Virus record (IMG/VR): IMGVR_UViG_2547132272_000023 | From: a virus | Taxonomy: Duplodnaviria; Heunggongvirae; Uroviricota; Caudoviricetes | Length of the DNA: 26,093 nucleotides | Strand: one strand, 5' to 3' | In this document: positions 1 to 26,093 of the stretch, one piece after another | Numbering within the stretch: position 1 is the stretch's first letter | How the letters are laid out: the number at the start of each line of letters is the position of its first letter | Position numbers and translations under genes: made by a program | The notes under the pieces: generated by a model | What the model was told of the DNA's origin: nothing | Seen by the model: only the letters and a program-made list of their open reading frames with translations | Databases searched by the model: none

Positions 1-1410
1 ATGTCTTTTCTTGATATAAAAAAAATGAGTAAAGAGAGGTTTAATGCTTTTGTTGATTGGACCAGAATGCCAAATACTGAACTTTTAGGTTATGAGTTTG
101 AGTGGTACTGTAGTCCGAGAGAGTTCCTGCTAGGGGCACTATTATTGGATCAAATCGATGAAGATTATAGCGGTATTGTTTTAGCAAGAGACTTAAGTGG
201 GAGATATAGATGTATTGACCTATTTACTAGTGTTTCAGAAATGAATTCTGCACGAGCAAAACTAAAGAAATTAATGCGGAAGCATACTAAATTAAACGTA
301 AAAGTATTTCCACAAGGTGATGAAACTTATAAAGCAATGGATTTATTCACACCTATAGTTACACTAGATAAACTTCATCATCATTTTTCATTATTTGGTA
401 AATACGCGAACTGGTCGCCTGCAACAGGGATAATCAAGGAAATGATGAATCATTTTGAGGATGTCGACGGGAATTTTATAGAGCAGTTTCAGACAACAGG
501 TTTTGATGCCCGGCTATGGGAGTTATATCTTTTCGCATATTTACGAGAGGAACACTTTTGGCTAGATAGGCAGTTTAATGCCCCTGATTATGTGGCACGT
601 AAGTATGGTAATACTATTTGCATTGAAGCTGTAACGGTTAATCCAACAGGGAATGATATTAATCAATCATCTGAAATGCTATCTGAACCTAAAAGTAAGG
701 AAGAATTGCTAGAGAAAATAGAGAATTATATGCCGATTAAATTTGGAAGTTCTCTCTATTCTAAACTGAAAAAGAAAACTCGATACTGGGATCTAGAACA
801 TGTTAAGGGGAATCCTTTAATTTTCGCAATTGCTGATTTTCATGAACCAAACTCTATGATTTGGTCCCATAGTGCACTTTGGCAGTATCTTTATGGTATT
901 CGCTATGAGCATGTTAAATCTGAAGATGGATGTTACAGTTTAGCAACTAAGAAAATTATATCGCATCAATTTGAGAAAAAGGAAATTCCTTCAGGCTTTT
1001 TCTTCTTGGATGAGTCTGAAAATATTTCGGCCGTCCTTAGTTCTAATAGTGGTACTATATCGAAGTTTAATCGGATGGGAAAACTGGCTGGTTTTGGAAG
1101 AAGTGACCTTAGATTATTTAGGAGTGGTTACTGCCATGATCATGACCCAGAGGCATTATATCCAGCAGCATTTAGTTTTGAAGTGAAAGAAGGCGATATT
1201 ACAGAAACATGGGCAGAAGGTTTAAATATGTATCATAATCCTAATGCTAAATATCCTGTAGATCCTGATTTATTTCCTTCAATAGCACATCATTTTCTTG
1301 AAAATGGAGAGGTTAAAAGTATAGTGCCTGACTTTCATCCGTATACATCTATTACCATAAATGTCTTAACTCAAAATAATAAAAAACAAAAAATCAGAGT
1401 AGATGAGTAA
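1..1410 (+). CDS. Hypothetical protein, AT-rich cargo gene at the P2 old/tin hotspot position; candidate accessory/defence function
   Basis: Uninterrupted 469-codon ORF, visibly AT-rich against the GC-rich phage backbone, convergent with portal gene Q. No Walker A, HNH, zinc-finger or transmembrane signature recognised by eye. ATG lies exactly at window position 1, so the true start may be upstream. Confidence 0.55.
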   Translation: MSFLDIKKMSKERFNAFVDWTRMPNTELLGYEFEWYCSPREFLLGALLLDQIDEDYSGIVLARDLSGRYRCIDLFTSVSEMNSARAKLKKLMRKHTKLNVKVFPQGDETYKAMDLFTPIVTLDKLHHHFSLFGKYANWSPATGIIKEMMNHFEDVDGNFIEQFQTTGFDARLWELYLFAYLREEHFWLDRQFNAPDYVARKYGNTICIEAVTVNPTGNDINQSSEMLSEPKSKEELLEKIENYMPIKFGSSLYSKLKKKTRYWDLEHVKGNPLIFAIADFHEPNSMIWSHSALWQYLYGIRYEHVKSEDGCYSLATKKIISHQFEKKEIPSGFFFLDESENISAVLSSNSGTISKFNRMGKLAGFGRSDLRLFRSGYCHDHDPEALYPAAFSFEVKEGDITETWAEGLNMYHNPNAKYPVDPDLFPSIAHHFLENGEVKSIVPDFHPYTSITINVLTQNNKKQKIRVDE

Positions 1411-1430
1411 TTAATTAGGTTTATTCTTGT

Positions 1431-1453
1431 TAACCACCTCATAGAGGTGGTTA
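1431..1453. terminator. Perfect 10-bp inverted repeat (TAACCACCTC-ATA-GAGGTGGTTA) between convergent genes; putative bidirectional terminator
   Basis: Read directly from sequence; lies in the 47-bp gap between the orphan ORF stop (1410) and the Q stop (1458), AT-rich flanks. Confidence 0.4.
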
Positions 1454-1457
1454 TTAA

Positions 1458-2495
1458 TTAGTCTAGGGATAGTTGATATTCTTTGAATGTAATAATATTA
1501 TTTTTTAGCCATAAATTTAATTCTTCGAAACGTTTTTGCAAAGGTATTAATTCATTACGAACAAATACCCGACTTGCCTTCTCCACATCCCCAAACCCCC
1601 CAACATTATTCGGCAAAATTCCCATCATCTGAGGCGGTACGCGGTGTGCAGCCATCATGTCGTCTCGGCTCACGTTCTTGATGTTCAGAAATTCATCTTT
1701 CGCTGCGACTTCTGACAACGGGATGATCTGAAGCCCGTCCTTTTTGCCGTTAGGCGAGTACATAAACAGGTTGCGGAAGTTGCCAGGGCCTTTGGCGCTT
1801 TTCATCGCGTTGCGGAGGTTGTTCACATCTTCCTGGTTCTGCGCGGCGTCGGTCATATACATGATGAAGCCTGCATGACTGCCGTTAATGTAATACTTGC
1901 GGCGGAACAGCGTGGCAGACTCGTTGAGCAGGGCGGATGGAATAGCAGAAAGATAACCGGGCAGGCCGTAGATCTCCTGGTTGATGTCCGGTTCCATCAG
2001 ATGAAAGATGCTGCCTTTCGTGAACTGATATGGCTGCGTGGTCATACCGTATTGCACAAACCAGTAGGTATCCAGGTCTAACCCGCGTCGGGTGTATTTT
2101 GCCAAGGCAGGTTCAAGGGCGATAACTTCACCGAAGCGGTTCGTGCGTTTCTCCAGGTAGGCGTTACCAAATACCAGATAGTCCTGCACAAAACGCGAAA
2201 AAGCCTGCTGGCTGAGCAGCGGGTGAGGGATGTAGGTGCTGGTCAGAATGTTGCACTTTACTGCAATCGGGGAACTATGATGAACGGCAGCGCGGAAGGT
2301 GCGCGCCAGTCCGTCAAAGCTGACGGGCGGCTCATACCAGCGGTCCATCTGTACGCATTCCACATAATCCAGCAGTTCTCGGCGGTCCAGAACAGGAACG
2401 GGATCGCCGAAGCTGAATGCTTCGGCTGTAGTTTGACTTTTAAGCTGGATCTGTTTCGTCGCCGCAGCGCGGTTCTTCTTACTCTTTCCCATCAA
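1458..2495 (-). CDS. Q: Phage portal protein (P2 gpQ-like)
   Basis: 345 aa (P2 Q about 344 aa as recalled); ATGA start/stop overlap with the downstream terminase gene; position adjacent to P as in P2. Confidence 0.85.
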   Translation of the reverse strand: MMGKSKKNRAAATKQIQLKSQTTAEAFSFGDPVPVLDRRELLDYVECVQMDRWYEPPVSFDGLARTFRAAVHHSSPIAVKCNILTSTYIPHPLLSQQAFSRFVQDYLVFGNAYLEKRTNRFGEVIALEPALAKYTRRGLDLDTYWFVQYGMTTQPYQFTKGSIFHLMEPDINQEIYGLPGYLSAIPSALLNESATLFRRKYYINGSHAGFIMYMTDAAQNQEDVNNLRNAMKSAKGPGNFRNLFMYSPNGKKDGLQIIPLSEVAAKDEFLNIKNVSRDDMMAAHRVPPQMMGILPNNVGGFGDVEKASRVFVRNELIPLQKRFEELNLWLKNNIITFKEYQLSLD

Positions 2496-4258
2496 AAAAT
2501 CTCCACAATATTGCTGGTATTGGCGGATTCGCCCTGCAGCGGTTCGTTAAACAGTGCGTGCATCGTTGCCCAGGCCAGATCGGCGTGGCTGGCTTCTTCG
2601 CTGCGGCTGGCTTCATAGGTCGGGCGGTTGCCACTGGCGGTGGTGGCTCGACGGATTGCCATAAAGGACTGCGCTATGTCGGTGTGTCCGGCGTCAAACT
2701 CCAGACGGCGGTGGCTGATAATGTCGTAGGCCTTGAGTACCAGGGCGTTTTTAACGTTGGGGTTGTAGACAAACTCCCGGACGGCAGGAAAAAACGCTTT
2801 CACGTTCTCGTAAACCCCGTGACCAACGCCGGTTGAGTCGATACCGATATAGGTCACGTTGTACTGTTCGGTCAGTTTTTTGATGGCGTCAGCCTGGGCG
2901 CGGAAGTCCATTCCGCGCCACTGGTGACGCTCAAGAATGCGGAACTTACCGCCCGGCACGGCTGGCGGCGCCACCACCACGCATCCGGCGCTGTCGCCGT
3001 TCTGCGTACCTTTCGCCGGGTCATATCCGATCCACACTTCGCGCCAGCCAAACGGGCGCAGGGCCAGTGCATGAAAGTCGGTCCAGACTTCCCAACTGTC
3101 CACCATGCACGCCTGCAGCTCGCTGAGTGGGAACACAGACGCGAGATCGTCCACGAACTCACACATCAGCAGGTTCTGGTATTCGTCCGGGCTGTACTCC
3201 ATGCGCAACTGGTCGAGGTCGAACAGGTTACAGCCGCCGCGCACCGCATCTTCCACAGTGACTATCTGGCGGTACTGCCCGTCTGCGCACAGCAGGCCGG
3301 GGGCCAGATTGCTGTGGGACAGGTCGATGTCCACCTTATCGGCTTTGTTGCGCCCTCGGTTGAACAGCGCACCGGACCAGAACGGATAAGCACTGTGTGT
3401 CAGGCTGGATGGCGTGGAAAAATAGGTTTGTCGCCATTTTTTGTGAATAGCCATACCGGAAGCCACTTTGCGCAGCTCCTGGAATTTCGGTATCCAGAAA
3501 TATTCATCCAGATACAGGTTGCCGTGGTAACTCTGGGCCGTGCGGGCATTGGTGCCGAGGAAGTACAGCGTGGCCCCGTTAGGAAGCACCATCGGATCGC
3601 CTTTCAGCTCCACCTCCACTTCTTTGGCGAAGTCGATGATGTACTGCTTAAAGACGTGGGCCTGAGCCTTGCTGGCGGAAAGGAAAATCTGGTTACGCCC
3701 GGTTAGCAGGGCGTCAATCAGGGCTTCACGGGCAAAATAGAAGGTCGCGCCGATCTGGCGTGACTTCAGCAGGTTGCGGATGCGGTTGGTTTTTCCGGCT
3801 TCCCACCAGTGGCGCTGGTAGTTGAACATGGAGGAATGGAAGATTTCTTCCAGCTTCTCAATCTGTTCATCGGTGAAAACGTTCTTTTCCGGCTGACGGC
3901 GCGGGCCTTTGTTGCGGTTGGCGACGTTAGGGTTTAAGTCGGCTTCGTTGCCGCCATTGTTAAACTTGCCGATCCGCGCATGGCGCTCCGACTGGCGCGC
4001 CAGCAGGTCAATCTCTTTGAAATCTTTCCCTTCTTTGTGCTCCTTCATAATGAGCTGGCAGTAGCGTGCGGCGGTGGTGAGCTGCATCTGATCCAGCGGC
4101 CCATAGTCACCCCACTTGTCGCGTTTTTTCCAGCTGTGAACGGTTGCAACTTTCTCGCCCAGCATTTCAGCAATGCGGGCTACGCGGTATCCCTGAAAGT
4201 ACAGCAGCATGGCCTGCCGACGGGGATCGAGATCTGCGGGTGTCAGTGTGGTGTTCAT
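2492..4258 (-). CDS. P: Terminase large (ATPase) subunit (P2 gpP-like)
   Basis: 588 aa (P2 P about 590 aa); divergent from the O-N-M capsid operon across a 142-bp intergenic region, the same arrangement as P2. Confidence 0.9.
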   Translation of the reverse strand: MNTTLTPADLDPRRQAMLLYFQGYRVARIAEMLGEKVATVHSWKKRDKWGDYGPLDQMQLTTAARYCQLIMKEHKEGKDFKEIDLLARQSERHARIGKFNNGGNEADLNPNVANRNKGPRRQPEKNVFTDEQIEKLEEIFHSSMFNYQRHWWEAGKTNRIRNLLKSRQIGATFYFAREALIDALLTGRNQIFLSASKAQAHVFKQYIIDFAKEVEVELKGDPMVLPNGATLYFLGTNARTAQSYHGNLYLDEYFWIPKFQELRKVASGMAIHKKWRQTYFSTPSSLTHSAYPFWSGALFNRGRNKADKVDIDLSHSNLAPGLLCADGQYRQIVTVEDAVRGGCNLFDLDQLRMEYSPDEYQNLLMCEFVDDLASVFPLSELQACMVDSWEVWTDFHALALRPFGWREVWIGYDPAKGTQNGDSAGCVVVAPPAVPGGKFRILERHQWRGMDFRAQADAIKKLTEQYNVTYIGIDSTGVGHGVYENVKAFFPAVREFVYNPNVKNALVLKAYDIISHRRLEFDAGHTDIAQSFMAIRRATTASGNRPTYEASRSEEASHADLAWATMHALFNEPLQGESANTSNIVEIF

Positions 4259-4304
4259 GGCACAAACCTACAGCCTTGAATGAAGGCTTTCCCCGCCTGC
4301 GGTT

Positions 4305-4322
4305 TGTGTGGTTGTCGGTACA
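4305..4322. promoter_or_regulatory. TGT-N12-ACA dyad in the P/O divergent intergenic region; putative Ogr-dependent late promoter element (PO and/or PP)
   Basis: Sequence TGTgtggttgtcggtACA about 80 bp upstream of the O start codon; matches the P2 late-promoter activator-binding dyad as recalled. Confidence 0.4.
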
Positions 4323-4400
4323 AATACCGCGCATTGTTTCACTGCCCCCATCACCGCAACCATAAGGCTCCAGTAAGTTTTTTCTAACGGAGCACGGCTC

Positions 4401-5234
4401 ATGACAGTGAAAGCAAAGCGTTTTCGCATCGGGGTGGAAGGTGCCACCACCGACGGACGCGAAATCCAGCGTGAATGGCTGGAACAGATGGCAGCCAGCT
4501 ACAACCCGGCGGTGTATACCGCGCTGATTAACCTTGAGCACATCAAGTCTTATCTGCCGGACAGCACCTTTAACCGCTACGGCAAGGTGACGGCGCTGTT
4601 TGCTGAAGAAATCACGGAAGGTCCGCTGGCAGGCAAGATGGCGCTGTATGCCGACGTTGAGCCAACGGAGTCCCTGGTGGAACTGGTGAAAAAAGGCCAG
4701 AAATTATTCACCTCTATGGAAGTCAGCCCGAAGTTCGCTGATACGGGCAAAGCCTATCTGGTCGGCCTGGCGGCCACTGATGACCCTGCCAGTCTGGGTA
4801 CGGAAATGCTGACATTCAGCGCCAGTGCAGCCCATAACCCGCTGGCAAACCGCAAGCAGAATCCTGCCAATCTCTTTACCGCTGCAGAGGAAACGGTGAT
4901 CGAACTGGAAGAAATCCAGGACGACAAACCGTCCCTGTTTGCCCGCGTCACGGCGCTGTTTACCAAAAAAGAGCAGTCCGATGACGCCCGGTTCTCTGAT
5001 GTGCATAAGGCCGTGGAGCTGGTCGCCACTGAGCAGCAGAACCTGAGCGCACGCACCGAAAAATCCCTGTCTGAGCAGGAAGAACGCCTGTCTGAGCTGG
5101 AGACTGCCCTGCAGGCACAGCAAACCGCCTTTAACGAACTGGTGGACAAGCTGAGTCATGAAGACAGTCGCCAGGACTACCGCCAGCGTGCAACAGGCGG
5201 TAACGCCCCCGCTGACACTCTGACCAATTGCTGA
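4401..5234 (+). CDS. O: Capsid scaffolding protein (P2 gpO-like)
   Basis: 277 aa (P2 O about 284 aa), first gene of the O-N-M-L operon; acidic, coiled-coil-like C-terminal half. Confidence 0.85.
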   Translation: MTVKAKRFRIGVEGATTDGREIQREWLEQMAASYNPAVYTALINLEHIKSYLPDSTFNRYGKVTALFAEEITEGPLAGKMALYADVEPTESLVELVKKGQKLFTSMEVSPKFADTGKAYLVGLAATDDPASLGTEMLTFSASAAHNPLANRKQNPANLFTAAEETVIELEEIQDDKPSLFARVTALFTKKEQSDDARFSDVHKAVELVATEQQNLSARTEKSLSEQEERLSELETALQAQQTAFNELVDKLSHEDSRQDYRQRATGGNAPADTLTNC

Positions 5235-5250
5235 TGGAGCACAAAACCCG

Positions 5251-6309
5251 ATGAAGAAGAATACCCGCTTTGCTTTTAACGCTTACCTGCAGCAGCTGGC
5301 GCGTCTGAACGGTGTGGCAGTTGAAGAACTGTCCAGCAAGTTCACCGTGGAGCCGTCTGTGCAGCAGACGCTGGAAGACCAGATCCAGCAGTCCGCCGCT
5401 TTCCTGACGCTGATTAACGTCACGCCAGTGACTGAGCAGTCCGGTCAGCTGCTGGGGCTGGGAGTTGGCAGCACCATTGCCGGAACCACTGACACCACCG
5501 CGAAAGAGCGTGAACCTGTCGATCCGACGCTGATGGTCGATGTGGAATATAAATGCGAGCAGACCAACTTTGACACGGTGCTGACCTACGCGAAGCTGGA
5601 CCTGTGGGCGAAGTTTCAGGATTTCCAGGTGCGCATCCGTGACGCCATCGTGAAACGTCAGGCTCTGGACCGCATCATGATCGGCTTTAACGGCGTGAAG
5701 CGTGCGAAAACCTCCAACCGTAGCGAAAACCCGCTGCTGCAGGATGTGAACAAAGGCTGGCTGCAGAAAATCCGTGAAGATGCACCGGATCACGTCATGG
5801 GCAGCACCACCACGGGCGGTGAAACCACACCGGGTGCGGTGAAAGTCGGGAAAGGTGGCGAATATGCCAACCTGGACGCCGTGGTGATGGATGCCGTCAA
5901 TGAGCTTATCGATGTGGTCTACCAGGACGATGACGATCTGGTGGTGATTTGCGGTCGTGAACTGCTGTCTGACAAGTATTTCCCGCTGGTCAACAAAGAG
6001 CAGGAAAACAGTGAAAAACTGGCTGCCGATATGATCATCAGTCAGAAACGCATGGGTGGCCTGCAGGCCGTGCGTGCGCCGTTCTTCCCGCCGAATGCAC
6101 TGCTGATCACCCGTCTGGATAACCTGTCCATCTACTGGCAGGAAGACACCCGCCGCCGCTCAGTTATCGACAACCCGAAACGTGACCGGATTGAAAACTT
6201 TGAATCCGTTAACGAAGCCTATGTGGTTGAGGACTACCGCTGCGCCGCACTGGTGGAAAACATCCAGATTGGCGACTTCAGCGCCGCAGCAGCAGAAACC
6301 GGAGCGTAA
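5251..6309 (+). CDS. N: Major capsid protein (P2 gpN-like)
   Basis: 352 aa, immediately downstream of the scaffold gene; position and length as P2 N. Confidence 0.85.
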   Translation: MKKNTRFAFNAYLQQLARLNGVAVEELSSKFTVEPSVQQTLEDQIQQSAAFLTLINVTPVTEQSGQLLGLGVGSTIAGTTDTTAKEREPVDPTLMVDVEYKCEQTNFDTVLTYAKLDLWAKFQDFQVRIRDAIVKRQALDRIMIGFNGVKRAKTSNRSENPLLQDVNKGWLQKIREDAPDHVMGSTTTGGETTPGAVKVGKGGEYANLDAVVMDAVNELIDVVYQDDDDLVVICGRELLSDKYFPLVNKEQENSEKLAADMIISQKRMGGLQAVRAPFFPPNALLITRLDNLSIYWQEDTRRRSVIDNPKRDRIENFESVNEAYVVEDYRCAALVENIQIGDFSAAAAETGA

Positions 6310-6312
6310 TTC

Positions 6313-6963
6313 ATGAGCCTGAGTCCCGCACGGCAGCATCGCCTGCGCGTTCAGGCTGAACAGGCCGCCCGCGAGGGCGGCAGCGTTCGCCACGCGTCGG
6401 GCTATGACCTGATGCTGCTGCAACTGGCGGAAGACCGCCGCCGTCTCAAGGGCGTTCAGTCCACGGTCAAAAAAGCGGAAATCAAGGTGGAGCTGCTGCC
6501 GAAGTACGCCGCCTGGGCGGAGGGTGTCCTGGCTGCCGGAGGCGCTCAACAGGATGACGTGCTGATGTACGTGATGCTGTGGCGCATTGATGCCGGAGAT
6601 TATGCCGGGGCGCTGGAGATCGGGCGTCACGCCCTGCGTCATGGCTGGGTGATGCCGTTAGGTAACCGCAACGTGCAGACCGTGCTGGCAGAGGAAATGG
6701 CAGATGCAGCCCAGAGCGCAATGCTTGCCGCCACCGGCTTTGATGCCGATCTGTTGCTGCAGACCCTGGAGCTGACAGACGGTATGGATATGCCGGACCA
6801 GTCACGGGCGCGTCTGCATAAAGCGATTGGCGCTGTCCTGAGTGAAAGAAATCCGGCGTCTGCCCTTAATCATCTCAACCATGCGTTACAGCTCGATCCC
6901 CGCTGTGGCGTGAAAAAAGACAAACAGCAGCTGGAGCGCAGACTGCGCAATGACAGCCGCTGA
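6313..6963 (+). CDS. M: Terminase small/endonuclease subunit (P2 gpM-like)
   Basis: 216 aa ORF starting 4 bp after the N stop; position as P2 M. Confidence 0.8.
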   Translation: MSLSPARQHRLRVQAEQAAREGGSVRHASGYDLMLLQLAEDRRRLKGVQSTVKKAEIKVELLPKYAAWAEGVLAAGGAQQDDVLMYVMLWRIDAGDYAGALEIGRHALRHGWVMPLGNRNVQTVLAEEMADAAQSAMLAATGFDADLLLQTLELTDGMDMPDQSRARLHKAIGAVLSERNPASALNHLNHALQLDPRCGVKKDKQQLERRLRNDSR

Positions 6964-7058
6964 CAGAACGTGCCCCCGCGCACGGGCGGCACGGGGTGGC
7001 GAAAGGCACTGCCACATCAAAACCCCGTCCACCGCCCTCTATTTCAGGAGAAAGCAGC

Positions 7059-7523
7059 ATGAAGTTTGTTGCGCCAGAACAGGCACCGGAACAGGCGGAA
7101 ATCATCAGGAATACGCCGTTCTGGCCTGATGTGGACCTGTCGGAGTTTCGCAGTGTGATGCGCACTGACGGCACGGTGACGCAGCCGCGTTTAAAACAGG
7201 TTGCCCTGTCGGCAATTTCGGAGGTCAACGCAGAGCTGTATGAGTTTCGCAGACGCCAGCAGATGCTGGGGTATGCCTCGCTGGCAGAAGTCCCGGCGGA
7301 ACAACTGGACGGCAAAAGCGAGCGCATTCAGCACTATTTCAACGCGGTTTACTGCTGGGCACGCGCCATGCTCAACGAACGTTACCAGGACTATGACGCC
7401 ACGGCATCCGGTGCGAAGCGAGGCGAGGAACTGGCGGAAGCAAGCGGTGATTTATGGCGTGACGCCCGCTGGGCCATCCGCCGGGTGCAGGATGCGCCGC
7501 ACTGCACAGTGGAGCTTATCTGA
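7059..7523 (+). CDS. L: Head completion/stabilisation protein (P2 gpL-like)
   Basis: Start chosen at ATG 7059, preceded by AGGAG at 7046-7050; the longer ORF from 6996 has no ribosome-binding site. Position as P2 L. Confidence 0.75.
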   Translation: MKFVAPEQAPEQAEIIRNTPFWPDVDLSEFRSVMRTDGTVTQPRLKQVALSAISEVNAELYEFRRRQQMLGYASLAEVPAEQLDGKSERIQHYFNAVYCWARAMLNERYQDYDATASGAKRGEELAEASGDLWRDARWAIRRVQDAPHCTVELI

Positions 7524-7726
7524 TGAAAGTGCGTGCGCATCAGTATGACACGGTGGACGCGCTTTGCTGGCGTCATTACGGGCGCACGCAGGGTGTCACG
7601 GAGCAGGTACTGAAGGCAAATCCGGGGCTTGCCGAATATGGCCCCTTTTTACCTCACGGGCTGCAGGTGGAGCTGCCGGACATTCCGACCACCACCACCG
7701 TGCAGACCGTCCAGCTATGGGACTGA
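7523..7726 (+). CDS. X: Tail protein X (P2 gpX-like)
   Basis: 67 aa, same length as P2 X; start overlaps the L stop. Confidence 0.7.
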   Translation: MKVRAHQYDTVDALCWRHYGRTQGVTEQVLKANPGLAEYGPFLPHGLQVELPDIPTTTTVQTVQLWD

Positions 7727-7729
7727 ATT

Positions 7730-7945
7730 ATGACGCTTGAGCGAATCAGCGCCTTTATCACGTATTGCATCGCCGTCGTGCTGGCCTGGCTGGGCGATTT
7801 GTCCATCAAGGATGCCTCAACGCTGGGCGGCCTGATGATTGGTGTGCTGATGCTGGCTATCAACTGGTACTACAAACACAAAGCCTACCAGCTTCTGCGC
7901 GACGGGCAGATCTCGCGGGAGGACTATGAATCCATCAATCGTTAA
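7730..7945 (+). CDS. Y: Holin (P2 gpY position)
   Basis: 71-aa protein with hydrophobic helices and a charged C-terminus, directly upstream of the endolysin gene. Confidence 0.7.
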   Translation: MTLERISAFITYCIAVVLAWLGDLSIKDASTLGGLMIGVLMLAINWYYKHKAYQLLRDGQISREDYESINR

Positions 7946-8438
7946 ACGCTGCCTTGTCGGGGCCGTGCTGGCTATTGCTGCCACGCTGCCGGGTTTTCAG
8001 CAGCTTCACACCTCCGTGGAGGGGCTGAAACTGATTGCCGATTACGAAGGTTGTCGTCTGCAGCCGTATCAGTGCAGCGCGGGTGTCTGGACCGACGGCA
8101 TTGGTAATACGTCAGGCGTCATTCCCGGCAAAACCATTACGGAGCGACAGGCAGCAGAAGGGCTGATCTCCAACGTGCTGCGTGTCGAGCGGGCGCTGGA
8201 AAGGTGTGTGAAGCAACTGCCGCCGCAGAAGGTGTATGACGCTGCGGTGTCGTTTGCCTTCAACGTGGGAACAGGCAATGCCTGCAGTTCCACGCTGGTG
8301 AATTTACTCAATCAGCGGCGCTGGGCAGATGCGTGCCGACAGTTGCCGCGCTGGGTTTATGTGAAAGGTGTTTTTAATCAGGGGCTGGATAACCGCCGTG
8401 CGCGGGAGATGGCCTGGTGTTTACAGGGAGCAAACTGA
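7926..8438 (+). CDS. K: Endolysin/lysozyme (P2 gpK-like), with hydrophobic N-terminal segment
   Basis: 170 aa; N-terminus MNPSIVKRCLVGAVLAIAATLPG is hydrophobic (possible signal-anchor-release type), followed by a lysozyme-like region; overlaps the Y stop. Confidence 0.8.
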   Translation: MNPSIVKRCLVGAVLAIAATLPGFQQLHTSVEGLKLIADYEGCRLQPYQCSAGVWTDGIGNTSGVIPGKTITERQAAEGLISNVLRVERALERCVKQLPPQKVYDAAVSFAFNVGTGNACSSTLVNLLNQRRWADACRQLPRWVYVKGVFNQGLDNRRAREMAWCLQGAN

Positions 8439-8439
8439 A

Positions 8440-8817
8440 ATGAAAAAGAAATTAATCAGCGGACTGTTTCTGATGTTATGGATGGCGCTGTTAATCGCAG
8501 CAATGGTGTATCCGCAGGGGATTTTTCCGGTACTGGCAGCGTCCGGCGTTTGGGTAGCCTGTTTGCTGACATGGGCGGTAATTCCGGTAGCACTGGCTGC
8601 GTTAATTAAGAATGGCCCGCTCTGGCAGGAGTTAAGGGCATCTTTGCTGAAGACAATTACCCGAAAAGAAAACGTATTTACCAGTTGGGTGATGCGATTG
8701 CTGATTGTTGTAAGTCTCGCCTGGACGGGGTGGGCTATTACCCTGGTCTTTTATCTACTGACCGTTATTGCCTTCTGGATCACCCGTAATCAGATGGCGC
8801 AACAGGTAGCAGCATGA
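8440..8817 (+). CDS. lysA: Lysis timing membrane protein (P2 LysA-like)
   Basis: Start at ATG 8440 preceded by GGGAG (8426-8430), one nt after the K stop; multi-pass hydrophobic protein. Confidence 0.6.
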   Translation: MKKKLISGLFLMLWMALLIAAMVYPQGIFPVLAASGVWVACLLTWAVIPVALAALIKNGPLWQELRASLLKTITRKENVFTSWVMRLLIVVSLAWTGWAITLVFYLLTVIAFWITRNQMAQQVAA

Positions 8818-9242
8818 ACCGGTTGCTGCTGGTTGTGCTGACGTTATTACTGGCGGCGCTGGGCTGGCAGACGTGGCGGCTGGCTGATGCCAGCCAGACC
8901 ATCAGCACGCAGGCAGACGAGCTGCAGAGCAAAAGCCAGGCACTGGCAAAGAGCAATAGCCAGCTTATCAGCCTGTCCATTCTGACTGAAACCAATAACC
9001 GGGAGCAGGCGCGGCTCTATGCCGAAGCAGAACAGACCAGCACGCTGCTGAGACAACGACAACACCGGATCGAGGAACTGAAACGTGAGAACGAGGATTT
9101 ACGCCGCTGGGCTGATACTCCTTTGCCTGCTGACATTATCCGGCTGCGGAAACGTCCGGCACTCACCGGAGGTATGGCTTACCGTCAGTGGTTGTCCGCG
9201 AGTGACGCCGTGTCGGCTGGATCAGGCAACGCCGCGCACTAA
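8814..9242 (+). CDS. lysB: Inner-membrane spanin, Rz-like (P2 LysB-like)
   Basis: 142 aa; N-terminal transmembrane helix then a Q/E/R-rich coiled-coil region; ATGA overlap with lysA. Confidence 0.7.
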   Translation: MNRLLLVVLTLLLAALGWQTWRLADASQTISTQADELQSKSQALAKSNSQLISLSILTETNNREQARLYAEAEQTSTLLRQRQHRIEELKRENEDLRRWADTPLPADIIRLRKRPALTGGMAYRQWLSASDAVSAGSGNAAH

Positions 9243-9375
9243 CGGTGATCTGAACGCATTGCTGGATGAAACGGAGGCCGCCTGGGCGGTCTGTGCAGAC
9301 AAAGTGGACATGATTATTGCATGTCAGGAGCGAAACAGTGAACAAACCACAATCCCTGCGCCACGCCCTCAATAA
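9085..9375 (+). CDS. lysC: Outer-membrane lipoprotein spanin, Rz1-like (P2 LysC-like), out of frame within the lysB 3' end
   Basis: Signal peptide with lipobox LTLSGC near the N-terminus; nested in a different frame across the lysB 3' end and running into R, the usual embedded spanin architecture. Confidence 0.6.
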   Translation: MRTRIYAAGLILLCLLTLSGCGNVRHSPEVWLTVSGCPRVTPCRLDQATPRTNGDLNALLDETEAAWAVCADKVDMIIACQERNSEQTTIPAPRPQ

Positions 9376-9769
9376 AGCAGTGCCTTATGTCCGTAATAAC
9401 CCGGACAAACTGCATCTGTTTGTGGATAACGGTTCGCTGGTTGCCACGGGGGCCAACTCCATGTCATGGGAGTACCGCTACACCCTGAACGTGGTGATTG
9501 AGGATTTCAGCGGCGACCAGAATCTGCTGATGGCCCCGGTTTTGCTGTGGCTGCGGGATAACCAGCCCGATGCCATCAATAACCCGGCGTTACGGGAAAA
9601 GCTATTCACCTTTGATGTGGATATTTTGCGCAACGATGTCTGTGATATCAGCCTTAACCTGCAACTGACGGAACGTGTGCTGGTCAGCACTGACGGCAGT
9701 GTGTCGAGCGTTGAAGCTGTAGCAGAACCCGATGAACCTGAAGAAATGTGGACGGTGAAACGTGGCTGA
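9338..9769 (+). CDS. R: Tail completion protein (P2 gpR-like)
   Basis: GTG start at 9338 with AGGAG 8 nt upstream; the track ORF from 9317 begins with TTG and has no ribosome-binding site. Confidence 0.7.
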   Translation: MNKPQSLRHALNKAVPYVRNNPDKLHLFVDNGSLVATGANSMSWEYRYTLNVVIEDFSGDQNLLMAPVLLWLRDNQPDAINNPALREKLFTFDVDILRNDVCDISLNLQLTERVLVSTDGSVSSVEAVAEPDEPEEMWTVKRG

Positions 9770-10208
9770 ACTGCAGAAGGTGGACGACTGGCTGAGTGCC
9801 TTGCTGGCGAATCTGGAACCAGCCACGAGAAGCCGCATGATGCGCCAGCTGGCGCAGGAACTGCGCCGGACACAGCAGCAGAATATCAGGATGCAGCGCA
9901 ATCCAGATGGCAGCAGTTATGAACCGCGCAGGGTAACAGCACGCAGCAAGAAGGGGCGCATCAAACGTCAGATGTTTGCAAAGCTGCGCACCACAAAATA
10001 CCTGAAAACTGCCGCCAGCGCCGACTCTGCCAGCGTGCAGTTTGAAGGTAAGGTGCAGCGCATTGCCCGTGTTCACCATTACGGCCTGCGAGATCGCGTC
10101 AGTCGTAAGGGACCGGAGGTGCGTTACGCAGAGCGTCGCCTTCTGGGTGTAAATGATGATGTTGAGGCAATGACCCGCGACATGATTCTGCAATGGCTGG
10201 CGGGGTGA
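9762..10208 (+). CDS. S: Tail completion protein (P2 gpS-like)
   Basis: 148 aa (P2 S about 150 aa); overlaps the R stop. Confidence 0.7.
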   Translation: MAELQKVDDWLSALLANLEPATRSRMMRQLAQELRRTQQQNIRMQRNPDGSSYEPRRVTARSKKGRIKRQMFAKLRTTKYLKTAASADSASVQFEGKVQRIARVHHYGLRDRVSRKGPEVRYAERRLLGVNDDVEAMTRDMILQWLAG

Positions 10209-10212
10209 TCTT

Positions 10213-10230
10213 TGTATCAGCACTGATACA
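10213..10230. promoter_or_regulatory. TGT-N12-ACA dyad upstream of V; putative Ogr-dependent late promoter PV
   Basis: TGTatcagcactgatACA in the 68-bp S-V intergenic region, about 47 bp upstream of the V start codon. Confidence 0.45.
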
Positions 10231-10276
10231 AGTTGCAGCACTGCCGCCTTTCTTCCCCTGATGGCAACCTTTCCCT

Positions 10277-10855
10277 ATGAACGCACAATTAACCGAAATC
10301 ATGCGCCTTATCACCAACCTGATCCGCACAGGGGTAGTCACCGAAGTGGACAGGGAAAACTGGCTTTGCCGGGTGAAAACGGGCGAGCTTGAAACCAACT
10401 GGATCAGCTGGCTGACGCTGCGTGCCGGGAATGCCCGTACATGGTGGCGACCATCGGAAGGTGAGCAGGTGGTGCTGCTGAGTCTGGGCGGCAATCTGGA
10501 AACCGCCTTTGCGCTGCCCGCTGTCTATTCGAATCAGTTCGCACCACCGTCGACGTCGGCGGACGCCTGCGTGACAGAACATCCTGACGGTGGCTGGTTT
10601 GAATACGAACCCGCCACCGGGCGCTGGTATGTCAGGGGCATCAAATCAATGGTCATTGAGGCTGCTGACAACATCACCATGAAAACCAGTGAGTTTGTAC
10701 TGGAGGCTGACCGCACGCGCATTAACAGCGAAGTGGTGATCAATGGTGGCGTTACCCAGGGCGGCGGAGCGATGAGTTCTAACGGGATCGTGGTTGATGC
10801 GCATCAGCATACTGGCGTCCTGAAAGGCGGCGATACAACCGGAGGCCCGGTATGA
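10277..10855 (+). CDS. V: Baseplate assembly/spike protein (P2 gpV-like)
   Basis: 192 aa, first gene after the putative PV promoter; position as P2 V. Confidence 0.75.
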   Translation: MNAQLTEIMRLITNLIRTGVVTEVDRENWLCRVKTGELETNWISWLTLRAGNARTWWRPSEGEQVVLLSLGGNLETAFALPAVYSNQFAPPSTSADACVTEHPDGGWFEYEPATGRWYVRGIKSMVIEAADNITMKTSEFVLEADRTRINSEVVINGGVTQGGGAMSSNGIVVDAHQHTGVLKGGDTTGGPV

Positions 10856-11211
10856 CGCTTTATAGCGGGATGAACAATACCAGCGGCAAAGTCATTACTG
10901 ATATTGATCATCTGCGCCAGTCGGTGCGGGACATTCTGCTGACACCGCAGGGTAGCCGTATTGCCCGCCGGGAATATGGTTCCCTGCTGTCGGCACTGAT
11001 AGATCAGCCACAAAATCCGGCATTACGCCTGCAGGTCATGTCGGCAGTGTATGTGGCGCTGAGTCGCTGGGAGCCACGGTTGACGCTGGATTCCATCACC
11101 ATCAACAGCAATTTTGACGGTTCAATGGTGGTGGAGCTGACCGGGCGGCGGAATAACGGTGTGCCTGTGTCCCTTTCCGTATCAACAGGAGCAGAGAATG
11201 GCAGTGATTGA
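10852..11211 (+). CDS. W: Baseplate wedge protein (P2 gpW-like)
   Basis: 119 aa (P2 W about 115 aa); ATGA overlap with V. Confidence 0.75.
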   Translation: MTLYSGMNNTSGKVITDIDHLRQSVRDILLTPQGSRIARREYGSLLSALIDQPQNPALRLQVMSAVYVALSRWEPRLTLDSITINSNFDGSMVVELTGRRNNGVPVSLSVSTGAENGSD

Positions 11212-12106
11212 CCTTTCGCAGTTGCCTGCACCGCAGATTGTGGATGTGCCGGACTTTGAGACGCTGCTTGCCGAACGCAAGGCAGAATTTGTGGCGCTTC
11301 ATCCGAAAGATGAGCAGGAAGCAGTGATCCGCACGCTGGAACTGGAATCTGAACCCGCCACTAAATTGTTGCAGGAGAACGCTTACCGTGAGTTGCTTCT
11401 GCGCCAGCGCATTAACGAAGCCGCGCAGGCGGTGATGGTGGCTTACGCGATGGGTGGCGATCTTGACCAGCTCGCTGCCAACTACAACGTGACACGCCTG
11501 ACGGTGACGCCTGCTGATAATGATGCTGTGCCGCCCGTTGCAGCTGTGATGGAAAGCGATGAAGCGTTGCGCCTGCGTGTGCCTGCAGCCTTTGAAGGGC
11601 TTTCTGTTGCGGGGCCAACTGCAGCTTATGAATTTCATGCCCGAAGCGCCGACGGTCGGGTGGCGGATGCCAGTGCAACCAGCCCGGCACCTGCAGAGGT
11701 GGTACTGACTGTCCTTAGCCGCGAAGGCGATGGAACTGCAGAAAAAGACCTGCTGGACGTGGTGGAAAAAGCTCTGAACAGTGAGAACGTCCGCCCGGTG
11801 GCTGACCGTCTTACGGTTCGCAGCGCAGAAATCATCCCGTATCGCGTGGAAGCCACCATTTTTCTCTATCCGGGACCGGAAGCAGAGCCGGTAATGGCAG
11901 CGGCAAAAGCCAGTCTGCAGAAGTACATTGCCAGCCAGACGAGGCTTGGTCGGGATATTCGCCGTAGCGCCATCTTTGCTGCTCTGCATGTTGAGGGTGT
12001 TCAACGTGTGGAACTGGCTTCTCCGCTGGCGGATGTGGTCCTGAACAAAACACAGGCGGCATCATGTACGCAGTGGAGCGTAACCAACGGAGGAACGGAT
12101 GAATAG
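11198..12106 (+). CDS. J: Baseplate assembly protein (P2 gpJ-like)
   Basis: ATG 11198 preceded by AGGAG (11184-11188) gives 302 aa, the P2 J length as recalled; the longer track ORF from 11159 lacks a ribosome-binding site. Confidence 0.8.
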   Translation: MAVIDLSQLPAPQIVDVPDFETLLAERKAEFVALHPKDEQEAVIRTLELESEPATKLLQENAYRELLLRQRINEAAQAVMVAYAMGGDLDQLAANYNVTRLTVTPADNDAVPPVAAVMESDEALRLRVPAAFEGLSVAGPTAAYEFHARSADGRVADASATSPAPAEVVLTVLSREGDGTAEKDLLDVVEKALNSENVRPVADRLTVRSAEIIPYRVEATIFLYPGPEAEPVMAAAKASLQKYIASQTRLGRDIRRSAIFAALHVEGVQRVELASPLADVVLNKTQAASCTQWSVTNGGTDE

Positions 12107-12704
12107 TCTGCTGCCACCGGGTTCAACTTCACTGGAGCGCCGACTGGCGCAAACCTGTAGCGGGATTTCTGATTTGCAGGTGCCGCTGCGTGACTTGTGG
12201 AATCCGGCTACCTGTCCGGTCAGCTTCCTGCCTTATCTCGCCTGGGCGTTCTCTGTGGATCGCTGGGACGAGGGCTGGACAGAAAGCGTCAAACGCCAGG
12301 TAGTGAAGGATGCTTTTTATATTCATCAGCATAAAGGAACCACCAGTGCCGTGCGGCGGGTGGTGGAACCGTTCGGATTCCTGATCCGCATTATTGAGTG
12401 GTGGCAGACCGGAGAAACACCGGGCACGTTTCGCCTGGACATTGGCGTGCAGGATCAGGGCATCACTGAAGATACCTATCTGGAACTTGAGCGGCTGATA
12501 AGCGATGCCAAACCATGTAGCCGTCACATGATCGGCATGTCCATCAATCTGCAGACCAGCGGTCCGCATTGGGTTGGGGCCGCCAGCTATCTTGGCGAAG
12601 AAATCACGATCTATCCGTATATCAACGAAACAATTATTTCCGGCGGCACCGCGCATGAAGGCGGGGCGGTCCATGTTATTGACACAATGAGAGTGAATCC
12701 ATGA
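12099..12704 (+). CDS. I: Baseplate/tail-fibre attachment protein (P2 gpI-like)
   Basis: 201 aa, overlaps the J stop; position as P2 I. Confidence 0.75.
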   Translation: MNSLLPPGSTSLERRLAQTCSGISDLQVPLRDLWNPATCPVSFLPYLAWAFSVDRWDEGWTESVKRQVVKDAFYIHQHKGTTSAVRRVVEPFGFLIRIIEWWQTGETPGTFRLDIGVQDQGITEDTYLELERLISDAKPCSRHMIGMSINLQTSGPHWVGAASYLGEEITIYPYINETIISGGTAHEGGAVHVIDTMRVNP

Positions 12705-14128
12705 GCACAAAATTTTATACCCTGCTGACGGATATTGGCGCGGCGAAACTTGCCAGCGCCGCCGCGCTCGGTGTGCCGCTAAAAATTACCCATATGGCGG
12801 TGGGCGATGGCGGCGGAGCATTGCCGACGCCGGACGCAAAGCAGACTGCACTGGTAAATGAGAAACGCCGGGCTGCGCTGAATATGCTCTATATCGACCC
12901 GCAGAACAGCAGCCAGATTATTGCTGAACAGGTGATCCCTGAAAACGAGGGCGGTTGGTGGATACGTGAAGTGGGCCTGTTTGATGAGTCAGGGGCATTG
13001 ATTGCCGTGGGCAACTGCCCGGAAAGCTATAAACCGCAACTGGCTGAAGGCAGCGGGCGTACCCAGACCGTACGGATGGTGCTGATTACCAGCAGTACCG
13101 ATAATATCACACTGAAAATTGACCCTTCAGTGGTGCTGGCAACCCGCAAGTATGTGGATGACAAGGTGCTTGAGCTTAAGGTGTATGTGGATGACCTGAT
13201 GGCAAAGCATCTTGCTGCTGCAGATCCTCATACGCAGTATGCGCCCAAAGACAGCCCAACATTGACTGGCACGCCGAAAACGCCAACAGCACCGGCGGGA
13301 ACTAACACGACTCAGATTGCTAGCACGGCATTTGTGCAGGCGGTGGTCACTGCGCTAAATAACGCACTGGCGTTGAAAGCTCCACTGGCAAGTCCGGCCC
13401 TGACCGGAACGCCGACGGCTCCGACTGCAGCGCAGACGGCGAACAATACGCAGATTGCCACCACGGCATTTGTGAAAGCGGCAGTTGCCGAGATGGTCGG
13501 TTCATCGCCGGAGGCGCTGGATACGTTAAATGAATTGGCTGCTGCGCTGGGGAATGATCCTAACTTTGCGACAACAGTAATGAGTGCGCTGGCGGGAAAA
13601 ATGAACAAAGCAGCTAATGGCGCTGATATTGCCGATGTTTCTGCTTTTCTAAAAAACCTTCATCTTGGGGAGGGCAGTGCGTTGCCAGTCGGTGTTCCTG
13701 TTCCGTGGCCTACTGCAATACCGCCGGAAGGTTGGTTGAAGTGTAATGGAGCATCATTCAGTTCCTCGCAATATCCGAAACTGGCGCAGGTTTATCCGTC
13801 ATTAAAATTACCAGATCTACGCAGTGAGTTTATTCGCGGCTGGGACGATGGGCGTGGCGTAGACGCTGGACGTCAGGTTCTAACGTCTCAGACTGATGCT
13901 ATGCAGCCGATTATCGGCTCCATTGGCTATGGTACAAACGGTATGTTTACTTATGCTGATGGAGCTTTTACGGGTATAGATCGTGAAAGCGGAGACGGTA
14001 TTGTTACACAGGCAACAAGCATCTCACAATATAAACAGGCTCACTTAGATTCAAGTACGATAACACGAACAGCGGCAGAAACACGTCCACGGAATATTTC
14101 ATTTAATTACATTGTGAGAGCAGCATAA
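12701..14128 (+). CDS. H: Tail fibre protein (P2 gpH-like N-terminal part, exchanged C-terminal collar-type domain)
   Basis: N-terminal region including NELAAALGNDPNFATT resembles the conserved part of P2 H; C-terminal part carries a tail-collar-like segment (PVPWPTAIPPEGWLKCNG...LPDLRSEFIRGWDDGRGVDAGR) encoded by lower-GC DNA. Confidence 0.8.
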   Translation: MSTKFYTLLTDIGAAKLASAAALGVPLKITHMAVGDGGGALPTPDAKQTALVNEKRRAALNMLYIDPQNSSQIIAEQVIPENEGGWWIREVGLFDESGALIAVGNCPESYKPQLAEGSGRTQTVRMVLITSSTDNITLKIDPSVVLATRKYVDDKVLELKVYVDDLMAKHLAAADPHTQYAPKDSPTLTGTPKTPTAPAGTNTTQIASTAFVQAVVTALNNALALKAPLASPALTGTPTAPTAAQTANNTQIATTAFVKAAVAEMVGSSPEALDTLNELAAALGNDPNFATTVMSALAGKMNKAANGADIADVSAFLKNLHLGEGSALPVGVPVPWPTAIPPEGWLKCNGASFSSSQYPKLAQVYPSLKLPDLRSEFIRGWDDGRGVDAGRQVLTSQTDAMQPIIGSIGYGTNGMFTYADGAFTGIDRESGDGIVTQATSISQYKQAHLDSSTITRTAAETRPRNISFNYIVRAA

Positions 14129-14724
14129 TGACAGAAGCGAAACTAAATAATGAGTTTATAGCTGTGGAATCTGGCAATATAACGGTGTTTAACTTTGATA
14201 TTGAAACTCGTGAATATCTTTCTTCTAGTGTTGAATTTCTTGCTGTAGGGGTTGGGATTCCTGCTAATTCATGCATTGATATGCCGGGTAAAAGTAAAAA
14301 AGGGTTAACCATTTGCCGGACTAAGGATCTTACCGCGTGGGAATATATTGCTGATCATCGAGGTGAGACTGTTTACAGCACCGAAACTGGCAAAAAAATA
14401 GCTGTAACAGTGCTCGGCGATTACCCAGAAAAAACTACGAAACTACCTCCTGCTACACCATACGATAAGTGGAACGGTAGTGCATGGGTGACAGATACCG
14501 AGATGCAGCACGAGGTTGACGTGGAAACTGCTGATCAGAAGAAAGCGGAGCTTCTGGCAAAGGCTCAGCTAACAATCAATCTATGGCAGACAGAACTACA
14601 ATTAGGAATTATCAGTGATGAAGATAAAGTCAGACTAATCACCTGGATGAATTACATCAAAGCGGTGCAGTTGGTAGACACGTCAACTGCGCCAGATATA
14701 ACGTGGCCGAGGAAGCCCGAGTGA
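14128..14724 (+). CDS. G: Tail fibre assembly chaperone (P2 gpG position)
   Basis: 198 aa, start overlaps the H stop (TAATG); lower GC than the backbone, consistent with co-exchange with the H C-terminus. Confidence 0.7.
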   Translation: MTEAKLNNEFIAVESGNITVFNFDIETREYLSSSVEFLAVGVGIPANSCIDMPGKSKKGLTICRTKDLTAWEYIADHRGETVYSTETGKKIAVTVLGDYPEKTTKLPPATPYDKWNGSAWVTDTEMQHEVDVETADQKKAELLAKAQLTINLWQTELQLGIISDEDKVRLITWMNYIKAVQLVDTSTAPDITWPRKPE

Positions 14725-14809
14725 CTGAGAATTAAATGGTTAGTATCATCCTCCCCCACACTGCCTATATGGTATGAATACGAGGGGGAGGCTGTTTGTT
14801 GTCTGTTTC

Positions 14810-14818
14810 TGTGATAAT
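14810..14818 (+). promoter_or_regulatory. Putative extended -10 element (TGtGATAAT) for the acyltransferase cargo gene
   Basis: TG motif one base upstream of a GATAAT hexamer, about 35 bp upstream of ATG 14852; no good -35 hexamer. Confidence 0.3.
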
Positions 14819-14851
14819 ATTAGATTCCCGTTTTTTAATAAAAAAATCAAT

Positions 14852-15862
14852 ATGAAAGAGAATAAAATACGTTCTGCCGATGGCGTGAGAGGTTTCGCTT
14901 TGATGATTGTTGTGGTGATGCATTCTACGGGACTATTCTTTCCCTCACTTCATGATCATCTCGGAGGTACGGGGCAGCCCGGTGTTTGGTTGTTTTTTGT
15001 TCTTAGCGCCTTTTTGTTGACACATAAATTTATTAATTCTGGTTTTTCGTTTTTGAATGTGTTGAGTTATCTTTTAGGGCGAACAATAAGGATATTACCG
15101 ATTTTTTATATTGCAGTATTAATTTATTACCTTATGGGATTTTATGATTTAGAGAAAATGAAATCGATAATTTCATTTGATAGTACTTACATCCATCTCT
15201 GGACTATTCCGATAGAATTCAAGTTTTACTTTTTGTTGCCGATTGTGGTTTATCTCGCATCTAGTATCCAGAAAGTTGCAGGTAGAAAATATTCTTTGTT
15301 GTTTTTGATATTGTTAACCTTAGCGTTCGCTTTTATATACCCTTATACGGATGACGAAATCAACGGTAGGCTACCGTATTACATTCCTGTTTTTATGTAT
15401 GGAATTATAATTGCGTTTATGTATAACTATTTTCAAATTAAAATATCATCTCTCGTTAGTGATGGGGTGTCAATTGCGATTATATTAATATTTATAATGT
15501 TGACCCCTCCTTTTCAGGGGGCTAATGGTTGGCTGGGTAATAAATTTGTGGTATTGGGGCCATTTATTGCTCTCTTTGTATATCTGCAAGTAAATTCCAG
15601 TGGGTATGTAAGCGCGGTTTTATCTTCAAAAATCATGGCGGATTTGGGGAAATATAGTTTTTCAATTTATTTGTTTCATATAATGATAATTTTTATTGTT
15701 TATCCTAAATTTTTGGATAATGTTACTGCATACTTAGTTACTATAGCTTTATGTATTGGCGGTGGGGCTATTGCCTATCATTGCATTGAATCTCCCTTGG
15801 AATCGTTCAGACATAAGCTTATGAAAAGAATAACGCAGGCTTATCAGAATCAAAATATTTAA
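14852..15862 (+). CDS. Acyltransferase-3 family integral membrane protein; putative O-antigen/surface-polysaccharide acetyltransferase (lysogenic conversion cargo at the Z/fun position)
   Basis: N-terminus KIRSADGVRGFALMIVVVMH fits the conserved R...G.RG.A......H start of acyltransferase-3 proteins; about ten hydrophobic helices; strongly AT-rich; located between G and FI. Start placed at ATG 14852 rather than the track start 14774. Confidence 0.7.
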   Translation: MKENKIRSADGVRGFALMIVVVMHSTGLFFPSLHDHLGGTGQPGVWLFFVLSAFLLTHKFINSGFSFLNVLSYLLGRTIRILPIFYIAVLIYYLMGFYDLEKMKSIISFDSTYIHLWTIPIEFKFYFLLPIVVYLASSIQKVAGRKYSLLFLILLTLAFAFIYPYTDDEINGRLPYYIPVFMYGIIIAFMYNYFQIKISSLVSDGVSIAIILIFIMLTPPFQGANGWLGNKFVVLGPFIALFVYLQVNSSGYVSAVLSSKIMADLGKYSFSIYLFHIMIIFIVYPKFLDNVTAYLVTIALCIGGGAIAYHCIESPLESFRHKLMKRITQAYQNQNI

Positions 15863-15872
15863 GTAAAAGCAA

Positions 15873-15908
15873 AAAAGGCTCTCGTCAACCGACGAAGCCT
15901 TTTAAAAC
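15873..15908 (+). terminator. Rho-independent terminator downstream of the acyltransferase gene
   Basis: AAGGCTCTCGTC-aacc-GACGAAGCCTT hairpin followed by a TTTTAAAA run, 11 bp after the stop codon. Confidence 0.45.
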
Positions 15909-15996
15909 GAGTATTAATTCCCGTCCTGTAAAGTGCCCCCTATCCCAGAACAACGTTTTTAGTTATCAACGCCGTTCCGAAAATTTCCTGCGACGT

Positions 15997-16014
15997 TGTG
16001 TGATTAACCGTACA
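15997..16014. promoter_or_regulatory. TGT-N12-ACA dyad upstream of FI; putative Ogr-dependent late promoter PF
   Basis: gtTGTgtgattaaccgtACAac (extended GTTGT/ACAAC dyad) about 77 bp upstream of the FI start; AGGAGG ribosome-binding site at 16075-16080. Confidence 0.45.
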
Positions 16015-16090
16015 ACGCACATCAGCTGTCTGCATGGCGTAATCAATACAACATAGGGCGAAGCCTAATCCAATCAGGAGGTTCGCCACT

Positions 16091-17263
16091 ATGGCTCAGG
16101 ATTACCACCACGGGGTGCGCGTTGTTGAAGTCAACGAAGGCACCCGATCCATTACCACGGTGAGCACCGCCATCGTGGGTATGGTCTGCACGGGCGATGA
16201 TGCCGATGCAAAAATGTTTCCTCTTAATAAACCTGTACTGATCACTGACGTGCTGACTGCCAGCGGTAAAGCGGGTGAGTCCGGCACGCTGGCCCGTTCG
16301 CTGGATGCCATCGCTGACCAGGCAAAACCCGTGACCGTTGTTGTGCGTGTGCCGCAGGGTGAAACGGAAGAAGAAACCACGACCAATATCATCGGCGCAG
16401 TGACTGCTGAAGGTAAAAAAACAGGCATGAAAGCCCTGTTATCTGCCCAGACACAGCTCGGCGTTAAACCGCGCATTCTCGGCGTGCCAGGTCACGATAA
16501 CAAAGCCGTTGCTACTGAGTTGCTGAGTGTGGCGCAAAGCCTGCGTGGGTTTGCCTACCTGTCAGCGTATGGCTGCAAGACGGTACAGGAGGCGATCACT
16601 TACCGTGAAAATTTCAGCCAGCGCGAAGGAATGCTGATCTGGCCTGACTTTACTGGCTGGGACACGGTGCTGAATGCCGAAGCAACGGCATATGCCACCG
16701 CCCGTGCGCTTGGTCTGCGTGCCAAAATTGATGAGCAGACCGGGTGGCACAAAAGCCTGTCCAACGTGGGCGTGAACGGTGTCACCGGAATTTCTGCAGA
16801 TGTGTTCTGGGATCTGCAGGACCCGGCAACCGATGCAGGTCTGCTGAACCAGAACGACGTCACCACACTTGTGCGTAAAGACGGTTTCCGCTTCTGGGGT
16901 TCCCGCTGCCTGAGTGATGACCCGCTCTTTGCCTTCGAAAACTACACCCGCACGGCGCAGGTGCTGATGGACACGATGGCAGAAGCACACATGTGGGCGG
17001 TGGATAAACCGCTTAACCCGTCGCTGGCCCGCGACATTATCGAAGGTATCCGCGCCAAAATGCGCAGCCTGGTCAGTCAAGGCTATCTCATTGGTGGTGA
17101 TTGCTGGCTGGATGAGTCGGTGAACGACAAAGACACGCTGAAAGCCGGAAAACTCACCATCGACTATGACTACACGCCAGTGCCGCCACTTGAAAATCTG
17201 ATGCTGCGCCAGCGCATCACCGATCAGTACCTGGTGAATTTTGCCAGCCAGGTCAGCGCGTAA
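16091..17263 (+). CDS. FI: Contractile tail sheath protein (P2 gpFI-like)
   Basis: 390 aa (P2 FI about 396 aa); N-terminus [32 protein letters not shown] closely resembles the P2 FI N-terminus as recalled. Confidence 0.9.
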
Positions 17264-17272
17264 GGGGACAAC

Positions 17273-17788
17273 ATGGCTTTACCACGCAAATTAAAACACC
17301 TGAACCTGTTTAACGACGGGAACAACTGGCAGGGGATCGTTGAGTCGCTGACGCTGCCGAAATTCACCCGCAAATATGAGAAGTATCGCGGTGGCGGAAT
17401 GCCGGGGGCGGTGGATGTGGATCTGGGACTGGATGACAGTGCACTGGATACAGAATTTTCCATTGGTGGTACTGAACTGCTGCTGTTTAAGCAGATGGGC
17501 AAAGCCACGGTGGATGGCATCCAGCTGCGCTTTACCGGCTCTATCCAGCGTGACGATACCGGGGAAGTGCAGGCTGTGGAGCTTGTGGTGCGTGGACGTC
17601 ACAAAGAAGTGGATTCCGGCGAGTGGAAGACGGGCGAAAGCAACACCACCAAAGTGACCAGTACCAACAGCTACGCGAAGCTGACCATCAATGGTGAGGT
17701 GCTCTATGAAGTGGACCTTATCAACATGGTGGAAATTGTGGACGGTGTAGACCTGATGGAAGCGCACCGCAACGCCCTCGGCCTCTGA
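17273..17788 (+). CDS. FII: Tail tube protein (P2 gpFII-like)
   Basis: 171 aa (P2 FII about 172 aa), immediately after the sheath gene. Confidence 0.9.
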   Translation: MALPRKLKHLNLFNDGNNWQGIVESLTLPKFTRKYEKYRGGGMPGAVDVDLGLDDSALDTEFSIGGTELLLFKQMGKATVDGIQLRFTGSIQRDDTGEVQAVELVVRGRHKEVDSGEWKTGESNTTKVTSTNSYAKLTINGEVLYEVDLINMVEIVDGVDLMEAHRNALGL

Positions 17789-17842
17789 TCTATCTGAACG
17801 GCGCGGGATACCGCGCCAGAACCCAATTTACAGGACAACAAA

Positions 17843-18145
17843 ATGAGCGATAAGCAGACTGAAAAGACCATTCAACTGGATACCCCTATCAAGCGCGGTA
17901 AAACAGAAATTACCGAAATTGTGCTGCGTAAACCGCAGTCCGGTGCGCTGCGCGGTACACGCCTGCAGGCCATTATGGATATGGATGTGAACGCGATGAT
18001 GACCGTGATCCCCCGCATCTCCAGTCCGGTACTGACTGCACAGGAAATTGCAGAGATGGACCCGGCAGATCTCACTGCCATGTCGGTTGAGGTTGTCACT
18101 TTTTTGTTGAAGAAGTCGGTGCTTGCCGGTTTACCGACAGCCTGA
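17843..18145 (+). CDS. E: Tail assembly chaperone (P2 gpE-like)
   Basis: 100-aa ORF between tube and tape-measure genes; contains the T_TTT_TTG slip site near its 3' end. Confidence 0.75.
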   Translation: MSDKQTEKTIQLDTPIKRGKTEITEIVLRKPQSGALRGTRLQAIMDMDVNAMMTVIPRISSPVLTAQEIAEMDPADLTAMSVEVVTFLLKKSVLAGLPTA

Positions 18146-18279
18146 CGGTTGACGATCTGGTGGCAGATATCGCCACCATTTTTCACTGGCCGCCATCCGT
18201 TACTGACGTTATGCCGCTGACCGAAGTGCTGGAATGGCGGTATAAAGCGATTCAGAGAAGCGGGGCCAACGATGAGTAA
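17843..18279 (+). CDS. E+E': Tail assembly chaperone frameshift product (E+E'), made by -1 programmed ribosomal frameshifting at 18100-18106
   Basis: Heptamer T_TTT_TTG at 18100-18106 in the E frame; the -1 frame is open from 18106 to TAA at 18277-18279, overlapping the T start codon. Confidence 0.6.
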
Positions 18280-21200
18280 TAATAACCTGCGGCTGCAGGT
18301 CATTCTTAATGCGGTTGACAAACTCACCCGCCCATTCCGTGCTGCACAGGCCAGTTCGAAAGAGCTGGCTGGCGCAATCAGAAACTCCCGTGACGCATTA
18401 AAGCAACTCAATCAGGCGGGTAACAGCCTGGAAAAATTTCGCAAGCTGCAGGCCGATAACAAGAAGTTAGGCGACAGGCTGAACTATGCCAGACAGAAGG
18501 CTAATTTGCTTAGCTCTGAGCTGGAGGCGATGGAACAACCATCACAACGGCACCTTGTGGCTTTAGGTCGGCAAACGCTGGCAGTCCAACGCCTGGAAGA
18601 ACAACAAAAATATTTGCAGAAGCAAACGGCGCTTGTGCGTGCAGAACTGTACCGGGCGGGAATTTCTGCGAAAGATGATGCGGGAGCAACTGCCCGTTTA
18701 GCCCGTGAAACATCACGTTATAACCAGGAATTGTCGAAACAGGAGGCGCGGCTGAAGCGACTGGGTGAAGCTCAGCGCAGGATGAATGCGGCGCGTGCCA
18801 GTTATGCCCGTTCGCTGGAGGTGCGCGATCGTATTGCAGGAGCCGGAGCCACTACCACGGCTGCAGGGCTGGCAATGGGGACGCCAGTGATGGCGGCAGT
18901 AAAAAGCTATACCAGCATGGAAGATGCCATGAAAGGTGTGGCAAAGCAGGTCAATGGTCTGCGTGACGATAATGGAAACCGTACTGCACGTTTTTATGAA
19001 ATGCAGGATGCCATCAAGGCTGCCAGCGAACAGCTGCCGATGGAAAACGGTGCGGTGGACTTCGCCGCACTGGTTGAAGGTGGGGCGCGCATGAACGTCG
19101 CAAACCCTGACGACAGCTGGGAAGACCAGAAACGTGACCTGCTGGCCTTCGCCAGCACAGCAGCAAAGGCGGCAACAGCCTTTGAGCTGCCAGCGGATGA
19201 ACTGTCAGAAAGTCTGGGGAAAATCGCTCAGCTCTACAAAATCCCTACCCGCAATATTGAACAGCTCGGTGATGCGCTGAACTATCTGGATGATAACGCC
19301 ATGTCGAAAGGGGCGGACATCATTGATGTGATGCAACGCCTGGGCGGTGTGGCTGACCGTCTGGATTATCGTAAAGCGGCGGCGCTGGGTTCCACCTTCC
19401 TGACACTGGGCGCTGCGCCGGAGGTTGCAGCCAGTGCAGCAAACGCGATGGTGCGTGAATTGTCCATTGCCACCATGCAGAGCAAGAGTTTCTTTGAAGG
19501 GATGAATCTGCTGAAACTCAATCCTGAAGTGATTGAAAAGCAGATGACGAAGGATGCGATGGGAACTATCCAGCGTGTGCTGGAGAAGGTGAACGCACTG
19601 CCGCAGGACAAGCGTCTGTCTGCCATGACTATGTTGTTTGGTAAAGAGTTTGGCGATGACGCGGCGAAACTGGCAAACAACCTGCCGGAACTACAGCGCC
19701 AGCTAAAACTGACAGCGGGCAATGATGCGCTCGGCTCCATGCAGAAAGAATCCGACATTAACAAGGATTCACTTTCTGCGCAGTGGTTGCTGGTCAAAAC
19801 CACTGCACAGAATACCTTCAGCAGCCTGGGCGAAACGCTGCGCCAGCCGCTGATGGATATTCTGTACACGGTGAAAAGCATCACGGGGGCGTTGCGCCGC
19901 TGGGTGGAAGCTAACCCGGAACTGATAGGCACACTGATGAAAGTAGCGGCTGTTGTGGCTGCGGTTACCCTAGGCCTCGGCACCTTAGCGGTGGCGCTGG
20001 CTGCAGTGCTGGGGCCGCTGGCAGTCATCCGTCTGGGATTCTCTGTGCTGGGTATCAAAACGTTACCTTCCGTTACGGCAGCAGTAACACGAACCAGCAG
20101 CGCGTTGTCCTGGTTAGCTGGCACTCCACTGGCACTGCTGCGACGCGGGCTTGCTTCATCGGGCAACGCAGCGGGTTTACTTACTGCGCCGTTGTCGTCT
20201 TTGCGCCGCACGGCATCACTGACGGGGAATGTCCTGAAAACTGTAGCAGGTGTGCCGGTTGCACTGTTGCGGTCTGGATTATCCGGTTTACGTGCTGTTG
20301 CTGTGATGTTTATGAATCCACTGGCAGCACTACGCGGTGGACTGGCTGCCGCAGGCGCGGTGCTGCGAGTACTGGCATCCGGTCCGCTGGCGATGCTGCG
20401 CGTTGCCCTGTATGCCATATCTGGTCTGTTAGGTGCTCTGCTCAGTCCGATAGGTCTTGTGGTTACTGCACTGGCGGGCGTGGCGCTGGTTGTCTGGAAA
20501 TACTGGCAACCCATCACCGCATTTCTCGCTGGTGTGGTGGAAGGATTCAAAGCGGCGGCAGGTCCCATCAGTGCAGCATTCGAACCACTTAAGCCTGTGT
20601 TTCAGTGGATTGGCGACAAAGTACAGGCGCTGTGGGGCTGGTTTACTGATCTGCTGACGCCCGTTAAGTCGACCTCTGCCGAACTGCAGAGTGCAGCGGC
20701 AATGGGGCGGCGATTCGGAGAGGCACTGGCGGAAGGGCTGAATATGGTCATGCATCCGCTGGACTCCCTGAAATCCGGCGTTTCCTGGTTGCTGGAGAAA
20801 CTCGGCATTGTCAGTAAAGAGGCTGCAAAAGCGAAACTGCCGGAAAGCGTGACGCGTCAGCAACCTGCGACGGTGAATGCAGACGGTAAAGTGATAATGC
20901 CATCGGGTGGTTTTCCGTCATGGGGATATGGCTTTGCGGGGATGTATGACAGCGGCGGGTATATCCCGCGCGGGCAGTTCGGCATTGTCGGTGAAAACGG
21001 GCCGGAAATTGTCAACGGTCCGGCAAACGTGACCAGCCGGAGAAATACCGCTGCACTGGCTGCGGTTGTCGCCGGAATGATGGGCGTTGCTGCCGCGCCA
21101 GCAGAGCTTCCACCGTTGCATCCTTTGGCACTTCCCGCGAAAGGCGGTGAAGCGATGGTGAGTCGCGCAGCTGCTGTGCCGCCCGTTCACCGGATTGAGG

Positions 21201-21349
21201 CACCGACGCAGATCATCATCCAGACGCAGCCAGGACAAAGTGCGCAGGATATTGCGCGGGAGGTGGCACGCCAGCTTGATGAACGTGAACGCAGGCTGAA
21301 GGCAAAAGCCAGGAGTAACTACAGCGATCAGGGGGGATACGACGCATGA
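18272..21349 (+). CDS. T: Tail tape measure protein (P2 gpT-like)
   Basis: 1025 aa; coiled-coil-rich N-terminal part, hydrophobic Ala/Leu/Gly-rich central segment; position after E/E'. Confidence 0.85.
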   Translation: MSNNNLRLQVILNAVDKLTRPFRAAQASSKELAGAIRNSRDALKQLNQAGNSLEKFRKLQADNKKLGDRLNYARQKANLLSSELEAMEQPSQRHLVALGRQTLAVQRLEEQQKYLQKQTALVRAELYRAGISAKDDAGATARLARETSRYNQELSKQEARLKRLGEAQRRMNAARASYARSLEVRDRIAGAGATTTAAGLAMGTPVMAAVKSYTSMEDAMKGVAKQVNGLRDDNGNRTARFYEMQDAIKAASEQLPMENGAVDFAALVEGGARMNVANPDDSWEDQKRDLLAFASTAAKAATAFELPADELSESLGKIAQLYKIPTRNIEQLGDALNYLDDNAMSKGADIIDVMQRLGGVADRLDYRKAAALGSTFLTLGAAPEVAASAANAMVRELSIATMQSKSFFEGMNLLKLNPEVIEKQMTKDAMGTIQRVLEKVNALPQDKRLSAMTMLFGKEFGDDAAKLANNLPELQRQLKLTAGNDALGSMQKESDINKDSLSAQWLLVKTTAQNTFSSLGETLRQPLMDILYTVKSITGALRRWVEANPELIGTLMKVAAVVAAVTLGLGTLAVALAAVLGPLAVIRLGFSVLGIKTLPSVTAAVTRTSSALSWLAGTPLALLRRGLASSGNAAGLLTAPLSSLRRTASLTGNVLKTVAGVPVALLRSGLSGLRAVAVMFMNPLAALRGGLAAAGAVLRVLASGPLAMLRVALYAISGLLGALLSPIGLVVTALAGVALVVWKYWQPITAFLAGVVEGFKAAAGPISAAFEPLKPVFQWIGDKVQALWGWFTDLLTPVKSTSAELQSAAAMGRRFGEALAEGLNMVMHPLDSLKSGVSWLLEKLGIVSKEAAKAKLPESVTRQQPATVNADGKVIMPSGGFPSWGYGFAGMYDSGGYIPRGQFGIVGENGPEIVNGPANVTSRRNTAALAAVVAGMMGVAAAPAELPPLHPLALPAKGGEAMVSRAAAVPPVHRIEAPTQIIIQTQPGQSAQDIAREVARQLDERERRLKAKARSNYSDQGGYDA

Positions 21350-21831
21350 TGATGGTGCTGGGATTGTACGTGTTTATGCTGCGCACCGTACCGTATCAGG
21401 AGCTGCAGTATCAACGCAGCTGGCGACATGCGGCAAACAGTCGGGTAAATCGTCGTCCGTCCACGCAGTTTCTGGGACCGGACAACGACATGCTGACGCT
21501 TTCTGGTGTTCTTATGCCGGAGATAACAGGCGGCAGGCTGTCGTTGCTGGCACTGGAGCAGATGGCAGAACAGGGGAAAGCATGGCCCCTGATTGAAGGC
21601 AGCGGCACGATTTATGGCATGTATGTGATTGAGGGACTGAATCAGACTAAAACGGAGTTTTTCCGCGATGGTATGCCGCGCCGGATTGAGTTCACCCTGT
21701 CGCTCAAACGGGTGGATGAATCCCTGTCCGATATGTTCGGTGATCTCAGTACGCAACTGAATAATCTGCAGGACACGGCAACATCTGCCTTAAGTGATAT
21801 CAGTAAAACGGTGGGAGGGCTGCTGTCGTGA
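21346..21831 (+). CDS. U: Tail protein (P2 gpU-like)
   Basis: 161 aa (P2 U about 159 aa); ATGA overlap with T. Confidence 0.8.
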   Translation: MMMVLGLYVFMLRTVPYQELQYQRSWRHAANSRVNRRPSTQFLGPDNDMLTLSGVLMPEITGGRLSLLALEQMAEQGKAWPLIEGSGTIYGMYVIEGLNQTKTEFFRDGMPRRIEFTLSLKRVDESLSDMFGDLSTQLNNLQDTATSALSDISKTVGGLLS

Positions 21832-22928
21832 ATTTCAGCTCTGAACTGCTTAACAAAGGCAACAAAACTCCCGCATTCAGCATCAGTATTGAGGGCAGGG
21901 ATATCACTACTGTGCTGGATAACCGTCTGATGAGTCTGACGTTGACGGACAATCGGGGCTTTGACGCGGACCAGCTTGATCTGGAGCTGGACGACGCCGA
22001 CGGAAAAATCGTGCTGCCGCGCCGTGGTGCGGTCATTACGCTGGCGCTGGGCTGGAAGGGGCAGCCGCTTTTCCCGAAAGGGACATTCACGGTGGACGAG
22101 ATTGAACACACTGGCGCACCGGACCGCCTGACTATCCGGGCGCGAAGTGCTGATTTTCGGGAAGCGCTGAATACCCGCCGTGAAAAATCGTGGCATAAGA
22201 CCACCGTCGGGGAAGTGGTGAAGGAAATAGCCGCGCGGCACAAGCTGAAGATGGCACTGGGTAAAGACCTGTCGGATAAGCCCGTGGAGCATATAGACCA
22301 GACTAATGAGAGTGACGGCAGTTTTCTGATGCGGCTGGCGCGACAGTACGGTGCCATCGCGTCGGTGAAAAATGGCAATCTGTTATTCATCCGGCAGGGG
22401 CAGGGCAAAAGCGCCACTGGTAAACCTCTGCCAGTGATCACTATCACACGCAAGGACGGCGACAGTCACCGATTTACCCTGGCAGATCGCGGAGCCTACA
22501 CGGGCGTAATTGCCAGCTGGTTGCATACCCGCGAACCTGCGAAGAAAGAAAGCACCACGGTGAAGCGTAAGCGCAGAACTAAGAAGCAGAAGAAAGAGCC
22601 AGAAGCGAAGCAGGGCGATTACCTGGTGGGTACGGATGAAAACGTGCTGGTACTTAATCGCACTTATGCCAACCGGAGCAACGCCGAACGAGCGGCGAAA
22701 ATGCAGTGGGAACGCCTGCAACGCGGCGTTGCGTCATTTTCGCTACAACTGGCAGAAGGGCGGGCAGATCTCTACACGGAAATGCCTGTGAAGGTCAGTG
22801 GTTTTAAACAGCCGATAGATGATGCGGAATGGACCATTACGACTCTGACGCATACCGTCAGCCCGGATAACGGTTTTACGACCAGTCTGGAGCTTGAAGT
22901 GAGGATTGATGATTTCGAAATGGAATGA
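21828..22928 (+). CDS. D: Tail protein / late control gene D (P2 gpD-like)
   Basis: 366 aa; last late structural gene before ogr, as in P2; overlaps the U stop. Confidence 0.85.
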   Translation: MNFSSELLNKGNKTPAFSISIEGRDITTVLDNRLMSLTLTDNRGFDADQLDLELDDADGKIVLPRRGAVITLALGWKGQPLFPKGTFTVDEIEHTGAPDRLTIRARSADFREALNTRREKSWHKTTVGEVVKEIAARHKLKMALGKDLSDKPVEHIDQTNESDGSFLMRLARQYGAIASVKNGNLLFIRQGQGKSATGKPLPVITITRKDGDSHRFTLADRGAYTGVIASWLHTREPAKKESTTVKRKRRTKKQKKEPEAKQGDYLVGTDENVLVLNRTYANRSNAERAAKMQWERLQRGVASFSLQLAEGRADLYTEMPVKVSGFKQPIDDAEWTITTLTHTVSPDNGFTTSLELEVRIDDFEME

Positions 22929-23018
22929 TTCTTCGCAATGGAGAACTTTTAAGTTTGCAAAATGGAATAATGCGGTATCATTATTGTGAATTTAGCAAAA
23001 ATGGGGAGAACTCGAAAA

Positions 23019-23237
23019 ATGATGATTTGCCCACTGTGTGGAAGTGCCGCCCATACTCGCAGCAGTTTTCAGGTATCTTCATTGACCAAAGAGCGTTACA
23101 ACCAGTGCCAGAACATTAACTGCAGCCATACTTTTGTTACCCATGAAACTTTTGTTCGTTCGATTGCAACGCCAAAAGAGTCAAATCCGGTTCAGCCGCA
23201 TCCAATGAAATCAGGACAGGTGGCGCTCTCTCTTTGA
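23019..23237 (+). CDS. ogr: Zinc-finger late transcription activator (P2 Ogr-like)
   Basis: ATG 23019 with GGGGAGA upstream gives 72 aa, the P2 Ogr length; Cys4 motif CPLCG-X22-CQNINC near the N-terminus. Confidence 0.8.
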   Translation: MMICPLCGSAAHTRSSFQVSSLTKERYNQCQNINCSHTFVTHETFVRSIATPKESNPVQPHPMKSGQVALSL

Positions 23238-23317
23238 CGCTGCCGCCATTTTGTCGCCATCGTTAAAAAACAGTGCTTCTAACATCATGATTTTAAACAG
23301 CTTAAATTTCAGGCAAC

Positions 23318-23360
23318 AAAAAACCCATCAACCTTGAACCGAAATGGCGGGGTTGATGGG
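23318..23360 (-). terminator. Rho-independent terminator of ybjL (hairpin plus U-tract on the minus strand)
   Basis: CCCATCAACC (23324-23333) pairs with GGTTGATGGG (23351-23360); on the minus strand the hairpin is followed by TTTTTTGT. The 17-nt loop is rather large. Confidence 0.4.
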
Positions 23361-23472
23361 CTCCACAAAATGGGGACATCAAAGAAAAGCAGTGGCACTA
23401 ATTAAGACTGATGCCCCGAGGAAAAGTTCTGCGGTTGTACAAAAAAATTTCATTTTTGGGGCAACTTCAGTT

Positions 23473-25158
23473 TTATCCGAGTCCTGGCCATACCATTACG
23501 ATGATTGTCCCTGCCAGCGTCAGCAGTACGTTAGCTATTGCATAAGTGCCCGCATAACCTAAGGCCGGGATGTTGCTGCGCGCAGTGTCGCTGATGATCT
23601 CCATTGCCGGAGCACAAGTACGTGCGCCCATCATTGCACCGAATAACAGCGCGCGGTTCATGCGCAGCACATAAGCGCCAAACAGGAAGCAAATAACAAC
23701 GGGCACCAGGCTGACAATTAACCCGGCAATCAACATCTGACCGCCAATCGCACCCAGGCCGTTATTGATGCCACTACCGGCGCTTAAACCCACGCCCGCC
23801 ATAAATACCATCAAACCGAACTCTTTCACCATGCTTAACGCGCCCTGGGGAATATAGCCGAAGGTCGGGTGGTTCGCTCGCATAAAGCCCAGCATAATAC
23901 CAGCGAATAACAATCCGGCGGCGTTACCCATGCCGAAGCTGAATGTGCTGAACTGGAAGGTGATCATCCCGATCATCAGACCGATGACAAAGAACGCGCA
24001 GAATGCCAGTAGATCGGTAACCTGGCTGTGAATCGAGATAAAGCCGATGCGATCGGCGATGGTTTTCACGCGACGGGCATCGCCGCTCACCTGCAATACA
24101 TCGCCTTTATTAAGCACCACGTTATCGTCGATCGGCATTTCGATCTGGCTGCGGATGACGCGGTTAAGGAAACAACCGTGATCGGTCAGCTTCAGTTGTG
24201 CCAGGCGTTTACCGACAGCGTTATGGTTTTTGACGACCACCTCTTCAGTGACGATACGCATGTCGAGAAGATCTCGATCAAAAACTTCTTTACCGTTACG
24301 GAAGCTGGGATCGAGTCGGGCGTGGGCGTCGGGATATCCTACCAACGCTATTTCATCGCCCATCTGTAGCACGGCGTCACCATCCGGATTTGCCAGAATC
24401 CCGTTACGACGAATACGTTCAATGTAGCAACCGGTTTGTCGATAAATACCCAGTTCGCGCAAGTTTTTGCCATCGGCCCAGGCGACCAGTTCCGGCCCGA
24501 CGCGGTAGGCGCGAATGACCGGCAGATAGACTTTACGGCTGGCGTCGGTATCCAGACCCCGTTCACGAGCGATTTGTTGGGCGCTGGTTTGTAAGTCCTG
24601 ATGCTGCAACTTAGGCAAGTAACGCGCACCGACAATCAAACTCACCAGGCCAATCAAATAGGTTAATGCATACCCGAGGCTTAAATTATCCAGTGCCGCA
24701 GAGAGCTGCCCGCTTTCTATTCCTGAGTGGCGTAAGGTATCGCCCGCACCAACCAAAACCGGTGTTGATGTCATTGAACCAGCCAACATACCGGCCGTCA
24801 GGCCGATGTCCCAGCCAAACAACTTACCCAGTCCTAAGGCGATCAGCAGTGCACTACCGACCATTACCAGGGCTAACATTAGGTAATTTTTCCCATCGCG
24901 GAAAAAAATGGAAAAAAAGTTGGGTCCGGCTTCGACCCCGACGCAGAAAATAAACAGCATAAAGCCAAGATTAAGCGCGTCGGTGTTAATACTGAAATGT
25001 TGTTGACCTAATAACAGTGATACGACTAAAACGCCAATGGAATTACCCAGTTGGATTGAACCAAGTCGTAATTTTCCGAGACATAGTCCAAGCGCGAGGA
25101 CCACGAATAATAACAGAATGTAATTCCCATTTAACAATTCGGCGACGTTTATATTCAC
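23473..25158 (-). CDS. ybjL: Putative transporter of the AspT/YidE/YbjL family (host chromosomal gene)
   Basis: 561 aa, two hydrophobic transporter halves separated by a soluble central region; N-terminus [29 protein letters not shown] recognised as E. coli YbjL from memory; lies next to ybjM and grxA as in E. coli K-12. Confidence 0.8.
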
Positions 25159-25426
25159 GGAGACTAACTTCTTGTTTACGAGTAAGCTGTTGAAAGAAAT
25201 GGTAATTTAAGATAATGTTTTTACCTGAATTCAGAGCGCAGATTCATTCAGCGCACTTAATCAATAGTAAAGTAACAATATATTTTACTAGTGTAATCAC
25301 ATTAGATACCAACGGCTATAAGAATTGTGTTGGCCTATATTAGCATGGAATGCGAAGCGGCTTTATCTTACTGAGCGCCACACCGGCGAAAAATGTGTTC
25401 GATAGAGGCAGTGTCAGGAGGAACAT

Positions 25427-25804
25427 GTGAAACATAAACAACATTGGGCGGGGGCAATTTGCTGTTTTGTCCTCTTTATTGTGGTGTGCCTTTTTCTGGC
25501 GACACATATGAAGGGAGCTTTTCGGGCTGCCGGGCACCCTGAAATCGGCTTACTGTTTTTCATTCTTCCTGGGGCTGTAGCCAGCTTTTTTTCGCGGCGT
25601 AGAGAAGTCCTTAAACCACTGTTTGGCGCAATGCTGGCAGCACCGTGTTCTATGTTAATTATGCGTCTGTTTTTTTCACCATCACGCTCATTCTGGCAGG
25701 AGCTGGCGTGGTTGTTGAGTGCCGTCTTCTGGTGTGCGCTGGGCGCATTATGTTTTTTGTTTATCAGTAGCTTGTTCAGGCCGCAACACAGAAAAAATCA
25801 ATAA
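25427..25804 (+). CDS. ybjM: Inner membrane protein YbjM (host)
   Basis: 125-aa hydrophobic protein between ybjL and grxA, the K-12 arrangement. Confidence 0.65.
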   Translation: MKHKQHWAGAICCFVLFIVVCLFLATHMKGAFRAAGHPEIGLLFFILPGAVASFFSRRREVLKPLFGAMLAAPCSMLIMRLFFSPSRSFWQELAWLLSAVFWCALGALCFLFISSLFRPQHRKNQ

Positions 25805-25826
25805 AGCCCTCAAACAGAGAGGGCTT
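25804..25826. terminator. Bidirectional terminator hairpin between convergent ybjM and grxA
   Basis: AAGCCCTC-aaacaga-GAGGGCTT stem-loop between the two stop codons. Confidence 0.4.
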
Positions 25827-25835
25827 ATCCGGTAA

Positions 25836-26093
25836 TCAGGCGTCAAGATTCTCTTTCACCCAGGCAGCAAAATCGGTATAGCCACCGATGTGTTGCTGAT
25901 CGACAAAAATCTGCGGTACGGTTTCTACCGGCTTGCCAGCTTTCTGTTGCAGATCCTCTTTAGTGATCCCTTCAGTACGAATATCCACATACTGATAGTG
26001 AAAATCATCGTGTTCATTACTTAACTTTTCTGCCAAATCTTTGGCACGCACGCAGTAAGGGCAACCCGGACGACCGAAAATAACGGTTTGCAT
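25836..26093 (-). CDS. grxA: Glutaredoxin 1 (host)
   Basis: 85 aa with the CPYC active site (GRPGCPYCVRAK); the start codon coincides with the last base of the window. Confidence 0.85.
   Translation of the reverse strand: MQTVIFGRPGCPYCVRAKDLAEKLSNEHDDFHYQYVDIRTEGITKEDLQQKAGKPVETVPQIFVDQQHIGGYTDFAAWVKENLDA

Follow-up and report, generated by a model that had tools for sequence, protein, structure and literature searches.

What is the AT-rich gene that stands at the edge of this stretch of P2-like prophage DNA, next to and facing the portal gene, and what does it do for the phage or its host? The window, by which we mean the entire 26,093-nucleotide stretch of DNA that was analyzed (IMG/VR record IMGVR_UViG_2547132272_000023, Caudoviricetes), opens with a 469-aa open reading frame (ORF). 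A preliminary description, made from the letters of the sequence, took it for an orphan gene at the old/tin position of P2, with a candidate undescribed accessory or anti-phage function.

The ORF and its unusual base composition are as described there. GC content is 0.29 to 0.38 over positions 1 to 1500 (about 0.33 to 0.37 for the ORF) and 0.52 to 0.62 from about position 1650 on, and the gene converges with the next ORF, the portal gene Q, which is annotated as 'phage portal protein' in identical prophages and is followed by the gene for the terminase ATPase (Table 1). The ATG occupies the first position of the window, and an extension of the gene beyond it had been considered possible. However, in the prophage of Escherichia coli UPEC132, which is 99.9% identical, an in-frame TGA lies four codons 5' of the ATG and none of the intervening codons can serve as a start, so window position 1 is the true start of the gene. 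The UPEC132 prophage has a Shine-Dalgarno sequence (GAGGT) before this ATG, PGAP calls the same start and the same 469-aa product there, and the match to the PD-T7-1 profile (see below) begins at residue 7 of the protein. A scan of the upstream spacer for the sigma-70 consensus yielded no convincing promoter, which must lie outside the window. Downstream, a perfect hairpin (TAACCACCTC-ata-GAGGTGGTTA) folds at -18.9 kcal/mol (z of -2.98 relative to shuffled sequences), at a place equivalent to that of the P2 terminator tQ, and is likely to be the terminator for both converging genes. Comparison with homologues at 72% to 75% identity gives a dN of 0.15 to 0.19 with saturated synonymous sites, a pattern indicating that the ORF encodes a protein under purifying selection; the dN/dS ratio itself is not computable because dS is saturated.

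Table 1 Features of the window that bear on the 469-aa gene and on the rest of the prophage
Feature	Position	Strand	Basis or remark
Complete CDS, PD-T7-1-family anti-phage protein	1..1410	+	ORF from ATG to TAA, 469 aa plus stop
N-terminal alpha/beta domain (aa 1 to about 100)	1..300	+	Model: four-stranded sheet plus long helix
Divergent PD-(D/E)xK (restriction-endonuclease-like) core (aa about 125 to 300)	373..900	+	Model and fold matches
Candidate catalytic residues	520..633	+	E174 at 520-522; P195-D196 at 583-588; E209-A210-V211 at 625-633
Beta-rich C-terminal region (aa about 300 to 457)	898..1371	+	Model
10-bp perfect hairpin	1431..1453		Between the two converging stop codons
Last ~25 codons of Q, containing the right cassette junction	1458..1535	-	AT-rich, varies between prophages by cargo
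Portal gene Q	1458..2495	-	Pfam Phage_portal
Terminase ATPase gene P	2492..4258	-	
362-aa ORF	14774..15862	+	Pfam Acyl_transf_3, E 9e-27
RybB sRNA	23315..23393	-	Rfam, 105 bits
Asp-Al_Ex/TrkA_C permease	23473..25158	-	
YbjM protein	25427..25804	+	

The protein is far from being an orphan. It matches the PADLOC model for PD-T7-1 over its full length (PDLC04073; E 3.5e-196, 650.3 bits; aa 7 to 457 against positions 2 to 449 of the 452-position profile), and among the candidates scored its homologues with E ≤1e-5 form 3643 clusters at 90% identity, with members from Escherichia, Erwinia, Klebsiella, Yersinia, Burkholderia, Pseudomonas, Massilia, and others. PHROG 8571, a family of unknown function, matches aa 108 to 465. 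The PADLOC model for PD-T7-5 (PDLC04110; E 3e-56), a single-gene system labeled 'Nuclease' that was selected on T7 (PMC9519451), also matches the protein at aa 113 to 436; this identity was rejected because the match is shorter and weaker than that to PD-T7-1 (189 vs 650 bits). Scans against Pfam and NCBIfam returned no family and no domain, which agrees with the earlier observation that the protein has no Walker A, HNH, or zinc-finger motif, and the PDB sequences, searched with a profile, yielded nothing beyond a chance match at E 0.64. An identity as an OLD-family nuclease or as Tin was dismissed for lack of any Pfam, NCBIfam, or other PADLOC match. Judged by these sequence comparisons, membership in the PD-T7-1 family is close to certain. 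The gene is a single-gene, complete member of a family that is already known and is recognized by current defense-annotation models. The exact protein (WP_000008839) had also been listed, as 'hypothetical', among the occupants of the P2 hotspot in a table of Rousset et al. 2022, so it was not undescribed. The clone pFR103 of that study, from E. coli S88, holds a different gene, though S88 carries the allele.

PD-T7-1 is one of 21 systems that emerged from a functional selection (Vassallo et al. 2022; PMC9519451). The founding gene, taken from strain ECOR46 and labeled 'Nuclease', was cloned in a low-copy plasmid under its native promoter, and it protected against T7 less strongly than against the T-even phages (PMC9519451). 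A second member, from strain NILS69, protects K-12 against a Teseptimavirus and makes T7 plaques smaller; measured anti-phage phenotypes in the family are those of the ECOR46 and NILS69 proteins only. The literature searched reports no substrate, trigger, or mode of action for PD-T7-1 and contains no biochemical data on its cleavage or mechanism.

The sequence of the founder was recovered through the genome-specific parts of the published cloning primers (Table S8, PMC9519451). These primers were absent from the 32 loci examined before IMG/VR, and a search of E. coli genomes by DNA similarity did not find the validated gene, as the alleles are too divergent and the only copies retrieved were at least 99.6% identical to the window gene. 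A common 449-aa E. coli allele, present in the lambdoid phage mEp460_ev081, was considered as the founder and rejected, being only 60% identical to it. Three IMG/VR contigs contain both primers at a spacing of 1697 nt. This agrees with the 1698 nt given for the cloned region, so the 449-aa ORF of these contigs, with 302 nt upstream of it in the cloned region, is the validated PD-T7-1. The founder (RCQ85672.1) is colinear with the window protein and 31% identical to it over 453 columns (E 1.5e-71), and it scores lower against the PADLOC PD-T7-1 model (510 bits) than the window protein does (650 bits); the family membership of the latter is thus secure. The anti-phage phenotype of this particular allele is, by extension from its family, most likely. 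The early view of the gene as foreign-looking, probably anti-phage cargo stands, while the word 'undescribed' does not.

Because a known, experimentally founded family is involved, and one that defense models already recognize, there is little new in the gene as such. In the UPEC132 prophage, the order is replication endonuclease gene A, a small gene, a DinI-like gene, a 321-bp spacer, the 469-aa gene, portal gene Q, and terminase gene P, and eight identical IMG/VR loci have the same layout as the window. When the A-to-Q interval is compared across related prophages, the same slot holds other cargo in three sister prophages, namely a PDC-S59 candidate, a GmrSD/NsnA-like enzyme (E. coli W), or Septu PtuAB, as expected of a variable hotspot. 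Alignment of the loci reveals two variable slots that flank a conserved block of about 150 bp (UPEC132 locus 8758-8908, 93 to 243 bp before window position 1). This block contains GGCGTGGCGGGGATACGAG, which resembles the annotated cosL of P2, GGCGAGGCGGGGAAAGCAC. Conservation of the block extends to 88 P2-like phage records. What has been called 'hotspot 1' of P2 is really two slots around a conserved cos-like block. In P2, tin and old lie in the A-side slot and are transcribed leftward, and the cos-to-Q interval is only 186 bp long and holds no gene; here, the A-side slot is empty and the rightward 469-aa gene fills the Q-side slot. The assignment to the old/tin position is therefore correct for the variable A-cos-Q hotspot as a whole and incorrect for the slot, since the gene is on the Q side of cos and tin and old are on the A side.

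The ends of the cassette can be located as well. It begins outside the window, with 92 bp of AT-rich DNA before the ATG, and encloses a single ORF. Partner genes had been suspected just beyond the edge of the window, but only the conserved DinI-like gene and the conserved cos block are found upstream. A restriction-modification system was rejected for the same locus, as the cassette has only the one gene and no methyltransferase; the DNA adenine methylase of the prophage belongs to the conserved backbone upstream of gene A, and a sister prophage whose cargo is another one has it too. At the right end, the identity of Q to its counterparts in three other prophages falls from >90% to 55% to 65% and then to 8% to 37% in the last two 60-nt blocks, where GC content is 18% to 40%. 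Homology detected by blastn resumes at about window positions 1476 to 1515. The cassette ends at about 1476 to 1535, and portal lengths range from 341 to 346 aa. Because the last ~25 codons differ according to the cargo and the rest of the gene is >90% identical, the cassette junction lies inside Q, and the C-terminus of the portal protein travels with the cargo.

Relatives of the gene are found at other sites as well. Homologues at 72% to 73% and at 48% identity adjoin diverged P2-type portals, and other relatives in IMG/VR lie elsewhere. A 449-aa relative in the P2-like Yersinia phage VB-YPM-4 (locus 2989-4338; 33% identical) occupies the second P2 hotspot, between the sheath and fiber genes. 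The 449-aa allele of phage mEp460_ev081 (locus 3989-5338; about 33% identical) lies in the accessory region between the replication genes and the lambdoid Q, and that of a Morganella phage (locus 2989-4338; about 33% identical) lies by umuDC near the integrase. These differing cargo sites indicate that the PD-T7-1 family moves between phage hotspots.

The distribution of the gene bears on whether it serves defense or the prophage itself. It is present in 25 of 5426 complete E. coli genomes, once per genome, always on the chromosome, and at 99.6% to 99.9% identity, compared with 1265 of the 5426 for the Q-P backbone (window positions 1700 to 4258). IS1 splits two of the 25 copies, those of the broiler-chicken isolates 33-6 and 58-3, which indicates that the gene is dispensable and sometimes lost. 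Its occurrence in only 25 of about 1265 backbone genomes, along with its alternation with bona fide defense systems, argues that it plays no part in the phage life cycle. These same observations, together with the measured anti-phage activity of two relatives, make it very improbable that the gene is a non-defense accessory, such as a recombination or junction-resolving nuclease of the prophage's own or a conversion gene unrelated to phages. Such a role is hinted at by a weak local similarity of the protein to archaeal Hjc resolvases and by the name 'glycosaminoglycan attachment protein' on the database records of some relatives. That name was rejected as an identity for the window protein, as it has no Pfam or NCBIfam family behind it.

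To examine the anatomy of the protein, we built an AlphaFold2 model from an alignment with 67 homologues (pLDDT 89.4, pTM 0.90), which divides it into three regions (Table 1). The N-terminal domain lies outside the matches to PD-T7-5 and PHROG 8571 and has five residues that are invariant in 70 sequences (E32, D53, D55, D64, and R70). It could be imagined as a sensor or DNA-binding domain, which from the model is a guess. A WGR/AP2-like DNA-binding identity for it was rejected, as there was no Pfam match at E up to 1 and Foldseek matched the WGR domain of PARP2 at a probability of ≤0.25. The beta-rich C-terminal region, with the invariant residues K355, R358, E402, W404, and N413-P414 in the same 70 sequences, had no convincing structural relative. 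With the full model as the Foldseek query, nothing in the PDB matched at E ≤0.001.

The middle region is the most informative. A faint PD...E-x-(not K) pattern had been pointed out here and judged too weak to call a nuclease; it corresponds to P195-D196...E209-A210-V211, lies at columns that are invariant in 70 homologues down to 31% to 36% identity, and, according to the AlphaFold model and the fold matches, marks a nuclease-like core. The elements of this core (helix 168-183, strands 197-201 and 204-213, helix 233-256, and strand 273-279) follow the order of the PD-(D/E)xK fold, with E174, D196, and E209 on the canonical helix-1, strand-2, and strand-3 positions. Besides E174, P195-D196, and E209-A210, the residues R171, D154, D156, K255, and D279 are invariant over the same range of sequences. 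The fold matches of the core are mainly PD-(D/E)xK nucleases, at low scores: the CdiA-CT toxins of EC869 (6.9), YPIII (6.5), and B. pseudomallei (6.0), XisH-like 2okf (6.4), N.BspD6I (5.8), Upx (5.7), AF1548 (5.6), LlaBIII (5.3), HamA and SfsA (both 5.1), BstEII (5.0), Can2 and Avs4 (4.9), FokI (4.8), and Hjc (4.7).

The lysine of the (D/E)xK motif, two residues after the strand-3 acid, is absent from every family member examined; its place is taken by valine in the window protein (V211), threonine in a Klebsiella phage allele, and alanine in the validated protein. As far as the alignments tell, the missing lysine is a genuine peculiarity of the PD-T7-1 family. It also raises the question of whether the fold is catalytic at all. 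A protein without activity might bind a phage DNA structure, such as ends or branched intermediates of replication and recombination, or a phage protein, and so block replication or packaging without cleavage, and the substitutions at the lysine position and the low scores of the fold matches would agree with this. We nevertheless consider it improbable. None of the three acids, which occupy the canonical metal-binding positions, varies among 70 sequences whose identity goes down to 31%; this constancy would be hard to explain without catalysis, and the acids support the predicted activity. BamHI (ExE) and BglII (ExQ) are active enzymes without the lysine, and in the PD-T7-1 proteins the positive charge could be supplied by R171, K255, or K355. 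A nuclease-based mechanism, as the model suggests it, has in our estimate somewhat better than an even chance of being correct.

Taken as a whole, the gene is probably a single-gene PD-T7-1 defense system, carried as exchangeable cos-to-Q cargo, whose product acts as a solo PD-(D/E)xK nuclease that protects the lysogen. The gene would be expressed from the P2-like prophage in the lysogen, with its own AT-rich upstream DNA and the likely hairpin terminator. Its product would act alone as a metal-dependent nuclease, with E174, D196, and E209 as the predicted catalytic acids, and would attack nucleic acid when other phages superinfect the lysogen; for the tested relatives these are T7-like and T-even phages. 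The regions on either side of the core, N-terminal and beta-rich C-terminal, would presumably recognize the target or the trigger. The outcome would be protection of the host together with its resident prophage.

The principal rival to this reading is an abortive-infection toxin, a latent nuclease that a phage cue would switch on and that would then degrade host and phage DNA, or tRNA, indiscriminately, so that the infected cell is killed or arrested instead of being cleared of phage; binding without cleavage and a role outside defense are less likely. The core resembles the CdiA-CT toxins in structure, and there is no partner that could distinguish self from non-self, both of which are consistent with such a toxin. 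However, an antitoxin-like neighbor is absent from the locus, and according to Vassallo et al., direct immunity is the mode of 7 of the 11 DNA-binding or nuclease-like systems, a figure that applies to the group. Overall, we regard the toxin as possible, if doubtful.

A further suggestion, which is tentative and on the whole unlikely, is that the PD-T7-1 clade at the cos-to-Q position of P2-like phages is not a conventional DNase, and works instead either through an unusual active site or by a trigger-gated mechanism whose target range differs from that of the ECOR46 protein. This possibility comes from the identity of only 31%, the His and Asp residues that are invariant within the clade (such as H281 and C-H-D-H-D-P), the missing lysine, and the acidic cluster E32/D53/D55/D64. 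If true, the clade would be a tractable entry to a single-protein defense mechanism.

Other features of the prophage and its surroundings are worth recording. Between the tail-fiber and tail sheath genes, at the second P2 cargo hotspot (the Z/fun position), there is a 362-aa ORF with a match to Pfam Acyl_transf_3 and none in PADLOC. From its sequence, it is probably an LPS/O-antigen acyltransferase with a role in lysogenic conversion or in exclusion at the level of the receptor. Outside the window, the UPEC132 prophage has a DUF4041 protein between the integrase and the CI repressor (locus 85-1761, minus strand) that matches the PADLOC model PD-Lambda-1 (E 7.5e-120). With this match joining the PD-T7-1 gene, a single P2-like prophage carries at least two Vassallo-type defense genes along with the acyltransferase. 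The last phage genes of the window are followed by the RybB sRNA, an Asp-Al_Ex/TrkA_C permease, and a YbjM protein, so the right end of the prophage abuts the host genes rybB-ybjL-ybjM. The window contains no tRNA.

As an annotation, this result is routine, since a standard defense-system scan would label the gene PD-T7-1 and its site is the textbook cargo hotspot of P2. Its main value is as a correction, in that the gene is not an orphan, is not truncated, and has no partners. PD-T7-1 is also widespread (>3600 clusters at 90% identity). The anatomy suggested by the model, with three regions, a putative E-D-E site without the lysine, and an N-terminal domain that is missing from PD-T7-5, points to concrete mutants.

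Several known systems share features with the window protein. Like old and tin of P2, which are non-essential lysogenic-conversion genes that exclude other phages from a cos-proximal position in the A-to-Q interval, the gene is cargo of this interval. There is no sequence relationship, however, and Old is annotated in the P2 record as an 'AAA family ATPase ... exonuclease'; old and tin lie leftward on the A side of cos, and the window gene lies rightward on the Q side. With the CdiA-CT toxins of EC869 and YPIII, XisH-like 2okf, and archaeal Hjc, the protein shares the order of the core elements, an acid on helix 1, a PD before strand 2, and an E on strand 3. The nuclease domains of Gao_Upx and Hachiman HamA are also among the fold matches, without homology beyond the minimal fold and with other accessory domains, and HamA works with a partner, HamB (according to the title of the structure entry), whereas the window protein is solitary. 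PD-T7-5 of E. coli UMB0934 has the core and the C-terminal module in common with it (aa 113 to 436) and lacks its N-terminal domain of about 110 aa. The closest comparison is with PD-T7-1 of ECOR46. The founder has 449 aa, compared with 469 in the window protein, which has 6 extra N-terminal and 12 extra C-terminal residues; residues that are invariant in the window clade, such as H281 and H381 (C-H-D-H-D-P), are not conserved in the clade of the founder, and no P2 portal is near the founder gene in its viral contigs. Nonetheless, the two proteins are colinear over their full length, with the same three-part architecture and a PD...E-A-(V/T/A) motif in both (PD...V-E-A-A in the founder and P195-D196...E209-A210-V211 here), and each is encoded by a single gene with its own upstream region on a mobile element.

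What the first reader, a model, noticed from the sequence alone, without database searches (positions are those of the whole stretch)
1411..1560. No cos-like sequence between the cargo gene and portal Q; Q 3' end is itself AT-rich
In P2, cos lies between old and the 3' end of Q, with roughly 150-200 bp between the cohesive end and the Q stop (recalled, not verified). Here only 47 bp separate the orphan ORF stop from the Q stop, and they are AT-rich with a perfect 10-bp hairpin and no GC-rich 19-nt cohesive-end-like motif. In addition, the last ~100 nt of Q (about 1458-1560) are AT-rich, unlike the rest of the gene, which suggests the cargo recombination junction lies inside the Q 3' end. The prophage may have lost or relocated cos and so be packaging-defective, or this lineage simply has a different cos context.
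Basis: inference. Interest (0 to 1): 0.5.

Follow-up and report, generated by a model that had tools for sequence, protein, structure and literature searches.

The report
Defence cassette between cos and portal
The missing packaging site is not lost: in this well-known family of P2-like prophages it sits on the far side of a swappable anti-phage gene, just beyond the edge of the window, so the arrangement is ordinary.

Summary
The spacer 1411-1457 is 47 bp with a perfect 10-bp hairpin. No cos-like motif occurs anywhere in the window. The last ~100-140 nt of portal gene Q are 24% GC against 53% for the rest.

The "lost cos, packaging-defective" reading is not supported. The "orphan ORF" (1-1410) is a PD-T7-1 anti-phage gene in the known cos-proximal gpA-gpQ defence hotspot of P2-like phages. 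In all 25 complete E. coli genomes carrying this cassette, the 19-nt cos core ends 99 bp upstream of window base 1. Its 55-bp core aligns without gaps to P2, P4 and 186. Fels-2, RE-2010 and Cartapus share the order cos-cargo-Q and an AT-poor-to-AT-rich Q tail.

Among 78 relatives with near-identical Q bodies there are 51 different Q tails. Each tail goes with one cos-to-Q distance, and tail GC tracks cargo GC.

One caveat remains. The source contig ends in an IS5-family element 78 bp upstream of the cargo ATG, so cos in this particular genome cannot be seen.

Verdict: already known architecture, low interest.

The parts
1..1410 (+). Cargo gene of the cassette: a 469-aa PD-T7-1-family anti-phage defence protein, convergent with Q.
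   Evidence: The PADLOC model PD-T7-1 matches at E 3.5e-196 over residues 7-457, model positions 2-449 of 452. There is no Pfam or NCBIfam hit. GC is 0.28-0.43. RefSeq annotates it as a hypothetical protein, WP_000008839.1. Vassallo 2022 labels PD-T7-1 'Nuclease' in its supplement.
1411..1457 (.). 47-bp AT-rich spacer between the convergent cargo and Q stop codons.
   Evidence: Read directly from the sequence. It belongs to the cassette, not to the conserved phage backbone. Relatives carrying other cargo align only from window 1477-1533 onward.
1431..1453 (.). Perfect 10-bp hairpin 4 nt beyond the Q stop. It is the positional equivalent of the terminators tQ in P2 and tW in 186, and is probably a terminator between the convergent genes.
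   Evidence: Fold z-scores are -3.0 and -3.7. P2 tQ lies at 160-181 with the Q stop at 187; 186 tW lies at 164-187 with the W stop at 196. A strong hairpin just past the Q stop is present in about 80% of 55 different cassettes, each with its own sequence. The consensus terminator scan did not call this one.
1458..1600 (-). Cassette-linked, AT-rich, hypervariable 3' end of portal gene Q. It covers the last ~29 codons at protein level and ~47 codons at synonymous-site level.
   Evidence: Mean pairwise difference jumps from 0.01-0.14 in the Q body to 0.22-0.48 from about window 1583 to the stop. Synonymous difference pS is 0.83 in the tail and 0.74 in the junction, against 0.29 in the body. GC3 is 0.34 in tails overall and 0.17 in this tail, against 0.66 in the body. 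There are 51 tails among 78 loci, each with one cos distance. Key residues stay conserved: Q, N, W, F and the hydrophobic positions.
1458..2492 (-). Portal gene Q (gpQ homologue), intact.
   Evidence: Pfam Phage_portal matches at E 4e-18. RefSeq annotates a 344-aa phage portal protein. It is 93-100% identical to 80 IMG/VR relatives.
2492..4258 (-). Terminase ATPase subunit gene P (gpP homologue), intact. It is the enzyme that would act on cos.
   Evidence: A 588-aa ORF, annotated as terminase ATPase subunit, with Terminase_5, Terminase_6N and Terminase_6C domains. The small or endonuclease subunit M at 6313-6963 is also intact.

Best explanation
The region is the right-hand (Q-side) boundary of a swappable defence cassette in the cos-proximal gpA-gpQ hotspot of a P2-like (Fels-2/Cartapus-type, Peduoviridae) prophage.

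Order of elements: the conserved 55-bp cos core; a 98-bp leader measured from the 19-nt cohesive-end homologue to the ATG; the PD-T7-1 gene (window 1-1410); a hairpin (1431-1453); then the Q stop and a cassette-specific, AT-rich version of the last ~30-45 codons of Q.

cos is absent between cargo and Q because in this lineage the cargo sits to the right of cos, as in satellite P4. In P2 the cargo (old, tin) sits to the left. In intact copies the 19-nt cohesive-end homologue GGCGTGGCGGGGATACGAG ends 99 bp upstream of window base 1, outside the window.

Shown here: cos position and conservation in all visible copies, cassette boundaries, the one-to-one link between Q tail and cos-to-Q distance, and the composition tracking.

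Inferred:
- Cassettes are exchanged by homologous recombination, with one crossover at or left of the cos core and the other inside Q. The Q tail and the terminator therefore travel with the cargo.
- The 55-bp core alone suffices for packaging. The argument is that P4, which shares only this core with P2, is packaged by P2 terminase.
- The hairpin terminates cargo and/or Q-P transcription.
For: cos position
- In UPEC132, which has 1 mismatch to window 1-2600, the core lies at L001 13884-13902 and the cargo ATG at 14001.
- All 25 complete E. coli genomes with the cassette carry the cos stretch and the cargo contiguously.
- Seven further IMG/VR contigs do too. So do the shorter metagenome contigs that reach far enough upstream, and Logan contigs that are 0-3 mismatches from the window over 11.4 kb.

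cos homology
- The alignment with P2, P4, 186 and Cartapus is gap-free across TGCAT...GCGCGC, which is 55 bp.
- Cartapus annotates the same sequence at its left genome end as a putative cos.

Sharp left boundary
- More than 1200 E. coli genomes and 88 phage records share the stretch only up to the base after CGCGCG.

Arrangement in other phages
- Cartapus: cos, a DUF4145 gene, then Q 8 bp later. Encapsidated DNA was detected.
- Fels-2 and RE-2010: cos, a 1.7-kb ORF, then Q.
- In 72 IMG/VR loci where cos is visible, the Q stop lies 168-3504 bp from the cos core.

Q tail
- 51 tails occur among 78 loci, each with one cos distance.
- Tail GC is 0.23-0.49 against 0.52-0.54 for the body, and correlates with cargo GC (r = 0.62, p = 2e-6).
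- P2 and 186, which have no Q-side cargo, have tail GC 0.51 and 0.55. Locus L054, with cos 168 bp from the Q stop as in P2, has 0.49-0.50.

Cargo identity
- PD-T7-1.

Literature
- The gpA-gpQ cos-proximal hotspot: PMC9122126 and PMC9519451.
- ORFs between cosL and the gpQ homologue as a suggested hotspot, citing Dodd & Egan 1996 and Nakayama 1999: PMC5694545.
Against: - The window's own source contig (IMGVR_UViG_3300026224_000020) ends in an IS5-family element 78 bp upstream of the cargo ATG. cos is therefore not on the contig.
- The expected cos-flank/IS5 left junction was not found in two metagenome scans and one viral-contig scan. An IS5-associated deletion of cos in this genome is not excluded.
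- No experimental mapping of cohesive ends was found in what I read for this cos variant, which differs from P2 at 5 of 19 positions. The Cartapus cos is annotated as 'putative'.
- The consensus terminator scan did not call the 1431-1453 hairpin, so its terminator role is positional inference.
- The recombination mechanism is inferred from polymorphism patterns, not observed.
Confidence: 0.88

Rival explanations
1. In this particular genome the prophage really has lost cos. The IS5-family element 78 bp upstream of the cargo gene marks a deletion or rearrangement that removed cos and the early region, leaving a packaging-defective late-gene remnant.
For: - The source contig and two other assemblies (ENA k141_6093 and JGI Ga0209547_100005) end inside the IS5 at the same junction.
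- The complementary junction (cos right flank followed by an IS5 end) was not found in metagenome contigs or viral contigs.
- No IMG/VR contig from sample 3300026224 carries the cos plus cassette left end.
Against: - Assemblies routinely break at multicopy IS elements, so a contig end proves nothing.
- The junction is at a TTAG, which from memory fits the IS5 target preference, as expected for a simple insertion.
- A contig identical to the window over 11.4 kb (Logan ERR273782_80) has the complete early region and cos.
- All late genes, both terminase subunits and ogr are intact in the window, which argues against old decay.
- The collections searched are not guaranteed to hold the short partner contig.
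Confidence: 0.1
2. The AT-rich, hypervariable Q tail is not a passive recombination scar. It is under diversifying selection in its own right, for example to change the portal C-terminus so as to escape portal-sensing defences or satellite interference.
For: - There are 51 protein variants of the last ~29 residues among portals that are otherwise 93-100% identical.
- Non-synonymous difference pN rises 100-fold, from 0.003 to 0.30.
Against: - pN/pS in the tail is 0.36, with synonymous sites saturated at pS 0.83. There is no excess of amino-acid change over silent change.
- Key residues and the hydrophobic pattern are conserved.
- Each tail goes with a single cos-to-Q distance, and tail GC, including GC3, follows the cargo. 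Linkage explains this; selection on the protein does not.
- Synonymous saturation starts ~30 nt upstream of where the protein begins to vary.
Confidence: 0.07
3. cos has been relocated elsewhere in the prophage, or the phage uses a different packaging signal or a headful mechanism.
For: No cos-like motif occurs in the 26-kb window.
Against: - Exactly one cos core is found per related locus, always between DinI/gpA and the cargo.
- The terminase genes are P2-type, with small subunit M and large subunit P.
- The window simply does not extend far enough left.
Confidence: 0.02

Closest known systems
P2 defence hotspot #1, the cos-proximal gpA-gpQ locus of P2-like phages (Odegrip 2006; Rousset 2022, PMC9122126; Vassallo 2022, PMC9519451; NAR 2026, PMC13586616)
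   Same: It lies between the replication gene A and portal gene Q, next to cos. Its content varies between otherwise near-identical prophages. It carries a known single-gene defence system, PD-T7-1.
   Different: Nothing essential differs. In the P2 reference the cargo (old, tin) lies left of cos and 167 bp of non-coding DNA separate cos from Q. Here the cargo lies right of cos and abuts Q. The parts of these papers I read do not discuss which side of cos the cargo sits on, or that the boundary runs into the Q coding sequence.
186-related retron prophages (Dodd & Egan 1996, as cited in PMC5694545), phiCTX and Ralstonia phiRSY1, with foreign genes between cosL and the gpQ homologue
   Same: Foreign DNA replaces the stretch between the cos site and the terminator or end of the portal gene. 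[quoted passage not shown]
   Different: By the title of the 1996 paper, the right boundary there is a transcription terminator. Here the replaced segment also includes the terminator and the last ~30-45 codons of Q.
Fels-2, RE-2010 (ELPhiS) and Cartapus (Felsduovirus and Elveevirus)
   Same: They have the same cos core, the same order cos-cargo-Q, and AT-rich Q tails (GC 0.34, 0.32 and 0.40).
   Different: They carry different cargo genes: a 1.7-kb hypothetical ORF, an AIPR-family gene and a DUF4145 gene. Each has its own Q tail and spacer.
Satellite P4 cos-proximal hotspot (Rousset 2022)
   Same: Variable defence DNA starts directly to the right of the shared 55-bp cos core, at the same base (...GCGCGC).
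   Different: P4 has no portal gene. Its hotspot is bounded by int, not Q.

Membership tests
P2-family cos site (55-bp core of Ziermann & Calendar 1990, as cited in PMC5694545 and PMC9122126) | A GC-rich 19-nt cohesive-end sequence homologous to GGCGAGGCGGGGAAAGCAC, present near Q | tested here: met
   It is absent from the window. GGCGTGGCGGGGATACGAG, which matches P2 at 14 of 19 and 186 at 15 of 19 positions, ends 99 bp upstream of window base 1 in every copy of the cassette whose upstream DNA is visible.
P2-family cos site (55-bp core of Ziermann & Calendar 1990, as cited in PMC5694545 and PMC9122126) | Conserved flanks shared by P2 and P4 (TGCATTAAAACC...AAGCGGGC on the left, GCGCGC on the right) | tested here: met
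   The alignment of P2, P4, 186, UPEC132, L018 and Cartapus is gap-free. Conservation ends right after CGCGCG.
P2-family cos site (55-bp core of Ziermann & Calendar 1990, as cited in PMC5694545 and PMC9122126) | Cleavage by terminase to give 19-nt 5' cohesive ends | not testable with these tools
   This needs virion DNA end mapping. The Cartapus record only says 'putative cos'.
P2-family cos site (55-bp core of Ziermann & Calendar 1990, as cited in PMC5694545 and PMC9122126) | Present in the source genome of this window | tested here: inconclusive
   The source contig ends in IS5 78 bp upstream of the cargo ATG. The partner junction was not found.
P2 defence hotspot #1 (gpA-gpQ) | Located between the gpA and gpQ homologues, next to cos | tested here: met
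   In relatives identical or nearly identical to the window the order is gpA, a small ORF, DinI, cos, cargo, Q, P.
P2 defence hotspot #1 (gpA-gpQ) | Different gene content in otherwise near-identical phages | tested here: met
   There are 51 or more different cassettes next to Q genes that are 93-100% identical. Examples include a retron, DprA plus a PRTase, a STAS-like gene and an AIPR gene.
PD-T7-1 defence system (Vassallo 2022) | Full-length match to the PD-T7-1 profile | tested here: met
   The PADLOC model PDLC04073 matches at E 3.5e-196 and 650 bits, covering model positions 2-449 of 452.
PD-T7-1 defence system (Vassallo 2022) | Protects against phage infection (T7 and the T-even phages) | not testable with these tools
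   This was shown only for the ECOR46 allele in PMC9519451. This allele has not been tested.
Rho-independent terminator (equivalent of P2 tQ and 186 tW) | A GC-containing stem-loop directly after the stop codon, followed by a U-tract | tested here: inconclusive
   The stem is perfect (10 bp, 5 G-C pairs) and lies 4 nt after the Q stop, the same position as tQ and tW. The tail is TTATTAATTA on the + strand and has no T-run on the - strand. The consensus scan did not call it.

The most novel reading that the evidence does not exclude
Every defence cassette at the cos-Q hotspot of Fels-2/Cartapus-type phages carries two things of its own. One is a terminator hairpin. The other is a deeply diverged, AT-rich but still homologous copy of the last ~30-45 codons of the portal gene.

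This would mean that cassettes are moved as units with fixed ends, the 55-bp cos core on one side and a crossover zone at about the VFVRNEL codons of Q on the other. It would also mean that the portal C-terminus is continually replaced, with possible effects on packaging, on P4 hijacking or on recognition by defences.

The pattern itself is shown here. It was not mentioned in the parts of the hotspot papers I read, and PMC13586616 contains none of the terms C-terminal, breakpoint, GC content, AT-rich or terminator. What remains open is whether it has any functional consequence beyond linkage.
Probability: 0.15. Interest if true: 0.45.

Novelty: already known. Interest (0 to 1): 0.15.

Why it matters
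For the scan, this removes a false alarm. The absence of cos between cargo and Q is the normal layout of a large, well-described group of P2-like prophages. The cos was missed only because it lies about 100 bp beyond the window edge.

It also names the 'orphan ORF' as a PD-T7-1 defence gene in the known P2 hotspot.

One small addition may be useful for defining cassette ends in hotspot surveys and for thinking about how cassettes are swapped. The hotspot has base-precise boundaries: immediately after the 55-bp cos core on one side, and inside the last ~45 codons of the portal gene on the other. The portal tail and a terminator travel with each cassette.

Tried and rejected
- I searched the window for the P2 cos 19-mer and for the lineage's own core, allowing up to 3 mismatches. 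Nothing was found. This is consistent with cos lying outside the window, not with loss.
- The P2 19-mer with up to 3 mismatches also missed the true cos in UPEC132, because that cos differs at 5 of 19 positions. It was found by homology to the Cartapus left end instead.
- I tried to find the cos-side junction of the IS5 insertion in metagenome and viral contigs, in three scans. There were 0 hits, so this stays unresolved.
- I looked for close PD-T7-1 relatives next to P2-like portals in other species, to trace the origin of the AT-rich tail. Only homologues of 35-55% identity turned up, across many phyla, so this was uninformative.
- I looked for a solved portal structure by sequence, to place the variable tail. 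There was none. I did not run a structure prediction, because only a single-sequence model was allowed without spending a large database search.
- The consensus promoter scan found no promoter-like site between cos and the cargo ATG, so the cargo promoter is not identified.
- An exact-product look-up of the 362-aa acyltransferase ORF failed, because gene calls in the collection use other start codons.
- Odegrip 2006 is not held in the library.

Full report

Yes. The cargo ORF occupies 1-1410 (+) and portal gene Q runs on the minus strand with its stop at 1458-1460. That leaves a 47-bp spacer, 1411-1457. The spacer contains a perfect 10-bp hairpin: TAACCACCTC at 1431-1440, loop ATA, GAGGTGGTTA at 1444-1453. 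It folds better than 199 of 200 shuffles on the + strand and all 200 on the - strand, with z-scores of -3.0 and -3.7.

GC is 0.22-0.27 across 1351-1550 and never falls below 0.47 from 1551 to 5000. The last 103 nt of Q are 0.24 GC against 0.53 for the rest of the gene. Neither the P2 cohesive-end 19-mer nor this lineage's own version occurs anywhere in the 26-kb window, even with 3 mismatches.

**2. Where is cos?**

The first 2.6 kb of the window match 23 complete E. coli genomes at 97.8-100% over their full length. UPEC132 has a single mismatch to window 1-2600. There the prophage reads: int, a PD-Lambda-1-like gene, CI, the early genes, gpA, a small ORF, DinI, a 321-bp gap, the cargo, Q, P, and the late genes.

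The gap contains CATGAAAACCACTACATAAAGCGGGCA-GGCGTGGCGGGGATACGAG-CGCGCG. This is identical to the sequence annotated as 'putative cos site, homologous to the cos of P2 phage' at the left end of the linear genome of phage Cartapus. It aligns without gaps to the cos regions of P2, P4 and 186. The conserved block runs from TGCAT to GCGCGC. That is 55 bp, the size of the core that Ziermann & Calendar defined as shared by P2 and P4, as cited in PMC5694545 and PMC9122126.

The 19-nt cohesive-end homologue matches P2 at 14 of 19 positions. This is why a search allowing 3 mismatches misses it. It ends 99 bp upstream of window base 1.

**3. Is this the rule for the cassette and the lineage?**

All 25 complete E. 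coli genomes that carry the cargo have the cos stretch and the cargo contiguous. Seven further IMG/VR contigs do too. So do the shorter metagenome contigs that reach far enough upstream, and two Logan contigs that are 0-3 mismatches from the window over 11.4 kb.

More than 1200 other E. coli genomes and 88 phage records share the cos stretch only up to the base after CGCGCG. This is a base-precise left boundary of the variable DNA. It falls at the same base where P4 diverges from P2.

I examined 80 IMG/VR loci whose portal is 93-100% identical to this one. Exactly one cos core lies downstream of the Q stop wherever the contig reaches far enough. The distance is 168-3504 bp. Only one locus, L054, has the P2-like arrangement, with cos 168 bp from Q.

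**4. Do phages with this layout produce particles?**

- Cartapus has cos, a 699-bp DUF4145 gene, then Q only 8 bp later. It is prophage 4 of E. coli LF82. Its DNA was recovered in the virion fraction by virome sequencing and qPCR at 3.3e5 genomes per mL, although no plaques or particles were seen (PMC9928086).
- Fels-2, the classical inducible P2-like phage of Salmonella LT2 by textbook knowledge, has the same cos core, a 1.7-kb ORF, then Q.
- RE-2010 has an AIPR-family gene in that place.
- PMC5694545 states that ORFs between cosL and the gpQ homologue occupy a position already proposed as a hotspot, citing Dodd & Egan 1996 and Nakayama 1999.
- Rousset 2022 and Vassallo 2022 describe the gpA-gpQ, cos-adjacent locus as the main defence hotspot of P2-like phages.

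**5. What is the cargo?**

The 469-aa protein has no Pfam or NCBIfam hit. It matches the PADLOC profile of PD-T7-1 over its full length at E 3.5e-196. PD-T7-1 is a single-gene system recovered from ECOR46 in a functional selection. It is labelled 'Nuclease' there, and it protects more strongly against T-even phages than against T7 (PMC9519451). Homologues at 35-55% identity occur across many bacterial phyla.

**6. The AT-rich end of Q**

- Among 78 loci with near-identical Q bodies there are 51 different C-terminal tails. Each tail goes with a single cos-to-Q distance.
- Mean pairwise nucleotide difference is 0.01-0.14 along the Q body. It jumps to 0.22-0.48 from about window 1583 to the stop.
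- Synonymous differences are 0.29 in the body, 0.74 in the 51 nt around the VFVRNEL codons, and 0.83 (saturated) in the tail. Non-synonymous differences are 0.003, 0.06 and 0.30.
- GC3 falls from 0.66 in the body to 0.34 in tails generally and 0.17 in this one.
- Tail GC correlates with the GC of the adjacent cargo (r = 0.62, p = 2e-6).
- P2 and 186, which have no cargo on the Q side, have tail GC 0.51 and 0.55. L054 has 0.49-0.50. Fels-2, RE-2010, Cartapus and 4LV2017 have 0.34, 0.32, 0.40 and 0.28.
- The tails remain homologous and constrained. Q, N, W, F and the hydrophobic positions are invariant or nearly so. pN/pS is below 1.

The simplest reading is linkage. The tail belongs to the cassette and travels with it, and recombination homogenises the rest of Q. 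This is an inference from polymorphism. It does not by itself explain why the tails are AT-rich at silent sites. Possible causes are a low-GC donor background or local mutational drift, and I could not tell them apart.

**7. The hairpin**

It lies 4 nt past the Q stop. P2 annotates terminator tQ at 160-181 with the Q stop at 187. Phage 186 annotates tW at 164-187 with the W stop at 196. In about 80% of 55 different cassettes a strong hairpin of unrelated sequence lies just past the Q stop, often flanked by A- and T-runs. Each cassette thus brings its own terminator-like element between the convergent genes. For this one, the T-rich tail is only on the cargo strand, and the consensus scan did not call it. 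Its terminator role is therefore likely but not shown.

**8. The source contig and a caveat**

One IMG/VR contig carries the junction TTCGCACCTTCC|TTAGCTTTTTTTT. It is IMGVR_UViG_3300026224_000020, 26,296 nt long. The cargo ATG is 203 nt from its end, and 26,296 - 203 = 26,093, which is the window length. The window is therefore this contig without its last 203 nt.

Those 203 nt are 78 nt of the cassette's normal leader followed by 125 nt of an IS5-family end. The transposase matches NF033581 at E 5e-73. The assembly stops there. An ENA contig with the same junction is identical to the window over positions 1-11410 and 2701-24128.

The IS abuts a TTAG that lies 20 nt after the 19-nt core and 13 nt after the 55-bp core, so a simple insertion would leave the core intact. 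I could not find the other junction. I therefore cannot show that cos is present in this genome.

I give about 10% to an IS5-associated loss of cos. Contig breaks at IS copies are routine. The late genes, both terminase subunits and ogr are intact. An otherwise identical contig has the full early region and cos.

**9. Verdict**

The architecture, with the 55-bp cos core, a defence cassette, a hairpin, and a cassette-specific Q tail, is the known cos-proximal hotspot of P2-like phages, here carrying a known defence gene. It is not evidence of a packaging defect.

One detail was not mentioned in the parts of the literature I read: the hotspot boundary runs into the portal coding sequence, and each cassette carries its own portal tail and terminator. 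That is a modest refinement, not a new kind of system.

Noticed in passing
203 nt beyond window base 1 on the source contig (L193 11528-11730, minus strand); also L019 1-665: The source contig IMGVR_UViG_3300026224_000020 continues for 78 nt of native leader and then 125 nt of an IS5-family element, inserted at a TTAG, where the assembly ends. From memory, IS5 insertions upstream of AT-rich silenced operons can activate them, so this copy might alter PD-T7-1 expression. Whether cos survives beyond it is unknown.
   Followed up: partly
window 14774-15862 (+): A 362-aa Acyl_transf_3 membrane acyltransferase (Pfam E 9e-27, no PADLOC hit) sits between tail-fibre assembly gene G and sheath gene FI. 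That is the position of the second P2 hotspot (Z/fun). It is a likely surface-modification moron. Gene calls in other assemblies use shorter starts (319 or 336 aa).
   Followed up: partly
L189 5624-7425 and L192 5624-7425 (relatives; equivalent to window ~10208-10277): Some relatives with the same tail-fibre protein carry an AAA_15/AAA_21 ATPase plus a 229-aa ORF inserted between tail genes S and V. This is a further cargo site inside the tail operon, and it is empty in this window.
   Followed up: no
L001 5085-6761 (UPEC132, outside the window): The close relative carries a PD-Lambda-1 homologue between int and the CI repressor (DUF4041 protein, PADLOC E 2.7e-120). One prophage can therefore hold defence genes at several sites.
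   Followed up: no
L018 5030-5707 and L017 9033-9710 (contigs 0-3 mismatches from the window): An extra 225-aa ORF with no Pfam or PADLOC hit lies between DinI and cos, on the left (P2 old/tin) side of cos. It is absent from UPEC132. cos thus sits inside the hotspot, with cargo possible on both sides.
   Followed up: partly
L024-L103, first ~80 nt after each Q stop: About 80% of 55 different cassettes have a strong perfect hairpin (8-17 bp) just past the Q stop. Each has a different sequence, and many have flanking A- and T-runs like bidirectional terminators.
   Followed up: yes
E. coli strains 33-6 and 58-3 (hits H24, H25): In two broiler isolates the match to the window is split into two pieces and an IS1 transposase is annotated under the match, at or in the PD-T7-1 gene. 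This would be a second independent IS event at this cassette.
   Followed up: no
window 23473-25158 (-) and beyond: The right end of the window is host DNA: ybjL, an aspartate:alanine antiporter. It follows ogr at about 23019-23237. In UPEC132 the prophage sits between rcdA and ybjL. No tRNA gene is in the window.
   Followed up: partly

Follow-up and report, generated by a model that had tools for sequence, protein, structure and literature searches.

According to its RefSeq record (NC_001895), phage P2 carries one annotated element between its divergent P and O operons, i.e., an "activator binding site; pO, pP promoters" at 3057–3087, within the 173 bp gap that separates the P start codon (ATG at 2993) from the O start codon (ATG at 3167). 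The best dyad within this element, TGTGTCAGTGATAAGCCA (3063–3080), reads TGT-N12-CCA and differs by one mismatch from TGT-N12-ACA, which has been quoted as the consensus of the P2 PP, PO, PV, and PF promoters (PMC3931495). The centre of this dyad (3071.5) is located 55.5 bp from both mapped transcription starts, i.e., 3016 for the P operon and 3127 for the O operon. Both promoters are devoid of a consensus –35 element, and their –10 elements read TAGCCT for PP (on the P strand of the motif GGCAAGGCTAC, covering –12 to –7 when counted from the mapped start at 3016) and GAAACT for PO (3115–3120, 7 nt 5′ of the mapped start at 3127). The resulting P leader is 23 nt long (3016 to 2994) and carries GAGG as its Shine-Dalgarno sequence, 5 nt ahead of the start codon, while the O leader is 40 nt long. 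For V, in turn, the P2 record places the transcription start at the first base of the CDS, approximately 56 bp from the centre of the activator site, and a leaderless arrangement is already known for this P2 gene. Leaderless mRNA from P2 is also cited as a classic case (PMC4633059, which refers to Christie & Calendar 1985).

The record of phage 186 (NC_001317) is organized similarly, with one B-protein site (3798–3817) for activation of both divergent promoters (pV and p12), in a gap of 165 bp. The 186 site again reads TGT-N12-CCA, and its centre is located 78.5 bp from the ATG of the P homolog, which follows a leader that includes a Shine-Dalgarno sequence (GAGG, 5 nt ahead of the start codon as in P2 and PSP3), and 87.5 bp from the ATG of the O homolog. 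More generally, the annotated sites in both genomes read TGT-N12-CCA (3063–3080 and 17561–17578 in P2; 3800–3817 and 14093–14110 in 186), and no exact TGT-N12-ACA was found at the late promoters of the P2 and 186 genomes. In the Stenotrophomonas phage Smp131, which has distant hosts, an 18-bp TGT-N12-ACA-like element is present on both strands (i.e., PP′ and PO′ are the same 18-mer read on opposite strands), together with an Ogr-like protein of the CX2CX22CX4C type (PMC3931495). That element is likewise only predicted, and no start-codon geometry was given for it.

The DNA stretch analysed here (26,093 nucleotides; referred to as the window) is the late-gene half of a P2-like prophage, as revealed by its open reading frames and by similarity searches. 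The leftward late operon starts with the P gene for the terminase large subunit (2492–4258, minus strand), followed at its 3′ side by Q (1458–2495, minus strand), while the rightward late operon starts with the O gene for the capsid scaffold (4401–5234, plus strand) and continues into head, lysis, and tail genes, with V starting at 10277, FI starting at 16091, and D located at 21828–22928. The window is most similar to the records of Klebsiella phage 4LV2017 and Escherichia phage 500465-1 (ca. 96% nucleotide identity over 1.5–23.4 kb). SopEPhi and RE2010 share the P/O region at ca. 91% and belong to the same group as the window prophage, while P2 is distant (gpP being 62% identical to the window P).

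The P ORF starts with an ATG at 4256–4258 (minus strand) and the O ORF with an ATG at 4401 (plus strand), leaving a gap of 142 bp (4259–4400) between the two divergent genes, as the original prediction had it. The TGT-N12-ACA dyad reported for this gap, i.e., TGTGTGGTTGTCGGTACA at 4305–4322, was likewise confirmed in both its letters and its coordinates, and consists of TGT (4305–4307), a 12-nt spacer (4308–4319), and ACA (4320–4322), with its centre at 4313.5. Among relatives, the consensus extends to T-TGTg-N10-cACA-A, corresponding to 4304–4323 in the window and forming a 5-bp inverted repeat (TTGTG/CACAA). The same prediction considered the gap to match the P2 arrangement, which proved correct for the divergent layout but not for the length, since the corresponding gaps measure 173 bp in P2 and 165 bp in 186.

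Taken alone, this dyad is weak evidence, since exact TGT-N12-ACA matches are not enriched across the window (9 matches vs. 6.6 ± 2.5 in shuffled sequences) and since the chance of finding one exact match per 142 bp is about 3% (125/4096). Its context, however, is more telling. Three of the nine matches (starting at 4305, 10213, and 15997) are situated in the short intergenic gaps 5′ of P/O, V, and FI, which together measure 438 bp (1.7% of the window) and should contain only ca. 0.11 matches (Poisson p-value of ca. 2e-4). An exact dyad thus precedes each of the late operons starting with P-Q, O, V, and F. The V dyad (TGTATCAGCACTGATACA, 10213–10230), as counterpart of P2 PV, is centred 55.5 bp from the V ATG at 10277, and the FI dyad (TGTGTGATTAACCGTACA, 15997–16014), as counterpart of P2 PF, is centred 85.5 bp from the FI ATG at 16091. 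The latter distance amounts to 82.5 bp in P2, 81.5 bp in 186, 82.5 bp in PSP3, and 83.5 bp in 4LV2017. As a side observation, the V dyad forms a perfect 8-bp inverted repeat (TGTATCAG CA CTGATACA) that is identical in 4LV2017 and far more symmetric than the V sites of P2 and 186, which have no good right half.

The window also encodes a candidate cognate activator. As in P2, a small gene of the Ogr family follows D (23019–23237, plus strand), and its 72-amino-acid product displays a C4 zinc-finger signature (CX2C-X22-CX4C) and matches the PF04606 Ogr_Delta family with an E-value of 5e-22 (78 bits vs. a cut-off of 26.3). This product is 51% identical to P2 Ogr, 54% identical to both 186 B and PSP3 Pag, and 100% identical to the Ogr-like protein of 4LV2017.

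To examine conservation of the dyad, a gpP N-terminal alignment was used to scan a single genome of each species, which yielded 80 prophage loci (from Citrobacter, Enterobacter, Klebsiella, Pantoea, Erwinia, Photorhabdus, Xenorhabdus, Providencia, Yersinia, Pectobacterium, Aeromonas, Burkholderiales, and other hosts). After locating the P and O start codons of each locus via tblastn and extracting the gap between them, 82 gaps could be analysed, i.e., those of the window, P2, 186, PSP3, and 78 species-level prophages. In 49 of these 82 gaps, an exact TGT-N12-ACA is centred precisely 55.5 bp away from the ATG of P. The comparison loci were picked by their similarity to the window P and are mutually related, so that this count does not represent independent events and the majority it shows cannot be extended to all P2-like phages. 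P identity in these 49 loci spans 100% down to 63%, and 31 distinct 18-mers occur at the dyad position. In the 29 non-redundant sequences (differing by at least 10%), both the TGT and the ACA reach 2.0 bits, while the 12-nt spacer has a mean of only 0.76 bits. Such a pattern, with invariant half-sites around a free spacer, is to be expected of a protein-binding dyad. Spacer variation was already visible in an earlier scan of viral contigs with the P N-terminus, of which the 80 loci (96–100% protein identity) are too close for strong conservation arguments.

These counts bear on the question whether the dyad might simply be a chance match, or the site of another regulator such as a CRP-like host factor or a PpsR/CrtJ-type repressor. 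While the absence of TGT-N12-ACA enrichment across the whole window would be compatible with chance, the 82 related gaps contain 57 exact dyads vs. 2.6 expected at uniform base composition, with 49 of them at one single offset and at most four at every other offset. The CRP consensus (TGTGA-N6-TCACA) corresponds to TGT-N10-ACA, whereas the spacing observed here is N12. TGT-N12-ACA is, according to our literature search, indeed also the motif of PpsR/CrtJ in purple bacteria, but these regulators belong to photosynthetic proteobacteria, whereas the prophage resides in an enterobacterium (as witnessed by its ybjL, rybB, and grxA flanks) and brings along its own Ogr gene. We therefore consider a chance match or another regulator's site to be extremely improbable. 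It is the context (i.e., three gap sites where P2 has late promoters), the conservation, and the activator gene that make the dyad convincing. As such, the original assignment to the Ogr/Delta type of late-promoter elements is well supported by the fit to the consensus, the position equivalent to that in P2 and 186, the Ogr_Delta gene, and the invariant half-sites with variable spacer, and the dyad is very probably an Ogr-type late-promoter activator site.

The expectation that P2 has separate PP and PO sites, from which a second, degenerate site in the window gap had been proposed, was not borne out, since the P2 and 186 records each annotate a single shared site, the Smp131 PP′ and PO′ elements coincide, and no second conserved dyad was found among the relatives. 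Within the P/O gap of the window, the only other dyad with at most one mismatch overlaps the main one (4307–4324). If the dyad were nevertheless to serve one promoter and a degenerate site the other, the best candidate for the latter would be the TTGTTTC block at 4334–4340, 30 bp to the right. The TTGT of this block (4334–4337) is as conserved (2.0 bits) as the TTGT of the dyad, and in some relatives the 18-mer starting from it is only one mismatch away from TGT-N12-ACA (e.g., TGTTTCCCCGGCGTAACG). Moreover, the P4 sid promoter has been reported to have a second Delta site nearer to the core promoter. In the window, however, the corresponding 18-mer has two mismatches, and the would-be right half is not conserved among relatives (0.4–0.7 bits). 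The block also occupies –35 to –29 relative to the predicted PO, separated by 17 bp from the –10 homolog, and is thereby better read as a –35-like element, while its distance of 85.5 bp from the P ATG would not suit a PP site. Altogether, a two-site arrangement appears very unlikely, and one symmetric site would drive both divergent operons.

Another exact dyad (TGTGGTGTTCATGGCACA, 4247–4264) was noticed over the P ATG, centred at approximately +3 relative to the predicted PP. Relatives read GGCCCA in place of a conserved ACA, and this match is probably due to chance. It is part of an 8-nt inverted repeat that is formed by CACAAACC (4261–4268) and GGTTTGTG (4301–4308) and that involves the left half of the main dyad.

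With the single dyad as a reference point, the P2 geometry was transferred to the window, placing the predicted transcription starts of PP and PO at 4258 and ca. 4369, respectively, each 55.5 bp from the dyad centre at 4313.5. A simple scan of the 4100–4500 region revealed no consensus sigma-70 promoter, which fits with activator-dependent promoters. A terminator-like hit in a simple scan (4316–4329, with a 5-bp stem) lies within the dyad/promoter region and was considered incidental.

The alignment of the 49 loci is free of indels from the P ATG up to gap position ~111, and variation in gap length is confined to the O leader (the distance from the dyad to the O ATG ranging from 81.5 to 110.5 bp, with the 87.5 bp of the window being identical to that of 186). 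Within this rigid part, four conserved blocks can be discerned, the second of which is the dyad itself. The first block comprises TAC at gap positions 11–13 and A at position 7, which on the P strand correspond to T(–12), A(–11), and T(–7), each at 2.0 bits in the 29 non-redundant sequences. All 49 loci have this TAnnnT motif at –12 to –7 relative to the P ATG, and 74 of the 82 loci have it at either –12 to –7 or –13 to –8. In the window it reads TAGGTT (4265–4270, minus strand; –12 to –7 when the A of the P start codon counts as +1) and is the putative PP –10 element, homologous to TAGCCT of P2, whereas the PP –35 region reads GGGAAA.

The third block, TTGTtTC (gap positions 76–82, i.e., 4334–4340), has its TTGT fixed at 30 bp from the TTGT of the dyad throughout the 29 non-redundant relatives, and would provide PO with its –35-like element (TTGTTT, 4334–4339, plus strand). 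The fourth block (gcAA.cata.ggc, gap positions 98–110) contains the putative PO –10 element CAACCA (4357–4362, plus strand), separated from TTGTTT by a 17-bp spacer. CAACCA is poor as a –10 element, without a T at –7. The A at –11 is invariant among relatives, and an intermediate locus reading TTGTTG-17-GAAACT links it to the GAAACT of P2. Alternatively, CATAAG (4361–4366) could serve as the –10 element, with a start at ca. 4373. The PO start zone is predicted at 4367–4373 (plus strand), in which 4369 is the position at 55.5 bp from the dyad centre, and the predicted O leader of ca. 32 nt (vs. 40 nt in P2) would contain a GGAG at 4389–4392.

Based on these features, we propose that the prophage's own Ogr homolog (23019–23237) binds the dyad at 4305–4322 and would thereby be positioned between two activator-dependent sigma-70 promoters arranged back to back, ca. 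55 bp upstream of each. PP would fire leftward into the packaging genes P-Q from its –10 element TAGGTT (4270–4265), and PO would fire rightward into O-N-M and the genes beyond (head genes) from TTGTTT (4334–4339) and CAACCA (4357–4362). P2 Ogr acts via the C-terminal domain of the RNA polymerase alpha subunit, and the window homolog may, by analogy, activate both promoters through the same contact. A second activator site would be neither needed nor present, and PP would start at the A of the P ATG (4258), giving rise to a leaderless terminase mRNA. We hold this overall reading, with a single Ogr-type activator site shared by back-to-back PP and PO promoters, no second site, and a PP start that coincides with the P ATG, to be likely. 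For annotation, it would show where the late genes are switched on in this prophage and in a large family of P2-like prophages from Klebsiella, Salmonella, and Escherichia.

The element is of a well-known kind, and its only mildly novel aspect is the conserved, probably leaderless terminase mRNA, which sets the window lineage apart from P2 and 186. The distance from the dyad centre to the P ATG is 55.5 bp in the window vs. 78.5 bp in P2, 186, and PSP3, and this 23-bp offset difference corresponds to the P leader of P2. Most of the gap difference from P2 is this 23-nt P leader, and the window lineage is missing the 22–23-nt leader with Shine-Dalgarno sequence that P2 and 186 have. Among the 82 loci, only P2, 186, and PSP3 have such a leader in front of P. 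Within the 49 loci, a Shine-Dalgarno sequence is found upstream of P in none, vs. upstream of O in 40. The P start was an ATG at every locus analysed, as called by a start-finding script that favoured ATG, and the distance between this ATG and the dyad is constant, whereas the peptide preceding the conserved DPRR/K motif can be anywhere between 5 and 10 residues long. The P start codon thus seems to keep its place relative to the promoter and not to the protein, in the absence of a ribosome-binding site, which yields a clear prediction of a conserved leaderless terminase mRNA. With its +1 at the A of the P start codon, PP would yield a leaderless P-Q mRNA, an arrangement that P2 has at V only. 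In the window, the V and P ATGs are both located 55.5 bp from an exact dyad, and the same geometry is therefore predicted for the terminase gene as well. A literature search returned nothing relevant on leaderless terminase genes in P2-like phages.

This reading was weighed against the possibility that the dyad is indeed the shared activator site while P is not leaderless, either because translation starts at Met17 (ATG at 4210–4208, with a 48-nt leader) or because PP starts upstream of 4258 in a geometry other than that of P2. The GenBank entry of 4LV2017 has its gpP beginning at an internal Met, leaderless mRNAs are rare in enterobacteria, and a weak AGG is present 8 nt upstream of the window P ATG. 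This AGG is, however, gone in close relatives (reading TATGTTTGGGCC-ATG). Furthermore, the N-terminus of the window P aligns with P2 gpP and its 186 homolog, including residues 1–16, and the start of these proteins is the equivalent Met1. The DPRRQA motif located upstream of Met17 is invariant, whereas at least 12 relatives have a Leu instead of Met17. A leader would also have to be reconciled with the lack of a Shine-Dalgarno sequence in all 49 loci, with TAnnnT lying exactly at –12 to –7 of the ATG, and with an ATG-to-dyad distance that stays fixed despite indels in the coding N-terminus. A non-leaderless P is thus unlikely, and a leaderless window P mRNA, as suggested by geometry and conservation, is fairly probable.

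Extended to its relatives, this suggests a large, host-diverse group of P2-like phages with leaderless P mRNA, in which the ATG is locked at an activator-dependent +1, exactly 55.5 bp away from the centre of the shared dyad, while P2 and 186 would be the exceptions that gained a 22–23-nt leader with Shine-Dalgarno sequence. We give this scenario somewhat better than even chances. The putative group would comprise the SopEPhi, RE2010, and 4LV2017 types, next to prophages of Citrobacter, Enterobacter, Pantoea, Photorhabdus, Xenorhabdus, and Providencia. If true, leaderless (70S-type) initiation would determine how the packaging enzyme is expressed, and many gpP starts that are placed at an internal Met in the databases would be wrong. 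Since P lacks a Shine-Dalgarno sequence, gene callers are prone to mis-start it. In 4LV2017 (KY271398.1), for example, gpP is annotated at 13949–15667 from an internal Met (573 amino acids), while the ATG at 15715 yields a protein of 588 amino acids that aligns with Met1 of P2 gpP. Such mis-starting at the internal Met is likely systematic in this phage group.

One locus in the survey, from Proteus faecis, has a gap of 174 bp in which 83.5 bp separate the exact dyad from the P ATG that was chosen, and is the sole locus with an exact dyad at another offset. It may reflect either the independent gain of a ca. 28-nt leader or a wrong start-codon call. Prophages of Pectobacterium and Yersinia, in turn, display a P2-type asymmetric site (TTGTG..CAG.G.T.AG). 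Two classes of sites appear to exist, which might be linked to activator specificity, and the perfect dyad of the window lineage may go along with a somewhat different activator specificity than that of P2 and 186, with their TGT-N12-CCA sites.

Finally, some observations concern the surroundings of the prophage. On its right side, it is flanked by rybB, ybjL, ybjM, and grxA. The RybB sRNA gene is present in full length (23315–23393, minus strand; Rfam RF00110, 105 bits), ca. 80 bp past the ogr stop codon and before ybjL. Its location between the prophage end and ybjL points to an attachment site at or adjoining the 3′ end of rybB. The host flank (23240–26093, with ybjL, ybjM, and grxA) is 80–90% identical to all 5,419 E. 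coli genomes (90.2% at best), and the host is probably an enterobacterium other than a typical E. coli, even though the nearest phage record stems from E. coli. On the left side, an ORF that runs off the window edge (1–1410, plus strand) encodes 469 amino acids without a Pfam hit, which match the anti-phage defence protein PD-T7-1 over nearly its full length (PADLOC PDLC04073, E-value of 3.5e-196). This ORF is located just outside Q, where P2 has old/tin and 4LV2017 has a reverse-transcriptase gene, which suggests a variable cargo slot for defence genes adjoining cos.

Follow-up and report, generated by a model that had tools for sequence, protein, structure and literature searches.

Background

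Phages have been known to swap tail-fibre modules since the early 1990s, and mosaic tail fibres in P2, P1, lambda and T4 were reportedly described by Haggard-Ljungquist in 1992 and by Sandmeier in 1994. In P2 the genes for the tail fibre (H) and for the protein next to it (G) close the operon V-W-J-I-H-G, which is followed by FI. P2 gpH has an N-terminal domain of family PF12571, a shaft motif and a breakpoint at about amino acid 300, and the gap between G and FI is a slot for cargo, which in P2 is Z/fun. A recombination hotspot at about amino acid 300 has been found with GARD in the fibres of 186-like phages (PMC8986868).

The DNA analysed here, called the window throughout, is the whole stretch of 26,093 nucleotides. 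Its fibre locus is like that of P2 in gene order, N-domain, shaft motif and the breakpoint at about amino acid 300. It differs in the cargo, which is an acyltransferase (AT3), and in the place of its latest junction, which lies at about amino acids 120-165 of H and not at amino acid 300. Two phages of the genus Elveevirus, Cartapus and 4LV2017, have a backbone that is 96-100% identical in nucleotides to the window on both sides of the block described below. In Cartapus the tip segment is invertible and is accompanied by a Gin-like invertase; the tip of 4LV2017 is a different one, and both phages are without AT3.

Our main reading, to which we give a probability of roughly 0.85, is that the window consists of a Cartapus/4LV2017-type backbone in which a block of about 3 kb was exchanged with another P2-like prophage by homologous recombination.

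Phage, host and gene order

The window represents the late region of a prophage that is P2-like (Peduoviridae, Elveevirus-type) and adjoins ybjL/ybjM in an Escherichia chromosome. Klebsiella phage 4LV2017 is 96% identical to it over 77% of the window length, and E. coli phage Cartapus (Peduoviridae, Elveevirus) is another near relative. The host was taken to be Escherichia because the right flank carries genes for ybjL-like and YbjM proteins, and because an exact look-up returned the H and G proteins as annotated from Escherichia. A megablast search with positions 13300-16100 in 5,426 complete genomes of E. coli gave no copy of the cassette, the matches being restricted to its shaft and FI edges. 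An assembly artefact is excluded, since 44 contigs have an identical H sequence on record and the order H-G-AT3-FI was the same in every context examined.

The late operon is of the P2 type, V-W-J-I-H-G, followed by the AT3 open reading frame and then by the sheath gene FI, which starts at 16091. The order I-H-G within this operon, followed by FI, is that of the P2 record. The two genes of main interest are:

12701-14128, plus strand, tail fibre gene H, 475 amino acids
14128-14724, plus strand, chaperone gene G, 198 amino acids, overlapping the stop codon of H as TAATG

Borders of the exchanged block

The borders were located by comparison with the Cartapus-type relatives (Cartapus itself and the locus L015) on the one side and a Citrobacter freundii prophage (L102) on the other:

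13060-13195, plus strand, left crossover zone, where identity and informative sites switch from Cartapus to L102
16048-16148, plus strand, right crossover zone, from informative sites and the FI start at 16091

Identity to Cartapus and L015 is 98-100% up to about 13060, 0.88-0.90 at 13061-13180 and 0.73-0.80 at 13181-13600, and identity to L102 rises across the left zone from 0.82 to 0.92-0.98. In a three-way comparison, the informative sites change from agreement with Cartapus only to agreement with L102 only between 13082 and 13195. At the right edge agreement with L102 only extends to 16048 and agreement with Cartapus only begins at 16069/16148, while identity to L102 falls from 0.98 to 0.90 and then to 0.8 past 16132. 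To the right of the block, identity to the Cartapus-type relatives returns at 93-97% after 15995/16090, and Cartapus and L015 are again 98-100% identical from about 16150.

Between these borders, Cartapus, L015 and the 4LV2017-type relatives have no nucleotide homology to 13601-15995. The backbone of L102 is 80-90% identical to the window, and the stretch from about 13120 to about 16130 is 92-99% identical, mostly about 97%. A block that is about 97% identical on an 80-90% identical backbone and absent from backbones of 98-100% identity has moved as one unit of about 3 kb between diverged P2-like backbones. Remnant prophages of Enterobacter asburiae hold the same arrangement, AT3 included, collinear and 78.7% identical in nucleotides over 13664-16887.

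A preliminary description of this DNA had read H and G as a mosaic in which the fibre tip travels together with its chaperone, and the lack of homology to 13601-15995 in backbones of 98-100% identity bears this out. It had placed the crossover at the conserved shaft motif and the end of the exchanged unit at G, and both of these have to be moved. As judged from the identity profile, the crossover that formed the present phage is at about 13060-13190, some 350-500 nucleotides upstream of the motif and at the end of the N-domain. The exchanged unit continues through AT3 and the pF promoter to about 16050-16150.

The informative sites on the left are interleaved and the junction is graded over 13060-13195, which could reflect more than one event. 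The C. freundii copy of the block is interrupted by an IS element.

Domains of the tail fibre H

The H protein was divided as follows:

12701-13150, plus strand, N-terminal domain for attachment to the baseplate, the part of H that belongs to the backbone (Pfam PF12571, amino acids 1-150, E 1.6e-65)
13253-13336 and 13391-13474, plus strand, two fibre-shaft repeats SPxLTGTP...TQIAxTAFV (regular expression)
13529-13600, plus strand, motif NELAAALGNDPNFATT with the adjoining VMSALAGK, a deep modular joint and GC3 change point
13691-14128, plus strand, collar/tip receptor-binding domain (Pfam PF07484 Collar and PDB matches)

The PF12571 match scores 220 bits against a gathering cutoff of 23, so that H begins with a P2-type gpH N-domain, and it is this domain that is 98-100% identical in nucleotides to Cartapus and L015 up to about 13060. 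Relatives hold one additional shaft unit of 28 amino acids, resulting in an indel at 13343/13358. A left junction at 13343, as suggested by the ends of BLAST HSPs, was considered and rejected: site by site the HSP spans the stretch of 73-80% identity, position 13343 marks a change in repeat number only, and the decay of identity starts at about 13060-13190.

The motif NELAAALGNDPNFATT corresponds to amino acids 277-292 of H, nucleotides 13529-13576; it had been described at about 13531-13580, and its existence is confirmed with this slightly different span. P2 H, lambda stf, P1 S, Fels-1 and Gifsy-1 all contain the motif segment, and matches to it also occur in actinophage minor tail proteins, where they end at amino acids 300-303 of H. 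The statement that it is common to P2, P1, lambda and Mu is right for the first three and not for Mu, as Mu S gave no match with the regular expression and E=2.3 with tblastn. A full-text literature search with the motif string returned no match.

Downstream of the motif H turns into a tail-collar-like segment, as had been proposed. The Collar family (PF07484) matches amino acids 331-378 with E 1.3e-14 and 54.3 bits against a cutoff of 24, which identifies the domain as a collar. For amino acids 324-473, the PDB matches are the short tail fibre 9cuy (9.6e-21), the T4 gp37 tip 2xgf (1e-14) and gp12 (1ocy). In the collar domain and a C-terminal strand ...NI(A/S)FNYIVR, H has significant sequence similarity to these three structures (2XGF, 1OCY and 9CUY). 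T4 gp37 differs in having a long needle and head, whereas the tip of H has only a variable insert of about 60 amino acids. The AF2 monomer model of the tip is poor (pLDDT 63), and the fold search made with it ranks 2xgf and 1ocy first, repeating the result at the sequence level.

In an alignment of 47 homologues, amino acids 316-390 and 451-475 are conserved and amino acids 391-450 (nucleotides 13871-14050) are hypervariable. This core is presumed to be the determinant of specificity that contacts the receptor, most likely LPS.

When distal H and G were searched separately, as the preliminary description had suggested, the best matches of distal H came from mixed lineages (HK97-like, P1-like and P2-like). 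DNA homology to P2 ends at 13599, and a tblastn search with the collar gave nothing in the P2 locus (L008) at E<=1e-5, so that the distal part is unlike P2 H. As neither P2 H nor P2 G matches the collar or the G of the window at this threshold, a host range other than that of P2 is plausible, though still within the genus Escherichia as far as the host of this prophage shows.

Recurrent joints and a relict invertase site

Ends of homology were surveyed in 80 species-representative loci encoding relatives of the H N-terminus. Over 40 distant loci lose homology at 13159-13164, where the N-domain ends. In about 20 loci, P2 H and lambda stf among them, DNA homology ends at 13599-13600, eight residues past the motif. 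Further recurrent ends are found at 13343/13358, at about 13660-13690 (collar start) and at 16075-16090 (FI start). Two features of this region are:

13647-13672, plus strand, decayed crossover site TTCTAAAAAACCTTCATCTTGGGGAG for an invertase of the Gin/Hin type, within the linker, 16/26 matches
14066-14131, plus strand, conserved island at the 3' end of H and the start of G, 80-88% identical in nucleotides in distant genera with flanks that do not align

The sequence TTCTAAAAAACCTTCATCTTGGGGAG aligns with the intact sites TTCTCGCATACCTTGGTTTGGGAGAA of Cartapus and L015. The second joint, at about 13660, is this decayed invertase crossover site, and the homology to E. asburiae starts at 13664, within the region of the site.

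Domains of the chaperone G

G consists of two domains:

14128-14358, plus strand, N-domain, tip-specific
14359-14724, plus strand, C-domain, conserved

Amino acids 78-198 of G match PF02413 Caudo_TAP with 115.7 bits against a cutoff of 22.1, which places G among the Tfa proteins, and amino acids 132-198 match Mu Tfa U (5yvq_B). We infer that G is a tail-fibre assembly chaperone. The conserved C-terminal domain of Mu Tfa (gp50/U, PDB 5YVQ) aligns with G, while the N-domain of G has no detectable similarity to that of Mu Tfa.

The N-domain is present in 24 of 25 loci with a collar and in none of the 43 without one (p=1.7e-17); the C-domain extends to 20 loci that lack a collar. An N-domain that is variable and tied to collar tips in this way fits the two-domain model of Tfa (PMC9608196). 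Across the loci, collar identity and N-domain identity do not correlate (rho 0.21, n=24), and the data thus support co-occurrence of tip and N-domain but not tight co-divergence.

Acyltransferase, terminator and late promoter

The part of the block to the right of G contains:

14852-15862, plus strand, AT3-only acyltransferase, Oac-like (PF01757); the open reading frame opens at 14774 and the likely start is ATG 14852
15877-15903, no strand assigned, hairpin flanked by runs of A and T, probably terminating the V-W-J-I-H-G(-AT3) operon
15997-16014, plus strand, TGT-N12-ACA dyad, presumably the site through which Ogr/Delta activates the late promoter pF

The AT3 reading frame matches PF01757 Acyl_transf_3 with 94.4 bits against a cutoff of 31, and a fusion to SGNH is absent. 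The best PHROG match, the O-acetyltransferase phrog_3333, aligns from amino acid 27, and nucleotide homology to a relative of 70% identity (L107) starts at 14849. Both the R-X10-H motif RGFALMIVVVMH and RTIR (an RXXR motif) are present, as in an acyltransferase of the AT3-only Oac type, which has R/K-X10-H in TM1 and RXXR in the first cytoplasmic loop. Mutagenesis has shown RXXR to be essential in OacA and R/K-X10-H in OafA/OafB (PMC9558356).

AT3 shares with Oac (OacA) of Shigella phage Sf6 an AT3-only architecture of about 336 amino acids and the motifs R-X10-H and RXXR. The two differ in location, as the Sf6 Oac type lies next to int/att whereas AT3 lies here inside a P2-like late operon, directly downstream of the receptor-binding genes. 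The latter position is shared with the homologues of 43% and 70% identity in P22-like and other prophages: relatives of 43% follow P22-like tailspikes, and in L107, a prophage of another type, the gene stands behind a different fibre and Tfa pair. A relative of 66% is found in an Ewingella chromosome where phage structural genes are absent nearby. Because its relatives stand beside other types of receptor-binding protein and in a non-phage context, AT3 is a separable, low-GC moron or passenger and not an obligate partner of this fibre. PADLOC gave no match for AT3. The enzyme probably adds O-acetyl groups to a polysaccharide on the surface of the lysogen.

It is tempting to regard tip, G and AT3 as a co-transferred 'bind-and-mask' unit in which AT3 acetylates the very sugar recognised by the collar tip; we consider this doubtful. 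The three are found together in Escherichia, Citrobacter and Enterobacter prophages, and they are the part kept in a decayed Enterobacter prophage. The carriers may go back to one acquisition, however, the relatives of AT3 pair with other types of receptor-binding protein, and the IS element in the C. freundii copy counts against the idea as well.

The prediction of the hairpin at 15877-15903 falls on the minus strand. At the corresponding position the P2 record lists a terminator. Scans of 14500-16200 for sigma-70 promoters and terminators gave nothing above shuffled expectation, and a promoter for AT3 can therefore not be claimed. The dyad at 15997-16014 agrees with TGT-N12-ACA, which we take to be the consensus of P2 late promoters, and is on this ground presumed to be an Ogr/Delta site. 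The P2 record has an activator site annotated upstream of FI.

Base composition

The late-gene backbone (1501-13343 and 16091-22928) has a GC content of 0.562 with a standard deviation of 0.02. Within H, GC is 0.548 at 12701-13342 and 0.574 at 13343-13600, and drops to 0.466 in the distal part at 13601-14128 (z -4.3), a value as low as which was found in 0 of 1764 backbone windows. GC3 within H changes from 0.58 to 0.34; the best change point is codon 276 (nucleotide 13526), the likelihood being near-equal over 13520-13607. G has a GC content of 0.432 (z -6.1), its N-domain (14128-14358) 0.377 and the acyltransferase gene 0.339 (z -13). The drop past the motif and the non-uniform composition of H and G were thus correctly noted from the start, and the low-GC tract extends past 14724, through the acyltransferase gene, to about 16000.

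A milder drop from the H N-terminus to collar and G, with a mean of 3-5 GC points, is seen in 22 of 27 related loci. As the drop is in part generic to collar and Tfa modules, composition by itself is weak proof of a recent import.

Origin of the block

Among sequenced phages, distal H reaches at most 59% amino acid identity (in HK97-like, P1-like and P2-like phages) and G at most 73% (Enterobacter phage phiT5282H). Close copies of the block were found only in P2-like prophages, namely those of C. freundii (97% in nucleotides) and E. asburiae (78.7%), which argues for an exchange within the peduoviruses. If the block entered this phage rather than left it, the immediate donor was most likely another P2-like prophage and not lambda, P1 or Mu. 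No possible donor was found in which a backbone of plainly different type carries a near-identical block. The wider cassette family is common to several phage families.

A direct import of distal H and G from a lambdoid, P1-like or Mu-like phage, with the crossover at the motif, would agree with the homologous cassettes in HK97, HK106, P1-like and other phages, with the sharing of the motif by lambda stf and P1 S, and with the GC3 change point at the motif. We nevertheless hold it to be unlikely. In these phages the tip is only 46-59% and G 51-54% identical in amino acids, whereas the Citrobacter and Enterobacter P2-like prophages carry the block at 97% and 78.7% nucleotide identity, collinear as far as FI. 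The present left junction, at 13060-13195, is also away from the motif, although an older event of direct import may have taken place at 13600.

Divergence of fibre tip and chaperone in place, driven by diversifying selection and AT-biased mutation and without any exchange, appears very improbable to us. Collar and Tfa modules are indeed generally somewhat lower in GC than the H N-terminus (the 22 of 27 loci mentioned above) and the core of the tip is hypervariable, but such divergence fits neither a block that is 97% identical between backbones of 80-90% identity and non-homologous between backbones of 98-100%, nor the sharp change of identity at both edges and the presence of the unrelated AT3 gene inside.

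That the region is an invertible, phase-variable switch of host range, like the G segment of Mu or the C segment of P1, is hardly credible. The sister phages Cartapus and L015 do have such a switch, with alternative tips, inverted repeats of 75 nt and a homologue of Gin, and at 13647-13658 a left half-site can still be recognised in the window. The right half of this site is destroyed, however, and an inverted-repeat search of the window gave no partner for it. There is no serine invertase reading frame between 13600 and 16090 such as Cartapus has, the window has no alternative tip or Tfa, and one orientation and gene order was seen throughout the contexts examined.

Under the preferred reading, the exchange between P2-like prophages, the left crossover would have taken place where the N-terminal baseplate domain of H ends, at about 13.1 kb, and the right crossover in the conserved pF promoter and FI start, at about 16.1 kb. 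The block comprises the two-repeat shaft, the NELAAALGNDPNFATT segment, the linker with the dead invertase site, the collar tip, G, AT3, the terminator and the pF promoter. In the resulting phage, the variable core of the collar would contact the receptor, most likely LPS, the N-domain of G would be matched to the collar-type tip with the conserved C-domain driving trimer assembly, and the Oac-like AT3 would probably O-acetylate the surface polysaccharide of the lysogen.

Conclusion

A swap of the host-recognition module is ordinary textbook phage biology, here mapped finely in a temperate P2-like phage, and the current understanding is unchanged by this case. Should the 'bind-and-mask' idea be true, a single recombination of about 3 kb would bring new host specificity together with matching self-exclusion. 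Five conserved patches of this locus serve as anchors for recombination: the N-domain end, the motif of the shaft, the relict of the invertase site, the junction of H with G, and the promoter pF. Through them a tip, its matched chaperone and a lysogenic-conversion gene pass between backbones. The joints are of use in building fibre chimeras for retargeted phages and tailocins, as they indicate the places for cutting and the need to move G together with the tip.

Cargo genes

The slot between the Tfa chaperone gene G and the sheath gene FI holds Z/fun in P2, whereas in the window it is occupied by an Oac-like AT3 acyltransferase gene. This gene lies inside the exchanged block, the unit of about 3 kb that carries distal H and G, but beyond the limits of the cassette of the preliminary description (13600-14724). 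The features discussed here are listed below.

Features of the window
1-1410, + strand: 469-aa ORF matching PD-T7-1 (PADLOC, E 3.5e-196), adjoining portal gene Q
13647-13672: relic of a Gin/Hin-type crossover site, within the FLKNLHLGE coding sequence
14066-14131: short conserved island, 3' end of H and start of G
14774-15862: Oac-like AT3 acyltransferase, likely start 14852, GC 0.34
23473-25804: ybjL-like gene (Asp-Al_Ex + TrkA_C) and ybjM, in the host flank

The catalytic motifs of the acyltransferase are intact in the window. In the E. asburiae remnant prophages (L098-L101), from which most structural genes are gone, the genes retained include G, AT3 in intact form and a 5'-truncated H without the conserved shaft motif. 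At 7678-8658 of L102, the C. freundii counterpart of the block, the AT3 gene is truncated by an IS element with a DDE_Tnp_1 transposase.

The ORF beside gene Q has a GC content of 0.33-0.35 and gave no match in a Pfam search; its PADLOC match is an anti-phage defence protein. The ORF is a defence moron occupying a P2-type cargo slot. The S to V intergenic slot (10208-10277) is empty in the window, and is filled with differing cargo in sister prophages (L005/L091, L092/L095, L102 and L003), namely AAA_15/AAA_21 with a 229-aa ORF, DUF6216, or a 174-177-aa ORF. The right end of the prophage was placed at roughly 23.0-23.4 kb, followed by the host flank.

Tail fibre gene

Cartapus and L015, sister phages in which tip inversion is still operating, keep an intact version of the crossover site that is a relic in the window. 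In a phage database search with the H shaft segment around the motif, several hundred Mycobacterium, Gordonia and Microbacterium phages gave matches to their minor tail proteins, with further matches in Burkholderia, Caulobacter and Pseudomonas phages. The segment is a very widespread structural element, not specific to enterobacterial phages.

The island at the H/G junction has 80-88% nucleotide identity in Pectobacterium, Erwinia, Rosenbergiella, Xenorhabdus and Serratia loci, in which the sequences on either side fail to align. The island may act as a joint for the re-assortment of tip and chaperone.

Follow-up and report, generated by a model that had tools for sequence, protein, structure and literature searches.

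A foreign acyltransferase-3 gene in the G/FI slot of a P2-like prophage, a probable acylase of an envelope glycan

Between the tail fiber assembly gene G and the tail sheath gene FI of a P2-like prophage lies an AT-rich gene for a stand-alone acyltransferase-3 (AT3) protein with ten predicted transmembrane helices. The stretch of DNA that we analyzed, referred to here as the window, is 26,093 nucleotides long (IMG/VR record IMGVR_UViG_2547132272_000023). Judging by its sequence, the gene almost certainly encodes a functional AT3 O-acyltransferase that the prophage carries as cargo. With a probability of about 0.6, we favor the view that it is a gene of lysogenic conversion, and that its product acylates a glycan of the host envelope, most likely the O-antigen of the LPS or a different LPS-linked glycan that serves phages as a receptor. 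Such cargo is nothing unusual for a phage, nor is it conceptually new: public databases already list the protein as an acyltransferase (the exact sequence is in RefSeq as WP_071988060.1, 'acyltransferase [Escherichia]'), and another such gene, neaT, is known in the same slot. The main points of note are instead that unrelated AT3 genes have made convergent use of the G/FI position, and that fiber tip, fiber chaperone and AT3 gene appear to travel together as a cassette, whose transfer has left a visible footprint.

Results

The prophage in the window is of the phi-b0847 type and adjoins ybjL. Its genes run in the order Q, P, O, N, M, L, lysis genes, V, W, J, I, H, G, AT3, FI, FII, E/E', T, U, D and ogr, after which come the chromosomal genes ybjL, ybjM and grxA. 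Identity to E. coli is only 90% in the chromosomal flank, and an exact match to YbjL is recorded under the name Escherichia marmotae, which is probably the host of the prophage. The prophage backbone is 96-98% identical to prophages in about 700 of the 5426 complete E. coli genomes. The motif TGT-N12-ACA is the activator site of P2 late promoters. In the window, a pattern search found such Ogr-type sites on the plus strand 5' of V (10213-10230, promoter P_V, with V starting at 10277) and at the late promoter P_F (15997-16014), and further ones in the P/O intergenic region at 4247 and 4305. The layout of these sites mirrors that of the P2 late promoters, and the spacing between the P_F site and the FI ATG (16091) resembles that in P2.

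To define the boundaries of the insert, the window was compared with the closest E. coli prophage, that of strain CUPF06. The two are 94% identical until 13343. Identity drops to 72% over the C-terminal half of the tail fiber gene H (from 13358) and to 68% over G; 14511-15995 has no alignment of any kind, and 96% identity returns from 15996. The right edge of the insert, at 15995/15996, is thus two bases 5' of the P_F activator site (15997). The divergent C-terminal half of H (13344-14128, plus strand, with a Collar domain in Pfam) is the start of a mosaic block that travels with the AT3 gene. It is followed by G (14128-14724, plus strand; 198 aa, GC 0.43), which matches Caudo_TAP in Pfam, and the right flank of the slot is FI (16091-17263, plus strand; identified by Pfam). 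A first-pass annotation, made by a model from the letters of this DNA, had assigned the gene to the P2 Z/fun locus between G and FI, and the flanking genes bear this out. Other phages have filled the slot differently: the CUPF06 prophage with an invertible fiber segment and a recombinase, and P2 with fun(Z), which lies on the opposite strand and is annotated as blocking the growth of T5.

The AT3 gene is missing from prophages that are otherwise 96-98% identical, with breakpoints at 14511 and 15995/15996. It has a GC content of 0.34 (GC3 0.34), compared with 0.56 (GC3 0.63) for FI, 0.52 for the whole window and about 55% for the flanks. Both the strong AT-richness that the first-pass annotation had remarked on and its description of the gene as a moron were therefore upheld, and the observations support an insert of foreign base composition at the G/FI (Z/fun) hot spot of P2.

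The longest intact open reading frame over the locus is 14774-15862 on the plus strand. In an alignment with 19 relatives, the Met of MKENK is the first residue in every homologue. The 26-codon extension 5' of it is confined to the window and the relative nearest to it, between which it diverges like noncoding DNA. We therefore discarded the start at 14774 and take the ATG at 14852 as the real one, so that the gene is 14852-15862 (plus strand) and the protein 336 aa long.

Its membership of the AT3 family is established. Pfam PF01757 (Acyl_transf_3) matches the protein from position 3 to 324 of the 326 in the profile, with an E value of 9.1e-27 and 94.4 bits against a curated cut-off of 31 bits, and PHROG 3333, 'O-acetyltransferase', matches with an E value of 9.4e-42. 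A search of NCBIfam with the protein gave no match and no equivalog, and a sequence search of the PDB gave no relative. An AlphaFold2 model built on 45 relatives (pLDDT 91.9, pTM 0.90) has ten long helices, at residues 7-29, 42-63, 67-94, 114-143, 145-162, 174-194, 200-216, 232-248, 269-286 and 291-335. The hydropathy peaks agree with them, as expected of the multipass AT3 membrane protein that had been proposed at the outset. The protein stops after helix 10, and Pfam finds neither a second domain nor an SGNH domain. The best match to the model among solved structures is human HGSNAT (probability 1.0, TM-score about 0.5). HGSNAT is an acetyl-CoA-dependent transmembrane glycan acetyltransferase that has been joined with AT3 in a 'TmAT' superfamily (PMC12423673).

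Seven residues (R13, H24, R77, R80, W117, T118 and E122) do not vary among the 45 relatives. The motifs R13-X10-H24 and R77-T-I-R80 (RxxR) both align with those of Oac, and the R/K-X10-H motif in the first transmembrane helix and the RxxR motif are essential in OafA/OafB and Oac (AT3 review, PMC9558356). When the gene was compared with copies at dS 0.13, 0.50 and 1.39, dN/dS was 0.11, 0.10 and 0.09, respectively. Values of about 0.1 imply purifying selection on the protein and hence a functional gene.

Four IMG/VR prophage contigs carry near-identical copies, as do a few draft genomes of E. coli, Citrobacter freundii and Escherichia sp.; draft genomes with genes like WP_071988060 include those of E. 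coli UMEA 3148-1, Escherichia sp. E4208 and E. marmotae. A DNA search of the 5426 complete E. coli genomes did not find the gene in any of them, not even when the stringency was low. A tblastn search of 50,697 phage records gave a single substantial match, a 40% identical relative in the P22-like phage vB_EcoP-611R6, and the weak matches were two Arthrobacter records and one Staphylococcus record (22-23% identity, E about 1e-6). A scan of species-representative genomes returned only unrelated matches of 26-28% identity, in marine MAGs.

The closest relatives share the position of the gene. Copies that are 79-97% identical occupy the G/FI slot in near-identical prophages, in a P2-like prophage of Silvania and in a prophage remnant of Enterobacter asburiae. 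The remnant keeps int, the repressor, a fiber fragment, G, an intact AT3 gene, D and ogr, and has lost almost all else. Its block of H C-terminus, G, AT3 and P_F (locus L006) is collinear with 13664-16497 of the window at 78% identity. G and the AT3 gene are co-inherited, having adjacent accession numbers in several genomes. In Silvania, the AT3 copy is 90% identical and lies behind a different fiber. Just 5' of it is a junction between two relics, one of the start of FI (55 nt, 98% identical, with the ATG lost) and one of the last 180 nt of a window-type G; we read these relics as the footprint of the import of a cassette from a window-like phage.

More distant relatives also tend to lie close to genes for receptor binding. 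A 70% identical relative follows a tail-fiber chaperone gene (Caudo_TAP) in an unrelated myovirus prophage. Relatives of 40-43% identity follow the tailspike gene in phage 611R6 and, at argW, in P22-like prophages of E. coli; oac has this same position in Sf6. A 39% relative in Pseudomonas comes after a Caudo_TAP gene in a tail-fiber-assembly/lysis cluster, and a 38% relative in Yersinia overlaps an SASA esterase-fold gene 3' of it. Several relatives are orphan chromosomal genes outside prophages, and none of those examined is located in an O-antigen or capsule gene cluster. At 44 IMG/VR loci, the immediate neighbors included genes for Caudo_TAP (5), Head_binding (3), Tail_spike_N (3+1), Gly_rich_2 (7+1), Gp53-like_C (4) and sheath (4) proteins, and separate genes of the GDSL/SGNH/SASA esterase fold were beside 3-5 of the loci. 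In most of the 44, the GC content of the AT3 gene is well under that of its surroundings; in a few loci of high GC the gap is only 0.01-0.04. The H fiber tip of the window is at most 58% identical to other P2-like fiber tips. We abandoned an attempt to deduce the receptor from it, since none of these matches comes from a phage whose receptor is known to us.

These features bear on what the enzyme might acylate. On the basis of family knowledge and the HGSNAT-like fold, we consider it likely that it uses a cytoplasmic acyl-CoA to modify an extracytoplasmic glycan of the envelope. When characterized enzymes were scored with a profile of the window subfamily, Sf101 OacB came first with 53 bits, followed by E. 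coli WecH (32), Sf6 Oac (16), phiV10 Oac (11), OpgC (4.5) and CFT073 NeaT (1.7). The odds that the acceptor is the O-antigen or another glycan that acts as a phage receptor are about even: the recurrent placement beside receptor-binding genes and the top score of OacB speak for it, and the lack of orthology, the second rank of WecH and the findings on NeaT speak against it. The P2 fiber binds the LPS core rather than the O-antigen. Pairwise identities of the window protein to OacB, WecH and Oac are all 22-25%, and there is no orthology to a characterized enzyme, so a substrate cannot be transferred by homology.

It is possible, although clearly less probable than a receptor glycan of the LPS type, that the same enzyme acts on a different acceptor, such as ECA, capsule or colanic acid, osmoregulated periplasmic glucans or peptidoglycan, and that it benefits the host through aggregation, immune evasion or virulence rather than through phage exclusion. 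WecH, an ECA acetylase, is the second-best characterized match, and this counts against the O-antigen as acceptor. AT3 enzymes act on many glycans (PMC9558356), and NeaT, from the same slot, affected virulence and aggregation as well as curli and cellulose, and no LPS phenotype was described for it (PMC3573123). The orphan genes outside prophages point the same way. Against this stand the recurrence of the subfamily beside tailspike, fiber or chaperone genes, and the ranking itself, in which OacB leads while OpgC and NeaT are at noise level. On balance, we prefer the LPS-linked receptor glycan, and the superinfection exclusion that might follow from its acylation is plausible.

The flanking signals were examined in five copies of the AT3 locus, which differ by up to 22% in DNA. 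All five have a conserved hairpin, CCTCCCCC...GGGGGAGG, at 14750-14791 on the plus strand, with a T-rich stretch behind it. Its 8-bp stem is retained with a different sequence in L006 (the Enterobacter copy) and L007. The predicted stability is -19.9 kcal/mol, no better than that of shuffled sequences (z -0.8), and the U tract is interrupted. For these reasons we do not call it a terminator; we dropped it as a statistically supported one and kept it as a conserved element, which may weakly terminate or attenuate transcription of the V operon.

Between this hairpin and the gene is a promoter-like element of the extended -10 type, TGaTAATAT, at 14812-14820 on the plus strand, which is invariant in the five diverged copies. 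The pattern TG-n-TAATAT occurs twice in the window, compared with an expectation of 0.56. The candidate promoter is a conserved extended -10 match without a -35, and a generic sigma-70 promoter scan missed it, the local hits of that scan being no higher than chance. The first-pass annotation had proposed that the gene has its own extended -10 at about 14810-14818. The string it named, TGTGATAAT, is indeed there and overlaps the element; the register that is invariant is TG-n-TAATAT, two bases further on. We conclude that the AT3 gene probably has a promoter of its own, predicted from this conserved match, that is active in the lysogen.

A second hairpin, likewise shared by the five copies, lies 3' of the gene, at 15873-15903. 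With a run of A on its 5' side and a run of T on its 3' side, it is of the bidirectional type, and a scan detected it on the minus strand. It folds with -16.5 kcal/mol on both strands (z -4.7 on the plus and -3.0 on the minus strand), and none of 200 shuffles was as stable. In L006 and L007 the stem is preserved through paired changes; the U run of the plus strand is only 4 long. The terminator that had been predicted at 15873-15908 is therefore well founded.

By contrast, the proposal that the gene is expressed independently of the Ogr-driven late operons was too strong. The AT3 gene is co-oriented with the P_V-driven V-W-J-I-H-G operon and begins 128 bp 3' of G, and the strong terminator comes only after it. 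Since the gene shares the strand of the late V operon and comes right after it, late read-through is likely; because the intervening hairpin is not a canonical terminator, expression in the lysogen and expression late in infection are both plausible.

Might it then be mainly a late gene, reached by read-through from P_V? In such a scheme the enzyme would acylate the phage's own receptor on the dying cell and so spare progeny from being lost on debris or on infected neighbors. The position of the gene within the P_V unit, the weakness of the hairpin before it and its co-inheritance with one type of fiber tip and chaperone would all suit this idea. We nevertheless consider it quite unlikely: a conserved -10 element separates the gene from the hairpin, an intact copy persists in a prophage too decayed to make virions, and the Silvania copy, 90% identical, is found behind a different fiber. 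We also know of no precedent for a receptor-masking late-gene mechanism with AT3 enzymes. Least probable are a functional analogue of P2 Z/fun, acting inside the cell to exclude T5-like phages, which shares only the genomic slot (homology to Fun(Z) was discarded at E 0.39, size, strand and predicted location all differ, and the PADLOC defense models gave no match), and an inert passenger, which is at odds with a dN/dS of about 0.1 and invariant catalytic motifs.

Discussion

Overall, the data are best accommodated by a gene of lysogenic conversion whose product modifies the surface of the host, and from them we infer the following scheme for the acyl donor and acceptor, the time of expression and the resulting phenotype. 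If it works like other members of the family, the enzyme would take up an acyl group (acetyl-CoA being the most likely donor, and acetyl the group) on the cytoplasmic side of the membrane; the group would be passed through a pore lined by R13, H24, R77, R80 and E122, and a sugar of an envelope glycan would then be esterified on the periplasmic face. The acceptor would most likely be the O-antigen of the LPS, or else a different LPS-linked glycan that serves phages as a receptor, so that acylation would change the surface antigen of the lysogen and the adsorption of phages to it. The enzyme would be made in the lysogen from its own extended -10 promoter, and possibly also in the late phase of lytic growth, since its gene closes the V-W-J-I-H-G unit at the 3' end. 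The gene would be inherited with a particular fiber tip (the C terminus of H) and its chaperone G, and could move between P2-like phages as a cassette.

A more elaborate version of this idea, which we put forward tentatively and regard as rather doubtful, is that the H tip, G and the AT3 gene form a single mobile 'bind-and-mask' cassette, in which the enzyme acylates the very glycan that is bound by the co-inherited fiber. Expression from the gene's own promoter in the lysogen would then provide self-exclusion and antigen change, and late expression, with the gene read at the end of the V operon, would protect progeny from adsorbing to debris. Such a cassette would spread between P2-like phages by recombination anchored in FI, and the G/FI slot would be one in which unrelated AT3 genes, neaT included, have landed convergently.

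If the O-antigen or another receptor glycan is acetylated as we propose, the prophage would alter both the serotype and the phage susceptibility of its Escherichia host. This would be relevant to serotyping, to the choice of therapeutic phages and to immune recognition.

How does the gene compare with known systems? HGSNAT, the closest solved fold, transfers acetyl from acetyl-CoA across the membrane onto a glycan (PMC12423673); it differs in being eukaryotic, with 14% identity and a TM-score of about 0.5. The ECA O-acetyltransferase WecH resembles the window protein in being a stand-alone AT3 protein of the same size and is 25% identical, but it is the product of a chromosomal housekeeping gene. 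P2 Fun(Z) shares the G/FI slot and is likewise encoded by a nonessential, AT-rich conversion gene, whereas the protein is unrelated, is 528 aa long, is encoded on the opposite strand and has the phenotype of blocking T5 growth.

Among prophages with comparable genes, Kapi1 has an acyltransferase-like gene, hyp24, between its tailspike and integrase genes, and its deletion or overexpression left the LPS ladder unchanged (PMC8787464). There was no Kapi1 match in our tblastn search of phage records, and Kapi1 is therefore uninformative about the window subfamily. The prophage SPC-P1 has an open reading frame of low similarity to AT3, for which no substrate was given (PMC3022927).

The acetylases of seroconverting phages, Sf6 Oac, Sf101 OacB and phiV10 Oac, are stand-alone AT3 proteins encoded by temperate phages beside a receptor-binding gene, just as the window gene comes directly after H and G. 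Sf6 oac and phiV10 oac are annotated as O-antigen acetylases, and the phiV10 record adds 'functions in superinfection immunity'. The differences are that identity to the window protein is 22-24% (E 5e-9 to 3.6) and that the window phage is a P2-like myovirus with fibers, not a podovirus with tailspikes.

The nearest parallel in position is neaT of CFT073 (c0970), a PF01757 gene of 30% GC that is expressed in culture and is needed for full virulence in zebrafish and in mouse bacteremia; its effects on aggregation, curli and cellulose were recorded, and its substrate was not identified (Wiles et al., 2013, PMC3573123). Both genes are carried in the G/FI slot of the same type of prophage, integrated beside ybjL (b0847), a junction that the CFT073 record confirms. 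Both encode PF01757 proteins of about 340 aa, both are AT-rich (30% GC for neaT and 34% for the window gene), and both are rare, with neaT in 9 and the window gene in 0 of the 5426 complete E. coli genomes. They differ, however, in sequence and orientation: pairwise BLASTP gives an E value of 0.18, NeaT reaches just 1.7 bits against the subfamily HMM, and neaT lies on the opposite strand, overlapping the end of G. The lack of significant pairwise similarity and the opposite strands imply two independent acquisitions of AT3 genes at one hot spot. Because two unrelated AT3 genes share one slot, and because neaT is a proven fitness factor in bacteremia, surface acylation appears to be a recurrent and selected cargo of P2-like phages.

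Results and Discussion

The chromosomal flank of the prophage (window 23200-26093), which carries ybjL, ybjM and grxA, is about 90% identical to E. coli, whereas the prophage part of the window is 96-98% identical to E. coli prophages. On these identities, the phage has passed from one Escherichia species to another more recently than its hosts diverged.

A mosaic breakpoint falls in the middle of the tail fibre gene H, at window 13343/13358. In CUPF06, the closest E. coli prophage (97.8% identity outside the mosaic region), the slot between G and FI (14804-16722 of its locus, L025) is occupied by a second fibre-tip/chaperone pair, which is inverted, together with a recombinase. Such an arrangement has the look of an invertible host-range switch, not of a cargo gene.

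P2 has another cargo slot, 5' of the portal gene Q, and this too is filled in the window. The gene there (1-1410, plus strand) is matched over its full length to the PADLOC anti-phage defence protein PD-T7-1 (E 3.5e-196); a Pfam search with it gave no match, and its E. coli relative is labeled in RefSeq only as hypothetical. The slot is the place of old/tin in P2.

Two further prophages bear on the history of the acyltransferase. On the Silvania sp. MAG contig JBOFEK010000029.1, a relic stretch (7629-7868) lies 5' of a 90%-identical acyltransferase. It joins a 55 nt remnant of the FI start, which lacks the start codon and is 98% identical to window 16093-16147, to a remnant of the final ~180 nt of a window-type G. 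This fusion is a trace left by import of the cassette through two crossovers, one illegitimate and the other homologous. The second is a degenerate P2-like prophage in Enterobacter asburiae (JBBBXI010000012.1, 3977-8963), from which the head and replication genes have disappeared along with most of those for the tail. An acyltransferase gene encoding 333 aa is still intact there, and G, D, ogr and a fragment of the fibre gene also persist, as do the P_F region and the initial FI codons. The survival of an intact acyltransferase in so decayed a prophage suggests that selection maintains this cargo gene once the phage itself has decayed.

Finally, a 38% relative of the acyltransferase in Yersinia enterocolitica (L022, 9001-10436), within an island adjoining smpB, shares a 4-nt overlap with a downstream gene encoding a SASA (sialate O-acetylesterase) domain, which is SGNH-like. 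A separate GDSL/SGNH gene also neighbors the acyltransferase in 3-5 IMG/VR relatives. Such pairs may be split forms of the fused AT3-SGNH enzymes.

What the first reader, a model, noticed from the sequence alone, without database searches (positions are those of the whole stretch)
18100..18279. Programmed -1 frameshift site T_TTT_TTG giving the E+E' tail chaperone
The heptamer T_TTT_TTG sits at 18100-18106 in the E reading frame. The -1 frame is open from there for 57 more codons (FFVEEVGACRFTDSLTVDDLVADIATIFHWPPSVTDVMPLTEVLEWRYKAIQRSGANDE) and stops at 18277-18279, overlapping the tape-measure start. This is the conserved G/GT-type tail chaperone frameshift of phages with long tails and is not in the supplied ORF track because the extension has no start codon.
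Basis: partly seen in the sequence, partly recalled or inferred. Interest (0 to 1): 0.4.

Follow-up and report, generated by a model that had tools for sequence, protein, structure and literature searches.

The report
Known P2-type tail chaperone frameshift

Summary
TTTTTTG lies at 18100-18106 in phase T_TTT_TTG of gene E (17843-18145). The -1 frame is open from there to TAA 18277-18279, and that stop overlaps the tape-measure ATG at 18272.

- E matches Pfam Phage_TAC_7 (1e-18).
- The -1 extension matches the whole Phage_P2_GpE model (4e-19).
- The fused 145-aa product aligns without gaps across the junction with P2 E+E' (49% identity). P2 has the same heptamer in the same phase, annotated as a -1 shift.
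- In 21 diverse P2-like phages an in-phase slippery heptamer is always present and the -1 frame is always open into the conserved E' domain.
- The codon before TTT encodes five different amino acids but always ends in T, so the nucleotide sequence itself is under selection.

I found no conserved downstream RNA structure. An upstream Shine-Dalgarno-like GAGG is no stronger than the encoded amino acids would give.

Two small corrections apply. The junction residue is Leu after a tandem slip and Phe only after a P-site slip. The extension does contain a GTG (18160) that RefSeq annotates as a 39-aa 'GpE family' protein.

Verdict: already known, low interest.

The parts
17273..17788 (+). Tail tube gene (FII homologue), the upstream neighbour that defines the context
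   Evidence: PF04985 Phage_tube 8.8e-60
17843..18145 (+). Gene E, the 0-frame product: a 100-aa tail assembly chaperone
   Evidence: ORF, translation. PF10109 Phage_TAC_7 1.1e-18 and phrog_103 1.3e-43. RefSeq names it 'phage tail assembly protein'.
18089..18092 (+). Shine-Dalgarno-like GAGG, 7 nt upstream of the heptamer. It is a candidate stimulator only and is not established.
   Evidence: Same spacing in SEN8, P2, 186 and others. It is enriched against locus background but not beyond what the encoded amino acids give (window p=0.52).
18100..18106 (+). Slippery heptamer T_TTT_TTG, the site of the -1 shift
   Evidence: Identical sequence and phase in P2. An in-phase heptamer is conserved in 21 of 21 diverse lineages and in 78 of 80 close relatives. 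Codon-level selection is shown.
18107..18145 (+). Dual-coding stretch: the last 13 codons of E in frame 0 and the linker of E+E' in frame -1
18106..18279 (+). E' extension read in the -1 frame: 57 codons plus TAA. The composite E+E' is 17843..18106 joined to 18106..18279, 145 aa.
   Evidence: PF06528 Phage_P2_GpE 4.4e-19 over the full model, phrog_1756 4.7e-23, 56% identity to P2 E'.
18160..18279 (+). The 39-aa GTG-initiated ORF that public records annotate as 'GpE family phage tail protein'. I consider it an annotation truncation of E+E'.
   Evidence: It has the weakest anti-SD pairing of the operon's starts (-3.0 kcal/mol). The start codon is not conserved across lineages.
18272..21349 (+). 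Tape measure gene (T homologue). Its ATG overlaps the E' stop by 8 nt (ATGAGTAA).
   Evidence: PF10145 1.6e-18. The overlap is conserved in 11 of 19 lineages.

Best explanation
Genes E and E' of a P2-like (Elveevirus/Fels-2-type) prophage in an E. coli chromosome are decoded from one start codon, ATG 17843. Most ribosomes read straight through and stop at 18143-18145, giving the 100-aa chaperone E. A minority slip back one base on T_TTT_TTG (18100-18106). tRNA-Phe on UUU and tRNA-Leu on UUG re-pair with UUU_UUU, and reading continues with GUU in the -1 frame to TAA 18277-18279. This gives the 145-aa E+E', whose C-terminal 57 residues form the P2 GpE/E' domain.

By homology with P2 E/E+E', and by analogy with lambda G/GT, both proteins act as tail assembly chaperones. 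The shared E part holds the tape measure protein and the E' domain recruits the tail tube protein. The fixed low shifting rate sets their ratio.

Shown here: the sequence anatomy, the homology, and the conservation of the site and of the open -1 frame. Inferred: that the shift happens in this prophage, its efficiency, the junction residue (Leu or Phe) and the chaperone roles.
For: Anatomy and phase.

Family matches: E = PF10109, extension = PF06528 over the full model at 4.4e-19; PHROGs tail families.

Comparison with P2: the P2 record annotates E+E' as a two-piece join with a -1 site at the same heptamer and phase. The fused product aligns with P2 E+E' at 49% identity over 139 aa with no gap across the junction.

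Conservation:
- A tblastn of the fused protein finds 425 phage records. 374 of them cover at least 80% of it, and the rows listed show two pieces, meaning two frames.
- In 21 diverse lineages (enterobacteria, Burkholderia, Ralstonia, Pseudomonas, Halomonas, Vibrio, Acidovorax, Zymomonas, Mannheimia) an in-phase slippery heptamer is always present. It is T_TTT_TTG in 18, T_TTT_TTC in 1, T_TTT_TTT in 1 and G_GGA_AAG in 1. The -1 frame is always open from it into the conserved ...ADIAxIFHW... domain.
- The codon before TTT is ACT, GGT, CTT, TCT, CCT or AGT, encoding five amino acids and always ending in T. Given the amino acids, the slippery codon choice has probability 0.5-6% in 14 of 16 lineages. 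TTG is only 8% of Leu codons in this phage.

Literature and records: P2 shifts -1 at TTTTTTG to give the 91-aa E and 142-aa E+E'; E' lacks a ribosome binding site; no downstream hairpin is found (PMC3091744; PMC3931495). The records of phage 186, Fels-2, KS14 and Midge state the same frameshift.
Against: - There is no direct evidence of the product in this prophage.
- No stimulatory element could be demonstrated. RNAalifold finds no downstream consensus structure (0 pairs), the local fold is not exceptional (z = -0.8 and -1.6), and the upstream SD-like motif is explained by the coding sequence.
- Close relatives are annotated with a separate 39-aa CDS rather than a join.
- I could not read the primary experimental paper (Christie et al. 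2002, PMC135442). Its content is taken from secondary citations and from my own memory.
Confidence: 0.93

Rival explanations
1. E' is an independent small gene: a 39-aa protein initiated at GTG 18160, as annotated in RefSeq and GenBank ('GpE family phage tail protein'). No frameshift is involved.
For: A GTG is present at 18160. Many records annotate this CDS. PHROG 6416 is a 39-residue family built from such calls.
Against: - The residue at that position is V or M in some lineages but A, I, W or T in others, so it is not a start codon there (RS-AB1, Mannheimia, Vibrio, Acidovorax).
- Anti-SD pairing upstream of the GTG is the weakest of seven starts in the operon (-3.0 kcal/mol).
- The -1 frame is open all the way back to the heptamer in 21 of 21 lineages, although the median open length of that frame in this window is 10 codons.
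- Sequence upstream of the GTG (..SLTVDDL.. against P2 ..NLSVDDL..) is conserved in the -1 frame.
- Papers that cite the P2 study describe E' as an extension of E that lacks a ribosome binding site.
Confidence: 0.03
2. The longer protein arises mainly by transcriptional slippage. RNA polymerase adds an extra U on the T6 run, giving mRNAs in which E and E' are in one frame with an F-F-V junction. Ribosomal slippage is not the main route.
For: The site is a homopolymer run of T6, and T7 in some lineages (T7G in Smp131). Databases hold fused 145-aa proteins with the TFFVEEV junction expected from a T7 sequence, which shows that the run length is unstable at some level, or prone to sequencing error.
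Against: - The run is kept in the exact phase X_XXY_YYZ in all lineages. Transcriptional slippage does not need that phase.
- Mannheimia phage replaces the run by G_GGA_AAG, a classical ribosomal heptamer that is not a homopolymer.
- From general knowledge, E. coli RNA polymerase slips appreciably only on runs of about 8-9 or more.
- The fused database proteins come from assemblies and are better explained as homopolymer errors.
Confidence: 0.04
3. A chance overlap: the heptamer and the open -1 frame have no function and no extended product matters.
For: The bare heptamer is common in the window (13 copies). A 59-codon open -1 frame occurs at 4.4% of codons.
Against: The extension gives a full-length Pfam match at 4.4e-19, there is conservation across proteobacterial classes, and the nucleotide level shows codon selection.
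Confidence: 0.005

Closest known systems
Bacteriophage P2 genes E and E+E' (programmed -1 frameshift in the FETUD tail operon; Christie et al. 2002, J Bacteriol 184:6522)
   Same: The heptamer T_TTT_TTG is identical and in the same phase, with 13 codons left in E here and 7 in P2. The gene order is the same (FI, FII, E/E', T, U, D). The 8-nt ATGAGTAA overlap of the E' stop with the T start is the same. The proteins are homologous: 49% identity over the fusion and 56% over the extension.
   Different: E is 100 aa rather than 91 aa and the fusion is 145 aa rather than 142 aa. The host element belongs to a different genus-level lineage (Elveevirus/Felsduovirus-like). The codon before the slip is ACT (Thr), not GGT (Gly).
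Phage lambda G/GT tail assembly chaperone frameshift (Levin, Hendrix and Casjens 1993; Xu, Hendrix and Duda 2004, 2013, 2014)
   Same: Both lie between the major tail and tape measure genes. [quoted passage not shown] Both give two proteins that share an N-terminus and are needed in a fixed ratio. Proposed roles: the common part binds the tape measure and the extension binds the tail tube protein (review PMC5009743).
   Different: There is no detectable sequence similarity. Lambda uses G_GGA_AAG, and among the P2-like phages sampled only the Mannheimia phage does. Lambda has a non-contractile tail. The 30:1 ratio is a lambda figure and cannot be carried over to this element.
E. coli dnaX -1 frameshift (A_AAA_AAG with an upstream SD-like element and a downstream hairpin)
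   Same: It is a bacterial tandem-slippage -1 frameshift on a homopolymeric X_XXX_XXG heptamer. An SD-like GAGG lies upstream here too.
   Different: No conserved downstream hairpin is present here. The upstream SD-like motif is not supported beyond the coding constraint, and its 7-nt spacing is shorter than the 10 nt of dnaX (that spacing is from my own knowledge). In dnaX the shift truncates the product rather than extending it.

Membership tests
P2-type E/E+E' tail assembly chaperone frameshift | The chaperone gene lies between the tail tube gene and the tape measure gene | tested here: met
   Phage_tube 17273-17788, E 17843-18145, PhageMin_Tail 18272-21349
P2-type E/E+E' tail assembly chaperone frameshift | The 0-frame product belongs to the E family of tail assembly chaperones (PF10109) | tested here: met
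   1.1e-18, model positions 1-78 of 79
P2-type E/E+E' tail assembly chaperone frameshift | An in-phase slippery heptamer X_XXY_YYZ lies near the 3' end of E | tested here: met
   T_TTT_TTG at 18100-18106, 13 codons before the E stop, identical to P2
P2-type E/E+E' tail assembly chaperone frameshift | The -1 frame is open from the heptamer past the E stop, with no conserved start codon or ribosome binding site of its own | tested here: met
   The frame is open from 18091 to 18279. The first start-type codon is GTG 18160, with weak SD pairing (-3.0) and no conservation as a start.
P2-type E/E+E' tail assembly chaperone frameshift | The extension is homologous to P2 E' (PF06528) | tested here: met
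   4.4e-19, model positions 1-37 of 37; 56% identity to P2 E'
P2-type E/E+E' tail assembly chaperone frameshift | The heptamer and the two-frame arrangement are conserved in relatives | tested here: met
   21 of 21 diverse lineages, 78 of 80 close relatives, and 374 phage records with at least 80% coverage of the fused query
P2-type E/E+E' tail assembly chaperone frameshift | A frameshifted fusion protein is actually produced and is essential for tail assembly | not testable with these tools
   This was shown for P2 only (cited). It needs mass spectrometry and genetics on this prophage.
dnaX-type stimulated -1 frameshift (SD-like element plus hairpin) | A downstream stimulatory RNA structure | tested here: not met
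   RNAalifold predicts 0 pairs across 16 lineages. Window folds give z = -0.83 and -1.58. No Rfam hit in the region.
dnaX-type stimulated -1 frameshift (SD-like element plus hairpin) | An upstream SD-like element selected beyond the coding constraint | tested here: inconclusive
   GAGG is present 7 nt upstream and is enriched against locus background (median 0.06). The synonymous-recoding control gives window p=0.52 and median 0.21.

The most novel reading that the evidence does not exclude
The site may carry regulatory layers that have not been described.
(a) The SD-like GAGG/AAGG sits at a fixed 7-nt distance upstream (10-13 nt in GC-rich lineages) and could tune the E:E+E' ratio by pairing with 16S rRNA.
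(b) The conserved 8-nt overlap of the E' stop with the tape-measure start (ATGAGTAA) could couple part of tape-measure translation to the minority of ribosomes that have frameshifted, matching tape measure output to E+E'.
Neither is excluded by my tests. Neither is supported beyond the coding constraint or beyond ordinary phage gene packing.
Probability: 0.15. Interest if true: 0.3.

Novelty: already known. Interest (0 to 1): 0.1.

Why it matters
The value is mainly in annotation. The same locus occurs in about 1000 of 5426 complete E. coli genomes. RefSeq lists it there as two unrelated small CDSs: 'phage tail assembly protein' and a 39-aa 'GpE family phage tail protein'. The real second product is most likely the 145-aa fusion. 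Annotating the join correctly matters in three places:
- judging whether a P2-like prophage or tailocin cluster is intact;
- proteomic databases, because the junction peptide is absent from them;
- synthetic recoding, because synonymous changes to ACT TTT TTG would probably abolish tail assembly.

It adds nothing new to frameshifting biology.

Tried and rejected
1. Downstream stimulatory structure. Folding 18107-18200 and 18107-18145 gives energies within the range of shuffles. RNAalifold on 16 lineages predicts no pairs. A 7-bp hairpin at about 18158-18178 lies some 50 nt downstream, too far to act as a stimulator. This agrees with the published absence of hairpins in P2 and the Burkholderia phages.

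2. Upstream SD-like stimulator. It looked promising against locus background. It did not survive an amino-acid-preserving synonymous recoding control: window p=0.52, and Fisher p=0.026 only under a false assumption of independence. I left it as inconclusive.

3. Rfam scan of the whole window. Nothing was found at the site; the only hit is RybB elsewhere.

4. Solved structures. A profile of 17 E+E' sequences found no relative in the PDB (best E=0.12). I did not run a structure prediction because only near-identical sequences were admissible for the alignment.

5. NCBIfam has no model that matches the fusion.

6. The primary P2 paper could not be retrieved.

7. A second heptamer, G_GGG_GGA at 21331, leads into the frame of gene U. 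I considered it as a T-U fusion site and rejected that reading. It is the Shine-Dalgarno sequence of U (-10.1 kcal/mol), and T and U do not overlap in P2.

8. Fused 141-145-aa database proteins. Their junctions lie at several different positions (TFFVEEV, TFVEEV, KKSVLARFTDS), which fits scattered indel errors or variants and not an annotated slippage.

Full report
**Observation.** The window reads ...GTC ACT TTT TTG TTG AAG AAG TCG... around 18095-18118. The ORF starting at ATG 17843 and ending at TGA 18143-18145 encodes 100 residues. In its frame the heptamer TTTTTTG at 18100-18106 is phased T_TTT_TTG. The next gene, a 1025-aa ORF, starts at ATG 18272, so the -1 stop and that start overlap in ATGAGTAA. 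In the -1 frame the stretch is open from 18091. The first ATG/GTG/TTG codon in it is GTG 18160.

**Is it more than chance?** The bare heptamer is not special: there are 13 copies on both strands against 6.6 expected. I scanned 26 genes of the window (7819 codons) and found 24 in-phase X_XXY_YYZ heptamers. Only three lead into a -1 ORF that passes the 0-frame stop. One of those is the Shine-Dalgarno sequence of gene U inside the end of T. One lies two codons from the end of the host gene ybjM. The third is the E site. A -1 frame open for at least 59 codons is found at 4.4% of codons. Geometry alone would therefore be only suggestive, and the decisive evidence is homology and conservation.

**What it is.** Pfam assigns the neighbouring ORFs as follows:
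- sheath, 16091-17263
- tube, 17273-17788
- E as Phage_TAC_7 (PF10109, 1.1e-18)
- tape measure, 18272-21349 (PhageMin_Tail)
- GpU
- GPD

The 59-residue -1 peptide on its own matches the complete Phage_P2_GpE model (PF06528, positions 1-37 of 37, 4.4e-19). PHROGs gives tail families for both parts. One family (phrog_1756, 4.7e-23) covers the whole extension from its first residue, not just the part after the GTG.

The P2 reference record annotates E+E' as a two-piece join with a 'site of -1 translational frameshift' directly after the same heptamer. The P2 sequence reads GGT TTT TTG TCG, the same heptamer in the same phase. I built the fusion by the tandem-slip rule: 17843..18106 joined to 18106..18279, 145 aa. 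It aligns with P2 E+E' over 139 residues at 49% identity with no gap, straight through the junction (VVTFLVEEVGA against VVGFLVAELGA). The extension alone is 56% identical.

**Conservation.** A tblastn search with the fused protein finds 425 phage records. In 374 of them one place covers at least 80% of the query, and the rows listed show two pieces, which means two reading frames. I fetched 21 loci spanning enterobacterial, Burkholderia, Ralstonia, Pseudomonas, Halomonas, Vibrio, Acidovorax, Zymomonas and Mannheimia phages and analysed them with one script.
- Every locus has an in-phase slippery heptamer a few codons before the E stop. It is T_TTT_TTG in 18, T_TTT_TTC in Vibrio MAR, T_TTT_TTT in the Zymomonas element and G_GGA_AAG in the Mannheimia phage.
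- In every locus the -1 frame is open from the heptamer into the conserved ..(D/E)DxxADIAxIFHWxP..ELxxWRExA.. domain.
- Among 80 close relatives from IMG/VR (43 distinct sequences), 78 keep T_TTT_TTG, one has T_TTT_TTA and one has a longer T run.

The strongest single argument is at the codon level. The codon before TTT is ACT, GGT, CTT, TCT, CCT or AGT in different lineages. These encode five different amino acids but always end in T. Given the encoded amino acids and local codon usage, the slippery choice has a probability of 0.5-6% in 14 of 16 lineages, including hosts with 62-67% G+C. In this phage TTG is only 8% of leucine codons. Selection is therefore acting on the nucleotide string, not on the protein.

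**Mechanism.** The best-supported reading is a ribosomal tandem -1 slip. Peptidyl-tRNA-Phe on UUU and aminoacyl-tRNA-Leu on UUG re-pair with UUU_UUU, and decoding resumes at GUU. This yields ...VVTF-L-VEEVG... It would be the true junction only if the P-site tRNA slipped alone before the rare UUG codon was filled, or if the mRNA carried an extra U. The P2 record and the Burkholderia phage paper place the shift after the terminal G, which gives F-L-V.

I found no stimulatory element:
- The 94-nt and 39-nt downstream folds are within the range of shuffles (z = -1.58 and -0.83).
- RNAalifold on 16 lineages predicts no pair.
- Rfam has nothing at the site.
- This agrees with the published statement that P2 and its Burkholderia relatives lack such hairpins.

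A Shine-Dalgarno-like GAGG lies 7 nt upstream at 18089-18092, with the same spacing in SEN8, P2, 186 and others. It is stronger than most equal-sized stretches of the loci (median 0.06). When the eight upstream codons are recoded synonymously, equally strong sites arise often (window p=0.52, median 0.21). The motif may simply follow from the conserved (E/K)-V-(V/I) residues, so I leave it as inconclusive.

The functional part is inference from P2 genetics and from lambda G/GT (review PMC5009743): E and E+E' act as chaperones of the tape measure protein, E' recruits the tube protein, and both are needed in a set ratio. From my memory of the abstract of Christie et al. 2002, E' is essential and the P2 shift occurs at about 10%. 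I could not open that paper to check this.

**Rivals.**

Independent initiation at GTG 18160 is what most automated annotation implies. Cartapus, CP019275, SEN8 and RefSeq E. coli D9 all list a 120-nt CDS named 'GpE family phage tail protein'. Four things argue against it:
- that codon position is A, I, W or T in several lineages;
- its anti-SD pairing is the weakest of seven operon starts;
- the frame stays open upstream of it in all lineages, although the median open run of that frame in this window is 10 codons;
- the residues upstream of it are conserved with P2.

Transcriptional slippage on the T run cannot be excluded as a minor contributor. However, the invariant codon phase and the replacement by G_GGA_AAG in Mannheimia phage point to the ribosome.

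Pure chance is excluded.

**Comparison with the known, and novelty.** This is the P2 E/E+E' frameshift itself, in a related prophage lineage. All sequence-level defining features were tested and met. Only production of the protein and its necessity are untestable here. The window is an E. coli chromosomal prophage. The 701-nt region is 100% identical to strains D9 and D4, and about 1000 of 5426 complete genomes carry it at 80% identity or more. The finding is correct, already known and of low interest. Its practical value is as an annotation correction.

Noticed in passing
window 23315-23393 (-), with 23473-25158 (-) and 25427-25804 (+): A complete RybB sRNA gene (RF00110, 105 bits, model positions 1-79 of 79) lies directly after the prophage's right end (ogr at about 23019-23237). 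It is followed by the host genes ybjL (aspartate:alanine antiporter, NF003440) and ybjM. The P2-like prophage therefore appears to be inserted at the 3' end of rybB. I did not look for the att repeat.
   Followed up: partly
window 1-1410 (+): The 469-aa ORF upstream of the portal gene, at the position of P2's old/tin cargo locus, matches the PADLOC anti-phage defence protein PD-T7-1 (3.5e-196). It has no Pfam or NCBIfam hit. E. coli D9 carries a different gene (a PIN-domain protein) at this position, so this is a variable defence hotspot.
   Followed up: partly
window 14774-15862 (+): The 362-aa ORF between the tail-fibre assembly gene and the sheath gene, at the position of P2's Z/fun cargo locus, is an Acyl_transf_3 family acyltransferase (PF01757, 9e-27). 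It is probably an O-antigen-modifying lysogenic conversion gene. E. coli D9 instead has an invertible tail-fibre segment with a recombinase at this position.
   Followed up: partly
window 21331-21337 (+): An in-phase G_GGG_GGA heptamer lies 4 codons before the tape-measure stop, and its -1 frame is that of gene U (open for 166 codons). It is the Shine-Dalgarno sequence of U (AGGGGGGA, -10.1 kcal/mol) and so is most likely not a recoding site. T and U do not overlap in P2.
   Followed up: yes
window 18272-18279; loci L001-L005, L086-L101: The E' stop overlaps the tape-measure start by exactly 8 nt (ATGAGTAA or ATGAGTGA) in 11 of 19 lineages and by 4-23 nt in 5 more. There is a gap in 3. This would allow termination-reinitiation coupling between the frameshifted reading frame and tape-measure translation. 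That idea is untested.
   Followed up: partly
L006 around 1742; L043 at 1758; proteins P0056, P0064, P0022, P0017: The T run varies in length or sequence in public data. One IMG/VR relative has T8 where its nearest phage relative has T7, which fuses the frames. One has T_TTT_TTA. Several database proteins of 141-145 aa are in-frame E-E' fusions with junctions at different positions (TFFVEEV, TFVEEV, KKSVLARFTDS). These are probably homopolymer or indel assembly errors, but real fused variants are not excluded.
   Followed up: partly
L098 594-600 (Mannheimia phage vB_MhM_1127AP1): This P2-like phage has replaced the T-run heptamer by G_GGA_AAG, the heptamer used by phage lambda G/GT, at the equivalent place in its E gene. 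The -1 frame there is open into a normal E' domain. This is a natural swap of slippery sequence within one homologous family.
   Followed up: partly

Follow-up and report, generated by a model that had tools for sequence, protein, structure and literature searches.

The site-specific recombination system of phage P2 comprises an attP (locI) with a 27-bp core, together with Int, IHF and Cox. Integration into the 3' ends of tRNA and tmRNA genes, as Williams reportedly described in 2002, is known from HP1, 186, P4 and Fels-2. RybB is a sigmaE-dependent, Hfq-binding sRNA. The insertion of P2-like prophages at rybB is real, common and already published, and the base-level anatomy presented here is a matter of detail, not of discovery. 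In Table 2 of Archer et al. (2011), the "rybB ncRNA" hosts P2-type prophages in E. coli W, B and Crooks, where the elements are named Rybb*W, Rybb*B (REL606) and Rybb*Cr, while other P2-type elements of the same table, including the K-12 ogr-D' remnant, are located at cyaR, not rybB (PMC3032704). Hochhauser, Millman and Sorek (2023) described E. coli defence-island hotspot #29, which is occupied only by Felsduovirus prophages within rybB (PMC10121019), and Hudson et al. (2014) found the Klebsiella prophage island Kpn38RybB "precisely within" rybB (PMC4048246). A literature search combining "P2-like" with "ybjL" returned nothing, the site being published as rybB, and Bobay et al. (2013), cited for rybB by Hochhauser et al., does not name the gene in its main text.

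The DNA studied here is a stretch of 26,093 nt (hereafter the window), in which positions 23238 to 23472 very probably represent the attR of a P2-like prophage that entered the 3' end of rybB by tyrosine-integrase-mediated site-specific recombination. The target (rybB between rcdA and ybjL) and the type of phage are the same as in the elements of E. coli W, B and Crooks (PMC3032704). In contrast to these, the host is a non-coli Escherichia with about 90% nucleotide identity to E. coli, and the cargo consists of PD-T7-1 and an acyltransferase, whereas Rybb*B carries retron Ec86. The prophages of hotspot #29 bear variable defence systems at dedicated slots (PMC10121019), and the phage of the window has PD-T7-1 in a slot of this kind. 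The anatomy of the att site is not given in that paper, whose count is 109 genomes; here, the ogr-ybjL junction, in the order ogr-rybB-ybjL, was found in 1115 of 5426 complete E. coli genomes (about 20%). Klebsiella phage 4LV2017 (Elveevirus, KY271398) shares about 96% nucleotide identity over most of the structural genes of the window and 98% from ogr to attR, and its attL and attR are annotated as (g)caggcaacaaaaaacccat, which is the same core. However, 4LV2017 and Kpn38RybB differ from the present prophage in the host genus, in the length of the perfect repeat (19-20 bp, against 21 bp here) and in their reverse transcriptase cargo. The likeness to P2 lies in the gene order D-ogr-att-int, the heterobivalent tyrosine integrase, the putative arm sites on both arms and the short core, whereas the core sequence and the target are different and the integrase is just 39% identical to P2 Int. 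As in HP1, 186, P4 and Fels-2, the core and the 3' end of a gene for a structured RNA overlap, this gene is intact afterwards, and the integrase is 49% identical to HP2 Int; unlike at the tRNA and tmRNA sites, the target is an Hfq-dependent sRNA gene and the core corresponds to a terminator and its U-tract instead of a tRNA acceptor or T-arm.

The late genes of the window follow the P2 order (portal, terminase, GPO, capsid, lysis, baseplate, fibre, sheath/tube, tape-measure, U, D and ogr). Gene D (21828-22928, Phage_GPD) is followed by ogr (23019-23237, plus strand), the last prophage gene, which encodes a 72-aa late-gene activator (Pfam Ogr_Delta, 78 bits) and bears an identical label in E. 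coli genomes with the same junction. The first host protein gene is ybjL (23473-25158, minus strand), of the aspartate:alanine antiporter family (Pfam Asp-Al_Ex, 279 bits, and TrkA_C), in synteny with ybjM and grxA, the host genes that lie past it in the window. An earlier note, made from the sequence of the window alone, had placed the end of ogr at 23237 and the convergent end of ybjL at 23473, and both positions are confirmed by the ORFs and the Pfam matches. No phage ORF beyond ogr lies between ogr and ybjL in the window; further phage genes there were what the note had named as evidence against its reading. Its identification of a P2-like attR with ogr as the final phage gene is also borne out by the D-ogr order, the empty sites, attL and attP, and the comparison of these sequences indicates that the interval 23238-23472 is the place that contains the attR of a P2-like (Peduoviridae) prophage. 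The rcdA/ybjL interval, which the note had given as convergent, indeed reads rcdA → ← ybjL in E. coli: the two genes of the uninterrupted K-12-like locus, rcdA (plus) and ybjL (minus), are 174 bp apart. E. coli 2018-11-3CC has a complete 36-kb P2-like prophage at this site, in the order rcdA, hypothetical gene, int, ..., D, ogr and ybjL.

The window holds neither the other prophage end nor the integrase gene, and attL and int were taken from the near-identical contigs L004 and L110. For the delimitation of the core, attR of the window was aligned with attB of L019 (host flank 100% identical to that of the window), attL of L110 (same lineage and same phage) and the phage attP. Homology to the empty sites starts within 23303-23315. 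A 21-bp perfect direct repeat, TTCAGGCAACAAAAAACCCAT (23308-23328), is common to attR, attL, attB and attP in this host lineage, and the shared sequence amounts to 26 bp from 23303 if one mismatch, at 23307, is allowed. In E. coli, the three-way comparison of attB (L002) with attL and attR (L001) left 14 bp in common, AACAAAAAACCCAT (23315-23328); this minimal core is the sole identity of attP with the K-12-type E. coli attB. Everywhere to the left of 23315, attL has host bases and attR has phage bases, and this holds for both hosts; the exchange of strands must therefore fall inside the 14-bp AACAAAAAACCCAT. Read as its reverse complement, the core is AUGGGUUUUUUGUU(GCCUGAA), which consists of the final 11 nt of RybB and of bases downstream; these 11 nt cover part of the 3' stem arm of the terminator and the U-tract. 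The earlier note had expected the core within about 23238-23320, upstream of the hairpin; its actual position (23308 or 23315 to 23328) overlaps the hairpin and exceeds that limit by 8 bp.

The comparisons that had been proposed together with this expectation gave positive results. Prophage-free, uninterrupted sites were found in L019, L017, L002 (E. coli, K-12-like), E. albertii and E. whittamii. The empty sites of the same lineage, L019 and L017, have the sequence GAGATAAA(A/T)TTCAGGCAACAAAAAACCCATCAACC, and that of L019 reads GAGATAAAATTCAGGCAACAAAAAACCCATCAACC with rcdA adjacent. The duplicated core appears as a 21-bp repeat at attL of L110 and as a 14-bp repeat in E. coli L001. In the metagenome contig L110, attL reads ...GAGATAAAATTCAGGCAACAAAAAACCCAT followed by TTATGTAAACGGG; L110 shares 99.98% identity with L019 over its left 4266 nt and 99.9% with L004, int included, over its right 5722 nt. 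The integrase gene lies just inside this other junction, 75 bp from the core in L004, with the same layout in L001 and L110. Finally, the record of phage KP12 contains ogr, the P arm, the core, the P' arm and int contiguously, which corresponds to an uninterrupted attP. The sequences themselves show how the junction is built, that the core is duplicated, that the site exists empty, that attP is contiguous and that rybB is intact.

The gene at the junction is rybB (most likely 23318-23396, minus strand), with the 5' end placed according to the RybB sequence (GCCACUGC...). Rfam model RF00110 matched positions 23315-23393 of the minus strand over its whole length (1-79 of 79) with 105.3 bits, against a gathering score of 40 (E = 1.8e-22). 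From 23396 down to 23315, through GGGUUUUUUGUU, the whole transcript is identical to that of the E. coli K-12-like rybB and has the same fold. Its terminator hairpin (23322-23362, minus strand) has a 12-bp stem according to folding, followed by U6, and the U-tract occupies 23318-23323 (minus strand). The hairpin was assessed by folding, since the terminator scan allows loops of up to 8 nt; the consensus scan of 22900-23600 called no terminator, and the loop of the rybB hairpin is larger than this limit. A predicted sigmaE-type promoter, GAACTT-N16-TCTTA (23403-23429, minus strand), precedes the RybB 5' end by 7 nt, and this was the sole match to the sigmaE consensus in the window, with 0.03 expected by chance. 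In the empty sites, the RybB sequence likewise lies between rcdA (ybjK) and ybjL, and rybB is transcribed in the same direction as ybjL. Because the RF00110 match is full-length, the sequence and fold are unchanged and the sigmaE-type motif is retained, rybB is intact with its own promoter, and the alignments identify the prophage as one inserted into the last bases of rybB that has left the gene intact. For annotation, the junction may be labelled "attR in rybB" and rybB be annotated at 23318-23396 (minus strand).

Another reading would be that no gene was targeted, the phage having entered an anonymous intergenic position upstream of the ybjL terminator, in the 3' flank of that gene. The junction indeed lies between ogr and ybjL, the protein-centred RefSeq annotation has nothing in the rcdA/ybjL interval, and read-through from ybjL may be stopped by the rybB terminator as well, since both genes have the same direction. 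The note had taken this position, assigning the hairpin at 23318-23360 to ybjL. However, together with the preceding 57 nt the hairpin gives a full-length RybB match (105 bits; gathering score 40), which makes it the rybB terminator; this RNA has its own sigmaE-type promoter, and the last position of the duplicated core, 23328, falls within the stem. The position of the core end within the stem, together with the RybB match, therefore points to the 3' end of an RNA gene as the target, and insertion at an anonymous site is very improbable. Of the note's proposal the rcdA/ybjL interval stands, and the undefined ybjL flank gives way to the 3' end of rybB.

It could also be asked whether the locus is the fossil site of a decayed prophage, of which the attR scar and late genes persist without a functional integration module, given that the window stops before the early region and that int, the repressor gene and attL are outside. 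Against this, all the late genes of the window from portal to ogr are intact ORFs, and over its first 11.4 kb the window matches two contigs at 100% identity and L004 at 99.97%; L004 has a complete early region, int and attL. Moreover, L110, with the same phage and the same host lineage, has an intact attL, and near-identical integrases occur in records deposited as phage genomes (vB_EcoM-813R9 and Kp48xx). Decay to a remnant is thus hardly credible, marginally less so even than an anonymous target, and the junction is best read as the attR of a prophage integrated at the 3' end of rybB.

The phage-derived attachment arm (P arm of attP, kept in attR) covers 23238-23307 (plus strand). It is missing from the same-lineage empty sites L019 and L017 and contiguous with the P' arm in phage KP12; Klebsiella phage 4LV2017, in whose record an attR is annotated, has an arm of 98% identity. 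A candidate arm-type Int site, GCTGCCGCCATTTTGTCGCCA (23239-23259, plus strand), contains the 7-mers GCCGCCA and GTCGCCA at a distance of 11 bp; the 20-mer CTGCCGCCAnTTTGTCGCCA is present in both attP arms, 183 bp apart, and its copy in the window directly follows the ogr stop codon. An IHF-like site was read from the sequence at 23280-23292 (minus strand), where AATCATGATGTTA differs by 1 mismatch from the consensus WATCAANNNNTTR. The block TAAGTGATTGATT, which corresponds to TAACATCATGATT at 23280-23292, is found in diverse attR arms at a constant distance from the core, and its reverse complement is a perfect IHF consensus. When more than 20 attR arms from several genera were right-anchored on the core, they were otherwise unlike each other and had both motifs at a fixed distance. 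By analogy with characterized integrases, we infer that 23239-23259 is an arm-type Int site and 23280-23292 an IHF site.

The arms L022-L101, which come from many genera and were compared with window positions 23205-23328, keep GCTGCCGCCAyTTTGTCGCCA and the IHF-consensus block. Several P2-like lineages, with ogr just 47-73% identical, use the same attachment site. In a variant prophage of E. coli 2c3 at the same site (L003, 3387-4000), an extra gene encoding a hypothetical protein of 120 aa lies between ogr and the att arm; similarity to the window (BLAST, 87% over the whole match) resumes at the position after the ogr stop (23238), and GCTGCCGCCATTTTGTCGCCA is kept. The extra gene beside the retained motif indicates that elements of the att arm persist while the adjacent cargo varies. 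The integrase, as encoded in L004, has 350 aa with Int_N and Phage_integrase domains and is 99% identical to the integrases of phage records for E. coli and Klebsiella hosts.

Taken together, these features suggest the following course of integration. The phage attP carries a copy of the last 11 nt of RybB plus about 10 nt of the host sequence downstream, and recombination within AACAAAAAACCCAT yields a complete, unaltered rybB with its sigmaE promoter at attR, beside ogr. The second product is the displaced copy of the core at attL, beside int. According to folding, a different hairpin, AACCCGUUUACAUAAAUGGGUUUUUU, lies downstream of int in attP and attL, and its 3' half and T-run are made up of the core bases. 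At each side of the prophage, a terminator-like hairpin is thus completed by one shared sequence, which explains why rybB is untouched by the insertion. Binding by Int and IHF and the exact cleavage positions would resemble those of P2, HP1 and the lambda-type heterobivalent integrases. The temperate phage in this way uses a conserved sRNA terminator as a landing pad and leaves the host regulator unharmed.

Regarding the host, the flank of the window (23329-26093) is 100% identical to L019, 99.6% to L017 and 93% to a second group. Its identity to named species is 91.2% for E. whittamii, 89.9% for E. albertii and 89.8% for E. coli; judged by these values, the host is a non-coli Escherichia lineage, and it could be one of the cryptic-clade species (E. 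ruysiae or E. marmotae). In a comparison with contigs L004, L005 and L006, the identity of window positions 1-11410 was 100% for two other contigs and 99.97% for L004, which runs on through the complete early region to int and attL. The attL of L004 has the K-12-type host allele, i.e. an E. coli background. The presence of the same phage over 11.4 kb in E. coli and in a non-coli Escherichia therefore indicates, at the level of nucleotide identity, a recent transfer between Escherichia species. One phage (100% or 99.97% over 11.4 kb) is thus found at this site in both hosts, with close relatives in Klebsiella. A chimeric assembly of an E. coli phage with non-coli host DNA was considered and rejected, L110 independently joining both at attL.

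Two cargo genes were noted in the window. The first gene (1-1410, plus strand) encodes a 469-aa PD-T7-1 anti-phage defence protein, recognized by a PADLOC model with 650 bits and with no Pfam match. It occupies a variable P2 cargo slot adjoining the portal gene (1458-2495, minus strand), and a gene identical to it is present on at least 24 public contigs. The other gene (14774-15862, plus strand) encodes a 362-aa membrane acyltransferase (Acyl_transf_3) in a cargo slot flanked by the genes for tail-fibre assembly (14128-14724) and the sheath (16091-17263), and is a candidate lysogenic conversion gene for the modification of surface polysaccharide. In the 93% lineage, a related prophage (L018) occupies the same site, and its slot likewise contains an Acyl_transf_3 gene, in reversed orientation.

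The site itself is widespread. The 26-mer TTCAGGCAACAAAAAACCCATCAACC was found in 87 species-representative genomes, including Enterobacter, Citrobacter, Klebsiella, Kluyvera, Atlantibacter, Leclercia, Lelliottia, Scandinavium, E. albertii and E. whittamii. In several of these, such as E. albertii, E. whittamii, Atlantibacter and some Citrobacter, rcdA is its immediate neighbour, which corresponds to native empty sites; other occurrences adjoin an ogr homologue (47-100% identity) and represent attR of diverse P2-like phages. At least 87 species representatives of the Enterobacteriaceae have the same approximately 10 nt (GTTGCCTGAA) immediately after the RybB U-tract, and attP contains a copy of them. 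At the positions equivalent to 23303-23314 of the window, E. coli has two attB alleles, ATAAATTTCAGGCAAC and the K-12-type ATAAGTTTTAGATAAC, which differ by four clustered transitions in 10 nt; ATAAATTTCAGGCAAC is identical to attP and to many other Enterobacteriaceae. Since TTCAGGCAAC is native downstream of rybB in many other Enterobacteriaceae, its distribution suggests that it is the older form and that the K-12-type TTTTAGATAAC is a derived allele.

The occupancy of the two alleles was estimated from exact-match counts in the 5426 complete E. coli genomes, as raw counts that ignore phylogeny and sampling. The K-12-type attB, with 14 bp of identity with attP, was empty in 1956 cases and present as attL in 779 (28% occupied), whereas the ancestral-type attB, with 26 bp of identity, was empty in 1256 and present as attL in 114 (8% occupied). 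Hence the allele that is less like attP is occupied more often (about 28% versus about 8%, in raw counts that ignore phylogeny). Strict E-value cut-offs were used for the ancestral allele, as a loose E-value mixed empty sites, attL and phage-variant attR. A 33-mer "generic attL" (core plus TTATGTAAACGGGTTAATG) gave 731 genomes against 884 with the allele-specific attL query, the lower count being due to variation of the P' arms, and was left out of the comparison. It is conceivable, if rather unlikely, that GTTGCCTGAA is not a neutral spacer and that attB variation outside the 14-bp exchange region modulates lysogenisation or prophage retention. If that were so, and the difference survived phylogenetic correction, the effect would run opposite to simple homology length. 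The contrast in occupancy is a small lead at most and is not to be read as a mechanistic preference. Finally, a 724-bp contig labelled Actinoallomurus acaciae (L061) contains an E. coli-type rcdA-rybB-ybjL segment, with an RcdA of 99% amino acid identity to that of E. coli, and this segment is almost certainly a contamination of the actinomycete assembly.
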